A stretch of 64,000 bases of DNA from Patescibacteria group bacterium (lineage in GTDB: Bacteria > Patescibacteriota > Patescibacteriia > GWA2-46-9): NCBI GenBank assembly GCA_041660005.1, contig JBAZXG010000003.1, forward strand, positions 64,835 through 128,834. The letters are read 5' to 3'. The position numbers were made by a program, and so were the translations under genes. Below, piece after piece: positions 1 to 64,000 of this stretch. Every line of letters begins with the position of its first letter. Within the stretch, counting starts at the first letter, position 1. The notes beneath the pieces are model-generated. The model saw nothing but the letters and a program-made list of their open reading frames with translations. It was not told where the DNA came from and ran no database searches.

Positions 1-495
1 CACAAAAATATTGAGGAACTTCTGGATGCATGGGTTGCGGTAGGTGAGCACCATAAAGTTACGTTGGTGCTTGTAGGCCCTGAAGACAGTTTTGCGAAGC
101 GGCTGCAAGATCGGCTTCGGAAAATGGAGTCCTCAGTTAGTCGGCATGTAGTTTTTATGGGCGCAGTCGGCGACGAAGAACTACGCGAGCTTTACCGCAA
201 GGCTCTATTCGTTCTCTTTCCTAGTCTCTATGAGGGCTTTGGCCTCCCGGGCGTAGAGGCATCATTGTTGGGAAAAAGTATTGTTTCTTCGGCGCGATCT
301 GTTCTTCCGGAGTCGTACGGTCGGAGTGCTGTTTATGTACCTGCTGGGAATACAGTTTATTTGGCTCGTGCATTGAACGCATTACTAGCTGACGCGCGTA
401 GCACAACGGAGCGACCCCCCATAAGTACAACTTCCATTGAACAGTTTAGGGATCAGTTACTGGTCGTGTATGACCGGGCCCTTCAGAATAAATGA
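1..495 (+). CDS. Glycosyltransferase family 4 (GT-B fold), C-terminal fragment; 5' end lies outside the window
   Basis: The reading frame is open from nt 1. Translation HKNIEELLDAW... continues into the listed ORF and contains the GT4 C-terminal motif FPSLYEGFGLPGVEA. Confidence 0.7.
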   Translation, partial: HKNIEELLDAWVAVGEHHKVTLVLVGPEDSFAKRLQDRLRKMESSVSRHVVFMGAVGDEELRELYRKALFVLFPSLYEGFGLPGVEASLLGKSIVSSARSVLPESYGRSAVYVPAGNTVYLARALNALLADARSTTERPPISTTSIEQFRDQLLVVYDRALQNK

Positions 496-3035
496 CCATG
501 CAAAAAAAATCAGAAAAAAAAAGAAGCCAGGCAACTAAACAGAAATCCGTGATGCCTTTAAAGCGGGAAATACCCATTCGAATTACCACTGGACCGCATC
601 GCGTATCAGAATTTTTAGTAACGACGAGGCCAGCATTATTTTCTGAACCAGTATACAGAAAAAACGTACCAACAAATGCGCGGTTTAATGTTCGTGGTAT
701 TTGGATTGCGGTTCAACCCTATGTCTTTCAAATTAGCACAACGACGCTTTTCGCTTTTTTAGGATGGGTTATTGTCAGAATAGCTGTTTTGGTTTTTTGG
801 CTGCCGGATACTGCTGGCGTGATGCCGCGTGTTATTGCGGTTAAAGAAAAACGACAAAGCATTTTTGCGGGCGTACTCGCGAGCGCCAGGACTTCATTTG
901 CAGCTGTTGCTACTTCTACGAGACCAGCTACGGATGTGACGCTCTCGCCAGTCAGCCCTTTGCCTAAGCAGAGGTTACCGAAGAAGAGTACGGAACCTGC
1001 TTGGTCGTTTCAATTTTTCTCAATATGGAGAGCATTGATTCCGCGCTCACTTAGTTTTGCGGCGTTTTCCTTTGCGTTGGCGTTACCGATTTGGTTTGTC
1101 GGTCAAATTTCTATAGTGAAAGCAGTAAGTACGGACGTCATTGGTTCAATGAAAGTTGGAGTACAGTCCTTTGTGGACGGAGCTTCTTCGTTTCAGCTTG
1201 GCCAGTACGACGCAGCCGGAAGTACGTTTGAAGCGTCTCTGGAAAATTTTAAGCAAGCCAAACAACAGCTGGACAAACTACCAGTGGGTCTGACCTTCGC
1301 CGCAGCAGCTCTACCTCAGGGAGAAACGCTTGCCTCTGTTCGACATGTTATTGATGCAGCGAATGATTTGGCGGCCGTTGCTTCTGAAGTAACAACCTCA
1401 CTCGCTCTTTTTGAAAGTGAACAAAATAAAGCAGTAGGTGATGATGTCGGGTCGGCTCTTACTGCGCTGAGAAGCTTGGCAGAAAAAGCCATACCGCAAC
1501 TTACCAACGCAACTCAGTCTCTGTCTCTTGTTGATGCTGAGTCCTTGCCGCAACCGTACGCAGAATTTTTTGGCAACCTTCAGGGTGTTATTTTGCCGCC
1601 ACTCAAAGAAGCGGTGCAGAGTTTGACTTTGATTCAATTTATTGAGCCGCGACTACTTGGCGTTGATCGTCCGCAGCGCTATTTGTTTGTTTTTCAAGAC
1701 GATTACGAACTACGTGCCAGTGGCGGGTTTATGGGTAGTTTTGCTCTTCTGGATGTTTCCAAAGGGAGTATTCAGAACATTGAGTTTCCTGGCGGTGGCA
1801 GCTATGACCTTGAAGGATCTCTCGCTGTGCAGGAAAAGCCGCCACACCCACTCAGCTTAGTTGCCAGTCGGTGGGAGTTTCAAGATGCAAATTGGTGGGT
1901 AGATTGGCCGACCTCAGCAAAAAAGATTGCTTGGTTTTATGACCATTCTGGCGGCAGCACGGTTGACGGCGTTATTGCAGTCGATACTCAGTTTATGAAG
2001 CGCGTTTTGTCTATTACTGGTCCTATTGATATGCCAAAGTATGGCATTATGGTCGATGAACATAATTTCATAGAGCAAATTCTGAATCAGGTTGAAGTGC
2101 ACTACGATCGCACAGAAAATAAGCCAAAGCAAATATTAGCAGATCTTTTACCAATCGTTACACAAAAACTTTCTGAAAGATTGCCACATGATGGCATCAG
2201 CGTGTTGACAGCACTACGACAATCGCTCGCAGAAAAGCACATACTTGTTTATAGTCGAGATGCAGCGACTGAGCGGGCGCTTGATGGTCTTGGCTGGGCT
2301 GGTGCTCTTGTTGAGAGAGCTCCCCAGTCTGATTCGTTAAGCGTCGTCAACACGAATATTGCCGGACAAAAAACAGACGGGGTCATAACGGATTCGGTTG
2401 TACATAACGTAACGGCCAACAGTGACGGATCATTAGAGGTCTCTCTGGCGATCACTCGTCAACATAATGGCGTGAAAGGTACGCCGTTTACGGGCGTGCG
2501 AAATGTTGATTATATGCGCATTTATGTTCCCGAGGGTAGTCAGTTAGTGAATGCCGTTGGGTTTGAAACAATTGATCCGTCGCTTTTTAAAAGTCCAGCG
2601 CCAAATACTGTTGACGACGCAGATATTCAAGCAACTACCGCGAGCGAACATTATGACATGACGACTGGCATTACTGATTACCGTGAGCTATCGAGAACCG
2701 TTTTTGCTGGTTGGCTTACCTTGGACCCAGGACAAAAGAAAACAGTGCAACTTACTTATCGTTTACCTTGGCGTTTTTCAGAAGTTAGCAATCGCGCGAG
2801 TGTTCCTTGGCTGACTTTTTTAACTTCTGAACCCTCTAATTTAGGGTATACTTTCTATTGGGAGAAACAGCCCGGTACAGTTGAAACCACACTTAGTCAT
2901 TATTTTGTGGCGCCTGGAGAGAACCTTGATCTCGTACGCTCGTCAATTCCGCCGGTGCGAAGTGACACGGGTTGGTTGTGGCAGCTCGTTCCACGAACGG
3001 ATACAGCATTTATAACTCTATTTAAAAAGCGTTAG
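492..3035 (+). CDS. DUF4012-like membrane-anchored protein (847 aa)
   Basis: Long ORF with ATGA overlap to the upstream glycosyltransferase. N-terminal TM helix. Segment LGVDRPQRYLFVFQDDYELRASGGFMGSFALL matches the conserved core recalled for DUF4012. Confidence 0.55.
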   Translation: MTMQKKSEKKRSQATKQKSVMPLKREIPIRITTGPHRVSEFLVTTRPALFSEPVYRKNVPTNARFNVRGIWIAVQPYVFQISTTTLFAFLGWVIVRIAVLVFWLPDTAGVMPRVIAVKEKRQSIFAGVLASARTSFAAVATSTRPATDVTLSPVSPLPKQRLPKKSTEPAWSFQFFSIWRALIPRSLSFAAFSFALALPIWFVGQISIVKAVSTDVIGSMKVGVQSFVDGASSFQLGQYDAAGSTFEASLENFKQAKQQLDKLPVGLTFAAAALPQGETLASVRHVIDAANDLAAVASEVTTSLALFESEQNKAVGDDVGSALTALRSLAEKAIPQLTNATQSLSLVDAESLPQPYAEFFGNLQGVILPPLKEAVQSLTLIQFIEPRLLGVDRPQRYLFVFQDDYELRASGGFMGSFALLDVSKGSIQNIEFPGGGSYDLEGSLAVQEKPPHPLSLVASRWEFQDANWWVDWPTSAKKIAWFYDHSGGSTVDGVIAVDTQFMKRVLSITGPIDMPKYGIMVDEHNFIEQILNQVEVHYDRTENKPKQILADLLPIVTQKLSERLPHDGISVLTALRQSLAEKHILVYSRDAATERALDGLGWAGALVERAPQSDSLSVVNTNIAGQKTDGVITDSVVHNVTANSDGSLEVSLAITRQHNGVKGTPFTGVRNVDYMRIYVPEGSQLVNAVGFETIDPSLFKSPAPNTVDDADIQATTASEHYDMTTGITDYRELSRTVFAGWLTLDPGQKKTVQLTYRLPWRFSEVSNRASVPWLTFLTSEPSNLGYTFYWEKQPGTVETTLSHYFVAPGENLDLVRSSIPPVRSDTGWLWQLVPRTDTAFITLFKKR

Positions 3036-3037
3036 CA

Positions 3038-4855
3038 ATGGGTAAAAGAAACATTCAGAGAAATTATCAGGATTTGGAGAGAATCTATCGCTCAGAAGGT
3101 GGTGGCAAGATGGAAACGGTTTTTGAGCAGCGTACGTCACATTCCTGGAGACGCCTGACATTTTTTCTTTTTATCCTCTTGGTCGCCGCGAGCGCTGCTG
3201 CTTGGCTGGGATTTTATGCATTTAGGACTTTGCAGCAAAATAACGGGGGAGCAGTAACGTTGCAAATTATCGCTCCTACGGAAGCGTCGGTTGGTTCAGC
3301 TGTTACCTACCGTTTCCTGGTTAATAATAAAGCGTCTGATGTGGTTAATAATGTTAATCTCAGGGTCAATTATCCGAGCGGTTTCTTGTGGCACGCCTCA
3401 AGTATTACGCCCGACGGAGAAAGTAAGAATACGTGGTCACTCGCTGCCATCCAACCGGGTGAGTCCAAAGAGGTGGATGTTGACGGGACGTTACTAGGCG
3501 AGGCGGGGAGTCTCGGCACGGTCTTTGGCACATTGACCTATAAGCTAGCGAATTTTCAGTCCGAGCTGCAAACGAGCGATTCCGTTTCTACTGCTCTCAC
3601 CACTGGAAATCAAACGCTTAGCTGGGAGGGGGACGCGCAGGCGGTTCCCGGAACAGAAGTGACGTATGTTCTTCATTACGCAAACAAGAGTAACGAACCT
3701 TTGCCACCTGCGGTACTACGCATTAATAATGTTGATGGTTTTAGCGTAACAAGTACTGATCCAAAAGTTGACGCAACGAGCGACGGTGTTTCCTGGAATA
3801 TCGATGCGTTGCCCCCGGCTGCGGAAGGGAAAGTCAGTCTTATTGGAAAGTGGAATAATACAACCGTGGGTGAGCATGCGCTTACTGCAACACTTGAAGT
3901 AGCGGGAGATCAGGGGAAGACGAATGTTATCACCAGCGCAGAGTTGAAAGTAACGGCAGTTGGTGGGGAAGCCCTCCTCAGTTTGACGGTGAATGGTCAG
4001 CAGAACCAACCAGTCGCTTCTTTAGGTGATACACTTCACCTGAACTTACATTATCAAAATATATCTGATGTTTCACTCGGCAATGCTACGGTCAGTGTGT
4101 CGTTTGATTCGAGCGTCATCAATTGGCCCGAGGTCAATCTCAGCGATGGTTCTGTTGACGGTTCGTCCACTGTTTGGACGAGTAAAGACCTTCCGATATT
4201 GGCACGCATCGTTCCTGGAGGAGGCGGGGACATCAGTTGGGATATGCCTCTTAAAAATCAGGTAAGCGTAGGAACAAATTTATCACTAACGGTGACACCG
4301 ACCCTTCATTACGAAAAGCGAGACAATGACGTTAAGCCAAACGATATTGAAGGTGCACCCGTAATCATAGCCGTAAATACGGGGTTGAATCTTGATGCGA
4401 GTGCGCGTTACTTTTTGAGCGACGGCACACCGGTTGGGTCGGGGCCGCTGCCGCCCCGAGTCGGCAGTGAGACGAGTTATCAGATAACGTGGAAGTTAAG
4501 CAGTAGTGTGCATACGCTTACCTCGGTCATTGTTACGGGCAATTTACCGACGAATGTGAAGATAGGGAGCGGTAGTGCTAGTGTTGGAACGTGGCAGAAC
4601 AATAACGGACAGCCAGAGTGGCACATTACTTCACTGCCGCCAGGGTTAGAGCCCGAAGCTCATTTTACGGTTACACTTCGTCCCGTGTCAGCCGATGCAG
4701 GGAAAATTCTTATTCTGGCGGGGAAAAACGCATTGACCGCCAATGACGATGTTACAAAAGGTCAGGTTTCTATTGCGGGCAACACCGTGACTACCAATCT
4801 CGACGGAGATACGGTAGCTAGCGGCAAGGGAATTGTTGCCGCTGGTACGCCATAA
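3038..4855 (+). CDS. Secreted or surface protein with repeated DUF11/CARDB-like beta-domains
   Basis: N-terminal TM or signal anchor. Repeated units of type GSAVTYRFLVNNKASD..VNLRVNYPSGF and GTEVTYVLHYANKSNEP. Rich in Thr, Ser, Asn and Gly. Confidence 0.5.
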   Translation: MGKRNIQRNYQDLERIYRSEGGGKMETVFEQRTSHSWRRLTFFLFILLVAASAAAWLGFYAFRTLQQNNGGAVTLQIIAPTEASVGSAVTYRFLVNNKASDVVNNVNLRVNYPSGFLWHASSITPDGESKNTWSLAAIQPGESKEVDVDGTLLGEAGSLGTVFGTLTYKLANFQSELQTSDSVSTALTTGNQTLSWEGDAQAVPGTEVTYVLHYANKSNEPLPPAVLRINNVDGFSVTSTDPKVDATSDGVSWNIDALPPAAEGKVSLIGKWNNTTVGEHALTATLEVAGDQGKTNVITSAELKVTAVGGEALLSLTVNGQQNQPVASLGDTLHLNLHYQNISDVSLGNATVSVSFDSSVINWPEVNLSDGSVDGSSTVWTSKDLPILARIVPGGGGDISWDMPLKNQVSVGTNLSLTVTPTLHYEKRDNDVKPNDIEGAPVIIAVNTGLNLDASARYFLSDGTPVGSGPLPPRVGSETSYQITWKLSSSVHTLTSVIVTGNLPTNVKIGSGSASVGTWQNNNGQPEWHITSLPPGLEPEAHFTVTLRPVSADAGKILILAGKNALTANDDVTKGQVSIAGNTVTTNLDGDTVASGKGIVAAGTP

Positions 4856-5228
4856 TACTATGGTGGCATCTCGCAGCGTACCCGTTATTGCTCGCTCAGT
4901 AATCGTAGAGCTTGCTTACAGCCCTTTCTGGTGGTACACCATCGGTTTATCTTTGCAGTTCAAACGGTTAGCCAAAGCATTGCATTACGCAAACGAATCC
5001 TCTGGATTTTCCTTGTGGTTAAAGAACCTTTTTGTGCCCATGTTCGGGCAGAATGATTTTGCGGGCAGAACGATCAGTTTTTTTATGCGAGTCTTTCAGC
5101 TGTGCGTTCGCTTCGTCATATATGTTTGTTACGTGGCGTGGGCCGTTGCGTTATTTTTACTGTATATTATCGTTCCCCCTATTATTTTATGGAAGCTCGC
5201 GGAGTCAACACTGAACTTCATAGCGTAG
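4833..5228 (+). CDS. Small hydrophobic membrane protein (the real start may be at 4860)
   Basis: ORF with 2-3 predicted TM helices. Its 3' end overlaps the start of the ClpB-like gene by about 40 nt in another frame. Confidence 0.3.
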   Translation: MLPLVRHNTMVASRSVPVIARSVIVELAYSPFWWYTIGLSLQFKRLAKALHYANESSGFSLWLKNLFVPMFGQNDFAGRTISFFMRVFQLCVRFVIYVCYVAWAVALFLLYIIVPPIILWKLAESTLNFIA

Positions 5229-7930
5229 GAGGCATCCCAACGCAGCAGCTGATTGTTTGCGATCAGTGTTTAGGATCGGGCATTTATCGCGGAAAGAAAT
5301 GCCGTTCGTGTTTTGGTGCTGGCACAGGGATAACCCTTGGCGGTATTAAAGCGTACGTTCCTCGAGATTTGAGCACGCGGCTACTAGAGGATGACCGCGT
5401 CTATTTACTTGCCCAAAGCGCAGTGCGCTTTACTTTTTTTATTATTGCCGTTATTTTTTTGGTTTACACAGCAGTGCGCGTGGTGGTTGGGTTAGTTGAG
5501 CAGTCGTATGGTGAGGTATATTCCATCGTGAACGCCACGGCAGGAAGTTCATTATTTTGGTTTGGAGCATTGGCTGCTCTTTACGTTTATAGCAGCATGG
5601 AGAGAGACTTGGCTGGAGCCGCGAAGGTTCCTCATAAAACATATGAACAAAAAAATATTTTTTCGTTCTTTCATCGGCAACCTAGAGCAATTAATATTTA
5701 CTCAGTATTAAGTGCTGACGCCAAGTTGCAGCTACTTCGCGCTACCCGTTTAGCCAGACGAAGAAAGGAGCATTTTTATTCTGAGCATCTTTTTCTTGCG
5801 TTGACTGTTGTTGGCAGTGTCCGCGAAATGTTTTCGCGCCTCGGCGTTGATGTCATTTCTGTTCGGGAAACGGTTGGTAGGGTACTTCGTGAGCAGGCCC
5901 ATGCAAAAACGACAACGTACGATGAGCTGGTGAAGATTTTACTTTTTTCCTATCGCGAAGCGTATATAGACCGCGGAACTAATATAGATATACCTTGTCT
6001 TTTTCTGGTAACAGCAATTGAGAGTGAACTTGTTCGCGAAGTGCTTTACGATTATGGCATCGACGATCAGAAATTGCGAAACGTCGTCCTCTGGCAACAA
6101 AACGAAAGGCTTTTGCGAAGCAGGTATCGTTATGTACGTTCTCGTAGTCGTATGCGTCCTAAAGGAAAACTTGATCGCGCCATGACGGCCCTGGCAACGC
6201 CGATGCTTGATCACTTTTCTGAAGATCTTACCGCATTAGCGCAGCGGGGTTATTTTCTCCCTGCGGTACGGCGGCAAGATGAAATTGATGCTGCTCTCCG
6301 TATTTTTGAAGGCGGTGGCGCACCCATACTGGTTGGTGAGGCGGGTGTCGGTAAGCGCAGCATACTTGAGGATATTGCTGATCGGATGGTGACCGGAGAG
6401 GTACCTGCTGTTTTGCAGGATAAACGGCTTGTTAGTTTATTGCTACCGCGAGTTGTCAGCGGAGTTACGCCCGCAGAGGCCGCCGAGCGCGTGCAGCGTC
6501 TTTTGTATGAGGCTGCACGAGCGAGGAACATTGTCCTCGCTATTAATGATGTGCATGGAGTTCGTGGTATTACGAGCGGTGGTGAAGGCAGTGTAGACTT
6601 AGCCGAGGTTTTAGCCGCAAATTTACGAACCCGGCGCGTGCCGTACTTAGCTACCAGTAAGCCCGACGAGTACCGTAAGTATCTTGAAGGTACTTCGCTT
6701 GCGGGCGTTTTTGAAACGGTACTGGTGCAAGAACCAACGATCGACGATACGATAAAAATAGTTCAGTCCCGTTTGACGATCACTGAGTTTAAACAGCATG
6801 TTTATTTTTCGTATGATGCTATTCAAAGACTTGTGAATCTGGTCAGCAAGTTTATGCCCGAGCGCCGTTTACCTAAGAAGGCGATTGAACTTCTCGATGA
6901 ACTTGCCCTTTTTGTTCGTCAGAAGAAAGGAGAATACAGCGTTATTTTGGCGGGTGACGTAGAGATGTTTTTGAGTAGTAAATTGAACATGCCGATTAAG
7001 CGCGTTGACAATAAAGAATCGTCGCTGCTTCTTTCCTTTGAAGACAGAGTACATGAACGGCTTGTCGACCAAGAGGAAGCCGTGAGCGCCGTTGCCAACG
7101 CACTCAGGCGTGCACGAGCTGAAGTTCGTGACGTGAAGAGGCCGGTCGTCAATTTACTTTTTCTTGGACCAACGGGCGTCGGTAAAACGGAGCTTGCTAA
7201 AACGGTTGCCGCTCTATACTTTGGCGACGAAGGAAAAATGGTTCGTCTTGATATGTCAGAGTTTCAAGACGCGGGTAGTGTAACGAAACTCATAGGCGGA
7301 GAAAGAAGCGGGGAACCGGGTATATTAACGCAGGCAGTCCGCAATAATCCCTTTTCCTTAGTGCTGCTTGATGAAGTTGAAAAAGCGAGTCCGGGAGTGC
7401 TCAATATATTTCTCCAAGTGATGGATGACGGACGGTTAACATCTGGCGCCGGTGAAACGATAGATTTTACGAACGTCATTCTGATTGCAACATCTAACGC
7501 TGGTGCGGCATATATTCAAGATGCAGTTCGTAATAGTGTAGCGTTTTCTGTGATTGAAAAAAATTTACGCCAGCAAGAACTCGGTAAGTTTTTTCAGCCG
7601 GAATTCATTAACCGATTTGACGGTGTCATTATGTTTAAACCGTTAACGCTTGAACACGTTTTGCAGATTACTCGTTTGCTTCTGGTGAAAATTGCCAAGA
7701 GGCTTTCTTCACAAGGAATTTATTTCGAACCCAGCGAAGAGGCGGTTGTAGAGTTAGCGCAAAAGGGCTACGACCCTGAGTTCGGTGCTCGTCCGTTACG
7801 CCGTGTTTTGCAGGACACTGTTGATTCTGAGATTGCTCGCTATCTACTTGACGGAAGGGTTAAGCGCCGCGATACTATTGTTCTTGAAGCGGGCGGAGTA
7901 ATACGTGTCAAAAAGGCAAAAAGCTTATGA
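5189..7930 (+). CDS. ClpB/ClpC-like double AAA+ ATPase with an N-terminal zinc ribbon and TM segment
   Basis: CDQCLGSGIYRGKKCRSCFGAGTG zinc ribbon, then two hydrophobic helices and a Clp_N-like repeat. AAA-1 has GEAGVGKRS and NDVH where ClpB has GKT and DELH. AAA-2 has GPTGVGKTELAKTVA, LLDEVEKA and ARPLRR. The start is moved to the internal ATG at 5189 because the listed 5102 start overlaps the upstream ORF. Confidence 0.75.
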   Translation: MEARGVNTELHSVGGIPTQQLIVCDQCLGSGIYRGKKCRSCFGAGTGITLGGIKAYVPRDLSTRLLEDDRVYLLAQSAVRFTFFIIAVIFLVYTAVRVVVGLVEQSYGEVYSIVNATAGSSLFWFGALAALYVYSSMERDLAGAAKVPHKTYEQKNIFSFFHRQPRAINIYSVLSADAKLQLLRATRLARRRKEHFYSEHLFLALTVVGSVREMFSRLGVDVISVRETVGRVLREQAHAKTTTYDELVKILLFSYREAYIDRGTNIDIPCLFLVTAIESELVREVLYDYGIDDQKLRNVVLWQQNERLLRSRYRYVRSRSRMRPKGKLDRAMTALATPMLDHFSEDLTALAQRGYFLPAVRRQDEIDAALRIFEGGGAPILVGEAGVGKRSILEDIADRMVTGEVPAVLQDKRLVSLLLPRVVSGVTPAEAAERVQRLLYEAARARNIVLAINDVHGVRGITSGGEGSVDLAEVLAANLRTRRVPYLATSKPDEYRKYLEGTSLAGVFETVLVQEPTIDDTIKIVQSRLTITEFKQHVYFSYDAIQRLVNLVSKFMPERRLPKKAIELLDELALFVRQKKGEYSVILAGDVEMFLSSKLNMPIKRVDNKESSLLLSFEDRVHERLVDQEEAVSAVANALRRARAEVRDVKRPVVNLLFLGPTGVGKTELAKTVAALYFGDEGKMVRLDMSEFQDAGSVTKLIGGERSGEPGILTQAVRNNPFSLVLLDEVEKASPGVLNIFLQVMDDGRLTSGAGETIDFTNVILIATSNAGAAYIQDAVRNSVAFSVIEKNLRQQELGKFFQPEFINRFDGVIMFKPLTLEHVLQITRLLLVKIAKRLSSQGIYFEPSEEAVVELAQKGYDPEFGARPLRRVLQDTVDSEIARYLLDGRVKRRDTIVLEAGGVIRVKKAKSL

Positions 7931-9018
7931 TTTATGCGGTTGTTTTCATTTTTGCGGCAGTATTAACAACGGCGGTAACGCCGTTTGTTATGCGTTTCGC
8001 GCGGCGGTTTCATGTCGTAGACGATCCAAGTGTTGAAGGTGACCGGCGGATTCACGTGACTCCAGTTCCTCTTCTCGGCGGAGTTGGTATTTGGCTCGTG
8101 CTGGTTATTTGTATTGGGTATTTATCTTTTTTTAGACCGGAACTTATTTTTTACTATATTAAGCCTGTTCAGCTCGTTGGGTTTTTGGTTGGTGCAAGCA
8201 TTCTCATGGTTGGCGGCTATCTTGACGATCGTTACAAGCTTAAAACGGTGTGGAAAATTTTATTTCCTTGTGCGGCCGCGCTCTTAGCGATTTTGAGCGG
8301 CATCGGTGTTAATTTTATTACTAATCCTTTTGGCGGCGTGTGGAGGATTGATAGCATTGTGTGGTCAGTTCTTCAATATGGAAATTTTAATTACGTTCTG
8401 AGTATCGGAACGGTTTTTTTTACGCTGGTGTGGTTGATGGCCGCAATGTTTACAACAAAAGTCCTCGATGGTTTGGACGGCTTAGTTACTGGCATTGCCG
8501 CTATTGGCGCTTTAATCATTGTGGCGCTTTGCTTAAGGCCGCCGGTACTGCAGAGTGACACTGCAATTTTTGCCACAATGATTGCCGGTGCGTTTGTGGG
8601 TTTTTTGCCGTTTAATTGGTCCCCGGCAAAAATTTTTTTGGGTGAAGGGGGTAGTTTATTGGCGGGCTACACTCTCGGCATTCTCGCCGTTGTGGCCGGA
8701 GGAAAAATTGCAACCGCGGGAATTATTTTAGCGATACCGCTATTCGATGCCGTCTGGGTCGTTTTGCGCCGTGTCTTTCTAGACCGTCGTTCTCCCGTTT
8801 CTCCTGATCGTTCGCACTTGCATTTTGCGCTAATTGATCTTGGTTTAAGTGTTCGTCAGGTTGTTTCGTTCTTTTATATGATAACTCTGGCGTCTGGCCT
8901 CTTAGCACTCTTTTTACCCTCTCTGCAGAAGCTTTACGCGGTGTTCATTCTCGGTATGTTATTTTTTGTCGGTGCCGTCTATCTTTTGTTTCGAGATTTG
9001 AAAACTTCACGAGGGTAA
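7927..9018 (+). CDS. Polyprenyl-phosphate HexNAc-1-phosphate transferase, MraY/WecA family (PF00953)
   Basis: Polytopic membrane protein with the DDRYKL, KVLDGLDGLVTG and GEGGSLLAGY motifs typical of MraY/WecA enzymes. Confidence 0.7.
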   Translation: MIYAVVFIFAAVLTTAVTPFVMRFARRFHVVDDPSVEGDRRIHVTPVPLLGGVGIWLVLVICIGYLSFFRPELIFYYIKPVQLVGFLVGASILMVGGYLDDRYKLKTVWKILFPCAAALLAILSGIGVNFITNPFGGVWRIDSIVWSVLQYGNFNYVLSIGTVFFTLVWLMAAMFTTKVLDGLDGLVTGIAAIGALIIVALCLRPPVLQSDTAIFATMIAGAFVGFLPFNWSPAKIFLGEGGSLLAGYTLGILAVVAGGKIATAGIILAIPLFDAVWVVLRRVFLDRRSPVSPDRSHLHFALIDLGLSVRQVVSFFYMITLASGLLALFLPSLQKLYAVFILGMLFFVGAVYLLFRDLKTSRG

Positions 9019-9021
9019 TGT

Positions 9022-10506
9022 ATGACTAATCGCCAGCAGTATCGACTATTAGAAATGATCCCAGGCACACTGGTCTGGTTGACCTTTGCTTTGGCTATTA
9101 TTCTTTCTTTAACAAAACCACTGTGGGCTATTAGTTTAGTTATCGTGTACGATTTATATTGGCTGTTCCGTGTTAGCTATTTTGTATTTTATTTGATCCA
9201 CGCTTGGCGCCGTTACCGGCGGGAGATTAAACGAGACTGGACTCAAGAGTTACAGGAACGCTTTCCAGCAGTCAAGGAGTACTTTCATGTTATTTTTTTG
9301 CCGACCTATAAAGAACCATTTTCGGTTGTTGAGGGCACAATTGAGCGCTTAACAAAGGTCAGCTACGACCCGAAAAAATTTATTATTGTCTTAGCTGGCG
9401 AGTCAAGGGATGAAGCAAACTTTTTGCGTTATGCTAGTGACGTCATTACTCGCTATGGAGATTCATTCAAGAAAATTATTGTTACAGTGCATCCGTCGGA
9501 CTTGCCCGATGAAGTCCCTGGAAAAGGTTCAAACTTGCACTGGGCAGGTCAAAAGACCAAAGAGTACATTGACGAAGTGGGAATAGCGTATGATCGCCTC
9601 ATTGTGTCGGCCTTCGATATTGACACTATCGTGCATCCGCAGTATTTCTCCTGTCTTTCCTACACCTACCTCAGCTATCCCGATCCGCAGCATGCCAGTT
9701 TTCAACCGGCGGTTCTTTATAACAATAATCTTTGGGAGTCACCGGCGCTTGTTCGTATTGCCGCATTGGGTACAACATTTTGGCTCATGACTGAACTTGC
9801 GCGTCCGGAACGTCTCTTTACATTTTCATCACATAGCATGAGCTGGCAGGCGCTCGTAGACGTTGGTTTTTGGGACAAAAGAATTGTTACAGAAGATTCT
9901 AGAATTTTTTTGCAATGTTTCTTGCGCTATGAGGGTAACTATACCGTTGTTCCCATTTACGTGCCGGTTTCCATGGACATGGTTTCAGCAGGGAGTTATA
10001 GCGCGAGCTTGCTTGAGCTTTACCGTCAGCAGCGGCGGTGGGCCTGGGGCGTAGAGCATTTGCCATTCATGCTGTGGAATTTTCGTAAACATCCGCAAAT
10101 TCCTTGGCGCAAAAAATTGCATTATCTTTGGAATCTTGGAGAGGGGATGTATACCTGGGCAACAGCGCCAATACTGATAACTGCCCTCGGACAGTTGCCG
10201 CTCTTCTTGTCGCGCGGCGTAGTCAATGAGACGGTTTTTGCGCAAAACGCCCCAGCGGTGCTGGCGCTCTTAATGCAGCTTGCTATGGTTGGTATTTTTG
10301 TCAGCGGCATATTGGGCATGTTCCTTTTGCCGCCACCGCCGTCCGACGCAAAAGTTCATCACTATATCTTAATGCTCTTACAGTGGGCGCTGCTACCATT
10401 CACTTTGGTATTGTTTGGTTCTATTCCGGCAGTGGACGCTCAAACAAGATTAATGATTGGACGTCCGCTTGGTTTCAATGTAACTAAAAAAGTAAGATCT
10501 TCATGA
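9022..10506 (+). CDS. Processive GT2 membrane glycosyltransferase (cellulose/chitin-synthase-like)
   Basis: N- and C-terminal TM helices. Motifs PTYKEP, SAFDID, TEDSRIF (TED) and QQRRWAWG (QxxRW) are characteristic of processive beta-glycan synthases. Confidence 0.6.
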   Translation: MTNRQQYRLLEMIPGTLVWLTFALAIILSLTKPLWAISLVIVYDLYWLFRVSYFVFYLIHAWRRYRREIKRDWTQELQERFPAVKEYFHVIFLPTYKEPFSVVEGTIERLTKVSYDPKKFIIVLAGESRDEANFLRYASDVITRYGDSFKKIIVTVHPSDLPDEVPGKGSNLHWAGQKTKEYIDEVGIAYDRLIVSAFDIDTIVHPQYFSCLSYTYLSYPDPQHASFQPAVLYNNNLWESPALVRIAALGTTFWLMTELARPERLFTFSSHSMSWQALVDVGFWDKRIVTEDSRIFLQCFLRYEGNYTVVPIYVPVSMDMVSAGSYSASLLELYRQQRRWAWGVEHLPFMLWNFRKHPQIPWRKKLHYLWNLGEGMYTWATAPILITALGQLPLFLSRGVVNETVFAQNAPAVLALLMQLAMVGIFVSGILGMFLLPPPPSDAKVHHYILMLLQWALLPFTLVLFGSIPAVDAQTRLMIGRPLGFNVTKKVRSS

Positions 10507-11492
10507 CGGTAACTGTAGCAATTGTCACGAGAAATGGTGCAGCTTATTTGCCAAAGTTGCTGCAAAGTCTTGATGAACAAACTTTTCATGATTTCGAAAC
10601 TTCTTTCTTGGATAACGCCTCAACTGACGCATCGGTAGAAATAGTGAAGGAGTGGTTAAATAATCATCAAGGATTTCTGACAGAGGAGAGGGAGAATACT
10701 GGTTTTGCCAGCGCTTACAATAAGTTAATTCAAGATGTTACGACACCGTACATATTGGTATTAAATCAGGATGTCGTTCTTGATAAGGAATATCTTTCAA
10801 GACTCGTATCACAAGCGGTTATTGATAAGCAGGTAGGGGTATTCTCCGGTATACTTTTGCGGTTTAACATGACGAGTACTCGGCCCATTTTTACGCAGGT
10901 CATTGACGCCTTCGGTTTAAAGTTGTTTAGAACACATCGCGCCGTTGAATGGTTGCGCGGTCAAGACGTAACTGTCGCACCGAAGATCTCAATGCCTGTT
11001 TTTGGGGTGCCCGCTACTGCTGCGTTGTACAGAATGGATGCGTTAAAGAGTGTAGCAATTCAGCGATCCCATAAAACGTTATATTTTGATGATTTGTTTT
11101 TTGCTTATAAAGAAGACGTTGATATTGCCTATCGTTTGCAGTTGAAAGGGTGGGGTAGTGTAGTGGTGCCTCAGGCGGTGGCTTATCATTACCGGACGGT
11201 GAGAGGCGAGGTAGACTCAGGTTCGCTCTTTAACAGTGTTACGAAAAGCGCTAAGGTGCGGCAGGAACGCTCTGAGTTTAACAAGTACCAGTCTTACCGT
11301 AATCACTTGTTTTTTCTGTTTGGTACAGTAAAAGTGTCATTCTTTTCCCTATCTTTTTGGCTTACGCTCATATACGAAGTTGGGAAATGCGCCTATCTTA
11401 TATTTACATCATCGTCGCATTTACGCGCCTGGAAAGAGGTTTACCAAGTAAGGCGTGAACTTCGAGAAAAAAGACTTCAGGTGCAAGGATAA
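10503..11492 (+). CDS. Glycosyltransferase family 2
   Basis: VAIVTRNGAAYLPKLLQSLDEQT..LDNASTD N-terminal GT-A signature and a DxD-like region. ATGA overlap with the upstream gene. Confidence 0.7.
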   Translation: MTVTVAIVTRNGAAYLPKLLQSLDEQTFHDFETSFLDNASTDASVEIVKEWLNNHQGFLTEERENTGFASAYNKLIQDVTTPYILVLNQDVVLDKEYLSRLVSQAVIDKQVGVFSGILLRFNMTSTRPIFTQVIDAFGLKLFRTHRAVEWLRGQDVTVAPKISMPVFGVPATAALYRMDALKSVAIQRSHKTLYFDDLFFAYKEDVDIAYRLQLKGWGSVVVPQAVAYHYRTVRGEVDSGSLFNSVTKSAKVRQERSEFNKYQSYRNHLFFLFGTVKVSFFSLSFWLTLIYEVGKCAYLIFTSSSHLRAWKEVYQVRRELREKRLQVQG

Positions 11493-11515
11493 AATAGTTT
11501 AATATTGAGAGTAAT

Positions 11516-12334
11516 ATGGTGGATACAATAGCTACAAGTTTATCAATTGTCATCGTGAACTATAAGACGCGCGGTCTACTGCGGCAGTTACTTTTAAGTA
11601 TTCGCAAGTTTCCACCGTCGGTACCCTATGAAGTGATTGTGGTGGACAATCATTCAATGGACGGAAGCATAGAAATGCTCCAGAGTGACTTTCCTGAAAT
11701 CGAGACTTTAGCGCTTAAGAGTAACTTAGGGTATAGCAAAGGCACGAACAAGGGTGTCGAGAGAGCGAAGTCGTCGTTTGTTCTTTTGGTAAACACGGAT
11801 ATCGTTTTTGATGGCAAAATTATCGATGGGTTAGTGCATTATTTTACACGTCACGAAGAAGTGGGCGCTGTCTCACCGCGGTTGCATAACGCTGATGGTA
11901 CACTGCAACATTCTGCGTTTCGATTTTATCATTTTATGACGCCGCTTTACCGCCGTAGTTTTCTTGCCAATACCAAAAAAGGTAAAGCCGAAATTAATAG
12001 ATTTCTTATGCTGGATTGGGATCATTCCTCGACGCGGCCGGTAGACTGGCTCATGTCGAGCTGCCTACTCATCCGTAAAAAAGCGTTCGACGAAATTCGT
12101 GGCTTTGACGAGAGATTTTTTGTTTACCTATCCGACACTGATTTTTGTCGTCGTCTGTGGTTAAAGAATTGGCAGGTGCATTATGTGGCTGACTTAGTCT
12201 TGGTTCATTATCATCGTCGAGAGTCAGCCGAGCGATTTCAGGTTAGTCTCATTCATGCGAAGGATTTTGCCGCATATTTTTTGAAATGGTCAGGAAAACC
12301 TTTGCCGCAGTATAAAATGGATCGATTGTCATAA
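11516..12334 (+). CDS. Glycosyltransferase family 2
   Basis: SIVIVNYKTRGLLRQLLLSI..VVDNHSMDGS GT-A signature. Confidence 0.7.
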   Translation: MVDTIATSLSIVIVNYKTRGLLRQLLLSIRKFPPSVPYEVIVVDNHSMDGSIEMLQSDFPEIETLALKSNLGYSKGTNKGVERAKSSFVLLVNTDIVFDGKIIDGLVHYFTRHEEVGAVSPRLHNADGTLQHSAFRFYHFMTPLYRRSFLANTKKGKAEINRFLMLDWDHSSTRPVDWLMSSCLLIRKKAFDEIRGFDERFFVYLSDTDFCRRLWLKNWQVHYVADLVLVHYHRRESAERFQVSLIHAKDFAAYFLKWSGKPLPQYKMDRLS

Positions 12335-12378
12335 CCCTTGCCAGTAGGGCTAGACCTTGGGTATACTGTAGTACCTTT

Positions 12379-13386
12379 ATGATTTTCAAAAAGATAGCTA
12401 TTGACCTTGGTACAACGAATACTTTAGTTCATTTACCAAAGCGGGGCATTGTCATCAACGAACCTTCGGTCGTGGCTATTTCTATTGTGGACAAAAAAAT
12501 TCTGGCCGTTGGCAACGAGGCAAAAGAAATGCTTGGCCGAACACCAGACACCATTACGGCGTTGCGGCCACTCAAAGAGGGAGTTATTGCCGACTATCGA
12601 ACAACTGAAGCCATGCTTCGCTATTTTATCAATAAGGCGCTTGGTGGTGTGCGTTTCTTTCGACCGGAGGTTATGGTGGCTGTGCCGGCGGGTATCACCG
12701 CGACCGAACGTAGAGCAGTTATTGATGCTTGTATGGCTGCAGGTGCCAAAGCTGCATTTATCATTAAGGAGCCCATCGCAGCCGCCATTGGTGCGAATAT
12801 TCCAATTGGTTCCGCTTCGGGTCATATGATTATTGATATTGGTGGTGGCACTTCTGAGATGGCAGTCATTTCACTTGGTGGCATTGTTGCGAGCACGTCG
12901 GTGCGTATTGGTGGTACAAAATTCGATGCCGCCATTTCCGAGTACATTCGTAAAAAATATAACTTAGCAATAGGGGAACGTACCGCTGAAGATATTAAAG
13001 TCGAAATTGGCTCAGCTCTGTATCTTGAAGATAAACTGCACATGGATGTGCGCGGTCGCGACATGGTGACTGGTTTACCGCAGACGGTGACCGTTACGTC
13101 AGACGACATTACGGAAGCTATTCAGGCAGAGTTGGAGGGTATCATTGAAGCAGCAAAATCAGTGTTACAAAACACACCGCCAGAGTTGTCAGCTGACGTC
13201 ATTGATAAAGGTATGGTGCTTTCTGGTGGAAGCTCGCTTCTGCGTAATATCGATCAACTACTAAGTCGGGCAACTGGTGTGCCCGCCTATGTAGCGGACG
13301 ACGCCTTGCTTTGTGTCGCTCGGGGTACGGGTATTGCTCTTGAAAATCTTGATGCCTACAAACGAAGTATTTTGGCGACTCATTAA
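12379..13386 (+). CDS. mreB: Rod shape-determining protein MreB
   Basis: IDLGTTNTLV phosphate-1 motif, DIGGGTSE, and overall actin-like ATPase architecture of about 335 aa. Confidence 0.9.
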   Translation: MIFKKIAIDLGTTNTLVHLPKRGIVINEPSVVAISIVDKKILAVGNEAKEMLGRTPDTITALRPLKEGVIADYRTTEAMLRYFINKALGGVRFFRPEVMVAVPAGITATERRAVIDACMAAGAKAAFIIKEPIAAAIGANIPIGSASGHMIIDIGGGTSEMAVISLGGIVASTSVRIGGTKFDAAISEYIRKKYNLAIGERTAEDIKVEIGSALYLEDKLHMDVRGRDMVTGLPQTVTVTSDDITEAIQAELEGIIEAAKSVLQNTPPELSADVIDKGMVLSGGSSLLRNIDQLLSRATGVPAYVADDALLCVARGTGIALENLDAYKRSILATH

Positions 13387-13389
13387 GAG

Positions 13390-13418
13390 TTGACAGGAGT
13401 TGTCTGATTAGGTAAAAT
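13390..13418 (+). promoter_or_regulatory. Sigma70-like promoter upstream of rplU
   Basis: TTGACA (13390-13395), a 17-nt spacer, then TAAAAT (13413-13418), about 28 nt before the rplU ATG. Confidence 0.5.
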
Positions 13419-13445
13419 CTTCTAACTTATTCTTTTTCTGATTCT

Positions 13446-13760
13446 ATGCAGGCGGTAATTAAAACAGGCGGAAAACAATACCTTGTCGCTGAAGGTCAAC
13501 GTCTCAGCATCGAGAAAATCGATGGAGAGGTTGGTGCAGTAATTAATTTTGACGAAGTACTATTGGTTGCCGATGGGGACAAAGTGGTTATTGGCACTCC
13601 TAAGGTTTCAAAGGCAAAAGTGTCGGCAAAGGTTGAAACTCAAGGAAGATCGCGAACAATTGATGTCATTAAGTATAAGGCGAAGGTGCGTTATCGCCGA
13701 AAAATTGGGCATCGGCAGCATTTCACAAAAGTGCTTATCAACAAAATTATGACCTCATAA
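13446..13760 (+). CDS. rplU: 50S ribosomal protein L21
   Basis: MQAVIKTGGKQYLVAEGQRLSIEKI N-terminus is the classic L21 signature. 104 aa. Confidence 0.9.
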   Translation: MQAVIKTGGKQYLVAEGQRLSIEKIDGEVGAVINFDEVLLVADGDKVVIGTPKVSKAKVSAKVETQGRSRTIDVIKYKAKVRYRRKIGHRQHFTKVLINKIMTS

Positions 13761-13778
13761 CGAGGTCATAATTTTTTG
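13741..13778. terminator. Bidirectional intrinsic terminator between convergent rplU and recR
   Basis: Perfect 8-bp stem ATGACCTC/GAGGTCAT (13749-13769) with a 5-nt loop. An A-run lies upstream and a T-run (aattttttggtatttttt) downstream. Confidence 0.6.
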
Positions 13779-14371
13779 GTATTTTTTCTTTCGGTAATCG
13801 CAGCGCCTAGAGTCACTTCGTCGGCGTACTCAAGCCGATAGCCCGCGGGCAAGCCGCGAGCAGGCTTCGTGATAGGAATGCCGTACTTTCGCAATTCTTC
13901 GACTAAGTAGGAAGCAGTCGCCTCGCCATTGGTGTCTGCATCGAACACTAAAATAACTTCCTTAACGGTTTTGTCCTCTAGGCGACGATGCAGAGACGAA
14001 ATTGAAAGCTGATTAGGGGTAATGCCGTCTATGGGGTTTAAAACACCGCCAAGGACAAAATAGAGCCCATGGTAGATGCCTGTGTCCTCGATGGCGTTGA
14101 GTGTCCTGTCGTCAGCCACAATGCAAAGTAATCCCTGCTCGCGAGAGGTAGTCGAGCAGATGACGCAAGGATTTTTTTCGCTAAACGAGTTGCACCTTTG
14201 GCAGCGAATGAGGTTTTGATGCAGACCAAGAATGGCCTCGGCCAGAATTGCAGCATCTTTTGCATTGCCGTGTATGAGCGAGTAAGCAAAGCGTATGGCT
14301 GTGCGGCGACCAATACCGGGCAGTATTAAGAAAGCATCAATCAACCGCTGTACTGGCTGCGGGTAGCGCAT
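13766..14371 (-). CDS. recR: Recombination protein RecR
   Basis: C4 zinc finger CQRCNSFSEKNPCVIC, a helix-hairpin-helix N-terminus, and a Toprim domain with DADTNGEATA. Confidence 0.9.
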   Translation of the reverse strand: MRYPQPVQRLIDAFLILPGIGRRTAIRFAYSLIHGNAKDAAILAEAILGLHQNLIRCQRCNSFSEKNPCVICSTTSREQGLLCIVADDRTLNAIEDTGIYHGLYFVLGGVLNPIDGITPNQLSISSLHRRLEDKTVKEVILVFDADTNGEATASYLVEELRKYGIPITKPARGLPAGYRLEYADEVTLGAAITERKNTKKL

Positions 14372-14373
14372 GT

Positions 14374-15771
14374 TTAGAATGTTGGGCCGGCGGTTTGCTC
14401 TCGGCGTTCGAGGTTTTGGAAACTAACGCGACCTTCGTCAAAGTAAAGTTCGATTTTACCCGTTGGGCCATTGCGGTGTTTTTCGATGTGAATTTCGGCA
14501 ATGTTTTTTTCTTCAAGGGACAGGTCTCGAATACTCTTATCCATTGATTTTCTGTAGATAAACATGACCACGTCTGCGTCTTGTTCGATGGCGCCAGAGT
14601 CGCGAAGATCGGCAAGTTTAGGAATAGCCGGACTACGCGCTTCAACGGCACGCGACAGCTGCGACAGCGCTAGTACAGGAATTTGCAGTTCACGAGCTAA
14701 GCCCTTGAGGGCACGGCTAATTTCTGAAATTTCTTGAACACGACTCTCTGCTTTGCCGCGTCCTTCCATAAGCTGCAGGTAGTCAATAATGAGGAGGCCA
14801 AGTCCTTTCTCCATCTGTAGTCGGCGAGCACGCGCGCGAATATCCATGACGTTGGCGCTCGCCGCGTCATCAATATAAATTGGCGCTTCGGCAAGTACGC
14901 CCATGGCTTGCCCAATGCGAGTGAAGTCATCATTTTCGCCTTTGTCAGTAAGACGCCCAGTGCGCATTTTCCAGAGGTCAACGCCGGCCTCAGCGCAAAG
15001 AATTCTGTCGACGAGTTGCTCTTTGGACATTTCAAGACTAAAAATACCAACGGGAATTTTACCCCGCACTGCAATGTGCCTTGCTAAGTCAAGAGCGAAC
15101 GAAGTTTTACCCATGGACGGGCGAGCTGCCAAAATAATTAAATCTGATTTTTGGAACCCAGCTAGCGTGTGGTCAAGATCCTTATAGCCCGTTGGGATAC
15201 CACGTAATTTGCCACCTTGGCGGTGGAGTTCATCAATACGATCGAACGCTTCAGTGAGCAAAGACTTCATGGGACGGAAGAGGTGCTGCATGTAGCGCTG
15301 TGTCACCGACATCAATTTTTGCTCTGCTTTGTCGAGCGCTACATCAATCTCTTCATCTTCTTCAAACCCCAGGCCAGTAATTTCTATGCCGGCTTCAATG
15401 AGGCGTCGCAGTGTAGCTTTGCGCTGCACGATTTTTGCATAGTGGCTGACGTTTGAAGCTGAAGGTACGTTATTAGAAAGACTTGCTAGGTAAGAACGAC
15501 CGCCAATTTTTTCAAGTTGGTTCCTTCCTTCGAGCTTTGACGAGACACTGAGTACGTCAATCGGCTCATGTTTTGCAAACAGGTCCTGCATGGCCTCAAA
15601 GATAAGGCCATGAATTTCGCGATAAAAGTCAGCCGGCGCCACCATATCTGTCACCTGGACAATGGCATCTTTGCTGAGTAAAACAGCACCCAAAAGTGAC
15701 TGCTCGGCTTCTAGGCTTTGTGGTGGTATTTTTGAGGAATCTTCACCTTGTGTTTTTGCCATAAAGGTCAT
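14374..15771 (-). CDS. dnaB: Replicative DNA helicase DnaB
   Basis: PQSLEAEQSLLGAVL N-terminal motif, Walker A GARPSMGKTSFAL, and the RecA-like C-terminal domain. The start is set at the internal ATG at 15771 because the longer ORF runs into tRNA-Lys. Confidence 0.9.
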   Translation of the reverse strand: MTFMAKTQGEDSSKIPPQSLEAEQSLLGAVLLSKDAIVQVTDMVAPADFYREIHGLIFEAMQDLFAKHEPIDVLSVSSKLEGRNQLEKIGGRSYLASLSNNVPSASNVSHYAKIVQRKATLRRLIEAGIEITGLGFEEDEEIDVALDKAEQKLMSVTQRYMQHLFRPMKSLLTEAFDRIDELHRQGGKLRGIPTGYKDLDHTLAGFQKSDLIILAARPSMGKTSFALDLARHIAVRGKIPVGIFSLEMSKEQLVDRILCAEAGVDLWKMRTGRLTDKGENDDFTRIGQAMGVLAEAPIYIDDAASANVMDIRARARRLQMEKGLGLLIIDYLQLMEGRGKAESRVQEISEISRALKGLARELQIPVLALSQLSRAVEARSPAIPKLADLRDSGAIEQDADVVMFIYRKSMDKSIRDLSLEEKNIAEIHIEKHRNGPTGKIELYFDEGRVSFQNLERREQTAGPTF

Positions 15772-15842
15772 TACACTGTAGCGCCAACTCCGTATACGTT
15801 CAAGTTGCGGAATTGGGTATCTTTCAATATACTGCAGTCCAT

Positions 15843-15914
15843 GCCCCGGTAGCTCAGTGGTAGAGCAGTGGCCTTTTAAGCCAATGGTCGCAAGTTCGAT
15901 CCTTGCCCGGGGCA
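15843..15914 (+). tRNA. tRNA-Lys (anticodon UUU)
   Basis: Acceptor stem GCCCCGG/CCGGGGC, D-arm GCTCAGTGGTAGAGC, anticodon loop CTTTTAA, T-loop TTCGATC. CCA is not encoded. Confidence 0.85.
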
Positions 15915-16120
15915 AAAAAACTTTAAGGAAAACCGCCTGGGTTTTCCTTAATATTCCTTTCCCTCCTTAGAGGACGTTCGAATTTTTCTTCGCTTCCACA
16001 ACTGTCATAGCCAGATTGTGGTTCTCGAAAAATTCTCACTCAGCAGTAGACCTTTCGATACAACTTCATGCCTGTCCGCCTTTGGCGGAGCTTTCTAGAA
16101 TAACTCTTTCCCTTGCCATT

Positions 16121-16924
16121 ATGAATCAAAAGAAATTTATCATAACAGTGTTCGCTGTCTGTGCAATAATTGTCATTGGAGCAGTTGGGTATGTTGTTGT
16201 AAATACGCGAGTAGCTGCGCCAACTTCCAATACAGTATTTACTCCAACACCAGTTTCTACGCCAACTCCGACGACAGGGGAATCTTCAAACTTACTCACG
16301 GCACCATTGGCTGGTGGTGAAGTTAACACAAGTGGGTACCGGTATGAGTTTGCACATAAGCAGGATCCGCCTGGGAATACGTTGAATGACCACTTGGTTT
16401 TTGTATCACCATCTGGAGAGAAAACCGTTGTTCCTGATAGCATCTGGTTTCAAATTTATGCAGCAACTGCTTTTGATAAAACCGAAAAGCAGGGTGGTCA
16501 AAACTTAACAAGTTTTTATATGCCCGTTCACCCCACAAACAAGGATATAATTTTTCTATCAACAGAAGAACCTTTAGTTGAAACATTTTCAAGAATAACA
16601 AATAGGATTTACTCTTATAATCTGAAAACTTCTGAGCTGAAAGAGGTTTATTCTGAAACCGTTGAAAATAATTCTCCAATGAATCCGCATAGTGCTAGAA
16701 TTTTGAGAACTGTAGGTACTGATGGTTCTAAGGTTCTTGTGCTTTATGATGATTATGAGAATTCTCCCGGACCTTGCACAAAAATTTGGTACCACTACAA
16801 AGACCGAGTGGCATATCTCGAACTCGCTGATGTGCAAGGGGGATTAAAGTCGTACACTGTACCTTCATACAAAGTTGAAGAAGGTCGAGTCGACTCTGAC
16901 AAGTGCTTACAAGAACTTCAGTAA
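16121..16924 (+). CDS. Hypothetical secreted or membrane-anchored protein
   Basis: ORF with an N-terminal hydrophobic anchor (MNQKKFIITVFAVCAIIVIGAV) and a Pro/Thr-rich linker. No motif recognised. Confidence 0.4.
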   Translation: MNQKKFIITVFAVCAIIVIGAVGYVVVNTRVAAPTSNTVFTPTPVSTPTPTTGESSNLLTAPLAGGEVNTSGYRYEFAHKQDPPGNTLNDHLVFVSPSGEKTVVPDSIWFQIYAATAFDKTEKQGGQNLTSFYMPVHPTNKDIIFLSTEEPLVETFSRITNRIYSYNLKTSELKEVYSETVENNSPMNPHSARILRTVGTDGSKVLVLYDDYENSPGPCTKIWYHYKDRVAYLELADVQGGLKSYTVPSYKVEEGRVDSDKCLQELQ

Positions 16925-17009
16925 GTGTTGAGGAAGAAAAAATCAATAGCGGGAACTTTGAATTACGTTGACGAAAGCAGTAAATTTTGGTACTCTCGAA
17001 GTAATATTT

Positions 17010-17414
17010 ATGCGTCGATACATTGCAGGTCTCACAATCATCATGCTTCTGGCACTTAGTGTCGGCTATACAGTTATGCCAATGGATATGGATGACATGG
17101 TTATGGATAAAATGGCTGCAACTGGTTCAGTGATTATGTCAGCCGTACACTGCTCAATGGACGGGTGCTTAACAGAAAGCTCTGCCACGGTACCCAGCGT
17201 GTCATGTTTGGAACATTGTTTGGCAGCGGGCAGCAAAGCGTTACCGAATAGTCTCCCTATGACGGAGCGTACTATTGGAATCAGTCTCATTTTTGGTTTA
17301 GCTGCAGCTTTTGCTTTTGTAAAACCACGAACCAAGAAGTTGCAGCAGCGCCTTCTTGCTTTTCAAGAACTATTTCGTTTGCAACAATTGTCGACCGTTG
17401 TACTGCGCGACTAG
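17010..17414 (+). CDS. Small Met/Cys-rich membrane protein, putative copper-binding
   Basis: TM helix followed by MPMDMDDMVMDKM and HCSMDGC..SCLEHC motifs. It sits immediately upstream of the cop genes. The start is taken at an internal ATG. Confidence 0.35.
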   Translation: MRRYIAGLTIIMLLALSVGYTVMPMDMDDMVMDKMAATGSVIMSAVHCSMDGCLTESSATVPSVSCLEHCLAAGSKALPNSLPMTERTIGISLIFGLAAAFAFVKPRTKKLQQRLLAFQELFRLQQLSTVVLRD

Positions 17415-17465
17415 CGATATCACGGACTAGCTAGGCTTTTGTATTAAGGCCTGGATTTATTTACT

Positions 17466-19085
17466 GTGATTTATGCTATGCGCATATTAAAGTTTAACGT
17501 TACAAATCTTCATAAGGACAACGCAGCATCGTTTGAGACTGCGTCTCTTGCGCACCCTGGGGTTAAGCAAGTGGAGACCTGGCAGGGGCGTGCTGAGATT
17601 AAAGTTGATGATTCTGCAAATCAGTCCGCTCTCATAAATGAGCTCAAAGCAAACGGTTTTGAGTTGGTGGTCAGAGAGCAGGTGGACAAACCAACGAGTG
17701 TAACTAAAGTGCATGTTGATGGTATGACGTGCAGAAGTTGCGAACTAACTATCGAGCGGAAGCTCATGAAATTACCTGGTGTGGCAAAGGTGGACGCCAA
17801 CGCGGGAAATGGAAAGGTACGTTTGTTCTGCTACGACGCCGCGCCGAACTTGAAAGTACTACAGAATGCTCTTGGTGATGAGAAATACACTGTGCGTCCG
17901 TTTGAAAGCAAGACTGCTCATCAGAAAAGTCAGCTCAGCAAGCAAAACGAGGGTAGGCCATCGTTTGGTAAACTAATTGTTTTGTTTGGCGGCGTTTTTG
18001 TTGTTGGGTGGTTCCTCTCTCGACTAGGGCTCTTCAGTTCTAATTATCAAATTGGAACGAGTGTCGGTTTCACTGCTGCTATTGTGTTGGGCCTTATTGC
18101 CGGCAGCTCGTCTTGCCTTGCGGTTGCTGGAGGGCTCTTACTCTCATCAGCTTCAAAGTTCCACGAACGGTATGGCAACCAGACATTTGTACATCGCATG
18201 CGCCCTGTTGGTCTCTTCATCACTGGTCGCATTCTTTCGTACGGAATGCTAGGAGGACTCATTGGATACCTCGGCAAATCGTTAACACCGTCGCCATTAA
18301 TAACGGGCGCACTCACCATACTCGCTGCGCTCTACATGTTGACGATGGGTCTCGACATGCTTCACTTAGCGCCACGCTGGCTAAAAGCATTGATGCCGAG
18401 AATGCCGAAATCAATCGGTCACAAAATTATGGATGCCGAAGGTAAAGATCACTGGGTTACCCCGTTTTTGCTGGGCGGCGCAACATTCTTTTTGCCGTGT
18501 GGCTTCACACAATCTCTGCAGCTCTACGCCCTAACTACCGGTAGCTTTACGAGCAGTGCCATAACCCTCGCTGCGTTTGCCTTAGGAACAGCTCCGGCAC
18601 TCTTTGCTCTCGGCTGGGCTTCGAGCTCACTCAAAGGCAAGTCCGGTCGATTATTCTTTCAGTTCGCTGGCGCAGTTGTCATTGTTCTTGGCCTCCTCAA
18701 CATTCAGAACGGGTTAGCAGTGAGTGGCTACTCTTTGTCACTGCCGAGCTTTGCCGTTAGTAGCCGAACTGCAACGGCAGGAAGCGTTGATGATAGCAAT
18801 GTCATTTTTGACGGCAAGACTTCGAACATCAAGATGCGGCTCACTGATTCTTCTCCATACTATTCGCCAAGCGATGAATTCACTGTTCGGGCAGGATACC
18901 CTGTGCACATACAAATTGACGGCTACGGTACAGGATGCCGGGCGGTGTTCCAAATTCCTCGTCTTAACGTTGAGACACTTCTAGATAAGCAAGTAAACAT
19001 CGTTGATTTTACTCCGACAAGGGCAGGCGACTATACGTTCAGCTGTTCCATGGGTATGTATCGCGGCACCTTACGTGTCATTTAA
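17466..19085 (+). CDS. HMA-domain membrane protein with a polytopic permease core and a C-terminal cupredoxin-like domain
   Basis: MTCRSCELTIERKLMKLPGV is an MxCxxC heavy-metal-associated domain. About 8 TM helices with an FLPCGFT motif. The C-terminal beta-domain ends YTFSCSMGMYRGTLRV. Confidence 0.5.
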   Translation: MIYAMRILKFNVTNLHKDNAASFETASLAHPGVKQVETWQGRAEIKVDDSANQSALINELKANGFELVVREQVDKPTSVTKVHVDGMTCRSCELTIERKLMKLPGVAKVDANAGNGKVRLFCYDAAPNLKVLQNALGDEKYTVRPFESKTAHQKSQLSKQNEGRPSFGKLIVLFGGVFVVGWFLSRLGLFSSNYQIGTSVGFTAAIVLGLIAGSSSCLAVAGGLLLSSASKFHERYGNQTFVHRMRPVGLFITGRILSYGMLGGLIGYLGKSLTPSPLITGALTILAALYMLTMGLDMLHLAPRWLKALMPRMPKSIGHKIMDAEGKDHWVTPFLLGGATFFLPCGFTQSLQLYALTTGSFTSSAITLAAFALGTAPALFALGWASSSLKGKSGRLFFQFAGAVVIVLGLLNIQNGLAVSGYSLSLPSFAVSSRTATAGSVDDSNVIFDGKTSNIKMRLTDSSPYYSPSDEFTVRAGYPVHIQIDGYGTGCRAVFQIPRLNVETLLDKQVNIVDFTPTRAGDYTFSCSMGMYRGTLRVI

Positions 19086-19096
19086 CTAAGTAATAT

Positions 19097-19309
19097 ATGG
19101 CTACAACATCATTCAGTATCACTGGCATGCACTGTGAGTCATGCAAAGGTCTCATCGAAGACGTGGTAATGGACGTGCCGGGCGTTATGAGTTGCAGTGT
19201 CAATCAGGAGACGAATTCTGGTACAATAGAGCATAGTGAATCGTTTAATTTTGGTGACCTCGTGAAAGAGATTGAAGCACTGGGTCCTTACCGAATAGCA
19301 AAAATATGA
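19097..19309 (+). CDS. copZ: Copper chaperone CopZ (HMA domain)
   Basis: 70-aa protein with [15 protein letters not shown] (MxCxxC). Confidence 0.8.
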
Positions 19310-21489
19310 AAACCGTAACTTTCCAGATTAGCGGAATGCATTGCGCTTCGTGCGTCATAAAAAACGAGCGCAGCTTAAAGAAGATTGCTGGTGTCCAAAA
19401 CGCTAGCGTCAACTTTGCCATGAGTAACGCAACGGTAGAGTTCGATGAAAAATTGGCTTCAGAAAAGGCGCTGCATCACGCAGTCGAAAAAAATGGTTAC
19501 AAAGTGCTGACCGAAGAGCATGCCAAGGACCACAAAGACCACATGCAGCATGAGTTCAAGGCGACAAAACAGCGTGCGCTTGTCGCTCTGGCGCTTGCGC
19601 TGCCGGCAGTGGTGCTAGCAATGTCAGGAGTTGTTCTTCCGTACTCACTCGCCGGGTACAATCTTAGCGTGTTGCTGCAAGCTATTTTTGGAAGTACCGT
19701 TGTTTTGGTTCTTGGTTGGGAGTTCCATGTGAATATGTTGAAGCAAGCTAAAATGCTTTCGGCTGACATGGATACGCTGATTTCAATTGGCACGCTCGCA
19801 GCAGTCGGCTATAGCGTATGGGCAGTTGTGACAGGGTTAGCGCAACTTTATTTTGAGACGGGCGCTGTGATTACTGCGCTCATTTTGCTCGGGCGCTACT
19901 TCGAGGCGAAAAGCCGCGGACAAGCAAGTGAAGCCATTGAAAAGTTGCTAGAGCTCGGCGCAAAAAGTGCACGATTGATTGATGCGGAAGGACATGAGAA
20001 GGAAGTGCCAATTGAAGCCGTAAGAATAGGCGACATTTTGCTCGTAAAACCCGGAGAGAAAATTCCTGTGGATGCAACAATTACTCAAGGGGCGACCAGT
20101 ATTGATGAATCGATGTTAACCGGAGAGAGTATGCCCGTTGATAAACAGGTTGGCGACAGTGTTTTTGGTGCAACCATTAACATCAATGGTGCGGTGCAAG
20201 TTCGTGCCGAAAAAATTGGTAGCGATACCGTTCTTGCTCAAATTGTAAAAATGGTGAATGACGCGCAGGTACAAAAAGCGCCCATGCAAAAATTGGCAGA
20301 TAAAGCATCGAGCATCTTTGTACCATTTGTTCTTGTCTTTGCCGTACTCACCGGGGTTGTTTGGTATTTTTTGACTGGGGACATTACGCAAAGCATTATT
20401 CCAGCCGTAGCTGTTTTGGTCATTGCCTGTCCTTGCGCCTTGGGTTTGGCAACGCCGACGGCAATTATGGTGGGCACTGGTTTAGGTGCTAAGCGGGGCA
20501 TTCTCATAAAGAACGGCGAGTCACTAGAGCGCGGAAAGAAAATTGACGCAGTGCTTTTCGACAAAACAGGAACGCTTACAGAGGGAAAGCCAATTGTGAC
20601 CGATGTTGTTACCCTTTCAGAGTTATCTGAGGACAGTATTCTGCTCTACGCGGCGAGCCTCGAAAAACTTTCGGAACACCCTCTAGCTTCAGCTATTGTC
20701 AACGCCGCGACGGACAAAAAAATTGCCTTAAAAAAGGCAGACGCTTTCAAGAACGAAGCAGGCAAAGGTGTACGAGCTATAGTAGACGGAGAAAACATCA
20801 TCGTCGGTAGTACGCGTCTCATGGCGGAAGCTGGAATTTCTTCGGGGGATTATCTTTCAAAAGTTGAGGCGCTTGAGCTGCAGGCAAAAACAGTAATTGT
20901 GGTCATTAAAAATAACGTTCTCGTTGGTCTCATTGCGATTGCCGATACCTTAAAGTCAGATGCCAACGATGCGGTAGCGAAACTTCGTGCTATTGGTATT
21001 CAAACCATCATGATTAGTGGCGACAACCAAAAAACAGCGGAGGCGATTGCGCGTAGTGTCGGGATTGAAAAAGTTTTTGCTGGAGTGCTGCCACACGAAA
21101 AGGCAATCAAAGTGAAAGAGTTACAGCAAGCCGGTCTTAAGGTGGCATTTGTTGGAGATGGTATTAACGATGCGCCAGCGCTGGCAGAGGCCGATCTTGG
21201 CATCGCCATGGGCACAGGAACGGACATTGCGATTGAATCAGGTAATATCGTTCTCGTTAAAGGTAATCCTTCGAAGGTTGTTGAGGCACTTCTTTTGTCT
21301 CAGTTAACCTTTCGAACGATTAAGCAAAATATGTTTTGGGCGTTCTTCTACAATATCGCTGCGCTACCCCTAGCAGCGCTTGGGCTCTTGAATCCGATGA
21401 TCGCAGCGGGGGCTATGGCGTTTTCGAGCGTCAGCGTTGTTGGAAATAGTCTTCGCATCAAAAGGTTTAATAGAGCGAATGCTCGCTAA
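19306..21489 (+). CDS. copA: Copper-translocating P1B-type ATPase
   Basis: N-terminal [16 protein letters not shown] motif [19 protein letters not shown] phosphorylation site, and [10 protein letters not shown]. Confidence 0.9.
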
Positions 21490-21672
21490 CTATTTCTTTA
21501 TGTTTCATGAAGAAGTGTCCCCGTCCGAGGCAACTGAAGAAAATGCGAAAATGTATTTTTTTTCCGGCGTTGCCGTTGGTATTCTTTCGCTTTGCACTAT
21601 CGGATTTTTCGTGCTTCTTGCGGTGATGTTTGCGTCTAAGTAGTTAGGGCAGTTTGTTTGCCCTCGTTTGCA

Positions 21673-21749
21673 GCGGTAACGTTTCTCTCTAAAAGGTCGT
21701 GTCGTATTCGATCCATGAGGGCGAAAACGTTACCGCTTTCGGTTTTTTT
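21673..21749 (+). terminator. Putative intrinsic terminator or attenuator with a long loop, downstream of the cop operon
   Basis: 12-bp stem GCGGTAACGTTT...AAACGTTACCGC enclosing a loop of about 38 nt, followed by tttcggttttttt. Confidence 0.35.
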
Positions 21750-21763
21750 GTTACAATTCATGC

Positions 21764-22402
21764 ATGACCAAAAGTTCTCCTATTGAACTTCGAGAGAGCG
21801 AGCGCATTATAGAGGTGTTCAGCCAATACTGGCTTCGCTTCGGACTTATATTGGCTTCGCTTGTTGTTCTCTTCACGCTGCCATTTTTCTTTCTTTGGCC
21901 TCTCTTTAAGCTTGGCTACTTTGGCTTAGCTATCTTTGCGTTTCTTGTGTTTACTCTTGCTGTGCTTATGCTTCGCGAATTCTATAAGTGGAGAAACACC
22001 ACGCTTATTGCTACCACGAAAAGGATTGTCGTTAAGGAGCAGCGGGCACTTTTCAACAGTATTACCTCGGAGGTTGCGCTTACCACTCTAGCCGACGTTG
22101 AGGAGCAGAGAAGGGGATTTTGGCAAACCGTTGCCGGTTATGGCACGGTCATTCTGCGAGCCGATGGTCGAACTGACCCTATCTACTTTCATCATGTGGG
22201 TCGCCCTCATTTTGTGCGTCAGATGCTTTTGGAACTACGAGATACAACACCCGACAATGTTACAGAGCTTACCGGTGAGTGGTGGTGGGACAGATTTGTT
22301 CAGCTTGAAGGTAAGGAACAACACACCTTACTCGCAAAAGCGCGCTCACTTATGGGTGAAGATAAATGGCGAGAACTTTTTCGACCATACCCTGACGCAT
22401 AG
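21764..22402 (+). CDS. Membrane protein with a bacterial PH-like (YdbS/DUF304-type) domain
   Basis: Two N-terminal TM helices followed by ...TTKRIVVKEQRALFNSITSEVALTTLADVEEQRRGFWQTVAGYGTVIL, which resembles bPH_2. Confidence 0.35.
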   Translation: MTKSSPIELRESERIIEVFSQYWLRFGLILASLVVLFTLPFFFLWPLFKLGYFGLAIFAFLVFTLAVLMLREFYKWRNTTLIATTKRIVVKEQRALFNSITSEVALTTLADVEEQRRGFWQTVAGYGTVILRADGRTDPIYFHHVGRPHFVRQMLLELRDTTPDNVTELTGEWWWDRFVQLEGKEQHTLLAKARSLMGEDKWRELFRPYPDA

Positions 22403-22404
22403 TT

Positions 22405-22794
22405 ATGAAATTACCCGTTTTACGTTTGAACAGAGAACAATTATTACCATGGGGTCTTGGCCTGCTTATTGCCCTTCTGGTTATTGGGAATGTTAAATTG
22501 GTGATTAAGCGCTACCAAATACAGAAAGAATCTGATAAGTTATATGCGGAGCAGCAAAAGCTTCGGGACTCCAATAGTGATTTAAGTAAGTTACTGGAGT
22601 ACGTGCGTACTCCGGCATTTGTTGAAGAGGAGGCAAGACTACGTTTTAATTTGGCAAAACCAGGAGAAAAAATTTTTATTGTTCCAGAGGGAAACGAGAA
22701 TGCAGAGGGTACAAATAGTGAAACAGGGGGTTCCAGTAGTAACAATGGCACCTGGTTTTCTAACTGGTGGCAGCATTTTTTTGGTAATAAATAA
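22405..22794 (+). CDS. Septum formation initiator family protein (FtsB/DivIC-like)
   Basis: One TM helix, then the coiled coil ESDKLYAEQQKLRDSNSDLSKLLEYVRTPAFVEEEARLRFNLAKPGEKIFIV. Confidence 0.6.
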   Translation: MKLPVLRLNREQLLPWGLGLLIALLVIGNVKLVIKRYQIQKESDKLYAEQQKLRDSNSDLSKLLEYVRTPAFVEEEARLRFNLAKPGEKIFIVPEGNENAEGTNSETGGSSSNNGTWFSNWWQHFFGNK

Positions 22795-22796
22795 CT

Positions 22797-23726
22797 ATGT
22801 CTGACAGTAAAGAAAAAGATTTGAACAAGCCGGCATTTGATGAACCGACAAGGAAGCGGATGCATGAAGTGGTTCTCGCTTGGTTGCAGAAACACGGTTC
22901 GGAAAGTAATGTCAGCACGCCAACTATCGCGTCTGCGCGAGTACCATCGAGCCCTTTACCTGTTGAGGAGAAGCCCAAAAAAGAGCTGAAGACAGCCGTG
23001 CGTCGGCAAACGAGCGCACCGCAAGAAATAAAAAAACAAGCCGTGATACTCGACCCGTCACACGAGCTTGCTTCTCCGCGCATGCCACTTCTGTTAACGT
23101 CGGGTAGTCACCTGCATACACTACTTAGAAAATTCGTTACTGTTGCGGTGTATGCATTTGTTGGTGTTCATATTTTGGCCGCGCTACTTGTTTACGGGTT
23201 TAAGCAAACGAACGGTGTCGCGCAAGTGTTATCCAACTTTGTGCCGTTGCCTTACGCTTTTGTGAGTTATCATCCAATTTTTTATAGCGAAATCAATAAA
23301 GAGACTGACGCACTCGACCTTTTCTACAGTCAACAGACGGCTCAGAATGTTCGCCGACCAACAAGAGACGACATTCATAGATTGGTCACTACTGCTATAA
23401 CGCGGCGACTCGTTGCAGAGGAATTGGCGCGTCGTCGAGGAATTTGGGTTACAGAAAAGGATATTGATGCGGCACTCGCAAAAGTTGTTGAACAGGCAGG
23501 TTCACTTGATAAAGTTAAAGGCTCTATCAAACAACTTTGGGGCTGGCGCCTCAGCGAATATCGCTACTACGTACTTCGTCCGTATCTTGTTAAGGAGCAG
23601 TTGTTGGTTGCGTTCTCTGAGGACCCGATTATCAAGCGCGAGTTACCAGCCGGTAGCAGCATCCAGTCGCTCGATCGCTACCTCGATAAAGTTGCCCCTA
23701 CAATGCTGAAGCAAGTTGGCCCGTAG
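22797..23726 (+). CDS. Hypothetical membrane protein (possible SurA_N-like chaperone segment)
   Basis: ORF with a central TM helix. C-terminal region VTTAITRRLVAEELARRRGIWVTEKDIDAAL loosely resembles PpiD/SurA N-domains. Confidence 0.3.
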   Translation: MSDSKEKDLNKPAFDEPTRKRMHEVVLAWLQKHGSESNVSTPTIASARVPSSPLPVEEKPKKELKTAVRRQTSAPQEIKKQAVILDPSHELASPRMPLLLTSGSHLHTLLRKFVTVAVYAFVGVHILAALLVYGFKQTNGVAQVLSNFVPLPYAFVSYHPIFYSEINKETDALDLFYSQQTAQNVRRPTRDDIHRLVTTAITRRLVAEELARRRGIWVTEKDIDAALAKVVEQAGSLDKVKGSIKQLWGWRLSEYRYYVLRPYLVKEQLLVAFSEDPIIKRELPAGSSIQSLDRYLDKVAPTMLKQVGP

Positions 23727-23986
23727 GGTCGACTATTAGGGGGCTTTATTTTAGTCCAATACCTCGACGGCTTGCCGCGAAATTAAAATAAAACTAAAAT
23801 ATCCCGCGTAGCTCCCTGACCGGCCGTAGCCTTGCTGTGTCCTGCCGTAGTTTTGTACGAAGGAGGAGCGAAGGAGGTTAGCGAAGTGGGATTACTTATG
23901 CACATACCCCGTCCGCACGCGGCGGGGGTGATTGATCAGTTGATTTACTCGTGTCATAATTAGTTCATTATTTAACATTCAAAACT

Positions 23987-24550
23987 ATGAAAAAAGGACT
24001 AATAATAGGAGCAGTTATCGTTGTTGGTTTGTTTCTTTACAGCTTCAGCATTTACAACCGCATGGTGACCAGTTCCGAGGCGGTGGACGGGCAGTGGGCT
24101 CAAGTTGAGACGCAGTATCAGCGCCGATTTGATTTGATTCCAAACTTAGTGGAGTCAGTGAAGGGGATTTTCGAACAAGAAAAGTCAGTCTTTGGTCTTA
24201 TTGCAGAAGCGCGCACCAAGTACGCCGGTGCTGTGGCTAGCGGAACGGTTGCCGAAAAAGTAGCGGCCACGAACCAAGTTGAGTCGGCCTTAGCTAGACT
24301 CTTGGTTGTGGTAGAGAATTACCCTGAGCTTCGTTCTTCAGAAAGTGTGCAGACCTTAATGGCGCAACTAGAGGGTACTGAAAACCGGGTAAGCGTTGAG
24401 CGGAAGCGCTTTAACGATCAGGTGCGCGATTACAACGTTCTCATTAAGCGTTTTCCAGCAAGCGTGCTAGCGCGCATGTACGGATTTGACGTCAAAATAT
24501 ATTTTGAGTCAGTGAGCGGCGCAGAGACAGCACCTAAGGTTGAATTTTAG
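23987..24550 (+). CDS. lemA: LemA family protein
   Basis: N-terminal TM helix plus QWAQVETQYQRRFDLIPNLVESVKG and ENYPELRSSE, typical of LemA. Confidence 0.8.
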   Translation: MKKGLIIGAVIVVGLFLYSFSIYNRMVTSSEAVDGQWAQVETQYQRRFDLIPNLVESVKGIFEQEKSVFGLIAEARTKYAGAVASGTVAEKVAATNQVESALARLLVVVENYPELRSSESVQTLMAQLEGTENRVSVERKRFNDQVRDYNVLIKRFPASVLARMYGFDVKIYFESVSGAETAPKVEF

Positions 24551-24570
24551 CGACAATTTTGTAGCTTCGT

Positions 24571-25446
24571 TTGTTCATGCGTAAAAAATACGCCGCCGCG
24601 CTATTTGCGTTACTCTTAACGCCGTTAATAGCGGCGGCGTATTTTAGTCCTGGTATACCAACGGGGTTTGTTAATGATTTTGCCAGTGTTTTGTCTGCTG
24701 ACCAAAAGCAATCACTGGAGTTAAAACTTTCCAATAACAATAAAACAAGCGGCAATGAAATTTCGGTCGTAACAATTCAAAGTTTGAAAGGGGATACGGT
24801 TGAAAACTATGCAGTAGAATTATTTAAAGAGTGGGGGATTGGTAAAAAGGGGAAAGACAACGGCGTTTTGCTACTCGCTGCAATAGAGGACAGAAAAGTA
24901 AGAATAGAGGTTGGCTATGGTCTTGAAGGGTCGCTCACAGACGCACAAAGTTATTGGATCATTCAAAATGATATTGTCCCAAATTTTAGGAGCACGAAAT
25001 ACTACGCAGGATTAAATTTGGCAACGAACCATATCATTGCGGTAACCAGCGGCGAGCAACTGCCAGTAGCGCAAGACCAGTCTTCAAACACACTTCCCGT
25101 AGACTGGAAACTGTTCGCTTATTTAATTTTCTTTATTCCCTTGTGGTTGGCTAGTGTTCTCGGTCGATCAAAGTCATGGTGGACCGGTGGACTTCTTGGT
25201 GGTGCTGTGGCGATTGTCGGTGGCTTAATAATGGGTTTTTTGTATTTTGGTTTAATTGCTTTTGTTATTTTGGTTCCACTGGGTCTTTTCTTTGATTTTA
25301 TAGTTTCTAAATCGTACACAAAAGGTAAGGCACGTGGGCATATCCCTTGGTGGATTGGCGGCGGCAAAGGTGGGATGGGTGGCGGAGGTTTCGGCGGATT
25401 TGGCGGCGGTTCATCTGGTGGTGGCGGTGCAAGTGGGGGATGGTAA
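24571..25446 (+). CDS. TPM-domain protein (YgcG-like) with a Gly-rich C-terminus
   Basis: Signal peptide, FVNDFASVLSADQKQSLELKL and RKVRIEVGYGLEG TPM motifs, C-terminal TM helix and a GGGFGGFGGG tail. Usual partner of lemA. Confidence 0.75.
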   Translation: MFMRKKYAAALFALLLTPLIAAAYFSPGIPTGFVNDFASVLSADQKQSLELKLSNNNKTSGNEISVVTIQSLKGDTVENYAVELFKEWGIGKKGKDNGVLLLAAIEDRKVRIEVGYGLEGSLTDAQSYWIIQNDIVPNFRSTKYYAGLNLATNHIIAVTSGEQLPVAQDQSSNTLPVDWKLFAYLIFFIPLWLASVLGRSKSWWTGGLLGGAVAIVGGLIMGFLYFGLIAFVILVPLGLFFDFIVSKSYTKGKARGHIPWWIGGGKGGMGGGGFGGFGGGSSGGGGASGGW

Positions 25447-25537
25447 TTAAAATCGGGCGGCGGAAAACTAATTTAGGTTGACGGACACGATAAAATGTGC
25501 TAGTATATTGATGTTAATTCATATATAAATAACTTAT

Positions 25538-25999
25538 ATGGGAGAACGCGAGCACACAGGTGACATTCCTGCAGATTGGAATAAAGATGCAAAGGAAGTT
25601 AGTCCTGATGATTGGGCGAGGGCTCGAATGGGTCTTGGTACGCCACCACAAGTTGAGGTTGATAAAGTTCGATCAGTGAGCGAACAGCTCAAAAATTTAC
25701 GTGATGCTTTACCTATTGCTGGGAAGCTTGAGTTTGTCGATCGTTTCCGGAAGAAATATCCGGATGCAGGAGCCGATATAAACCCACGTCAAGATATAAC
25801 CGCAGAAGAAGTCGATGAGTTATACATGAAATGTCTTACACGAGTCATGGACATAGAAGCACAAAGAGGGGGTAGTCGCTATGCTTATGAGGAACCACTA
25901 CAAAAACTTAGAGAGGAAGCGCCTGTTGTTTTTACAGAACCCACAAAGGCACAAGCACCCGAATCAACCGATGCTGCTGAGGTAAGTAGTGCGGAATAG
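25538..25999 (+). CDS. Hypothetical acidic protein
   Basis: ORF only. No motif recognised. Confidence 0.3.
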   Translation: MGEREHTGDIPADWNKDAKEVSPDDWARARMGLGTPPQVEVDKVRSVSEQLKNLRDALPIAGKLEFVDRFRKKYPDAGADINPRQDITAEEVDELYMKCLTRVMDIEAQRGGSRYAYEEPLQKLREEAPVVFTEPTKAQAPESTDAAEVSSAE

Positions 26000-26020
26000 T
26001 TAGAAAAGAACACTCAACAA

Positions 26021-26049
26021 AAGAGCGACCACAAGGGTCGCTCTTTTGA
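26021..26049 (+). terminator. Intrinsic terminator
   Basis: Stem AAGAGCGACC/GGTCGCTCTT with an ACAA loop, followed by TTTT. Confidence 0.6.
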
Positions 26050-26113
26050 TTATGTTTAATTTATATATAAGTCCTCTTAATACAGTCTTCAAACCAAGTT
26101 TAACTTGGTACTC

Positions 26114-26171
26114 ATCTTGGCCCAGTCAAACTGGGCACACCTGCGTCAAACCAAGTTTGACTTGGTGGAGC
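26114..26171 (-). repeat. tRNA 3'-trailer repeat, copy 1 (nested palindromes; about 58 bp). Second copy at 27282-27339
   Basis: atcttggcccagtcaaactgggcacacctgcgtcaaaccaagtttgacttggtggagc occurs essentially identically downstream of both tRNA-Thr and tRNA-Gly. It contains the hairpins CCAAGT-ttg-ACTTGG and CCCAGT-caa-ACTGGG. Confidence 0.7.
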
Positions 26172-26241
26172 CACCTCCCGGATTTGAACCGGGGACCTCT
26201 ACTTTACGAAAGTATTGCTCTACCAGCTGAGCTAAGGTGGC
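26166..26241 (-). tRNA. tRNA-Thr (anticodon CGU)
   Basis: The reverse complement gives GCCACCT-TA-GCTCAGCTGGTAGAGC-A-ATACT-TTCGTAA-AGTAG-AGGTC-CCCGG-TTCAAAT-CCGGG-AGGTGGC-T-CCA. Confidence 0.85.
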
Positions 26242-26263
26242 AAAAGTTGTTTCAACTATGTTA

Positions 26264-27199
26264 TTAGTTATTTGGCTGTGTCCAGCAATGTATTCCGCTC
26301 GACATTGTTGCACAGAGTTTGTAGTGTTGTCCATCCTCAGAGGCGACATAAGTAAAACGTTTGAGCTGAATTTGATTGTCTTTATCTGTTGACTCGTCTA
26401 ATGTAATTTGCGCTTCAAGGAGTGTTTTCGGGTAAATCTTATATCTCAAGTAGAATAAATCAAGTTCAGCTCGCAAGAATTGACTCTTTCCCGATAACAT
26501 TTCGTCACTTGTATTAATTGAAACATTCACTTGTTGAATCATGTTAACAATTCCAAATGCAATTACTAAAACAACGACAATTATCGATACACCCGTAACA
26601 AATTGTTCAACTGCAAGGGATTTTCTGGATCGATTAATAATTATTTCTTTGTGCTGGAAACAATAAAGCAGCAGATAGTAAACGACAATAATATCAACCC
26701 CATGCAAACAAGTAAGATATGAATTGATTGAGTTGTAAGAAATAAGGAGATAGAGAAGAAAACCAAAAATATTGATTCCGGTAACCCAATTAACAATTTG
26801 TTTTGATCGGGTAGCATCAATTTGGCTTGTCTTAATTACACTATTTGTTGCAATCCAAATTGCAAACGAACTTGCCGAAAGATAAAGAAGTGCCACGAGT
26901 AGTAGTAGTGCTGCACGTGTTAGTTGCTGAGTAACGTCAGGAAGAAAAAAATTAACTAAGATACTGCCGAAGGTAAATACAAACGAACCGACAGCTAGTC
27001 GTGTAATTATTATGGTCCTTACTTGCCAGAATAAGCTTCGTTGAGATGGTAGGATGGGTGGTGTTGTAGGAGAAACTTCCATAAGGGTAAGGGTTATTTT
27101 CTTGGAGCGCTGCTTATCGCGAGACAATGACCTTATCATCAGGCAGTGGTTCATTCGATAACTCTGAGTACCGCAAACGTAATATTTATTGCTATCCAT
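26264..27199 (-). CDS. Hypothetical polytopic membrane protein
   Basis: ORF with at least 6 hydrophobic helices. Flanked by the two minus-strand tRNAs. Confidence 0.4.
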   Translation of the reverse strand: MDSNKYYVCGTQSYRMNHCLMIRSLSRDKQRSKKITLTLMEVSPTTPPILPSQRSLFWQVRTIIITRLAVGSFVFTFGSILVNFFLPDVTQQLTRAALLLLVALLYLSASSFAIWIATNSVIKTSQIDATRSKQIVNWVTGINIFGFLLYLLISYNSINSYLTCLHGVDIIVVYYLLLYCFQHKEIIINRSRKSLAVEQFVTGVSIIVVVLVIAFGIVNMIQQVNVSINTSDEMLSGKSQFLRAELDLFYLRYKIYPKTLLEAQITLDESTDKDNQIQLKRFTYVASEDGQHYKLCATMSSGIHCWTQPNN

Positions 27200-27281
27200 A
27201 TGCCTGCGACGTCTGACGTCGCATACATAAAATATAATTACCTATCCCGTCAAACAAGACAGAATGTTTGACTTGCTAGGA

Positions 27282-27339
27282 ATCTTGGCCCAGTCAAACT
27301 GGGCACACCTGCGTCAAACCAAGTTTGACTTGGTGGAGC
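27282..27339 (-). repeat. tRNA 3'-trailer repeat, copy 2
   Basis: Near-identical to 26114-26171, immediately 3' of tRNA-Gly. Confidence 0.7.
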
Positions 27340-27407
27340 GGGATACGGGAATCGAACCCGTGCCTAAACCTTGGGAAGGTCTCGTACTGCCATTATACTA
27401 ATCCCGC
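27334..27407 (-). tRNA. tRNA-Gly (anticodon CCC)
   Basis: The reverse complement gives GCGGGAT-TA-GTAT-AATGGCA-GTAC-G-AGACC-TTCCCAA-GGTTT-AGGC-ACGGG-TTCGATT-CCCGT-ATCCCGC-T-CCA. Confidence 0.85.
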
Positions 27408-27582
27408 GCAAAGGAACAGCTAAAACGTTAAATGTAAAAGGACTTTGCGTCCCGAGTGTATCGAGGGGCTACCTTAATCTTAACGCCCTGAGCGAAGTCG
27501 ACCTATGGTGAGCGTATAATTACTAGCTATTCGCTTTTTTCAATCATCACAATTTGCTATACTATATTGTACCAAACATCAG

Positions 27583-28302
27583 ATGACAAGCGAACCAAAA
27601 AATAAACAAAAAAATCAACCCATGATAGAGCTGAAAGGCGTGAGCAAGCTCTATGGGGACAATATTACTGCATTGCAAAGTGTCAGTTTTAGTATTGTTC
27701 CTGGAGAACTCGTGTCCGTCGTCGGCAGATCTGGAGCTGGCAAGAGCACTATTGTTCGGTTATTACTTGCTGAGGAGAAGGTCTCGCGCGGCAGCATCAG
27801 CGTCGGTGGCTGGGACATAACAAATGTTTCGCGTCGCGACGTACCGCAGTTGCGTCGGCAGATTGGCACGGTTTTTCAAGACTTTAAATTGCTTCCCAAA
27901 AAAACTATTTTTGAAAATGTTGCCTTTGCGCTCGAGGTGAGTGGAGAAGCATCAAAGATTATTCGTGAAGTGGTGCCGCAAGTTTTGCAACTGGTCGGTT
28001 TAGGTAACCGCTTGCATCAATACCCGGCGCAACTTTCTGGCGGTGAACAGCAGCGTGCCAGTATTGCGCGTTCACTCATCCATCGTCCGAAGCTGTTACT
28101 TGCTGACGAACCGACAGGGAATCTTGACTCGATTAACACCGCAGAAATTATTGATCTTCTAAAAAAGATTAATGATCTTGGCACCACCGTGGTGCTGGTA
28201 ACGCACAACCGCGACGTAGTGAATACTTTGCGTAAGCGCGTTATCACGCTCGACAAGGGAACTATTATTTCAGACCAAGCTGTTGGTCGTTACGTTTTAT
28301 AA
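27583..28302 (+). CDS. ftsE: Cell division ATP-binding protein FtsE (the start may be the internal ATG at 27622)
   Basis: Walker A GRSGAGKST, ABC signature LSGGEQQR, Walker B LLLADEPTGNLD. Adjacent to ftsX. Confidence 0.85.
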   Translation: MTSEPKNKQKNQPMIELKGVSKLYGDNITALQSVSFSIVPGELVSVVGRSGAGKSTIVRLLLAEEKVSRGSISVGGWDITNVSRRDVPQLRRQIGTVFQDFKLLPKKTIFENVAFALEVSGEASKIIREVVPQVLQLVGLGNRLHQYPAQLSGGEQQRASIARSLIHRPKLLLADEPTGNLDSINTAEIIDLLKKINDLGTTVVLVTHNRDVVNTLRKRVITLDKGTIISDQAVGRYVL

Positions 28303-29235
28303 TTGAGAATTGAGGTCATTATGATTGCTGCTACACATAGAGTCCTACGTTTTGCTCTCCAGTCAATGTGGAGAAATTTATGGTTGACCATTGCCACAGG
28401 CGCCACAATTGCCCTCACGGTTTTTTCTCTGAGCAGTCTTCTGGCTATTCACGTTGGCATTGCACAAGTTGTTCGGTCGGTCGAGAGTCAGCTTGATCTT
28501 ACGTTGACACTTTACCCAACCGTCACGGAGTCACAAGCAAATACCCTCGTTGTTGCCATCAATGGACTCCCAAATGTAAAGAAAGTTACCTACGTATCTA
28601 AGGAGCAAGTGCTCGAAGAGCAAAAACAAAGTGGCGACGCCGAAGTGCTACGGTCGCTAGAAGCGATCGGGGAGAACCCTTTTGGCGCGTCACTCATTGT
28701 TGAAGCCACAGACTCGAAGGCGTATCTCGCGATCATTGACGAGCTAAAAAAAGAGCAGTACTCCGCGCTTATCGAAGGCCAAGAAAAGCACTTTGAAGAG
28801 AACAAGAATTTTTTGCAGAATTTCTCCAATTTTGCCGATAAGGTCCGCTATGCAGCACTGGCTGTAACGGCTGTATTTGCCCTTATAAGCGCCTTAATGG
28901 TGTTTAATGCCGTACGGGTAGCGATTTACACACAGAGGGAGGAAATCACGGTTATGCGCCTCGTCGGAGCGACAAGTTCATTCATTCGTGGACCATACCT
29001 CGCCGAACTATTTATTTACTCTGTTACGTCAGTCATTATTGGCGGTGCGTTATTCATGGGTCTGCTGTATGCCGGCCAACCCTATCTATCAACGTATTTT
29101 GGTCAGGAAAATGTTAACTTACTCGGATATTTCCAAGACAATGCACTCCTTATTTTTGGCGCTCAATTTGTAGGGCTAATGCTTTTGAGCATGGTCAGCG
29201 CGTCACTGGCAGTGCAGCGATATTTGAGCGTTTAG
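28303..29235 (+). CDS. ftsX: Cell division permease FtsX
   Basis: One N-terminal TM helix, an extracellular domain, then 3 TM helices with MRLVGATSSFIRGPYLAE, typical of FtsX. Immediately follows ftsE. Confidence 0.8.
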   Translation: MRIEVIMIAATHRVLRFALQSMWRNLWLTIATGATIALTVFSLSSLLAIHVGIAQVVRSVESQLDLTLTLYPTVTESQANTLVVAINGLPNVKKVTYVSKEQVLEEQKQSGDAEVLRSLEAIGENPFGASLIVEATDSKAYLAIIDELKKEQYSALIEGQEKHFEENKNFLQNFSNFADKVRYAALAVTAVFALISALMVFNAVRVAIYTQREEITVMRLVGATSSFIRGPYLAELFIYSVTSVIIGGALFMGLLYAGQPYLSTYFGQENVNLLGYFQDNALLIFGAQFVGLMLLSMVSASLAVQRYLSV

Positions 29236-29296
29236 TGTATCTAAACGCCCGCTGTTTACTGAAATCACAATAATCGTTACTATAAGGCGCACCTGA

Positions 29297-38215: not shown

Positions 38216-38742
38216 AATTTATTTTTGTAAGGCACGGAGAAACGGATTGGAACAAAAAAGGTTTGTTGCAAGGTCATAATGACACAGAGTTAAACAAAAC
38301 GGGCATACAACAAGCGGTTCAGTTGTTGCCCACTCTGGAAAAATATCATTTTGACGTTATATACTCGTCATCCCTAAAACGTGCTTACGAAACAGCAAAA
38401 ATAATAAGTAATCACTTTAATGTGCCCATAATTATCAGCGATCACCTAAAAGAAAAGAATTTTGGCTCACTTGCGGGTAAAAGCTGGCAAGAAAACAGCG
38501 AAGCGACAGGAAAAGATTTAAAAACTATCGATCGGCGTCAGCAGTACGACTATAGTCCATATGGTGGCGAAACAGCAGAGGAAGTTAAGGCAAGAGTTAA
38601 AAAGTTTATTGAAGAGGTAAAAATAAGCGGTTACAAACAACCATTGGTTATTAGTCACGGAGGTATCATTAGAGTGTTGCGTCCTTATTCCGATGAGGTA
38701 CCGAAAGTTATGAATGCCTCGGTTCATCAATTTGATCTTTAG
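38212..38742 (+). CDS. Histidine phosphatase family protein (phosphoglycerate-mutase-like)
   Basis: FVRHGETDWNKKGLLQGHNDTELNKTG (RHGE catalytic motif). ATGA overlap with the upstream gene. Confidence 0.7.
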   Translation: MKFIFVRHGETDWNKKGLLQGHNDTELNKTGIQQAVQLLPTLEKYHFDVIYSSSLKRAYETAKIISNHFNVPIIISDHLKEKNFGSLAGKSWQENSEATGKDLKTIDRRQQYDYSPYGGETAEEVKARVKKFIEEVKISGYKQPLVISHGGIIRVLRPYSDEVPKVMNASVHQFDL

Positions 38743-38751
38743 TGAATAATA

Positions 38752-39210
38752 ATGCGTACCATTAACCGAGACATCGTTTCTGTTTTGTTGCTTTCCAAAG
38801 AGGGTAAGTTACTTATTGGGCTGCAGTCTTTAAATGAATATAATGTTTACCCAGGATGTTGGGGTATTATCGGCGGAGGTGTCGACAACGGTGAAGACCA
38901 AAGAACTGCACTTAATCGCGAAGTATTAGAAGAGTCTGGTGTTGATATTCAAAAATACCATGCGGAGTTGATTGATGTAGCCGGTGGTGAAGCAGAAAAA
39001 ACTTTAAGAAACACGAATGAACGCGTTCTTGTAAAAATGAAGTTCCATGTTTACAGGGTCGTCATGGACGATAAAAACTCAAACGATATCACGGTAACGT
39101 TAAACGATGAGCACTCTGCATATCAGTGGCTATATTCATCTGAATTGAGTCAATTAAAACTTGCGCCTCCATCAGAAGCTTTATTTAAAAAACTTGGATA
39201 TTTGCAATAG
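38752..39210 (+). CDS. NUDIX hydrolase
   Basis: Nudix box GGGVDNGEDQRTALNREVLEESGV (Gx5Ex7REUxEExGU). Confidence 0.7.
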   Translation: MRTINRDIVSVLLLSKEGKLLIGLQSLNEYNVYPGCWGIIGGGVDNGEDQRTALNREVLEESGVDIQKYHAELIDVAGGEAEKTLRNTNERVLVKMKFHVYRVVMDDKNSNDITVTLNDEHSAYQWLYSSELSQLKLAPPSEALFKKLGYLQ

Positions 39211-39221
39211 TGTAATTATCA

Positions 39222-39509
39222 ATGATCTCCCTACTCAAAAAACCGAGTGCCTGGATTCCAATAGTTATTCCGCTACTCTTTTTTGCCTATATAGTTATTG
39301 CAATTTCTTTTTTTGAAATAGTGCGAGAGAAAGACGAAGGAGTTGGTGCGCACCTTTTTCAGTTGTGGCTCCTCATTGAACCGTTTATGGTTGGATATTT
39401 TGCTATTCGTTGGTTGCCGCGTGCACCGAAACAAGCAGTTACGATTCTAGTCATTCAGGTTCTCGCTGCACTTTTGCCTATATCAACAGTTTTCGCTTTT
39501 AAGCTATAA
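39222..39509 (+). CDS. Small membrane protein
   Basis: 95-aa ORF with 3 hydrophobic helices. Confidence 0.3.
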   Translation: MISLLKKPSAWIPIVIPLLFFAYIVIAISFFEIVREKDEGVGAHLFQLWLLIEPFMVGYFAIRWLPRAPKQAVTILVIQVLAALLPISTVFAFKL

Positions 39510-39520
39510 AGAACGAAACT

Positions 39521-40348
39521 ATGAAAGTTCTGTTACTCGGAGCAAATAGTTATGTCGGTTCACGAGTTTATTTAGAACTAAAAAAGGATCATGAAGTAGT
39601 TGGCACATTTCACAACAAAAAACTTTTTACGAATCTCGTCTTTCTTGATGTTACCGATAGGCAAGCGGTAATGGATCTTATTATTAAAGAAAAACCGAAC
39701 GTAATCGTTCACTGTGCAAATCAGGCGAGTAATAGGTGGTGCGAAGAACATTTAGAAGATGCCGTTAAGATTAATCGGGAGGCAACAAAATTTATTGTAG
39801 AGGGGGCGAATATTGTTGACTCAAAAGTAATTTATGTTTCTTCCTTCGCGGCGATTTCTCCGACTAACTTGTATGGAATAATGAAAGAGGAGTCAGAACG
39901 GATGATTAAAACGGTTCGTTCGGGTTACGCAATAATCCAGCCGGGGGTAATAGTTGGTATTAGTCCAAAGATAAAAAAGGAAGATGGATTTTTTAGTTCT
40001 CTTATGGAAAATTTAAATGACAATAAGCCGGCCGAGTATGACAATATCAAAAAGTATCAACCAACCTATTTGGGTCATATTTGCGAAGTAATCAAGTTGA
40101 TTTTAGAAAGAGGTCTTTGGAATAAAACATTTCCCGTAGCATCACTAGGCGTTAAAACAAAGTATGAATTAGCAAAAGACATCTTATCTCCTTTTGGAAT
40201 AACAGTAGAAGAAGTTGAAGGTAGTCACACGATTACTAAGAAAAAGACACAAGGCCTAAAGGAACTAAACGAATCGAGTCTGCCGGTCTACACATATATG
40301 CAGACCATTGAGAAGGTTGTCGAAGAAATTAAAGCCAGTAACTGTTGA
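39521..40348 (+). CDS. NAD-dependent epimerase/dehydratase (SDR) family protein
   Basis: N-terminal Rossmann motif MKVLLLGANSYVGSRVY. 275 aa. Confidence 0.55.
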   Translation: MKVLLLGANSYVGSRVYLELKKDHEVVGTFHNKKLFTNLVFLDVTDRQAVMDLIIKEKPNVIVHCANQASNRWCEEHLEDAVKINREATKFIVEGANIVDSKVIYVSSFAAISPTNLYGIMKEESERMIKTVRSGYAIIQPGVIVGISPKIKKEDGFFSSLMENLNDNKPAEYDNIKKYQPTYLGHICEVIKLILERGLWNKTFPVASLGVKTKYELAKDILSPFGITVEEVEGSHTITKKKTQGLKELNESSLPVYTYMQTIEKVVEEIKASNC

Positions 40349-40351
40349 ACT

Positions 40352-40963
40352 ATGAAAATCTTCCTCGCCACAACCAACGGTGGGAAAATTGAGCGGCTTA
40401 CGAAACTACTAAAACAGATCAACGTAGACATTGAAGTTTATACTCCGGCAGATTTACACATAGAAATTCCCGAAATTGTGGAAACTGGAAAATCTTTACT
40501 CGAGAATGCAAAGACTAAGGCCCGCGCATATTTTGGCAAAGTTCAAATGCCTATTCTTGCAAACGACACAGGTTTTTATGTAGAGGGGGAGGGGTTCATT
40601 GATGCGCCTAAACGGGAAGCGCTTGGAGAGGCCAGCGAGGGTACGTTGTCCTTAGAAGAGATCTCTAAAAAAATGGCAGATTTTTGGAAAGGTATAGCCA
40701 TTAAACACGGCGGCAAAGTAGACGCGTCATGGATTGAATCTTTTGTGGTTCTCTACCAGGACGGCACAATGAAAGAAGCTGAGTCCCGTAGAGATGTTGT
40801 TTTGACGAACCAAGAGTTTGGTACACCGCACGTACAAATGCCGGTACGTGCCCTCTATTACTCAAAAGTCACTAATAAACCCGCCATTCAACATACTAAA
40901 GAAGAGGAGATTCAAGAGATGAAGCCGATCATAGATGCTTTAGTCAATGTGTTAGAATATTGA
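40352..40963 (+). CDS. Non-canonical purine NTP pyrophosphatase, RdgB/HAM1 family
   Basis: MKIFLATTNGGKIERL, ETGKSLLENAKTKARA and LANDTGFYVEG match the HAM1 signature motifs. Confidence 0.6.
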   Translation: MKIFLATTNGGKIERLTKLLKQINVDIEVYTPADLHIEIPEIVETGKSLLENAKTKARAYFGKVQMPILANDTGFYVEGEGFIDAPKREALGEASEGTLSLEEISKKMADFWKGIAIKHGGKVDASWIESFVVLYQDGTMKEAESRRDVVLTNQEFGTPHVQMPVRALYYSKVTNKPAIQHTKEEEIQEMKPIIDALVNVLEY

Positions 40964-40993
40964 TTTTGGAAGCGTAGGGATGGTATTTGGCGC

Positions 40994-41021
40994 TTGACAG
41001 TAAATAACCGTTGTATATACT
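40994..41021 (+). promoter_or_regulatory. Sigma70-like promoter for the toxin-antitoxin operon
   Basis: TTGACA (40994-40999), a 16-nt spacer, then TATACT (41016-41021), 8 nt before the ATG at 41030. Confidence 0.45.
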
Positions 41022-41029
41022 ATAGATAT

Positions 41030-41305
41030 ATGAAAACTATTATCAACGTGAAAGCAGATAGGGACACAAAAATTAAAGCGCAACGTTTAGCAAAAGAGCT
41101 TGGATTACCTCTAAGCGTTGTTATTAACCAGTATTTAAAGGACTTTATACAGCAGGGTAAAATTACATTTTCGCAACCCTTGATGCCAAATACCAGAACT
41201 CGAAAGATGCTTGATCGGGTATTGGCTGACATCAAGAAAGGTAAGAATGTATCTCAGAGCTTTAACAATGCAAAGGATTTGATTGCTGACTTAAGAAAGA
41301 AGTAA
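41030..41305 (+). CDS. DinJ/RelB-family antitoxin
   Basis: MKTIINVKADRDTKIKAQRLAKELGLPLSVVINQYLKDFIQQGKI is a ribbon-helix-helix DinJ-like protein. The internal ATG was chosen because of the promoter position. Confidence 0.6.
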   Translation: MKTIINVKADRDTKIKAQRLAKELGLPLSVVINQYLKDFIQQGKITFSQPLMPNTRTRKMLDRVLADIKKGKNVSQSFNNAKDLIADLRKK

Positions 41306-41565
41306 TGTTGGTGCGTTATCACCGAGACTTTAAGAAGCAGTTTCAGAAATTAACTTTAAAGCAACAAAGCCAGTTTGATGAAAGGTTGGCCATTTTTAGC
41401 AATGATCCTTTTGCGTCGCAGTTGAATAATCATTCATTGCGGGGTGTTTACCAGGGCTGTCGCAGTATAAATATTTCCGGTGATCTACGAGTGATCTATG
41501 TTGCTGACAATGAAGGCGTTGCGTTACTTATAGCCATTGGAACGCATAGCCAGCTTTATGGGTAG
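41305..41565 (+). CDS. YafQ/RelE-family mRNA interferase toxin
   Basis: HSLRGVYQGCRSINISGDLRVIYVADNEGVALLIAIGTHSQLY matches the YafQ/RelE C-terminal motif. 1-nt overlap with the antitoxin. Confidence 0.65.
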   Translation: MLVRYHRDFKKQFQKLTLKQQSQFDERLAIFSNDPFASQLNNHSLRGVYQGCRSINISGDLRVIYVADNEGVALLIAIGTHSQLYG

Positions 41566-41567
41566 CT

Positions 41568-42113
41568 ATGATTAAAGTTGTAACTGTTCATGGCAGGTTC
41601 CAGCCGCCGCTACATAAGAATCACTGGAACTATATTAAAGCAGCTTTTGGCGTTGCAGAAAAAGTTATTATTCTTATCACTAACCCCAACCTGTCTGAAA
41701 AAGCTGTACCTGAAGCTGAACACAGAAATAAAGCTGATAATAATCCGTTGTCGTACGATGAGAGAGTAAAAATCTTTAAATCTTTTTTTGACAACATTGG
41801 CATCGCAAAAAATAGGTATGAATTCAAACCTTTTGATATTACCGACGAGAAGGAGTGGAGGAAGTTAGACAAGGGCACTCCAAATATGGTTAACGTGTAT
41901 AGTGACTGGAGTAATTCGAAGCTAGAAAAATTTAAAACACATGATCTTAAGGTTATTCGACTAGATCTTCAGCCGTTGGACGGTGTATCTGGAACACGTA
42001 TTCGTGAAATAATCTGGCGAAATATTGACGCATCTCAGATGCGAAATGAGTTGTTAAAAGCAGGGTATATGGAAGAAGCAATTCCAGGTCTTTTTGAAGT
42101 ATTGGGTTATTAG
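41568..42113 (+). CDS. Nicotinamide-nucleotide adenylyltransferase-like (NadM-type nucleotidyltransferase)
   Basis: VTVHGRFQPPLHKNH resembles the GRFQPFHxGH class-I nucleotidyltransferase motif. Confidence 0.5.
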   Translation: MIKVVTVHGRFQPPLHKNHWNYIKAAFGVAEKVIILITNPNLSEKAVPEAEHRNKADNNPLSYDERVKIFKSFFDNIGIAKNRYEFKPFDITDEKEWRKLDKGTPNMVNVYSDWSNSKLEKFKTHDLKVIRLDLQPLDGVSGTRIREIIWRNIDASQMRNELLKAGYMEEAIPGLFEVLGY

Positions 42114-42135
42114 TAAGAAGTGATATAATACTTCT

Positions 42136-43182
42136 ATGACAAACACTCAAAACAATCTTCATAGTTTCTGGCAGCGCACCTCGTGGCTTACGGTTATATT
42201 GGCAATTTTAACGGTTGTTACTTTCATTGCTGTATCGAACCCGGGTGTTCGATATGCGGTGCAACTCGGAACGCGAGGAGTAATGATGGAAAATGCAGGT
42301 AGCTCAGGGGCGGTGCCTTCGGTGCCTGCTGATGTTTCAACGAAGAGTATTGATGGATTGAACTATCCCGAACAAGGCATGATGGATTTGAGTTATCCGT
42401 ATCCATACCAAAATCCTGATGTACCAGTGACCGATACGCGTGAACTCATGAAAACCTATTACAGCGCGTCAATGAGGACTCGCGACGTGCAAGGTCTCAC
42501 GCGACGCGTTGAAACAACGGTTCGTGGGTACAGTGGGCGGATAGATCAGCAAGCAAGTTCGCCAAAATACGGTTTCATTAGTTTTTCCGTACCGCAGAGT
42601 AAGTACGACGCATTCCGAACCGAACTTGAAAGTATGGTTGGTAGCCGTTTCCTCACAGTTAATATCTCATCTCAAAATCTTTTACCGCAGAAGCTAAGTA
42701 TTGAGGAACAACAAACGCAGGCCGACAAGGCCCTAGCGGATTACACTATGGCACGTGAAGATATTACAACCGCGCATACAGCTGCCGTGCAATCCCTGCA
42801 GTCGAAAATTGACGACGATGAACAGCAATTGATTGCACTTCGAGCCAAACCAGAAACACCAAAAATACTGGCAGAGATACAGGCGGTGTCGAGTGACTTG
42901 GCATTACAGAAAAGGCGGCTCGATAGTGAAAACGCTTTGTATTCGACGCGTCTAAAAAACGCTGATAGGAATATTAAGTTTGCAGAGGATCGGCAAAAGG
43001 CAGTTCAAACGCAAGATAAGACACTACTGGACAACGTTGCAACGGTAACCGGCATCGTTTCTGTTCAATGGATTAGTTTGTGGAATACTGTTCTGCTCTA
43101 TCTACCCGGTTACTCAATTCCATCAATTTTTGCCGTACTGACGATTTTTTCAGTTGTTTGGGACCGCCGAAAACTTAGCTAG
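42136..43182 (+). CDS. Hypothetical membrane-anchored coiled-coil protein
   Basis: TM helices at the N- and C-termini with a coiled-coil middle. No recognised motif. Confidence 0.3.
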   Translation: MTNTQNNLHSFWQRTSWLTVILAILTVVTFIAVSNPGVRYAVQLGTRGVMMENAGSSGAVPSVPADVSTKSIDGLNYPEQGMMDLSYPYPYQNPDVPVTDTRELMKTYYSASMRTRDVQGLTRRVETTVRGYSGRIDQQASSPKYGFISFSVPQSKYDAFRTELESMVGSRFLTVNISSQNLLPQKLSIEEQQTQADKALADYTMAREDITTAHTAAVQSLQSKIDDDEQQLIALRAKPETPKILAEIQAVSSDLALQKRRLDSENALYSTRLKNADRNIKFAEDRQKAVQTQDKTLLDNVATVTGIVSVQWISLWNTVLLYLPGYSIPSIFAVLTIFSVVWDRRKLS

Positions 43183-43184
43183 GT

Positions 43185-43991
43185 GTGCATAGCTCACTAG
43201 CGGACAAAGAGTTTAAAGAATTCGCAGAAGACTTCGCAAGGCGCGCAGGCGGTATAATGCGCGAGAACTTCAGTTTGGGTATGCGAAAAGACTGGAAGTC
43301 AGACGGCGGTCCCGTTACTGAGACTGACTTAAGTATAAATTCTCTTTTGATTAGCGAGGTTAAAAAACGATTTCCAGACCACAGAATTTTAGCTGAGGAG
43401 CAAAGCGATTTAAGTGGTAGTTCCCCTTATACATGGGTCTGCGATCCTGTAGACGGCACTATACCATTTTCGCACGGTATACCAATTTCAACTTTTTCTC
43501 TCGCTTTAACTAAAAATGGTGAGAGTATCTTAGGTGTTGTTTATGATCCTTTTCAGAGTAGACTGTACTCGGCAGTCAAAGGTGAAGGCGCCTTTATGGA
43601 CGGGAACAAAATGCATGTTTCAACGAAAGATCAATTGAAGTTGTCCGCCGGAGAATATGAGATGTTTGAGATGGCGAAATACGATGTTAACAAACTACAA
43701 GAGCGGCTAACAAACGAGGGGGTTAAATTGATGCGGTTGTGTTCTGTGGTTTATCCGTCAGTATTAGTAGCCGCTGGGGAACTGGCTTTCACGATTTTTC
43801 CTCACACCACAGCTCATGATGGGGCTGCAATTAAAGTAATCGTTGAAGAGGCGGGCGGAAAGGTGACAAATATTTTCGGTGAAGAGCAAGCGTATGATAC
43901 AGAAATTGAAGGATTTATTGCCTCAAACGGTTTTCTACACAAAACGCTAGTTGACCTGTGCAAAGAACTAGTCGTACCGCAAAAAAAATGA
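43185..43991 (+). CDS. Inositol monophosphatase family protein
   Basis: WVCDPVDGT (DPIDGT) metal-binding motif and an IMPase-like N-terminus. Confidence 0.7.
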   Translation: MHSSLADKEFKEFAEDFARRAGGIMRENFSLGMRKDWKSDGGPVTETDLSINSLLISEVKKRFPDHRILAEEQSDLSGSSPYTWVCDPVDGTIPFSHGIPISTFSLALTKNGESILGVVYDPFQSRLYSAVKGEGAFMDGNKMHVSTKDQLKLSAGEYEMFEMAKYDVNKLQERLTNEGVKLMRLCSVVYPSVLVAAGELAFTIFPHTTAHDGAAIKVIVEEAGGKVTNIFGEEQAYDTEIEGFIASNGFLHKTLVDLCKELVVPQKK

Positions 43992-44000
43992 AGCAGTCTG

Positions 44001-44354
44001 TTATCTTCCCGCCTGCCTGGTGTTGAAAATGTTCGGAGAATAGAAACCAGTAAATTGCTTGACCCTATGCATGTCGCCTGTTTCGTAAAGTACGGCGGCG
44101 AGAACTTCTTGATCACTCAGAATAGTTACTCTTTCACGTAGTGCACAATAAAGCGCAACCTCAGCCGGTTCTAAGGCAATGCCTGTATATCGAGCCATGT
44201 TTTCAGCCTGCCCACGCGAATTTGGGTTAAGCACGAATTCAGGATTTCCCGTAAGCTCACGAGCAGCTTGAAGCACGTCCTGGTTGAATTGCGGGCGGCC
44301 TTCAGTTGTGAGACCTCCGGGCGCGCCTTCGTGATTTTCGGGAGAATCTATCAT
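44001..44354 (-). CDS. Hypothetical protein
   Basis: 117-aa ORF on the minus strand with no recognised motif. Confidence 0.3.
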   Translation of the reverse strand: MIDSPENHEGAPGGLTTEGRPQFNQDVLQAARELTGNPEFVLNPNSRGQAENMARYTGIALEPAEVALYCALRERVTILSDQEVLAAVLYETGDMHRVKQFTGFYSPNIFNTRQAGR

Positions 44355-44376
44355 AGGATAAATATATGTTGAGTCT

Positions 44377-45669
44377 GTGAATTTAGCAACCAGTCAGCAA
44401 TTTGGAGATATTAACTTTGGGCGATACAATGTTTTCATAACATTCAAGAAGAATACCTCTATGACAGAGCCGACACTAGATAAGCAAACAAACAAGAGAA
44501 TTTTTGGATTGCCAAAAAATATTTTCTTTCTTGGTCTCACCAGCTTTTTTAACGACTTTTCTTCAGAGATGGTGTTCTCGGTTTTTCCTGCTTTTTTTAC
44601 GTCGGTTTTGAAAGCCGGTGCTGGCGCTCTTGGCTTAGTCGACGGCATAGCTGAAGGGTTGTCAAATCTTTTCAAAATTTATTCGGGGGCTCTCTCTGAT
44701 AAATTTCAAAACAGAAAGCAGCTCATCGTTATAGGTTACACACTTTCTGTTCTTACCCGCCCTTTTTATGTTTTGACGTCAGTCGTTTCAGGTGCTCTCG
44801 GACTTCGTGTTTTAGATAGGGTAGGGAAGGGGCTTAGAGACGCACCACGAGACGCAATTATTTCACTCTCGTCACCAAAAGAAGAACTCGGTAGGTCTTT
44901 TGGGTACCATCGCACCATGGATACACTTGGCGCAATTCTCGGCCCACTGGTCGCTTACTTTATACTCAAGAATTATCCACTGCGTTTTAGTGCGGTTTTT
45001 ACGACTGCTTTTTTTGTTGGCATCATCGCCATTGGTACATTATTTTTTATTTCTGACATTGCGTTACGTACCTCAAGCCGCCCCGTAAGTATTACTGATG
45101 TTTTTAAAAAAATACCACCAAAGTTCAAAATTTTCTTGTTCTCCATTTTTGTCCTTTCACTCGGCAGCATACCAATTGCCATTCTTCTTTTGAAAACGCA
45201 ATCGATTGGTTTAATGATCGCTGATATCCCGTTGTTTTATATGGTCTACAACCTGTCATACGCAGGGTTCTCAATAACAGCTGGTAGGGTGAGCGATAAA
45301 GTCGGTGCGAAAGCCGTTATCTTTGTTGGCTACGCCATTCTCTTGGTGAGTTATTTATTTCTTTACGAAGCAAACACTGCCTGGGTATTAGTTGCTAGTT
45401 TTTTTATTCTTGGCCTCTTTCCTGCGCTTACTGATGGCGTGCAGCGATCTTTGGCGGCGCAACTGACAACAGAAGAACTTAGGGGCGGTGCGCTTGGCCT
45501 TTTGAATGCTGCAGTTGGTATCGGTGCGCTTTTTGCCGGCGTTGGTGGTGGTTATTTATGGCAAGTATACGGCTCGGGATTTGCATTCTTCGCTGCTGGC
45601 GTTGCTATCGTTATTGGGCTATTCTTGTTTTTCTATTCAACGAGAACTGAAAATGCAGTTACAAACTAA
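44377..45669 (+). CDS. MFS transporter (the start may be the internal ATG at 44461)
   Basis: 12 predicted TM helices with a GLRVLDRVGKGLRDAPRDA MFS loop motif. Confidence 0.65.
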   Translation: MNLATSQQFGDINFGRYNVFITFKKNTSMTEPTLDKQTNKRIFGLPKNIFFLGLTSFFNDFSSEMVFSVFPAFFTSVLKAGAGALGLVDGIAEGLSNLFKIYSGALSDKFQNRKQLIVIGYTLSVLTRPFYVLTSVVSGALGLRVLDRVGKGLRDAPRDAIISLSSPKEELGRSFGYHRTMDTLGAILGPLVAYFILKNYPLRFSAVFTTAFFVGIIAIGTLFFISDIALRTSSRPVSITDVFKKIPPKFKIFLFSIFVLSLGSIPIAILLLKTQSIGLMIADIPLFYMVYNLSYAGFSITAGRVSDKVGAKAVIFVGYAILLVSYLFLYEANTAWVLVASFFILGLFPALTDGVQRSLAAQLTTEELRGGALGLLNAAVGIGALFAGVGGGYLWQVYGSGFAFFAAGVAIVIGLFLFFYSTRTENAVTN

Positions 45670-45700
45670 CTCGTGCCCGTATTAAAAGTAATTTCAATGC

Positions 45701-46474
45701 ATGAAAGTCATTAATAAAAAAATTCCGTCAAGTCAGGGCAACCTTGCCGCGGTTGTGCATTACCCGAACTCAGTGACGGATAAGCTTGCAATACTTTGCC
45801 CTGGTTTTTTAGATACAAAAGATTATGCACATCTGGTTGCTTTAGCTAACGAGCTTAGTAAAGTCGGGTATACCGTTGTTCGATTCGACCCCACAGGAAC
45901 ATGGGAAAGTGCAGGGTCGATTACCGACTACACCACAACTCAATATCTAGCGGATATTAAAAGCGTTCTTGAGTACATGCTCCAGGAGCGACCGTACACG
46001 CACGTTTTTCTTGGTGGGCATAGTCGCGGGGGTTTCATGTCACTATTGTATGCAGCTCGAGACACAAGAATCAATAAAGTTTTAGGAGTTATGCCGTCTT
46101 CCGGACGCAGATATACAGAGGATGTTCGTGATGCATGGAAAACAACTGGCTTTTACATCTCAAAAAGAGATGTACCTGGCAGTCCGAGCGAGATACGTGA
46201 ATTTCGTGTTCCTTATTCTCATCTGGAGAACAGAGACCAGTTCAATATTTTTGAAGATGTCAAAAAGATAACTTCTCCAGTTGTTTTGATTGCAGGTGAA
46301 AGGGATACGTTAGTGTTGCCAGTAGACGTTAAGAAGATTTTTGACAGCGCCAATGAGCCAAAGAAATTTGTCGTAATTCCAAAAATTGGGCACAGTTACC
46401 GTCACGACGAAAACGAAATCAAGGTTGTTAATAACATCATCTTGGACGAACTTTTGACTGAACGCGTGGTATAA
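45701..46474 (+). CDS. Alpha/beta hydrolase
   Basis: Nucleophile elbow GGHSRGG plus a C-terminal His. Confidence 0.6.
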   Translation: MKVINKKIPSSQGNLAAVVHYPNSVTDKLAILCPGFLDTKDYAHLVALANELSKVGYTVVRFDPTGTWESAGSITDYTTTQYLADIKSVLEYMLQERPYTHVFLGGHSRGGFMSLLYAARDTRINKVLGVMPSSGRRYTEDVRDAWKTTGFYISKRDVPGSPSEIREFRVPYSHLENRDQFNIFEDVKKITSPVVLIAGERDTLVLPVDVKKIFDSANEPKKFVVIPKIGHSYRHDENEIKVVNNIILDELLTERVV

Positions 46475-46482
46475 TTAGACTC

Positions 46483-47379
46483 ATGAAAACACTACCTCGT
46501 CTTGGCCTTGGTACCTGGAAATCTGAACCCGGCAAAGTCGGCGCTGCCGTAACGCACGCCATAACGAATTGTGGTTATCGGCATATTGACTCAGCCGCAA
46601 TTTATGGTAATGAAAAAGAAATCGGCGAGGCATTAAGTAAACTATTCACGACAAAGACCATCACGCGCGAAGAATTGTTCGTTACGAGCAAGCTCTGGAA
46701 TAACATGCATAAAAAAGAACGGGTGCGCATGGCCTGTGAGAAAACACTAAAAGACCTACAGCTTGATTATCTTGACCTTTACCTTATGCACTGGGGCGTA
46801 GCTATGCCCGAAAGTGGTCAGTCCTTTGATGAGGAAGGTCTTCTTGTCACCGAAAAAACATCAATTCGCGAAACCTGGGAAGCTATGGAAGAGTTAGTTG
46901 ACGCTGGCTTAGTGCGGAGTATCGGCGTTGCAAATTTTACCGCACCGATGCTTCTCGATCTTCTAAGCTACGCCAGGGTTTTACCAGCCATGAACCAAAT
47001 TGAGTTGCATCCCTATATTCAGCAACCCGAGCTCGTTCAATTTTGCACTGAGAGAGGCATACAGGTGACTGCTTATTCACCACTTGGCTCACGGGGTAAT
47101 ACTGAAAAACGAGGATTGCCTTCGCCGCTCGACGACGCAACAATCATATCTCTTGCAAAGCAACACAATAAAACGCCGGCGCAGATTGCACTTCGCTGGG
47201 CAATTCAGCGCAAAACAATACCAATACCGAAAAGCGTAACGCCGAAAAGAATTAAAGAAAATTACGATGTCTACGACTTTGAACTATCAGAGAGCGACAT
47301 GCAAGCAATACGGCAAATAGACAAAAATATGCGGTTCATTGATCCGAGTTTATGGTGGAAAATTCCTTACTTTAATTAA
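46483..47379 (+). CDS. Aldo/keto reductase
   Basis: LGLGTWKS, IDSAAIYGNE and the overall AKR TIM-barrel pattern. Confidence 0.75.
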   Translation: MKTLPRLGLGTWKSEPGKVGAAVTHAITNCGYRHIDSAAIYGNEKEIGEALSKLFTTKTITREELFVTSKLWNNMHKKERVRMACEKTLKDLQLDYLDLYLMHWGVAMPESGQSFDEEGLLVTEKTSIRETWEAMEELVDAGLVRSIGVANFTAPMLLDLLSYARVLPAMNQIELHPYIQQPELVQFCTERGIQVTAYSPLGSRGNTEKRGLPSPLDDATIISLAKQHNKTPAQIALRWAIQRKTIPIPKSVTPKRIKENYDVYDFELSESDMQAIRQIDKNMRFIDPSLWWKIPYFN

Positions 47380-47398
47380 TAGGTACTAACTTTACAAA

Positions 47399-48331
47399 AT
47401 GAAAAAATCTTCTATTGGAGCATTGCTCATCATGCTAGCTGCCGCGCTCTGGGCGCTTGATGCGCTCATTCGCACAACATTGACAACGACGATTCCATCA
47501 ACCTGGATTGTTTTTATTGAGCACTTTGTCGGTCTCATTGTTCTTTTGCCATTTCTCATTCGTGAGCGGAGTGTTTATAAAACGCTGACAGTAAAAGATT
47601 GGCTCGTTGCCGTTGGACTCACGCTCGTGAGCAGTGTATTCGGTACATTACTCTTTACACAGGCGCTGGCACTGAGTTTTGTGAACTTCGATTTTGCAAC
47701 GCCGGTACTCCTACAGAAACTTCAACCACTTTTTACCATTGCCGTAGCGGGGCTTTTCTTAAGAGAGAGAGTGAGTCTGCGTTACCTGTTCCTAGTGCCT
47801 GGTGCATTTATTGGCAGCTACATGATCAGTTTCGGGACTGAGCCGATTACGTTTCAACTGGCCGGAAAGGAACTCGTCTATGTTTTAGCTATTGGGGCTG
47901 CAGCTGCTTGGGGGAGCGGTACGGTGCTAAGTAAGTCCTTACTTAATAAAATGAACTATTCAGCAGCCACGGCACTTCGGTTTCTTCTTGCGATTCCGTT
48001 AAGTCTTGGTGTTGCCCTATATCTCGATCCGCATTATTCCGTTATGGGCTTGCAGTTTGCCGAATTGTGGCGTTTTCTATTGATTGCCCTGACCACTGGA
48101 GCTGGCGCAATTCTTATCTACTATCGAGGGCTGCGCCATACAACCGCAAGTGTGTCGACTATTGCTGAGCTGACGTTTCCCATTGTGAGCATTTTGATTG
48201 CCATAACCTATCTCAACCCCTATGGAGAGCCGCAGCACCTTACACTCGCCAATATTTTTGGTATACTTATTTTGCTCTCCTCCATCTTAGGCATTGGTTT
48301 TGATAGGGAAGCAGTTAAACAACATAGCTAA
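47399..48331 (+). CDS. EamA/DMT family transporter
   Basis: 10 predicted TM helices in two EamA-like halves. Confidence 0.55.
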   Translation: MKKSSIGALLIMLAAALWALDALIRTTLTTTIPSTWIVFIEHFVGLIVLLPFLIRERSVYKTLTVKDWLVAVGLTLVSSVFGTLLFTQALALSFVNFDFATPVLLQKLQPLFTIAVAGLFLRERVSLRYLFLVPGAFIGSYMISFGTEPITFQLAGKELVYVLAIGAAAAWGSGTVLSKSLLNKMNYSAATALRFLLAIPLSLGVALYLDPHYSVMGLQFAELWRFLLIALTTGAGAILIYYRGLRHTTASVSTIAELTFPIVSILIAITYLNPYGEPQHLTLANIFGILILLSSILGIGFDREAVKQHS

Positions 48332-48333
48332 TT

Positions 48334-48678
48334 ATGTATCTACTCTACCGATGGTTACTCAGCGCGGTTGCACTGCTCCTGGCAGCAGCAATTATTCCTG
48401 GAATACACGTTGATGGTTTGTTTTACGCGTTGATTGTTGCCCTCATTCTCGGTTTTGCGAACGCGATTTTGCGTCCCATTATTGTCTTACTGACCTTACC
48501 GATCAACATTTTAACACTCGGCTTATTCACTTTTGTTATTAATGGATTTCTTTTCTGGTTTGTGTCCATTGTTACCGAAGGTTTTGTCGTTGATAATTTT
48601 AGCAGTGCCTTTTTAGGGGCAATCATTGTGTCGGCTATCAGTTGGTTTGGTAGTAAAACATTACTTGCGGAAAAATGA
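48334..48678 (+). CDS. Phage holin family (DUF360) membrane protein
   Basis: 114 aa with 4 TM helices. LSAVALLLAAAIIPGI..ILRPIIVLLTLP pattern of holin superfamily IV. Confidence 0.5.
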   Translation: MYLLYRWLLSAVALLLAAAIIPGIHVDGLFYALIVALILGFANAILRPIIVLLTLPINILTLGLFTFVINGFLFWFVSIVTEGFVVDNFSSAFLGAIIVSAISWFGSKTLLAEK

Positions 48679-49124
48679 GGAGGCGTAAACTCTACGGATC
48701 CCTCGCGTTTATTTGTCTGTTGCTCATAGTTGGCGTCTCTCTTGTATGGACAACAACTCGGTTGCCGAAAGCGAGTGTCCTCATTAATGGCGAACGAGTA
48801 AATGTAGATATTGCAACAACGGAAGCGAGTCGTCAGCAAGGACTTTCGGGTCGTCAATCAATTGGACCAAACAATGGGATGCTTTTTATTTTTGAGTCTA
48901 CGGGTCGACCAGGAATCTGGATGAAAGACATGCGGTTCGCTATCGACATTGTTTGGCTTGATGATACTTGGCTGGTCGTGGACAGCACAAAAAACGCTGC
49001 ACCCGCGAGTTATCCAGAAATTTTTGAAACCAAAATGGATGCCCGTTATGTCTTGGAGCTACCCGCCGGATGGCTCGACCGTCATAATGTAAAACTTCTT
49101 GATCACGTTTTGTTGATTCCGTAA
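48675..49124 (+). CDS. DUF192 (COG1430) family protein
   Basis: GMLFIFESTGRPGIWMKDMRFAIDIVWLD matches the conserved DUF192 core. Confidence 0.6.
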   Translation: MRRRKLYGSLAFICLLLIVGVSLVWTTTRLPKASVLINGERVNVDIATTEASRQQGLSGRQSIGPNNGMLFIFESTGRPGIWMKDMRFAIDIVWLDDTWLVVDSTKNAAPASYPEIFETKMDARYVLELPAGWLDRHNVKLLDHVLLIP

Positions 49125-49151
49125 AAAAATAAAATAGAATAAAATTTAGGT

Positions 49152-50834
49152 ATGCCAATCATTTTTATACAACTCAGCGCAGTTTTGTGCATCGCTACCC
49201 TTGTTTCGTGGCTGATGAAGCGGCTCGAGCAGCCGCTGATGGTCGGTTACATTCTTACCGGTATCATTATTGGGCCAGCTCTTCTTGGGTTGGTACACCA
49301 ATCAGATGCCATTGAAACGTTTGGAAAAATCGGTGTTGCCTTTTTACTTTTTCTCGTTGGTCTTCGGTTGAAGCCAAAGATGATTCGCGAGGTGGGAATG
49401 ATTGCTTTGTTGACCGGCCTCGGTCAAATTGCGGTAACAGCTTCTCTTGGTTTTTTGTTGGCTCAGTCCCTTGGTTTTTCGTTTATTCCTGCTCTTTATG
49501 TGGCTATTGCCTTCACCTTCTCAAGTACGATTGTTATTCTGCAGCTTCTGTACACGAAGGAGGAGCAGGACACATTGTACGGGCGCATCGCTACCGGCTT
49601 TATGCTGGTTCAAGATATTGTGGCCATGGTGCTTCTGCTTTTGTTATCGAGCACAGTCAAAAATGGAAGCATGAGTTTATTCATAGCCCTTGTTTTTGTA
49701 AAAGCGTTCGTCATCATTTTTTCAGTCTACCTTTTAACTGTTTACCTCATCCCAAAAATTGATCGTTTTTTTGCCGAATCACGGCAAGTGCTTTTTTTGT
49801 TTGCCCTCTCTGTATGTTTTTTGTTTGCCACCATTTTTTCGATTTTAGGTTTTTCTTTTGAGCTCGGTGCCTTTCTTGCGGGTGTCCTTCTTTCTGTCTC
49901 GCCGTACCATCGCGACATTGCCTCACGCATCAGTACGTTGCAGGATTTTTTTCTAGTGATGTTTTTCATTGTCCTCGGCACACAGGTCATTCCGGCGACG
50001 CTCGTTGGAAACTGGACGTGGATTATTTTGTTCTCACTCTTTATTCTGATTGCTGATCCCTTGGTTGTTATTTTAATCATGCGGCCGTTTGGCTACACCT
50101 TGCGCACCAGCTTTTACACAGGACTAACTGCGGCGCAAATTTCTGAATTTTCTCTTGTTCTTTTGGCTACCGGAGTGAATCTTGGTCATATCCCGGAAAA
50201 TATTTTTGGTCCAGCGACCATGGTGGCGCTCATAACCATATTTGCCTCATCGTACATGATTATGAATAATGAGCGAATTTACAATTTCTTTGAGCGCCCA
50301 CTCAAGTTCATTTTTGGTGTAGACGCAACTTGCGAAATACCTCAAGTGCTGCGAAAGGCGGACACGATTTTATTTGGCTGCCACCGACTTGGCTCCGGTA
50401 TTGTTGACGCACTGGAAACCATGCAAACAGATTTTTTTGTAGTCGACCATAACCCTGAAACGATAAAAATTTTGTCGCAGGGCAAAATTAAAAGCATATT
50501 TGGCTCAGCCGATGATGTTGCTTTTTTGGCTTCACTGCCGATTAAAAACGCACGTCTCATTATTTCAACCGTTCCAGAAGGGCAGGTTAACTTAACGCTC
50601 GTGAACTTTGTGCGCCAAATAAACAAGGATGCTGTTGTTATTTGCGTTTCCTATCACGAATCTCAAGCAGAAGAACTCTATGTCGCCGGTGCAACGTATG
50701 TTGTTATTCCCCCTTACCTTGGGAAACGCTACCTTATCGATCTTCTTAAAACACATCAATTTGATGACTCAAGCTACAGAAGAGAGCGACTAAAGCACCG
50801 AAAAGACCTTAAATATTTGAAAGAAATGCTGTAA
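49152..50834 (+). CDS. Monovalent cation:proton antiporter (CPA2/Kef-type) with a C-terminal TrkA-N-like domain
   Basis: N-terminal 12-TM Na+/H+ exchanger domain (GYILTGIIIGPALLG) and a C-terminal Rossmann-like regulatory domain. Confidence 0.7.
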   Translation: MPIIFIQLSAVLCIATLVSWLMKRLEQPLMVGYILTGIIIGPALLGLVHQSDAIETFGKIGVAFLLFLVGLRLKPKMIREVGMIALLTGLGQIAVTASLGFLLAQSLGFSFIPALYVAIAFTFSSTIVILQLLYTKEEQDTLYGRIATGFMLVQDIVAMVLLLLLSSTVKNGSMSLFIALVFVKAFVIIFSVYLLTVYLIPKIDRFFAESRQVLFLFALSVCFLFATIFSILGFSFELGAFLAGVLLSVSPYHRDIASRISTLQDFFLVMFFIVLGTQVIPATLVGNWTWIILFSLFILIADPLVVILIMRPFGYTLRTSFYTGLTAAQISEFSLVLLATGVNLGHIPENIFGPATMVALITIFASSYMIMNNERIYNFFERPLKFIFGVDATCEIPQVLRKADTILFGCHRLGSGIVDALETMQTDFFVVDHNPETIKILSQGKIKSIFGSADDVAFLASLPIKNARLIISTVPEGQVNLTLVNFVRQINKDAVVICVSYHESQAEELYVAGATYVVIPPYLGKRYLIDLLKTHQFDDSSYRRERLKHRKDLKYLKEML

Positions 50835-50878
50835 ACTAACAGTAATAAGTAGTAAATAACAAATAACTGATTTACATT

Positions 50879-51979
50879 ATGCTAAATATCGTTTCCCACT
50901 CGCGAAGCGTTCGACCATCGCTCTACTTTGCTGCCGCGGGTTTTTTTATCGCCGTGGGTATATTAGTCAATGTTAGTCCCTTACGTTTATTGCGGGCAAC
51001 TGACACGCCGTCTCCTGAAGAATCAGCAATTGTGAGTATCATTGCACATTCGTTACCGAGTGTCGTTAGTATAGTCGGCGTACAGGACCAAGGTCAGACG
51101 AGTAGTGTTGTTGGTCGCGGTTCAGGTTTTGTTGTCAGCAAAGATGGCTTAATTCTCACAAACAAGCATGTTGTTGAGCAGCCGAACCTGACGTACCGCA
51201 TTTTTTTTGATGACGGTCGGAAATTCACCGCAAAGGTTGTAGCACGCGACCCATTGAACGATATCGCCATCCTTAAAATTCCTGGCAACAACTTTACGTC
51301 ACTAGCGCTTGGTAACTCAGACAATGTGAAAATTGGTCAAACAACGATTGCTATCGGCAATTCACTGGGAGCATACGAGAATAGCGTGACGAAAGGGATT
51401 GTTAGCGGTCTTGGGCGGTTTATCAATGCAAGTAATGATCTCACCGGTAGTACCGAGACGATCGAAGACGCTATTCAGACTGACGCTGCTATTAATCAGG
51501 GGAACTCCGGTGGGCCGCTTCTTAATTCGCGCGGAGAAGTGATGGGCATTAACACTGCCATCGTTTTACAGGGTAGGGGAGTAGGATTTGCTATTCCCAT
51601 TAACCTTGCTAAAAACGCCATTAGTTCTTACCAAAAAAACGGAAGAATTGTTGAGCCATACCTTGGTGTTCGTTACGTATCCATTAATGCAGAATTTCAA
51701 GAGACCAACAAACTACGCTACGACTATGGCGCCATGGTGAGCTCTGGCACTGATGCACGCTCGCCATCAGTGATAGCTGGAAGCCCCGCCGCGATTGGTG
51801 GACTGCAAGACGGTGATATCATCCTCAGTGTGAACAACGTGTTAATCCGTGGAAAAAATACGCTGCGTGACATTATTACAACGCATAAACCTGGTGATAA
51901 GCTAACGCTCGTGGTAGCTCGGGCTGGCAGTGTTTTGAACATAGTGGTTACGCTTGTTGAAGTTCCTGCAGCGCAGTAA
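50879..51979 (+). CDS. HtrA/DegP-family serine protease with a PDZ domain
   Basis: Catalytic triad context HVV, DIAILKI and GNSGGPLLN. C-terminal PDZ domain. Confidence 0.8.
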   Translation: MLNIVSHSRSVRPSLYFAAAGFFIAVGILVNVSPLRLLRATDTPSPEESAIVSIIAHSLPSVVSIVGVQDQGQTSSVVGRGSGFVVSKDGLILTNKHVVEQPNLTYRIFFDDGRKFTAKVVARDPLNDIAILKIPGNNFTSLALGNSDNVKIGQTTIAIGNSLGAYENSVTKGIVSGLGRFINASNDLTGSTETIEDAIQTDAAINQGNSGGPLLNSRGEVMGINTAIVLQGRGVGFAIPINLAKNAISSYQKNGRIVEPYLGVRYVSINAEFQETNKLRYDYGAMVSSGTDARSPSVIAGSPAAIGGLQDGDIILSVNNVLIRGKNTLRDIITTHKPGDKLTLVVARAGSVLNIVVTLVEVPAAQ

Positions 51980-53199
51980 TGGCAAAAAAAGTTCTTATCT
52001 TAGGAAGCGGTTTCGGTGCGGTTTACACCTATCGCGCCTTGCGAAAAGCATTCCGTACCGACAAGGAAATTACCGTCACTATTCTTGCCAAAACGAACTA
52101 CTTTTTATTCAGTCCAATGCTGCATGAAGTAGCGACGGGCGGGTTAGACCAACGTGATATCGTACAATCGATACGAGGCATATTGAACTGCTGCCAGGAT
52201 GCCTTTATTGAATGTGAGGTTAGTGGTATTAATGCTGAAACAAAAAGAGTTAGCACCAACAGGGGCGAGTTTTCCTATGATTATCTGGTTGTTGCGGTTG
52301 GTGCAAACGCATCCTTTTTTAATGTCCTTGGCGCCGCAGAGTTTGCGCTGCCCTTGAAAACTCTGCACGATGCGCTAGCTATTCGTTCCAAAATTCTGTC
52401 ACTACTTGAGGAGTCACTTTCAACAAAAGACCAGGAAGAACGTCGACGACTTTTACGCTGGGTTGTTGTTGGCGCTGGTCCAACAGGGGTTGAGCTTGCC
52501 GCTGAAATGGTGGAATTAGCTGAATCGTTCGCTAAGACTGCTCCAATGGGTACTAAATTTGAAATCGATACACAATTACATCAGTCAAGTAATCAGATAC
52601 TAGCAACCTTTGACCCTAAAGTGCAAAAAGTGGCCGCATCGGTTCTGAGAAAAAAAGGTGTAATCATAAATTTAAATAGCAAAATTATCGAGGTAAAGAA
52701 GAATGGCGTGACACTAGCAAGTGGAGAGTTTTTACCTGCGGGTGTCGTCATCTGGACAGCTGGAGTAGCAGCCGTTCCGCTCATCTGTAATCCAACGACT
52801 ATCCTGAATGACCGTCAGTGTATAAAAATTACGCAGTATTTAAACACTATAGAGTACCCAGAAATTTTTGCGGTTGGCGACGTTGCCTATGTACCCGGTG
52901 TCCCGCAAACGGCGCAGGCCGCCGTAGCTGAGGCCATAGTAGCAGGTAAAAATATTTTGGCTATGGTCAAAGACAAACCGCTTATTCCTTTTCACTTTAA
53001 AGAAAAAGGTACCCTTGTTTCGTTGGGTCAATGGAGGGCCGCCGGTATGCTCTATGGGGTTAAGATTGAGGGCAGATTTGCCTGGTGGCTATGGAGAACG
53101 ATTTATCTTTTTAAACTGATTGGCGTACGGAACCGCATTCGTGTTGCTATAGACTGGACGCTGAACCTTTTTTTCTTGAGAGATATATCGCAGATCTAA
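51979..53199 (+). CDS. Type II NADH dehydrogenase-like FAD/NAD(P)-dependent oxidoreductase
   Basis: Two dinucleotide-binding motifs, ILGSGFGAV and VVGAGPTGVELAAE. Confidence 0.7.
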   Translation: MAKKVLILGSGFGAVYTYRALRKAFRTDKEITVTILAKTNYFLFSPMLHEVATGGLDQRDIVQSIRGILNCCQDAFIECEVSGINAETKRVSTNRGEFSYDYLVVAVGANASFFNVLGAAEFALPLKTLHDALAIRSKILSLLEESLSTKDQEERRRLLRWVVVGAGPTGVELAAEMVELAESFAKTAPMGTKFEIDTQLHQSSNQILATFDPKVQKVAASVLRKKGVIINLNSKIIEVKKNGVTLASGEFLPAGVVIWTAGVAAVPLICNPTTILNDRQCIKITQYLNTIEYPEIFAVGDVAYVPGVPQTAQAAVAEAIVAGKNILAMVKDKPLIPFHFKEKGTLVSLGQWRAAGMLYGVKIEGRFAWWLWRTIYLFKLIGVRNRIRVAIDWTLNLFFLRDISQI

Positions 53200-53325
53200 T
53201 CCGAGCGAGATTCACTGTGTTATGGCGCGTCAATTTTATGAATTTTTTAAAGCAATTGAGTTGACGAAAATGCTAATTTGGGTTAAACCTATAGGGCATT
53301 TATTTACCCGAACAGTCATTTTGCA

Positions 53326-53805
53326 ATGAATAATTTGGGCTCACAAGCTGTTTTAACGGAGAAGGGAAGGAAAAAGGCAGAGGAGGAGCTGTCATTGCTT
53401 ATAAATAATAAACGACCCGAAGTTTCTGAAAAAATTCGCACCGCTAAAGAAATGGGCGATATTTCTGAAAATGCTGAATATGCCGCAGCGAAAGAAGAGC
53501 AGAGCTTCAACGAAGCGAGAATCCTAGAATTACAAAATTTACTTAAGACCGCCGAAATTGTTACAAACACTGGGAGCGGAAAAAACAGTACGGTTAGTGT
53601 AGGTGGTACGGTGGTCGTTCGCGACAACGGAGGCAAAGAGCGAAGATTTACAATCGTCGGAGTTAACGAAGCGAACCCCAAAGAGGGAAAAGTAACCAAT
53701 GAGTCCCCGGTCGGACAAGCGCTCATTGGTCAAAAAAAGGGCGATACCGTTCAGGTTGAAACACCAAACGGAATAAAATCACTAACAATTCTTGAGATTT
53801 TGTAG
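53326..53805 (+). CDS. greA: Transcription elongation factor GreA
   Basis: GDISENAEYAAAKEEQ coiled-coil signature and a C-terminal FKBP-like domain. Confidence 0.8.
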   Translation: MNNLGSQAVLTEKGRKKAEEELSLLINNKRPEVSEKIRTAKEMGDISENAEYAAAKEEQSFNEARILELQNLLKTAEIVTNTGSGKNSTVSVGGTVVVRDNGGKERRFTIVGVNEANPKEGKVTNESPVGQALIGQKKGDTVQVETPNGIKSLTILEIL

Positions 53806-53811
53806 GTTACT

Positions 53812-55299
53812 ATGGCTGAACCACACGACGAGCTTACCGTAAGGCGAGAACGCTTGGAACATATTATTGCTAGTGGACTTGATCCTTATCCAAGTACCAG
53901 TAGCAGAACCCATGCTATTGACGCAGTTAAACAGGACTTCGATGCACTTCTAGCTGGAAAAGAAGTCGTTACTATAGCGGGTCGTGTTTTAGCCATACGT
54001 GAACATGGTGGCTCTACTTTTCTTTCCCTTAACGACGGGACGGGAGACTTGCAGGGCTACATGAAGCAGGATGTGGTTGGCGACACTAGTTATTTATTGC
54101 TTCAAGATTTAGACGTCGGCGATTTCATTGAAATAACGGGCACACTATTTATAACGAAGCGAGGCGAGAAATCAATTTTGGCCTCTGTTGGGCATCGTAT
54201 GCTCGCAAAATCCTTGCGACCGCTCCCAGAAAAGTGGCACGGGTTAGCGGATACTGAATTGAGACTCCGAAAGCGGTATCTTGACCTCATTGTGAACGAA
54301 GAGATGCGGGACCGCATGTATAAGCGCTCAGCAGTAATTTTGGCAATGCGAAATTTTATGAACAGTAACGGCTTTCTTGAAGTCGAGACGCCAACACTGC
54401 AGCCCATTTATGGCGGCGGTCTCGCTCGTCCATTTAAAACCTACCACAATACACTTAAAAGAGAGTTCTATTTGAGAATATCTGATGAGATGTACTTGAA
54501 ACGGCTCTTGGTTGGCGGCGTAGAAAAAGTCTATGAAATTACAAAAGTTTTCCGCAACGAAGGCATCGACAGAGATCACAACCCTGAGTTCACTATGTTT
54601 GAGTCGCAAACAGCATACAAAAATTACGAATGGGGGATGGACTTTTTCGAAGCTATATTCGAGCATGTGGCAACGTCCGTTTTTGGAAAAACAATAATTG
54701 AATACCAAGGAGTAGAGTTAAACTATAAGCGGCCATGGAAACGGGTGCGCTTTATTGATGCTGTTCAAGAAGTTACCGGCCTCGATGTTTCTAAATGCAG
54801 CACCCCAAAAATCGCTAAAGATGAAGTGAAGAAATTGTTACCAAAAGAACTGGCGGAAAAGCTTACGCCGCTCGAAACGGTGGGTGAAATACTGGCTTTA
54901 GCTTTTGAGGAATTAGTTGAATCCACTTTCATACAACCCACAATAGTTTATGACTACCCGGTTGAGGTTTCGCCACTGGCAAAGAAAACACCGGATAAAA
55001 AATTTGTAGAAAGGTTTGAAGCGTTCATTATGGGTAGTGAAGTAGGTAATAACTATTCTGAGCTCAATGACCCAGTGGACCTGGAAAAACGCTTTATTGA
55101 CGAGAAAAGGAAAGAAAAAGCTGGATTTACAGAAGCACACCAAACCGACTACGAATACCTGGAAACAATTCAGCATGGTATGCCGCCCGCTTGTGGTTTA
55201 GGAATTGGAGTGGATCGCATGATTATGTTCATGACGAACGCAAAGAACATTAAGGAGGTTATTCTTTTCCCAACGCTACGCCCTAAGGAAGACGAATAG
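53812..55299 (+). CDS. lysS: Lysine--tRNA ligase (class II)
   Basis: N-terminal OB-fold anticodon-binding domain and class II motifs (FRNEG motif 2, GIGVDRM motif 3). Confidence 0.9.
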   Translation: MAEPHDELTVRRERLEHIIASGLDPYPSTSSRTHAIDAVKQDFDALLAGKEVVTIAGRVLAIREHGGSTFLSLNDGTGDLQGYMKQDVVGDTSYLLLQDLDVGDFIEITGTLFITKRGEKSILASVGHRMLAKSLRPLPEKWHGLADTELRLRKRYLDLIVNEEMRDRMYKRSAVILAMRNFMNSNGFLEVETPTLQPIYGGGLARPFKTYHNTLKREFYLRISDEMYLKRLLVGGVEKVYEITKVFRNEGIDRDHNPEFTMFESQTAYKNYEWGMDFFEAIFEHVATSVFGKTIIEYQGVELNYKRPWKRVRFIDAVQEVTGLDVSKCSTPKIAKDEVKKLLPKELAEKLTPLETVGEILALAFEELVESTFIQPTIVYDYPVEVSPLAKKTPDKKFVERFEAFIMGSEVGNNYSELNDPVDLEKRFIDEKRKEKAGFTEAHQTDYEYLETIQHGMPPACGLGIGVDRMIMFMTNAKNIKEVILFPTLRPKEDE

Positions 55300-55300
55300 T

Positions 55301-55732
55301 ATGGAAAAGAAAGTTCTGATTTTCGGGACCTTTGATCTATTGCATCCTGGACACCTTAGTTTTTTAAAAGAGGCAGGCGACATCGGTTCGGTTGTCGTTG
55401 CGCTGACGCCTGACGCATTGTTGGTTACCTACAAAGGAAGGCCTGCAGTTAACCCGTATGCCGTAAGAAAAAGACGCCTTGAACGGCTTACCTGGGTGCA
55501 GGAAGTAGTCAGCGCAGATGCAATCCCAAATACGTATAGTATTTTGATGCGGGTTAAGCCCGAAGTCATTTTGCTCGGTTACGACCAAGGACACCTAGCA
55601 AAGCAGCTCACTACCCGCATTCGTGAGTACCATCTGAAGATTGACATTGTTATCGCGCGTCCTTATAGAGCTTCTATTTACCGTTCGTCGCTTTTTCGTG
55701 TACCAATGATAAAGGTTAAAGCTGCTGTCTAG
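55301..55732 (+). CDS. Cytidylyltransferase-like nucleotidyltransferase (RibL/TagD-like)
   Basis: FGTFDLLHPGHLSFL (HxGH). Confidence 0.55.
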   Translation: MEKKVLIFGTFDLLHPGHLSFLKEAGDIGSVVVALTPDALLVTYKGRPAVNPYAVRKRRLERLTWVQEVVSADAIPNTYSILMRVKPEVILLGYDQGHLAKQLTTRIREYHLKIDIVIARPYRASIYRSSLFRVPMIKVKAAV

Positions 55733-55770
55733 TTGCGCTGATAGCAACACACGCTATACTTAAAACATGC

Positions 55771-57063
55771 TTGATAAGTATGCTTGATATTGAGATTCTT
55801 CGTAAACAACCACAGATAGTCATCGCCTCACTGAAAAAAAGGGGAGGGGATGTGGTAAGGGTTGATGAACTGATTAAATTGGATAATGCTTGGCGTTCAA
55901 AAACTGAAGAAGTTGAAGCACTGCGTTCAAAGCAAAAAACTTTATCAAATGAGCGTCGCATTGATGAGGCAAAGATCAATAAAGAGGCTATTAAGCAGGC
56001 CGAGAGCGAACTTTTAGAACTTCAGAGTATGCGTGATGCCGCTTGGATCGCTATTCCAAACATCTTGCATGAGGATGTACCCGAAGGAAAAGATGATTCA
56101 GAGAACAAGGTTATAAAGACGTGGGGTGTGCAACCGGCATTTACCTTCCCGCCGAAAGATCATATGGCGCTCGGTGAGTCACTGGATATTATTGACATGG
56201 AGCGCGCGGCTGAGGTTACGGGTGCTCGGTTCTACTACCTTAAGGGAGATGGGGCGCTGCTGGAGTTTGCATTACTCCACTATGCTATGTCGCGCTTAAC
56301 TGACGAAGCATGGATAGCTAAAGTTGCAGCTGCTGCGGGTGACGGTGTCAGCACGAAAACTTTTATACCGGTTATTCCTCCGGTGATGGTACGTCCGGAT
56401 GTTTTCGTTAAAATGGCGCGCCTACAACCCGGCGTCGACGAAGATGAGCGTTATTATATCCCGTCTGATGACCAGTACCTCATTGGCAGCGCGGAACATA
56501 CACTGGGTCCGCTCCACATGAACTCAACACTGAACGAAGATGACTTGCCCATACGGTATGTCGGTTTTTCTACCTGTTTCAGGCGCGAAGCCGGCTCTTA
56601 CGGAAAAGACACCAAAGGTATGATTCGCGTGCATCAGTTTGACAAGGTAGAAATGGAGACTTTCGCTACTGCGGATATGGCCACGCAGGAGCAAAACTTT
56701 TTAGTCACTGTTCAAGAAACGTTACTACAAGAACTTGGCTTGCCGTATCAAGTCGTGGCAGTGTGCGGCGGTGATATTGGTAGCCCTGATGCTCGACAAA
56801 TTGATTTGGAGTGTTGGATGCCCGGACAGCAGAAATATCGAGAAACAAATTCGGCTGATTTGGTCAGCGACTACCAAGCAAGACGCTTAAATACAAAAGT
56901 TCGTCGTAAAGAAGGCGTTGAATTCGTGCATATGAACGACGCAACAGCTATAGCCATGAGTCGCATCATTGTCGCTCTTTTAGAAAACTACCAGCAAGAG
57001 GATGGCACCATTGCCGTTCCGCAGGTTCTTCGTCCATTTATTGGCAAAGATAGGATCAGCTAA
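55771..57063 (+). CDS. serS: Serine--tRNA ligase
   Basis: N-terminal coiled-coil arm and a class II core (RFYYLKGDGA, GFSTCFRRE, the ALLENYQ tail). Confidence 0.9.
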   Translation: MISMLDIEILRKQPQIVIASLKKRGGDVVRVDELIKLDNAWRSKTEEVEALRSKQKTLSNERRIDEAKINKEAIKQAESELLELQSMRDAAWIAIPNILHEDVPEGKDDSENKVIKTWGVQPAFTFPPKDHMALGESLDIIDMERAAEVTGARFYYLKGDGALLEFALLHYAMSRLTDEAWIAKVAAAAGDGVSTKTFIPVIPPVMVRPDVFVKMARLQPGVDEDERYYIPSDDQYLIGSAEHTLGPLHMNSTLNEDDLPIRYVGFSTCFRREAGSYGKDTKGMIRVHQFDKVEMETFATADMATQEQNFLVTVQETLLQELGLPYQVVAVCGGDIGSPDARQIDLECWMPGQQKYRETNSADLVSDYQARRLNTKVRRKEGVEFVHMNDATAIAMSRIIVALLENYQQEDGTIAVPQVLRPFIGKDRIS

Positions 57064-57081
57064 ATTGCTGCAATTCTTGTT

Positions 57082-58251
57082 ATGCAGCTTGATCCGAAGA
57101 CCGTTGAACTATCAAAAATTAAACAGATAGAACTGCTAGCGTCGGCGAGGCCCGATACTGTCTCCTTGGCTCAAGGAATACCATCATTTGACACGCCAGA
57201 CGAAGTCAAGCGTTTTGCTATTCGTGCCATCGAAGACGGTCGCGTTGCTAAATATTCGCTCGCCCCTGGTCTCATTGAACTACGTGAAGCCATTGAAGAA
57301 TCGCTGATTAAAGACAGTATGCACTACGACTCCGAAGAAGAAATAATTGTAACCGCAGGTTCAATCGAGGCAATAAGTGCGACCATGCTGGCGTTGTTAC
57401 AATCCGGCGATGAGGTCATTCTGTTTTCACCCAGTTATGTTTCTTACCGTCAGTCAATTTTATTGGCAAAGGCCAAACCGGTTTATGTACCTCTCGACGA
57501 AGAGCATGAGTGGAGCATCAATTTTGAAGCGCTTCTTGCGGCACTTACTTCGAATACGCGAGTCATTCTGATTTGTAATCCTAATAACCCAACCGGCAGC
57601 ATTTTTAAAAAAGACGATCTTCTTAAAATCGCGCAAATCGCTGAGAGCCGTAATCTTTTCGTTGTACTCGATGAGGTGTATAAAGATTTTATATACGATA
57701 ATCGTACGTTTTACTCACTAGCTACCGAAAGCAAATACCGTGACCGCGTCATTCGCGTCTATAGTTTTTCAAAAGCGTATGCAATGACCGGCTGGCGTAT
57801 TGGTTATTTACATACAAGTAAGGAGCTAGCGAGAAGAATTTTGGCCGTTCATGACGGTTTGGTAACATGCGCTCCGGTTGTGTCGCAGTACGCCGCACTT
57901 GGCGCGCTGACTCTTCCCGCAGCATCTTGGCAGGTTTATCTTGGCGAGTATAAAGCCCGTCGGGACCTCCTTGCGTCTTACCTTGATAAAATTGTAGGGT
58001 TAACCTACACCATGCCAACTGCCTCGTACTTTTTCTTCCCAAAAATTAATCGAAACGTGGTTAACAATTATGCTGATTCCGAAACTTTTGCCCTGCAAAT
58101 GCTCAGTATCGCAGGCGTTGCAACTGTCCCGGGTTCTGCATTCGGCCCAAGTGGAGAAGATCATCTTCGCCTATCTTTTGGCAGGGATCGGGAAACAATA
58201 AGTAAAGGCATGGAAAGAATGATGACATTTTTTAAATCACATGCCGACTAG
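57082..58251 (+). CDS. Pyridoxal-phosphate-dependent aminotransferase (class I/II)
   Basis: SFSKAYAMTGWRIGY lysine-containing PLP motif, and NPNNPTG. Confidence 0.8.
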   Translation: MQLDPKTVELSKIKQIELLASARPDTVSLAQGIPSFDTPDEVKRFAIRAIEDGRVAKYSLAPGLIELREAIEESLIKDSMHYDSEEEIIVTAGSIEAISATMLALLQSGDEVILFSPSYVSYRQSILLAKAKPVYVPLDEEHEWSINFEALLAALTSNTRVILICNPNNPTGSIFKKDDLLKIAQIAESRNLFVVLDEVYKDFIYDNRTFYSLATESKYRDRVIRVYSFSKAYAMTGWRIGYLHTSKELARRILAVHDGLVTCAPVVSQYAALGALTLPAASWQVYLGEYKARRDLLASYLDKIVGLTYTMPTASYFFFPKINRNVVNNYADSETFALQMLSIAGVATVPGSAFGPSGEDHLRLSFGRDRETISKGMERMMTFFKSHAD

Positions 58252-58987
58252 CTTAGTTAAAAATATTGTTCGAGTTTATCTTGGTGTTCTCGCACGCACG
58301 CGGGTTTTACGCAGTCAGTCTTACGTTGTTGTCGTGTCGGGTATTAACGGCAAGACAACCACAAAACGAGCAATTTACGACGCACTTAAGGATAGGAACT
58401 GCAATGTCTTCATGTCGGAAATGAATTACAATACGGATATTGGTTTACCCTTAACGATTCTTGGCTTAACCCCTCCACCAAGAAAGGCAGGGGAGTGGGC
58501 TATTGCCCTCTGCAAGGCCGCGATGAGTTCTCTGTTTGGAAAGAAACTTCCAGAATTCTTAGTTGTGGAATTTGGTATTGCAGACAAGGGTGACATGAAT
58601 AAACTTCTCACTGTAGTGAAGCCAAACATTACTGTTGTTACGAATACTCATTATTCGGACTTTAACCCCAATACAACACTTGATGAACTGGCGCACGAAC
58701 TGTCAGTGCTTGCAGCCGCAACTTCTACCAGGGGTCTTGTGGTTCTCGGGGGCGATAATGCTTACGTTGATGCATTGCGCTCTGCTACCAAAGCAAGAAC
58801 GGTAACGTTCGGTTTTGAAAAAAATAACGACATTGTTATTTCAAAAACAGACGAGACGGTGGATGGTACAACCATTTTAATCAACAATAAAGAGTACACT
58901 GTTGCATCATCGGGGAATAATCATTTTTATGCTTTTACTGCTGCTCAGCTCGTCAGCGACTTCATTTTCAAAAAAATAAAAGAATAA
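58241..58987 (+). CDS. Mur ligase family protein, short form (MurF-like central domain; C-terminal domain absent)
   Basis: VVSGINGKTTTK P-loop, VVEFGIADKGDMNKL..VVTNTHYSDF. At 248 aa it is about half the length of canonical MurF. Confidence 0.5.
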   Translation: MPTSLVKNIVRVYLGVLARTRVLRSQSYVVVVSGINGKTTTKRAIYDALKDRNCNVFMSEMNYNTDIGLPLTILGLTPPPRKAGEWAIALCKAAMSSLFGKKLPEFLVVEFGIADKGDMNKLLTVVKPNITVVTNTHYSDFNPNTTLDELAHELSVLAAATSTRGLVVLGGDNAYVDALRSATKARTVTFGFEKNNDIVISKTDETVDGTTILINNKEYTVASSGNNHFYAFTAAQLVSDFIFKKIKE

Positions 58988-58992
58988 CGTGT

Positions 58993-59817
58993 ATGTTCGA
59001 TAAGCTACACTGGCGCTACCAACCAAAGAGAGTTTCGCCCTATAGAGACAATACTAAACAGGTGATAAAAAAGGGGTTGCGACCTTTCTGGATAGTTGTT
59101 TTTATTATTATCGCAGGTATTGTCTACCTACTCTTCGGCACTCGTTTTTTTTATATTAATAAGATCAATGTCCAGGGGACTCGCTATCTTGAAAAGCAAC
59201 AAATTGTCGACAAAGTTAACGCGCTATTACAGCATCGTCGTTGGTTCATTATCCCTGAGTCAAATATCTTCTTTACGCCAGTGGCGCAGATCCAGAGCGA
59301 CTTAACGGATATACGTTTAGAACGTATCAGCGTAACTCGCTCATTTCCAAGTACGTTGAATATTCAAATTACCGAGAAGCAGGCCAGTGCCTTCTGGAGC
59401 TCTGGTAACCGATGGTATGAGCTCGATAAAAACGGATTTATCATGAGCGAGGTGGTCAAACCCAGCGATAATAGTGTCAAAATTACCTTTGCGAACTCCT
59501 TAGAGCCGGCAGAAATTGGTAAGCAGGTAATAGACCCGAAACTTCTTGAGGAGGCGCTAGCTATTAAAGCGAACTTGCCAGACCTGCCAGTAACCGCGCT
59601 TGATGTATTTGTGATTGATCCTGCGAACCCATACACGATCAGTTTCAGAAACAAACAAGGTGCACTCATTTATTTTACGACCGAACTTTCGCTACAAACG
59701 CAACTTCAGAAACTGACAATTTTTAACAATGACAAAAATAGAACGGAAGCCGGTTGGCAGGATAAAATTCATTACATTGACTTAAGATACGGCACAACAA
59801 AAGTCTATTATCAATAA
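58993..59817 (+). CDS. FtsQ/DivIB-like cell division protein (POTRA domain)
   Basis: One TM helix followed by YINKINVQGTRYLEKQQIVDKV (POTRA) and a beta-rich C-terminus. Confidence 0.55.
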   Translation: MFDKLHWRYQPKRVSPYRDNTKQVIKKGLRPFWIVVFIIIAGIVYLLFGTRFFYINKINVQGTRYLEKQQIVDKVNALLQHRRWFIIPESNIFFTPVAQIQSDLTDIRLERISVTRSFPSTLNIQITEKQASAFWSSGNRWYELDKNGFIMSEVVKPSDNSVKITFANSLEPAEIGKQVIDPKLLEEALAIKANLPDLPVTALDVFVIDPANPYTISFRNKQGALIYFTTELSLQTQLQKLTIFNNDKNRTEAGWQDKIHYIDLRYGTTKVYYQ

Positions 59818-60393
59818 ATTATTGTGCGACACATAGATATTCTGCAGACGATCGAGAGGGCACAGAGTAGTTCGAATAGTCGAGTCTATATAAATGATGA
59901 TAGAAAGGACCCTGTCCTATGGACAAAAATCTTCAACGCAAGGCTTGCGTTAGTCATATTAAGTCCCGATGGACTATCTGGTTAATAACTTAAATTTAGA
60001 CTCAATTCAAGGCTTTTAAATGCCCTGGGCTGCGTTCAATCTGAACCAGCTAAGTGTTTATACCTTTGACACGTTCTTGTTGGACTTCGGTAATTATAAT
60101 CGTTGCTGATAATCAGACATGGAGAATTTCTACCTAGGCACACTCTCTATAAGAAAGAAGACACTAAACTAGAAATGTAGGGTCAGAAGAAAATGGGCGG
60201 TAACGACTTACTTATGGATAACCATTACTTTAGTGTCGTATAAGATATATTGTGCGACTCATACATAATATAACTTATGAAGTTAAAACTACTCCCCTAT
60301 AGTATTTACACCCGCGGAGATTGTCTGAATCTCGCGCGGGTGTAATCGTATCGCCTCCTTCTTGTAACTAATTATTGTCTGGTTGCGTGGCGG

Positions 60394-61485
60394 CTATCTT
60401 GTGGTGTGTAACTCGCCGGCGAATGTTCCCCGGAATTCGACTTGCGGCTCGTCTCCGCGGCGGTTCACCACTTGGCCTATCTGGATGGCAGACTCCCCGA
60501 CCGGTCGCAGGCGCGGTGAACAACGCAGCTCGCCGTTTTCGACCACGCTAACCATCTGGATACCTTGATTGAAGACGTGATCCATTTCATCAGGATCGAT
60601 CTGGCCGACGAATTGAGCCATCCGCAGTATCGGCGGCCGATCCCAGGCATCGCGATTCAGTACGACCTTGAGCGTCGACGGGAGAATGCGCGGGATGTTC
60701 TCGACGAGACCGCCGCCCGTGATGTGAGCATGAGCCGCAAAAACGGTACCCAGCTTACGCTCAGCCTCGCAGGCGTCGATGTACATCTGCGTCGGTACCA
60801 TCAGCGCGTCAGCGAGAGTGTCGTCGAGATCTGACCAGTACTTTGCAAGTCGGCGCAGAACAGTTCTCGGACCGGCATTCAGCCCGAAGACTCGCCGCAG
60901 TAGCGAATAGCCATTCGCTCCCGGTCCCTTCGAGGGCCAACCGTAGACACATTGTCCAGCTTTGACCGCTCCGGTAATCGTTCCGGCAGAAAAGCCGATG
61001 CCGAAAGCAGCGATGTCGAAACCGTTTGCTCTCCGGAACATTCCCGGATGCTCAGCTGTTTCTCCACCGATCAGTCTGCACCCGGCAGCCTTGCAGGCAG
61101 CGATGACGCCGTCGATCACCTCGATGTGGTCTTCTGGCACGAGCTTCGCGACCGCCAGATAGTCGAGGGCAAAGGCGGGTTGGTGGCCCGCGCAGTACAG
61201 GTCGACCAGAGCCATGGCGCCAGCATCGCTCCCGACCCCCTTGTAGTAGCCGCGACCAAGCACTGCAGCGATGTCCGGCTTTGTGCCCGCGCCATCGGTT
61301 GATGCCGCTAAGCGCGCTACCCGCCGACGAGCGCTCCGAGGAATCAATCCCCCGCCAGCAAACCCGCCGATTTCATCCCCTCCGCCTGGCCAGGCCTTCT
61401 CTATTCGTGCTTTCACGAGATCCTCGAAGACACCTGCCGCAGAAAGGCTGACTCCGGCTTGTTCGTACAGTCTTGCAGTTGTCAA
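60394..61485 (-). CDS. purM: Phosphoribosylformylglycinamidine cyclo-ligase (AIR synthetase)
   Basis: STDGAGTK, GGETAEHPGMF, GANGYSLLRR and AHITGGGLVENIPRILP align motif-for-motif with PurM. The GC content is far above that of the flanking sequence. Confidence 0.8.
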   Translation of the reverse strand: MTTARLYEQAGVSLSAAGVFEDLVKARIEKAWPGGGDEIGGFAGGGLIPRSARRRVARLAASTDGAGTKPDIAAVLGRGYYKGVGSDAGAMALVDLYCAGHQPAFALDYLAVAKLVPEDHIEVIDGVIAACKAAGCRLIGGETAEHPGMFRRANGFDIAAFGIGFSAGTITGAVKAGQCVYGWPSKGPGANGYSLLRRVFGLNAGPRTVLRRLAKYWSDLDDTLADALMVPTQMYIDACEAERKLGTVFAAHAHITGGGLVENIPRILPSTLKVVLNRDAWDRPPILRMAQFVGQIDPDEMDHVFNQGIQMVSVVENGELRCSPRLRPVGESAIQIGQVVNRRGDEPQVEFRGTFAGELHTTR

Positions 61486-61677
61486 TGTCGTTCACTCCTT
61501 ATAGAAACGTCTCACGGTTGATCCGTGGCGGAAACATCTTATCACTTAACTCAAATTTTGCAATTGATTTTTTAATAACTACTGTACTCGTTGCGCCGCG
61601 TAGCTTTTGTTTCCCTTACTTTAATGCTTTAAAGTATTGATGTATTTCGAAAGACAATCAAGACTTAGCTTATTAAG

Positions 61678-62430
61678 CTACTCCTTGATCGACGCACTAA
61701 AACTTTCACCTCGAACGTAAAGATAGTCGCTGCTCGTCTCACGCTGATGACGGATAGACAAGTACACCATCAAAAAAGCGGCGCAGTACAGTATTCTAAA
61801 AACGACGAGTTGCCAGTCAGAAACAACCTTTGCGAGGTCAATAGCTCCTAAGAAAATATACAGAAGAATGGCACTGTTATACAGCAATTCATAACCCGAA
61901 GCCCTGCTTTTTTTCATTTTCCATTCACGGTATTTTGTTACTGAGTCATAGAGAAGTAAAAGCGCCAGCACCGCTATTGAAACGCGAAACAGTATGGCTG
62001 AAACCGGGTTAGCTACCGCTTCTGTTGTAAAAAAAGTTATGGGTTCAAAAATTACGCCGTTGGGTTGCGCCAAAAACCAACTCCCTATAACAGAAACAAT
62101 AAATGAAAGGAACGCTAAAATACGTGCAATGCGAACGTTTTTAAAAACTTTCAATCCTACGTAATAGTAGAGTGGTATACCGCTCAAAAAAACAGTCGCC
62201 TGACTGAAAACCGCTGAGGTAAAGCGTGGAAAATCCTCAACTCCAACTCCTAATAGAGTATTTCGGTACGCGTTCTGAGCCCATAGGAGGCCCGTAGCGA
62301 GCCAGAACAGCCCATAAGCACTCATAATATGGCTAAGATGCTTAGAAAAGAGCTCATAAACTAATATAAATGCAACCACTGATACGACAGCGGTTACAAA
62401 TGCATGGAAAATGAGCCCAATGCTTACCAT
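61678..62430 (-). CDS. Hypothetical polytopic membrane protein
   Basis: 250-aa ORF with 7 hydrophobic helices. Confidence 0.4.
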   Translation of the reverse strand: MVSIGLIFHAFVTAVVSVVAFILVYELFSKHLSHIMSAYGLFWLATGLLWAQNAYRNTLLGVGVEDFPRFTSAVFSQATVFLSGIPLYYYVGLKVFKNVRIARILAFLSFIVSVIGSWFLAQPNGVIFEPITFFTTEAVANPVSAILFRVSIAVLALLLLYDSVTKYREWKMKKSRASGYELLYNSAILLYIFLGAIDLAKVVSDWQLVVFRILYCAAFLMVYLSIRHQRETSSDYLYVRGESFSASIKE

Positions 62431-62439
62431 GGTGAAATT

Positions 62440-63660
62440 TTACGGAAGGTAACGCACAGGGTCAACCGAAACGCCGTTTTCATGAACCTCGAAGTGAAGG
62501 TGCGGCCCAGAGCTGTACGGTCCGGTACCTGGTGCGCCAGGAGTAGCGCCAGAAAGTGCAATAACCTGACCCTGAGTTACAAAAGTATCTTGGGCAACAA
62601 GCGCGCTCGATATGTGGCCGTACACGGTCGTCAATCCACCGTCGTGAATCAAGGCAATATACCAATAATTTCGAGGGTTACCTGTTTTAATTTTTGCGAC
62701 ATAACCGGATGCCGCAGCCCGAATTGGTGTCCCCTGCGCAGCTCTAATATCGATTGCATTGTGCTCAAAAAGGTAACGAAGCGGATAGTCGGGGTCTCGG
62801 AAATTGGTTGTAACTTTGTTCTTGGGAACTGGCCAAATAAGTCTTGGTGCGGGACCGTTGGTTTGCACGCCTTCCGCCTTCAACTTATCACGGACAGTCT
62901 GTTCTAAAGCGGCAACTTCTCTATTGGCTTGCTCTTGCTGATCTTTAACTTGTTGCAATAGCGCTGAGAATCGTTGTTCGGAGGACTTTGTTTGATCCAA
63001 AACATATCTCTTCAAAGACTGCCGATCCTCTAAGTCTAGAGACTGCTGACGTAGATCATCTGTCGCTGAAATAAGCTCCCCGCGCTTATTTTCAATTTGC
63101 TTTTTTTCGTCAGCCAACGCTTGCCGTGTTGCGTCTACTTCAACAATGACATTGTCGAGCTTATTTTGAAGCGTTTGTAGGTTTTGCAGATGACTGTAAA
63201 AAGTAGAAAAATTTTGCGTCGTAAAAAGTGCTTGCAGTGGCGAACGGCTTCTCTCACGAACCAAATAACGAAGTAGCGAACCAAGATCTGCTCGAAGTGA
63301 AGTCAGTTTATCTTGCTTGTCGTTAATTTCAGTTTCCAGGTTGCTTATTTCTAAATTCACTTTTTCAATATTTAACTGACCAGTCTCAATGTTAATTTGG
63401 GTTTTAGAAATTTGGTCACTGAGTATGCCTAACTGGTTTGCCAAGGTACGTTTTTCACTTTGCTTTTGCTTCAAACTTTTTTGGTACTCTGCTGCTTGCT
63501 CCTGCAGCTTTTTCATTTCTTCTTGCTTGGCGTTTATCTGCTGCTGCAGTGCGGTTATTTCATTACTGTCTGCGGCAAATACGTTGAAGCTGTACATCGG
63601 CAACAGTGAAAAGATTACAGCCACAAAAATTGTTAGTATGCCGTGCTTAATCATTTGCAT
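62440..63660 (-). CDS. M23-family peptidase with an N-terminal coiled coil (EnvC-like murein hydrolase activator)
   Basis: Signal peptide, a long Q/E/L-rich coiled coil, and a C-terminal LytM domain (HDGGLTTVYGH...GPHLHFEV). Confidence 0.75.
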   Translation of the reverse strand: MQMIKHGILTIFVAVIFSLLPMYSFNVFAADSNEITALQQQINAKQEEMKKLQEQAAEYQKSLKQKQSEKRTLANQLGILSDQISKTQINIETGQLNIEKVNLEISNLETEINDKQDKLTSLRADLGSLLRYLVRERSRSPLQALFTTQNFSTFYSHLQNLQTLQNKLDNVIVEVDATRQALADEKKQIENKRGELISATDDLRQQSLDLEDRQSLKRYVLDQTKSSEQRFSALLQQVKDQQEQANREVAALEQTVRDKLKAEGVQTNGPAPRLIWPVPKNKVTTNFRDPDYPLRYLFEHNAIDIRAAQGTPIRAAASGYVAKIKTGNPRNYWYIALIHDGGLTTVYGHISSALVAQDTFVTQGQVIALSGATPGAPGTGPYSSGPHLHFEVHENGVSVDPVRYLP

Positions 63661-64000
63661 TGGTTAATTTTACGAGCGCACTGTCAATACGCTCCAGGAC
63701 AGACGCCTTTCCTATTACGCACGCAATGGTAAATGGACTTGGGCTAACCGCTTCGCCAGAAAGCGCAGTCCTGAGTGGCCACAGGGTCTCCCCTACTCCC
63801 AAATTGTCTTTGGTTATTGTAGCCCGTAATTCGCTCTCGAATTTTTGCTCCTCAAAAAAGTTATCACCTAAATTAGTTACCCACGCACGAATAGCACGTA
63901 ATCGTTCAATGGTTGTATCTTTATTTGATTTTTTGGGTACGAGGAGTGCTGGGTCGTAGTCAAAATTTGGATCAAGATAAACCTTCAGTGCGTCTGGTAG
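63647..64000 (-). CDS. gltX: Glutamate--tRNA ligase, C-terminal fragment; 5' end outside the window
   Basis: Manual translation of the minus strand from nt 64000 gives ...ETLWPLRTALSGEAVSPSPFTIACVIGKASVLERID..*, the conserved GltX C-terminal anticodon-binding region. It is absent from the ORF track because it has no Met. Confidence 0.6.
   Translation of the reverse strand, partial: LPDALKVYLDPNFDYDPALLVPKKSNKDTTIERLRAIRAWVTNLGDNFFEEQKFESELRATITKDNLGVGETLWPLRTALSGEAVSPSPFTIACVIGKASVLERIDSALVKLTNAND

Follow-up and report, generated by a model that had tools for sequence, protein, structure and literature searches.

Introduction

The XerC/XerD dif site of bacterial chromosomes is defined as a 28-bp core in which a 6-bp centre separates two arms of 11 bp that show partial dyad symmetry (PMC5357621); it reads GGTGCGCATAA-TGTATA-TTATGTTAAAT in Escherichia coli and GATTCGTATAA-TGTATA-TTATGTTAAAT in Acinetobacter ADP1 (PMC2731167). 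Foreign DNA is found adjoining dif, with degenerate repeats nearby, in IMEX elements (CTX-phi, TLC-phi and the gonococcal genetic island) and in the pdif modules of Acinetobacter (PMC5357621). In the searchable literature we found no description of a dif site in Patescibacteria.

That purM can travel on mobile DNA as a single gene is known from the purM auxiliary metabolic genes carried by phages. De novo nucleotide synthesis is missing from most Patescibacteria, and according to published surveys the genes for it are phylogenetically scattered in the phylum. Complete purine synthesis has been reported in 32% of 399 CPR MAGs (PMC11608272), and de novo nucleotide synthesis in 7% (bioRxiv 10.64898/2026.06.21.733656). 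By these figures the premise of an earlier note on this DNA, that CPR bacteria go without de novo purine synthesis, is correct for a majority of them and fails as a general rule.

Here we describe a 64,000-nucleotide stretch of a Patescibacteria contig (the window) that contains a purM gene of foreign composition (Table 1). The explanation that we consider highly probable is that this purM was inserted beside a dif-like site at the terminus of a chromosome related to those of the Uhrbacteria.

Table 1. Features in and around the convergent gap that holds purM (positions in the window).
Feature	Position	Strand	Description
FtsQ-type gene	58993-59817	+	Pfam POTRA_1; last plus-strand gene, left replichore; left flank of convergent gap
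Repeat copy 1, half-site	59820-59839	+	right-arm-like TTGTGCGACAC at 59822-59832, no left arm
AT-rich non-coding spacer	59840-60232		between half-site and dif-like site
dif-like site (candidate dif)	60233-60260	+	28 bp; left arm GTGTCGTATAA, centre GATATA, right arm TTGTGCGACTC
Stem-loop	60306-60345	-	17 bp, one bulge, 5-nt loop, GC-rich
purM	60394-61485	-	363 aa, intact, TTG start; phosphoribosylformylglycinamidine cyclo-ligase (AIR synthetase), Patescibacteria PurM clade, foreign composition
250-aa hydrophobic protein gene	61678-62430	-	right flank of gap

Results

The earlier note had placed purM at about 60% GC and its neighbours at 40-45%, and the measured values agree: 60.3% for purM against a mean of 43.3% in the 58 other ORFs, the highest of which reaches 50.5%. 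The difference is larger at third codon positions (GC3), with 63.7% for purM and a mean of 40.9% for the same 58 ORFs, and the corresponding z-scores are 3.9 for GC and 3.8 for GC3. The shift is abrupt at both sides of the gene. Tetranucleotide composition likewise sets purM apart, with a z of 6.1 that is equalled by one other 1.1-kb segment among 304.

The reading frame is preceded by a strong ribosome-binding site, AAGGAG at 61495-61500, 9 nt upstream of the TTG start. Its product carries the Pfam domains AIRS (PF00586, 2.6e-16) and AIRS_C (PF02769, 2.3e-19) over its full length, aligns with positions 3-331 of the 332 in the TIGR00878 profile, and matches the PurM chains of the PDB over residues 4-342 (E 1.8e-52). 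Against the NCBIfam purM equivalog it scores 220 bits, below the cut-off of 236.35. Since the runner-up families, SelD and ThiL, score at most 25 bits, PurM is the sole candidate family, though the protein belongs to it as part of a divergent clade. The PurM superfamily is characterized by the motif DX4GAXP. Its counterpart here is D95-LYCA-G100-H-Q-P103, in which Asp, Gly and Pro are retained and Ala is replaced by His, at a position that is variable within the clade (Ala in 21 of 68 members). All 32 clade-invariant residues are retained. With canonical PurM (E. coli 1CLI, Geobacillus kaustophilus 2Z01) the protein aligns over its full length and shares the AIRS_N + AIRS_C architecture as well as the DG(x)GTK, GGETAE and HITGGG blocks, but it is only 34-41% identical to PurM from other phyla and falls in a separate Patescibacteria clade. 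The protein is predicted to have PurM activity: in the fifth step of de novo purine synthesis it would catalyse the ATP-driven cyclisation that turns FGAM into AIR. Scanning the minus strand of 61486-61677 detected no sigma-70-like promoter or terminator, so purM, which is co-oriented with the upstream operon of the M23-peptidase and 250-aa protein genes, could be expressed by read-through.

The gene is foreign in composition and not in phylum, as its closest relatives in a search of 5.8 billion proteins make up a Patescibacteria-specific PurM clade. NCBI lists the identical protein under the label 'Patescibacteria group bacterium'. The best homologues are 42-52% identical, and those that bear a name come from Buchanan-, Kerfeld-, Andersen- and Moranbacteria. 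Among the 5.8 billion proteins there was no donor above 52% identity, and matches from outside the clade did not exceed 40%. A profile scan of contigs from sampled reference genomes gave PurM proteins of at most 41% identity among the matches listed, these being canonical and none of them from CPR. A viral source was rejected after a search of viral contigs, hundreds of which encode PurM: these proteins are distant, with identities no higher than 39%, and fall outside the CPR type. There are also no phage genes near this copy. A neighbour-joining tree places the protein within the CPR clade, where its branch is long, deep and solitary, with neighbours from other CPR lineages and no close sister. 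As far as these similarities tell, the donor is not from outside the phylum and is probably an unsampled organism of roughly 60% GC.

Members of the same PurM clade can be found next to other purine genes, as in locus L002, where purM adjoins purD and purF, and in locus L091, where it adjoins purN. In the window purM is alone, as had been noted before: Pfam detected no pur-pathway domain in the 58 other main ORFs of at least 120 aa, nor in an additional pair of ORFs with 53 and 167 codons, and no pur gene is present in a 5.1-kb extension past the window. A PurD search listed no match from the 154-kb contig to which the window belongs, an outcome that says little either way.

The nearest syntenic relative is Ca. 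Uhrbacteria CG10, which has an FtsQ orthologue (51% identical) at the equivalent position. Its gene order, NDH2-GreA-AspRS-CTP_transf-SerRS-aminotransferase-Mur_ligase-FtsQ followed by the convergent 247aa-M23-GluRS-WecG/NUDIX-LigT, is that of the window over more than 13 kb, without purM. The convergent gap measures 374 bp in CG10 as opposed to 1,860 bp here, and in CG10 only 69 bp lie between the dif-like site and the end of the gene for the 250-aa protein's orthologue (68% identity). The spacer past the dif-like site does not align between the two. CG10 is the one close relative in this empty-site comparison, at the FtsQ identity given above. The orthologous site is empty of purM in loci L088 (the locus of this relative), L089 and L090, and tblastn found no PurM in 13 further loci with the junction motif (L173-L185). 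Taken by lineage, purM is missing from the ftsQ/M23 junction in 11 others, CG10 and ten more.

The dif-like site, which as one string reads GTGTCGTATAAGATATATTGTGCGACTC, is the only full site of its kind that a PWM scan found in the 64 kb. Reading the sequences directly, we count 8 complementary positions among the 11 of its arms, and 10 of 11 in locus L176. The cumulative G-C maximum of the window falls within it, at 60254, and it separates ORFs by strand: 53 of the 56 to its left are on the plus strand, and all of those to its right are on the minus strand. Exact matches to the spanning 20-mer are present in 13 metagenome loci, whose GC ranges from 27 to 61%, each time at a convergent gene-strand switch. 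The core is kept in 12 distinct lineages of the same GC range, with a strand switch in all 12 and a change in the sign of the skew in most. Across lineages it is the left arm that varies; the right arm, which the search pattern fixed, is constant.

In its architecture and inner arms the site agrees with published dif sites (PMC2731167, PMC5357621). Like chromosomal XerC/XerD dif, it has the 11-6-11 layout, lies in non-coding DNA of low GC at a skew peak, and shows stronger conservation in one of its two arms; also in common are the inner arm TCGTATAA and an AT-rich centre. It differs from the proteobacterial XerD arm, GTTAAAT, in its outer right arm, GCGACTC, and its arms show greater symmetry (8/11 to 10/11 as read from the sequences), as in single-recombinase systems. 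No Xer recombinase is encoded in the window, in that Pfam found no Phage_integrase domain among the ORFs of the window. Taken together, these features suggest that the window crosses the replication terminus and make the site a candidate dif.

The direct repeat, which the earlier note listed together with the hairpin and left uninterpreted, is real. It is 20 nt long with 18 of 20 positions identical, and the chance expectation of its 16-mer is 0.01. The second copy (60248-60267) consists of the right arm of the dif-like site plus 7 nt, and the first is a half-site that starts 3 nt past the FtsQ stop. In 6 of the 12 lineages a comparable half-site is found left of the dif-like site, no more than 600 bp away. 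In L088 the half-site, TATTGTACGACACAT, occupies the equivalent place, 287 bp upstream of the dif-like site of that locus. Since L088 has no purM, the repeat is unrelated to the purM insertion, and on this distribution it is best read as an ancestral dif-like site and half-site, not as an insertion scar. A third copy beyond purM, hinted at by MAFFT, was discarded, as its local-alignment score was reached in 118 of 1000 shuffles. The repeat was also considered as an NrdR box or a promoter; one half fits an NrdR box and, by reading, there is no conserved -35, and a recombinase core site was preferred.

Both non-coding spacers are as the earlier note described them. The one reported as about 570 bp and devoid of ORFs that reach 60 aa (59818-60393) measures 576 bp at 39.6% GC, with a longest ORF of 53 aa, and the AT-rich one of about 190 bp upstream of purM (61486-61677, minus strand) measures 192 bp at 35.9% GC. 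Within the first, the part that separates the half-site from the dif-like site is approximately 140 bp longer than in L088 and scarcely alignable with it. A non-coding RNA in the 576-bp spacer was rejected: Rfam gave no matches with either gathering or E-value thresholds, ARAGORN gave none, and the folding z-scores were -0.4 and -0.9 for the two strands.

Discussion

Horizontal acquisition of purM, one of the two possibilities raised in the earlier note, is supported by the composition of the gene, by the empty site in CG10, the closest genome in synteny, and by the absence of purM from ten more lineages with this junction. In the history that we propose, plus-strand genes end with ftsQ at 59817 and minus-strand genes start at 60394, and the convergent gap holds the putative dif. 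Approximately 1.35 kb of foreign DNA would have entered, in this lineage only, in the interval bounded by the dif-like site on the left and by the operon of the M23-peptidase and 250-aa protein genes (its 3' end) on the right, carrying a single gene, purM, and probably the GC-rich hairpin that trails it. The polarity of the change would be one gain here and not 11 losses. The gain would also be recent, because the composition of purM shows no amelioration. As for the mechanism, Pfam found no mobility genes (integrase or transposase domains) in the window, and no target duplication, significant repeat or second recombination site brackets the insert. We infer that entry was by illegitimate or homology-assisted recombination and not by Xer.

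The proximity of a dif-like site could nevertheless suggest capture by the host Xer system, in which an element carrying purM would have integrated at dif in the manner of IMEX or of the Acinetobacter pdif modules. The insert lies 1 to 133 nt from the dif-like site, the half-sites beside this site in 6 of 12 lineages could be integration scars, and two viral contigs of IMG/VR (3300038466_000102 and 3300014208_000095) have a full dif-like site, which in one case precedes a large terminase gene by 570 bp. However, neither a dif-like site nor a half-site was found past purM (61486-61677) by local alignment or PWM scan, and every half-site lies on the left, that is, the opposite, side of the dif-like site. 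This locus departs from IMEX and pdif modules in that Xer sites do not stand on both sides of purM and the half-site on the opposite side is ancestral. Nor is purM accompanied by phage or plasmid genes, and no compositionally odd cargo occupies this place elsewhere. The idea of the dif-like site as a general hot spot for foreign genes found no support, the single outlier among the other lineages being a 131-aa ORF of 61% GC on the left side in locus L183. On balance we regard Xer-mediated capture as very unlikely. The same improbability attaches to a broader version, in which the terminus is an Xer landing pad, the half-sites are scars, the phage contigs belong to exploiters of Xer, and purM was delivered in this way before its second site decayed. 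Were the broader version true, CPR bacteria with reduced genomes would have in dif-directed capture a way to recover biosynthetic genes.

It is also very unlikely that purM is ancestral at this position and was lost in the Uhrbacteria relative, its high GC resulting from selection and not from a foreign origin. Such a history could draw on the fact that the PurM genes of the clade are always GC-richer than their flanks, and on there being a single close relative with which to compare. But in six other loci of the clade this excess is between 4 and 9.5 points, whereas here it is about 16, and purM reaches a GC3 of 64% against 41%, while the housekeeping genes of the window (aaRS genes, GreA, MreB and ClpB-like) have GC3 values of 0.41-0.45. 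Loss would moreover have to contend with a junction at which 0 of 11 other lineages hold purM, and with a product that has no close sister in its clade.

The remaining proposal of the earlier note, that the contig is mis-joined (in which case the assembler would have built in a piece of purM from a GC-rich organism that co-occurs with this one), would account for the abrupt switch in composition on either side of purM, but it is hardly credible, given that both junctions are common to a 154-kb NCBI/JGI contig and a 17.5-kb Logan contig (assemblies that may share one read set), that syntenic host sequence resumes on either side, so that two precise false joins in one intergenic gap would be needed, that the junctions have no repeat in common, and that the exact PurM protein is recorded in one contig context with no alternative flanks. 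The Logan sequence L001 corresponds to 51543-64000 of the window (12,458 bp) with 99.98% identity, and its two differences, at 55770 and 55783, are both far from the purM junctions.

With insertion of a foreign purM as the preferred explanation, the locus would be a clean example of how patchy nucleotide-synthesis genes can arise in Patescibacteria: one biosynthetic gene gained from within the phylum, with an empty-site control that marks its landing place. The candidate dif site could, for this set of Patescibacteria lineages, provide a marker of the terminus in fragmented MAGs, to be used in assembly checks, in the orientation of replichores and in growth-rate estimates from coverage. None of this overturns current understanding; what the analysis contributes is a careful annotation together with a site that can be tested.

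The hairpin that probably arrived with purM begins 48 nt downstream of the purM stop. It had been described as perfect and nested; the structure exists, its outer 11-mers pair perfectly and its inner stem has 6 bp, but one base is bulged. In L088 there is no alignable counterpart at the equivalent position. Several identities were tried for it and rejected. A Rho-independent terminator would not fit, since there is no U-tract on either strand and the terminator scan did not list it; an integron attC would not fit either, as 40 nt is too short and the RYYYAAC/GTTRRRY cores are lacking; and a REP-like repeat is at odds with its single occurrence in the window. Its folding is nonetheless pronounced, with a z-score of -4.4 and a centroid energy of -31 kcal/mol within a 111-nt context.

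A foreign purM in a conserved gene order

The purM gene studied here is a genuine and well-bounded horizontal gain within Patescibacteria, located at the probable replication terminus, and not an assembly artefact. Its product contains both the N-terminal and the C-terminal AIRS domains (Pfam), can be aligned over the full length with solved PurM structures (2Z01, E 1.8e-52) and with the NCBIfam purM model (220 bits, slightly below the 236.35 cut-off), matches no other family above 25 bits in the NCBIfam scan, and keeps all 32 clade-invariant residues. The earlier note had placed its GC content around 60%, against 40-45% for its neighbours, and our values agree: 60.3% GC and 63.7% GC3, versus means of 43.3% and 40.9% for the 58 other ORFs of the window (z 3.9 and 3.8), with a runner-up at 50.5% GC. 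In a 200-bp sliding profile the GC climbs and drops at the gene edges, and the tetranucleotide distance between purM and the remainder of the window lies 6.1 sd over the mean, a deviation equalled in only one other 1.1-kb segment, within a low-GC island near 31.6 kb. The ORF-free AT-rich spacers described at 570 and 190 bp are present (see table), and the statement that the window has no other purine-biosynthesis gene is supported by Pfam scans, which found no purine-pathway domain in the 58 other main ORFs or in two ORFs of 53 and 167 aa.

The FtsQ-like neighbour has a single close homologue among 5.8 billion proteins (51% identical), in Ca. Uhrbacteria bacterium CG10_big_fil_rev (GCA_002793855.1), whose contig has the gene order of the window over more than 13 kb: NDH2, GreA, AspRS, cytidylyltransferase, SerRS, aminotransferase, a Mur-ligase-like gene and FtsQ on the left and, facing them, a 247-aa gene, M23 peptidase, GluRS, WecG/NUDIX and LigT. 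This locus is similar to the window in GC (44.7%) and lacks purM; its FtsQ/247-aa gap is 374 bp versus 1,860 bp in the window. The net extra DNA amounts to about 1,345 bp. The ends of the insert cannot be mapped exactly, since the two genomes are unalignable over the short spacer that follows the conserved site. Since the site is empty in the Uhrbacteria relative and tblastn found no PurM in 13 further loci sharing the junction, parsimony favours a single gain of purM in this lineage rather than many losses.

The hairpin beyond purM, claimed as perfect, is real, but contains a bulge. It occurs once in the 64-kb window and is followed by no U-tract. Because nothing alignable with it exists in the relative lacking purM, and because it is GC-rich like purM, it was probably brought in together with the gene.

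Coordinates of features in the window and in related loci
Feature	Location	Strand	Description
purM	60394-61485	-	363 aa, TTG start, AAGGAG 9 nt upstream
Left purM-flanking spacer			576 bp, 39.6% GC, without ORF >= 60 aa
Right purM-flanking spacer			192 bp, 35.9% GC, without ORF >= 60 aa
Hairpin	60306-60345		17 bp, one bulge, folding z -4.4; 48 nt past purM stop
Dif-like site	60233-60260		GTGTCGTATAA-GATATA-TTGTGCGACTC; two inverted 11-nt arms, 6-nt centre
Direct repeat, copy 1	59820-59839		right-arm-like half TTGTGCGACAC only, without matching left arm
Direct repeat, copy 2	60248-60267
FtsQ-like gene	58993-59817
Mur-ligase-like gene	58241-58987; Uhrbacteria locus (L088) 9309-9998		248 aa
Low-GC stretch	29790-42113		30-41% GC
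tRNA-Gln	29297-29370
DnaB, mechanical ORF	14374-15915	-
tRNA-Lys	15842-15915	+
Viral dif-like site	L186 6355-6373		IMGVR_UViG_3300038466_000102
Viral dif-like site	L187 101-119		IMGVR_UViG_3300014208_000095
PurD adjoining clade PurM	L002 11047-12300

The direct repeat and the dif-like site

The direct repeat reported at about 59820 and 60249 was confirmed, with 18/20 nt identical at 59820 and 60248 and 0.01 occurrences expected by chance. It is no insertion scar, as both copies are present at the same places in the relative without purM. Around copy 2 the two genomes moreover share 28 identical nt, against an identity of only 65-68% in their coding DNA, so the repeat is ancestral and constrained. 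Scanning metagenomes for the 20-mer AGATATATTGTGCGACTCAT yielded thirteen loci with GC contents from 27% to 61%. Once they are oriented by the motif, genes to its left are on the plus strand and genes to its right on the minus strand at every locus, GC skew turns from positive to negative across the motif at most of them, and several retain the convergent arrangement of SerRS...FtsQ facing M23.

Published dif sites have a 28-bp 11-6-11 core that is non-coding, low in GC and palindromic, with one arm better conserved, and are located at the cumulative-skew peak (PMC2731167, PMC5357621). The window site agrees with this description: its arms match, read directly, at 8/11 positions (10/11 in L176, one of the metagenome loci), the cumulative G-C curve of the window has its maximum at 60254, within the site, and a position-weight scan found no second full site in the 64 kb. 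The inner left arm TCGTATAA and the AT-rich centre of the window site recur in catalogued dif sites, for example in Acinetobacter ADP1 (GATTCGTATAATGTATATTATGTTAAAT; PMC2731167, Table 1). No recombinase gene was found in the 64-kb window. With good confidence, we read copy 2 from its sequence and context as the right-hand arm of a dif-like site of the chromosome, and the window as spanning the replication terminus. The repeat is more informative than purM, as a conserved dif-like site that would mark the terminus in these genomes.

Half-sites, Xer recombination and assembly

Half-sites resembling the right arm, with no more than 3 mismatches over 15 nt, occur at distances of 52-591 bp from the dif-like site in 6 of 12 lineages (L176/L178, L179, L182, L184, L088/L181 and the window), all on its left; none was found on the right in this range, and by our rough calculation about 0.2 would be expected in total within 600 bp. 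They may be integration scars or accessory binding sites. That of the window, copy 1, is also present in the Uhrbacteria relative, and the 415-nt stretch separating it from the dif-like site gave no sign of structured RNA. A full site, (G)TCGYATAA-GATATA-TTGTGCGACAC, with the same CAC arm variant as copy 1, is found on two IMG/VR viral contigs; in L186 it lies between same-strand genes, following an HNH endonuclease gene and preceding a GpA-type large terminase gene by 570 bp. The viral site may serve for phage attachment or resolution using the host Xer system, and these observations hint that this group may have elements exploiting that system, with the half-sites as their possible scars.

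Such elements do not account for purM: it lies on the opposite side of the dif-like site from the half-sites, nothing like a second site was found beyond it, and the other lineages examined have no compositionally odd cargo at that position, although a GC-rich 131-aa ORF is present to the left of the site in L183. Capture of purM by Xer recombination is improbable. The mis-joined contig that the earlier note had offered as an alternative to horizontal transfer is less probable still: the NCBI/JGI assembly, whose 154,447-bp contig, labelled Patescibacteria group bacterium, is the source of an identical deposited protein, and the separate Logan assembly of run SRR18595301, in which a 17.5-kb contig equals window positions 51543-64000 at 99.98% identity (its sole two differences being at 55770 and 55783), agree on both purM junctions, and, because syntenic host DNA lies on either side, misassembly would need two clean false joins inside a single intergenic gap, with no repeat common to both junctions found as a cause. 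Horizontal transfer, by contrast, is supported by composition and by the empty site.

Origin of purM

The closest homologues of the purM product are 42-52% identical; those that carry a name belong to Buchananbacteria, Kerfeldbacteria, Andersenbacteria, Moranbacteria or 'Patescibacteria group'. Identity does not exceed 40% for protein search matches outside this Patescibacteria clade, 41% for PurMs of sampled reference genomes among the matches listed, and 39% for viral PurMs. In a neighbour-joining tree the protein falls within the Patescibacteria clade, on a deep solitary branch, and a long branch parts this clade from ordinary PurMs. Since its members adjoin purD and purF in L002 and purN in L091, the clade is, judging by gene neighbourhood, a working purine enzyme; others are solitary among unrelated genes, so a solitary purM is not unusual in this clade. 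At six such loci purM is 4-9.5 GC points above its surroundings, versus about 16 in the window, so that protein composition accounts for only part of the excess. A Patescibacteria-like locus of 61% GC (L180, on the 336-kb contig Ga0315275_10000001) has the same dif-like 20-mer, convergent gene switch and M23 peptidase. This terminus architecture is therefore shared by high-GC genomes, and the group does include donors with about 60% GC. The source of purM is not outside the phylum; the donor was most likely an unsampled GC-rich member of it. As a separate observation, the nearest homologues of the L002 PurD (41-47%) are from non-CPR bacteria, among them Balnearium, Aminicenantes and Ammonifex, and the pur gene set of this contig may itself be of mixed origin.

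Expression and possible role

The minus-strand operon LigT-WecG/NUDIX-GluRS-M23-250aa has purM at its 3' end. As purM is codirectional with these genes and has a good ribosome-binding site, and no terminator-like site was found on its strand in a scan of the 192-bp gap, transcription by read-through is plausible; the hairpin may serve either to stabilise the transcript or to terminate it ahead of the dif-like site. The encoded enzyme would turn FGAM into AIR. The composition of purM shows no amelioration, which indicates a recent arrival, and its intactness consequently says little on selection. The premise that CPR bacteria typically lack de novo purine synthesis applies to the majority. Surveys in the literature diverge on its frequency: the complete pathway was found in 32% of 399 CPR MAGs (PMC11608272), and de novo nucleotide synthesis in 7%, with 'scattered phylogenetic distributions' (bioRxiv 10.64898/2026.06.21.733656). 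Roughly, we give even chances to purM serving a pathway whose genes lie elsewhere in the genome, somewhat lower ones to an orphan passenger, and the remainder to other roles. The locus is a further example of already known kinds of things.

Other features

The low-GC stretch (44-49% GC elsewhere), which holds the one segment matching purM in tetranucleotide deviation, starts about 420 nt past tRNA-Gln and encodes MUG113/T5orf172, DpnI-like, Schlafen AlbA_2 and AbiEii toxin domains, several enzymes of small-molecule metabolism (PNPOx, His_Phos_1, NUDIX, RmlD-like, Ham1) and many ORFs without a Pfam match; it resembles a tRNA-adjacent island carrying defence and toxin-antitoxin genes. In L183, a metagenome locus of 46% GC, a 131-aa ORF of 61% GC (z +2.5), roughly 1.1-1.5 kb from the dif-like site on its left side, may be a further small insert of foreign DNA, or a spurious ORF. 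The Mur-ligase-like protein between aminotransferase and FtsQ has the middle domain only, a truncated architecture unusual for a Mur ligase and kept in the Uhrbacteria relative. Finally, the 5' end of the mechanical DnaB ORF overlaps tRNA-Lys, and the true start is therefore probably further downstream.
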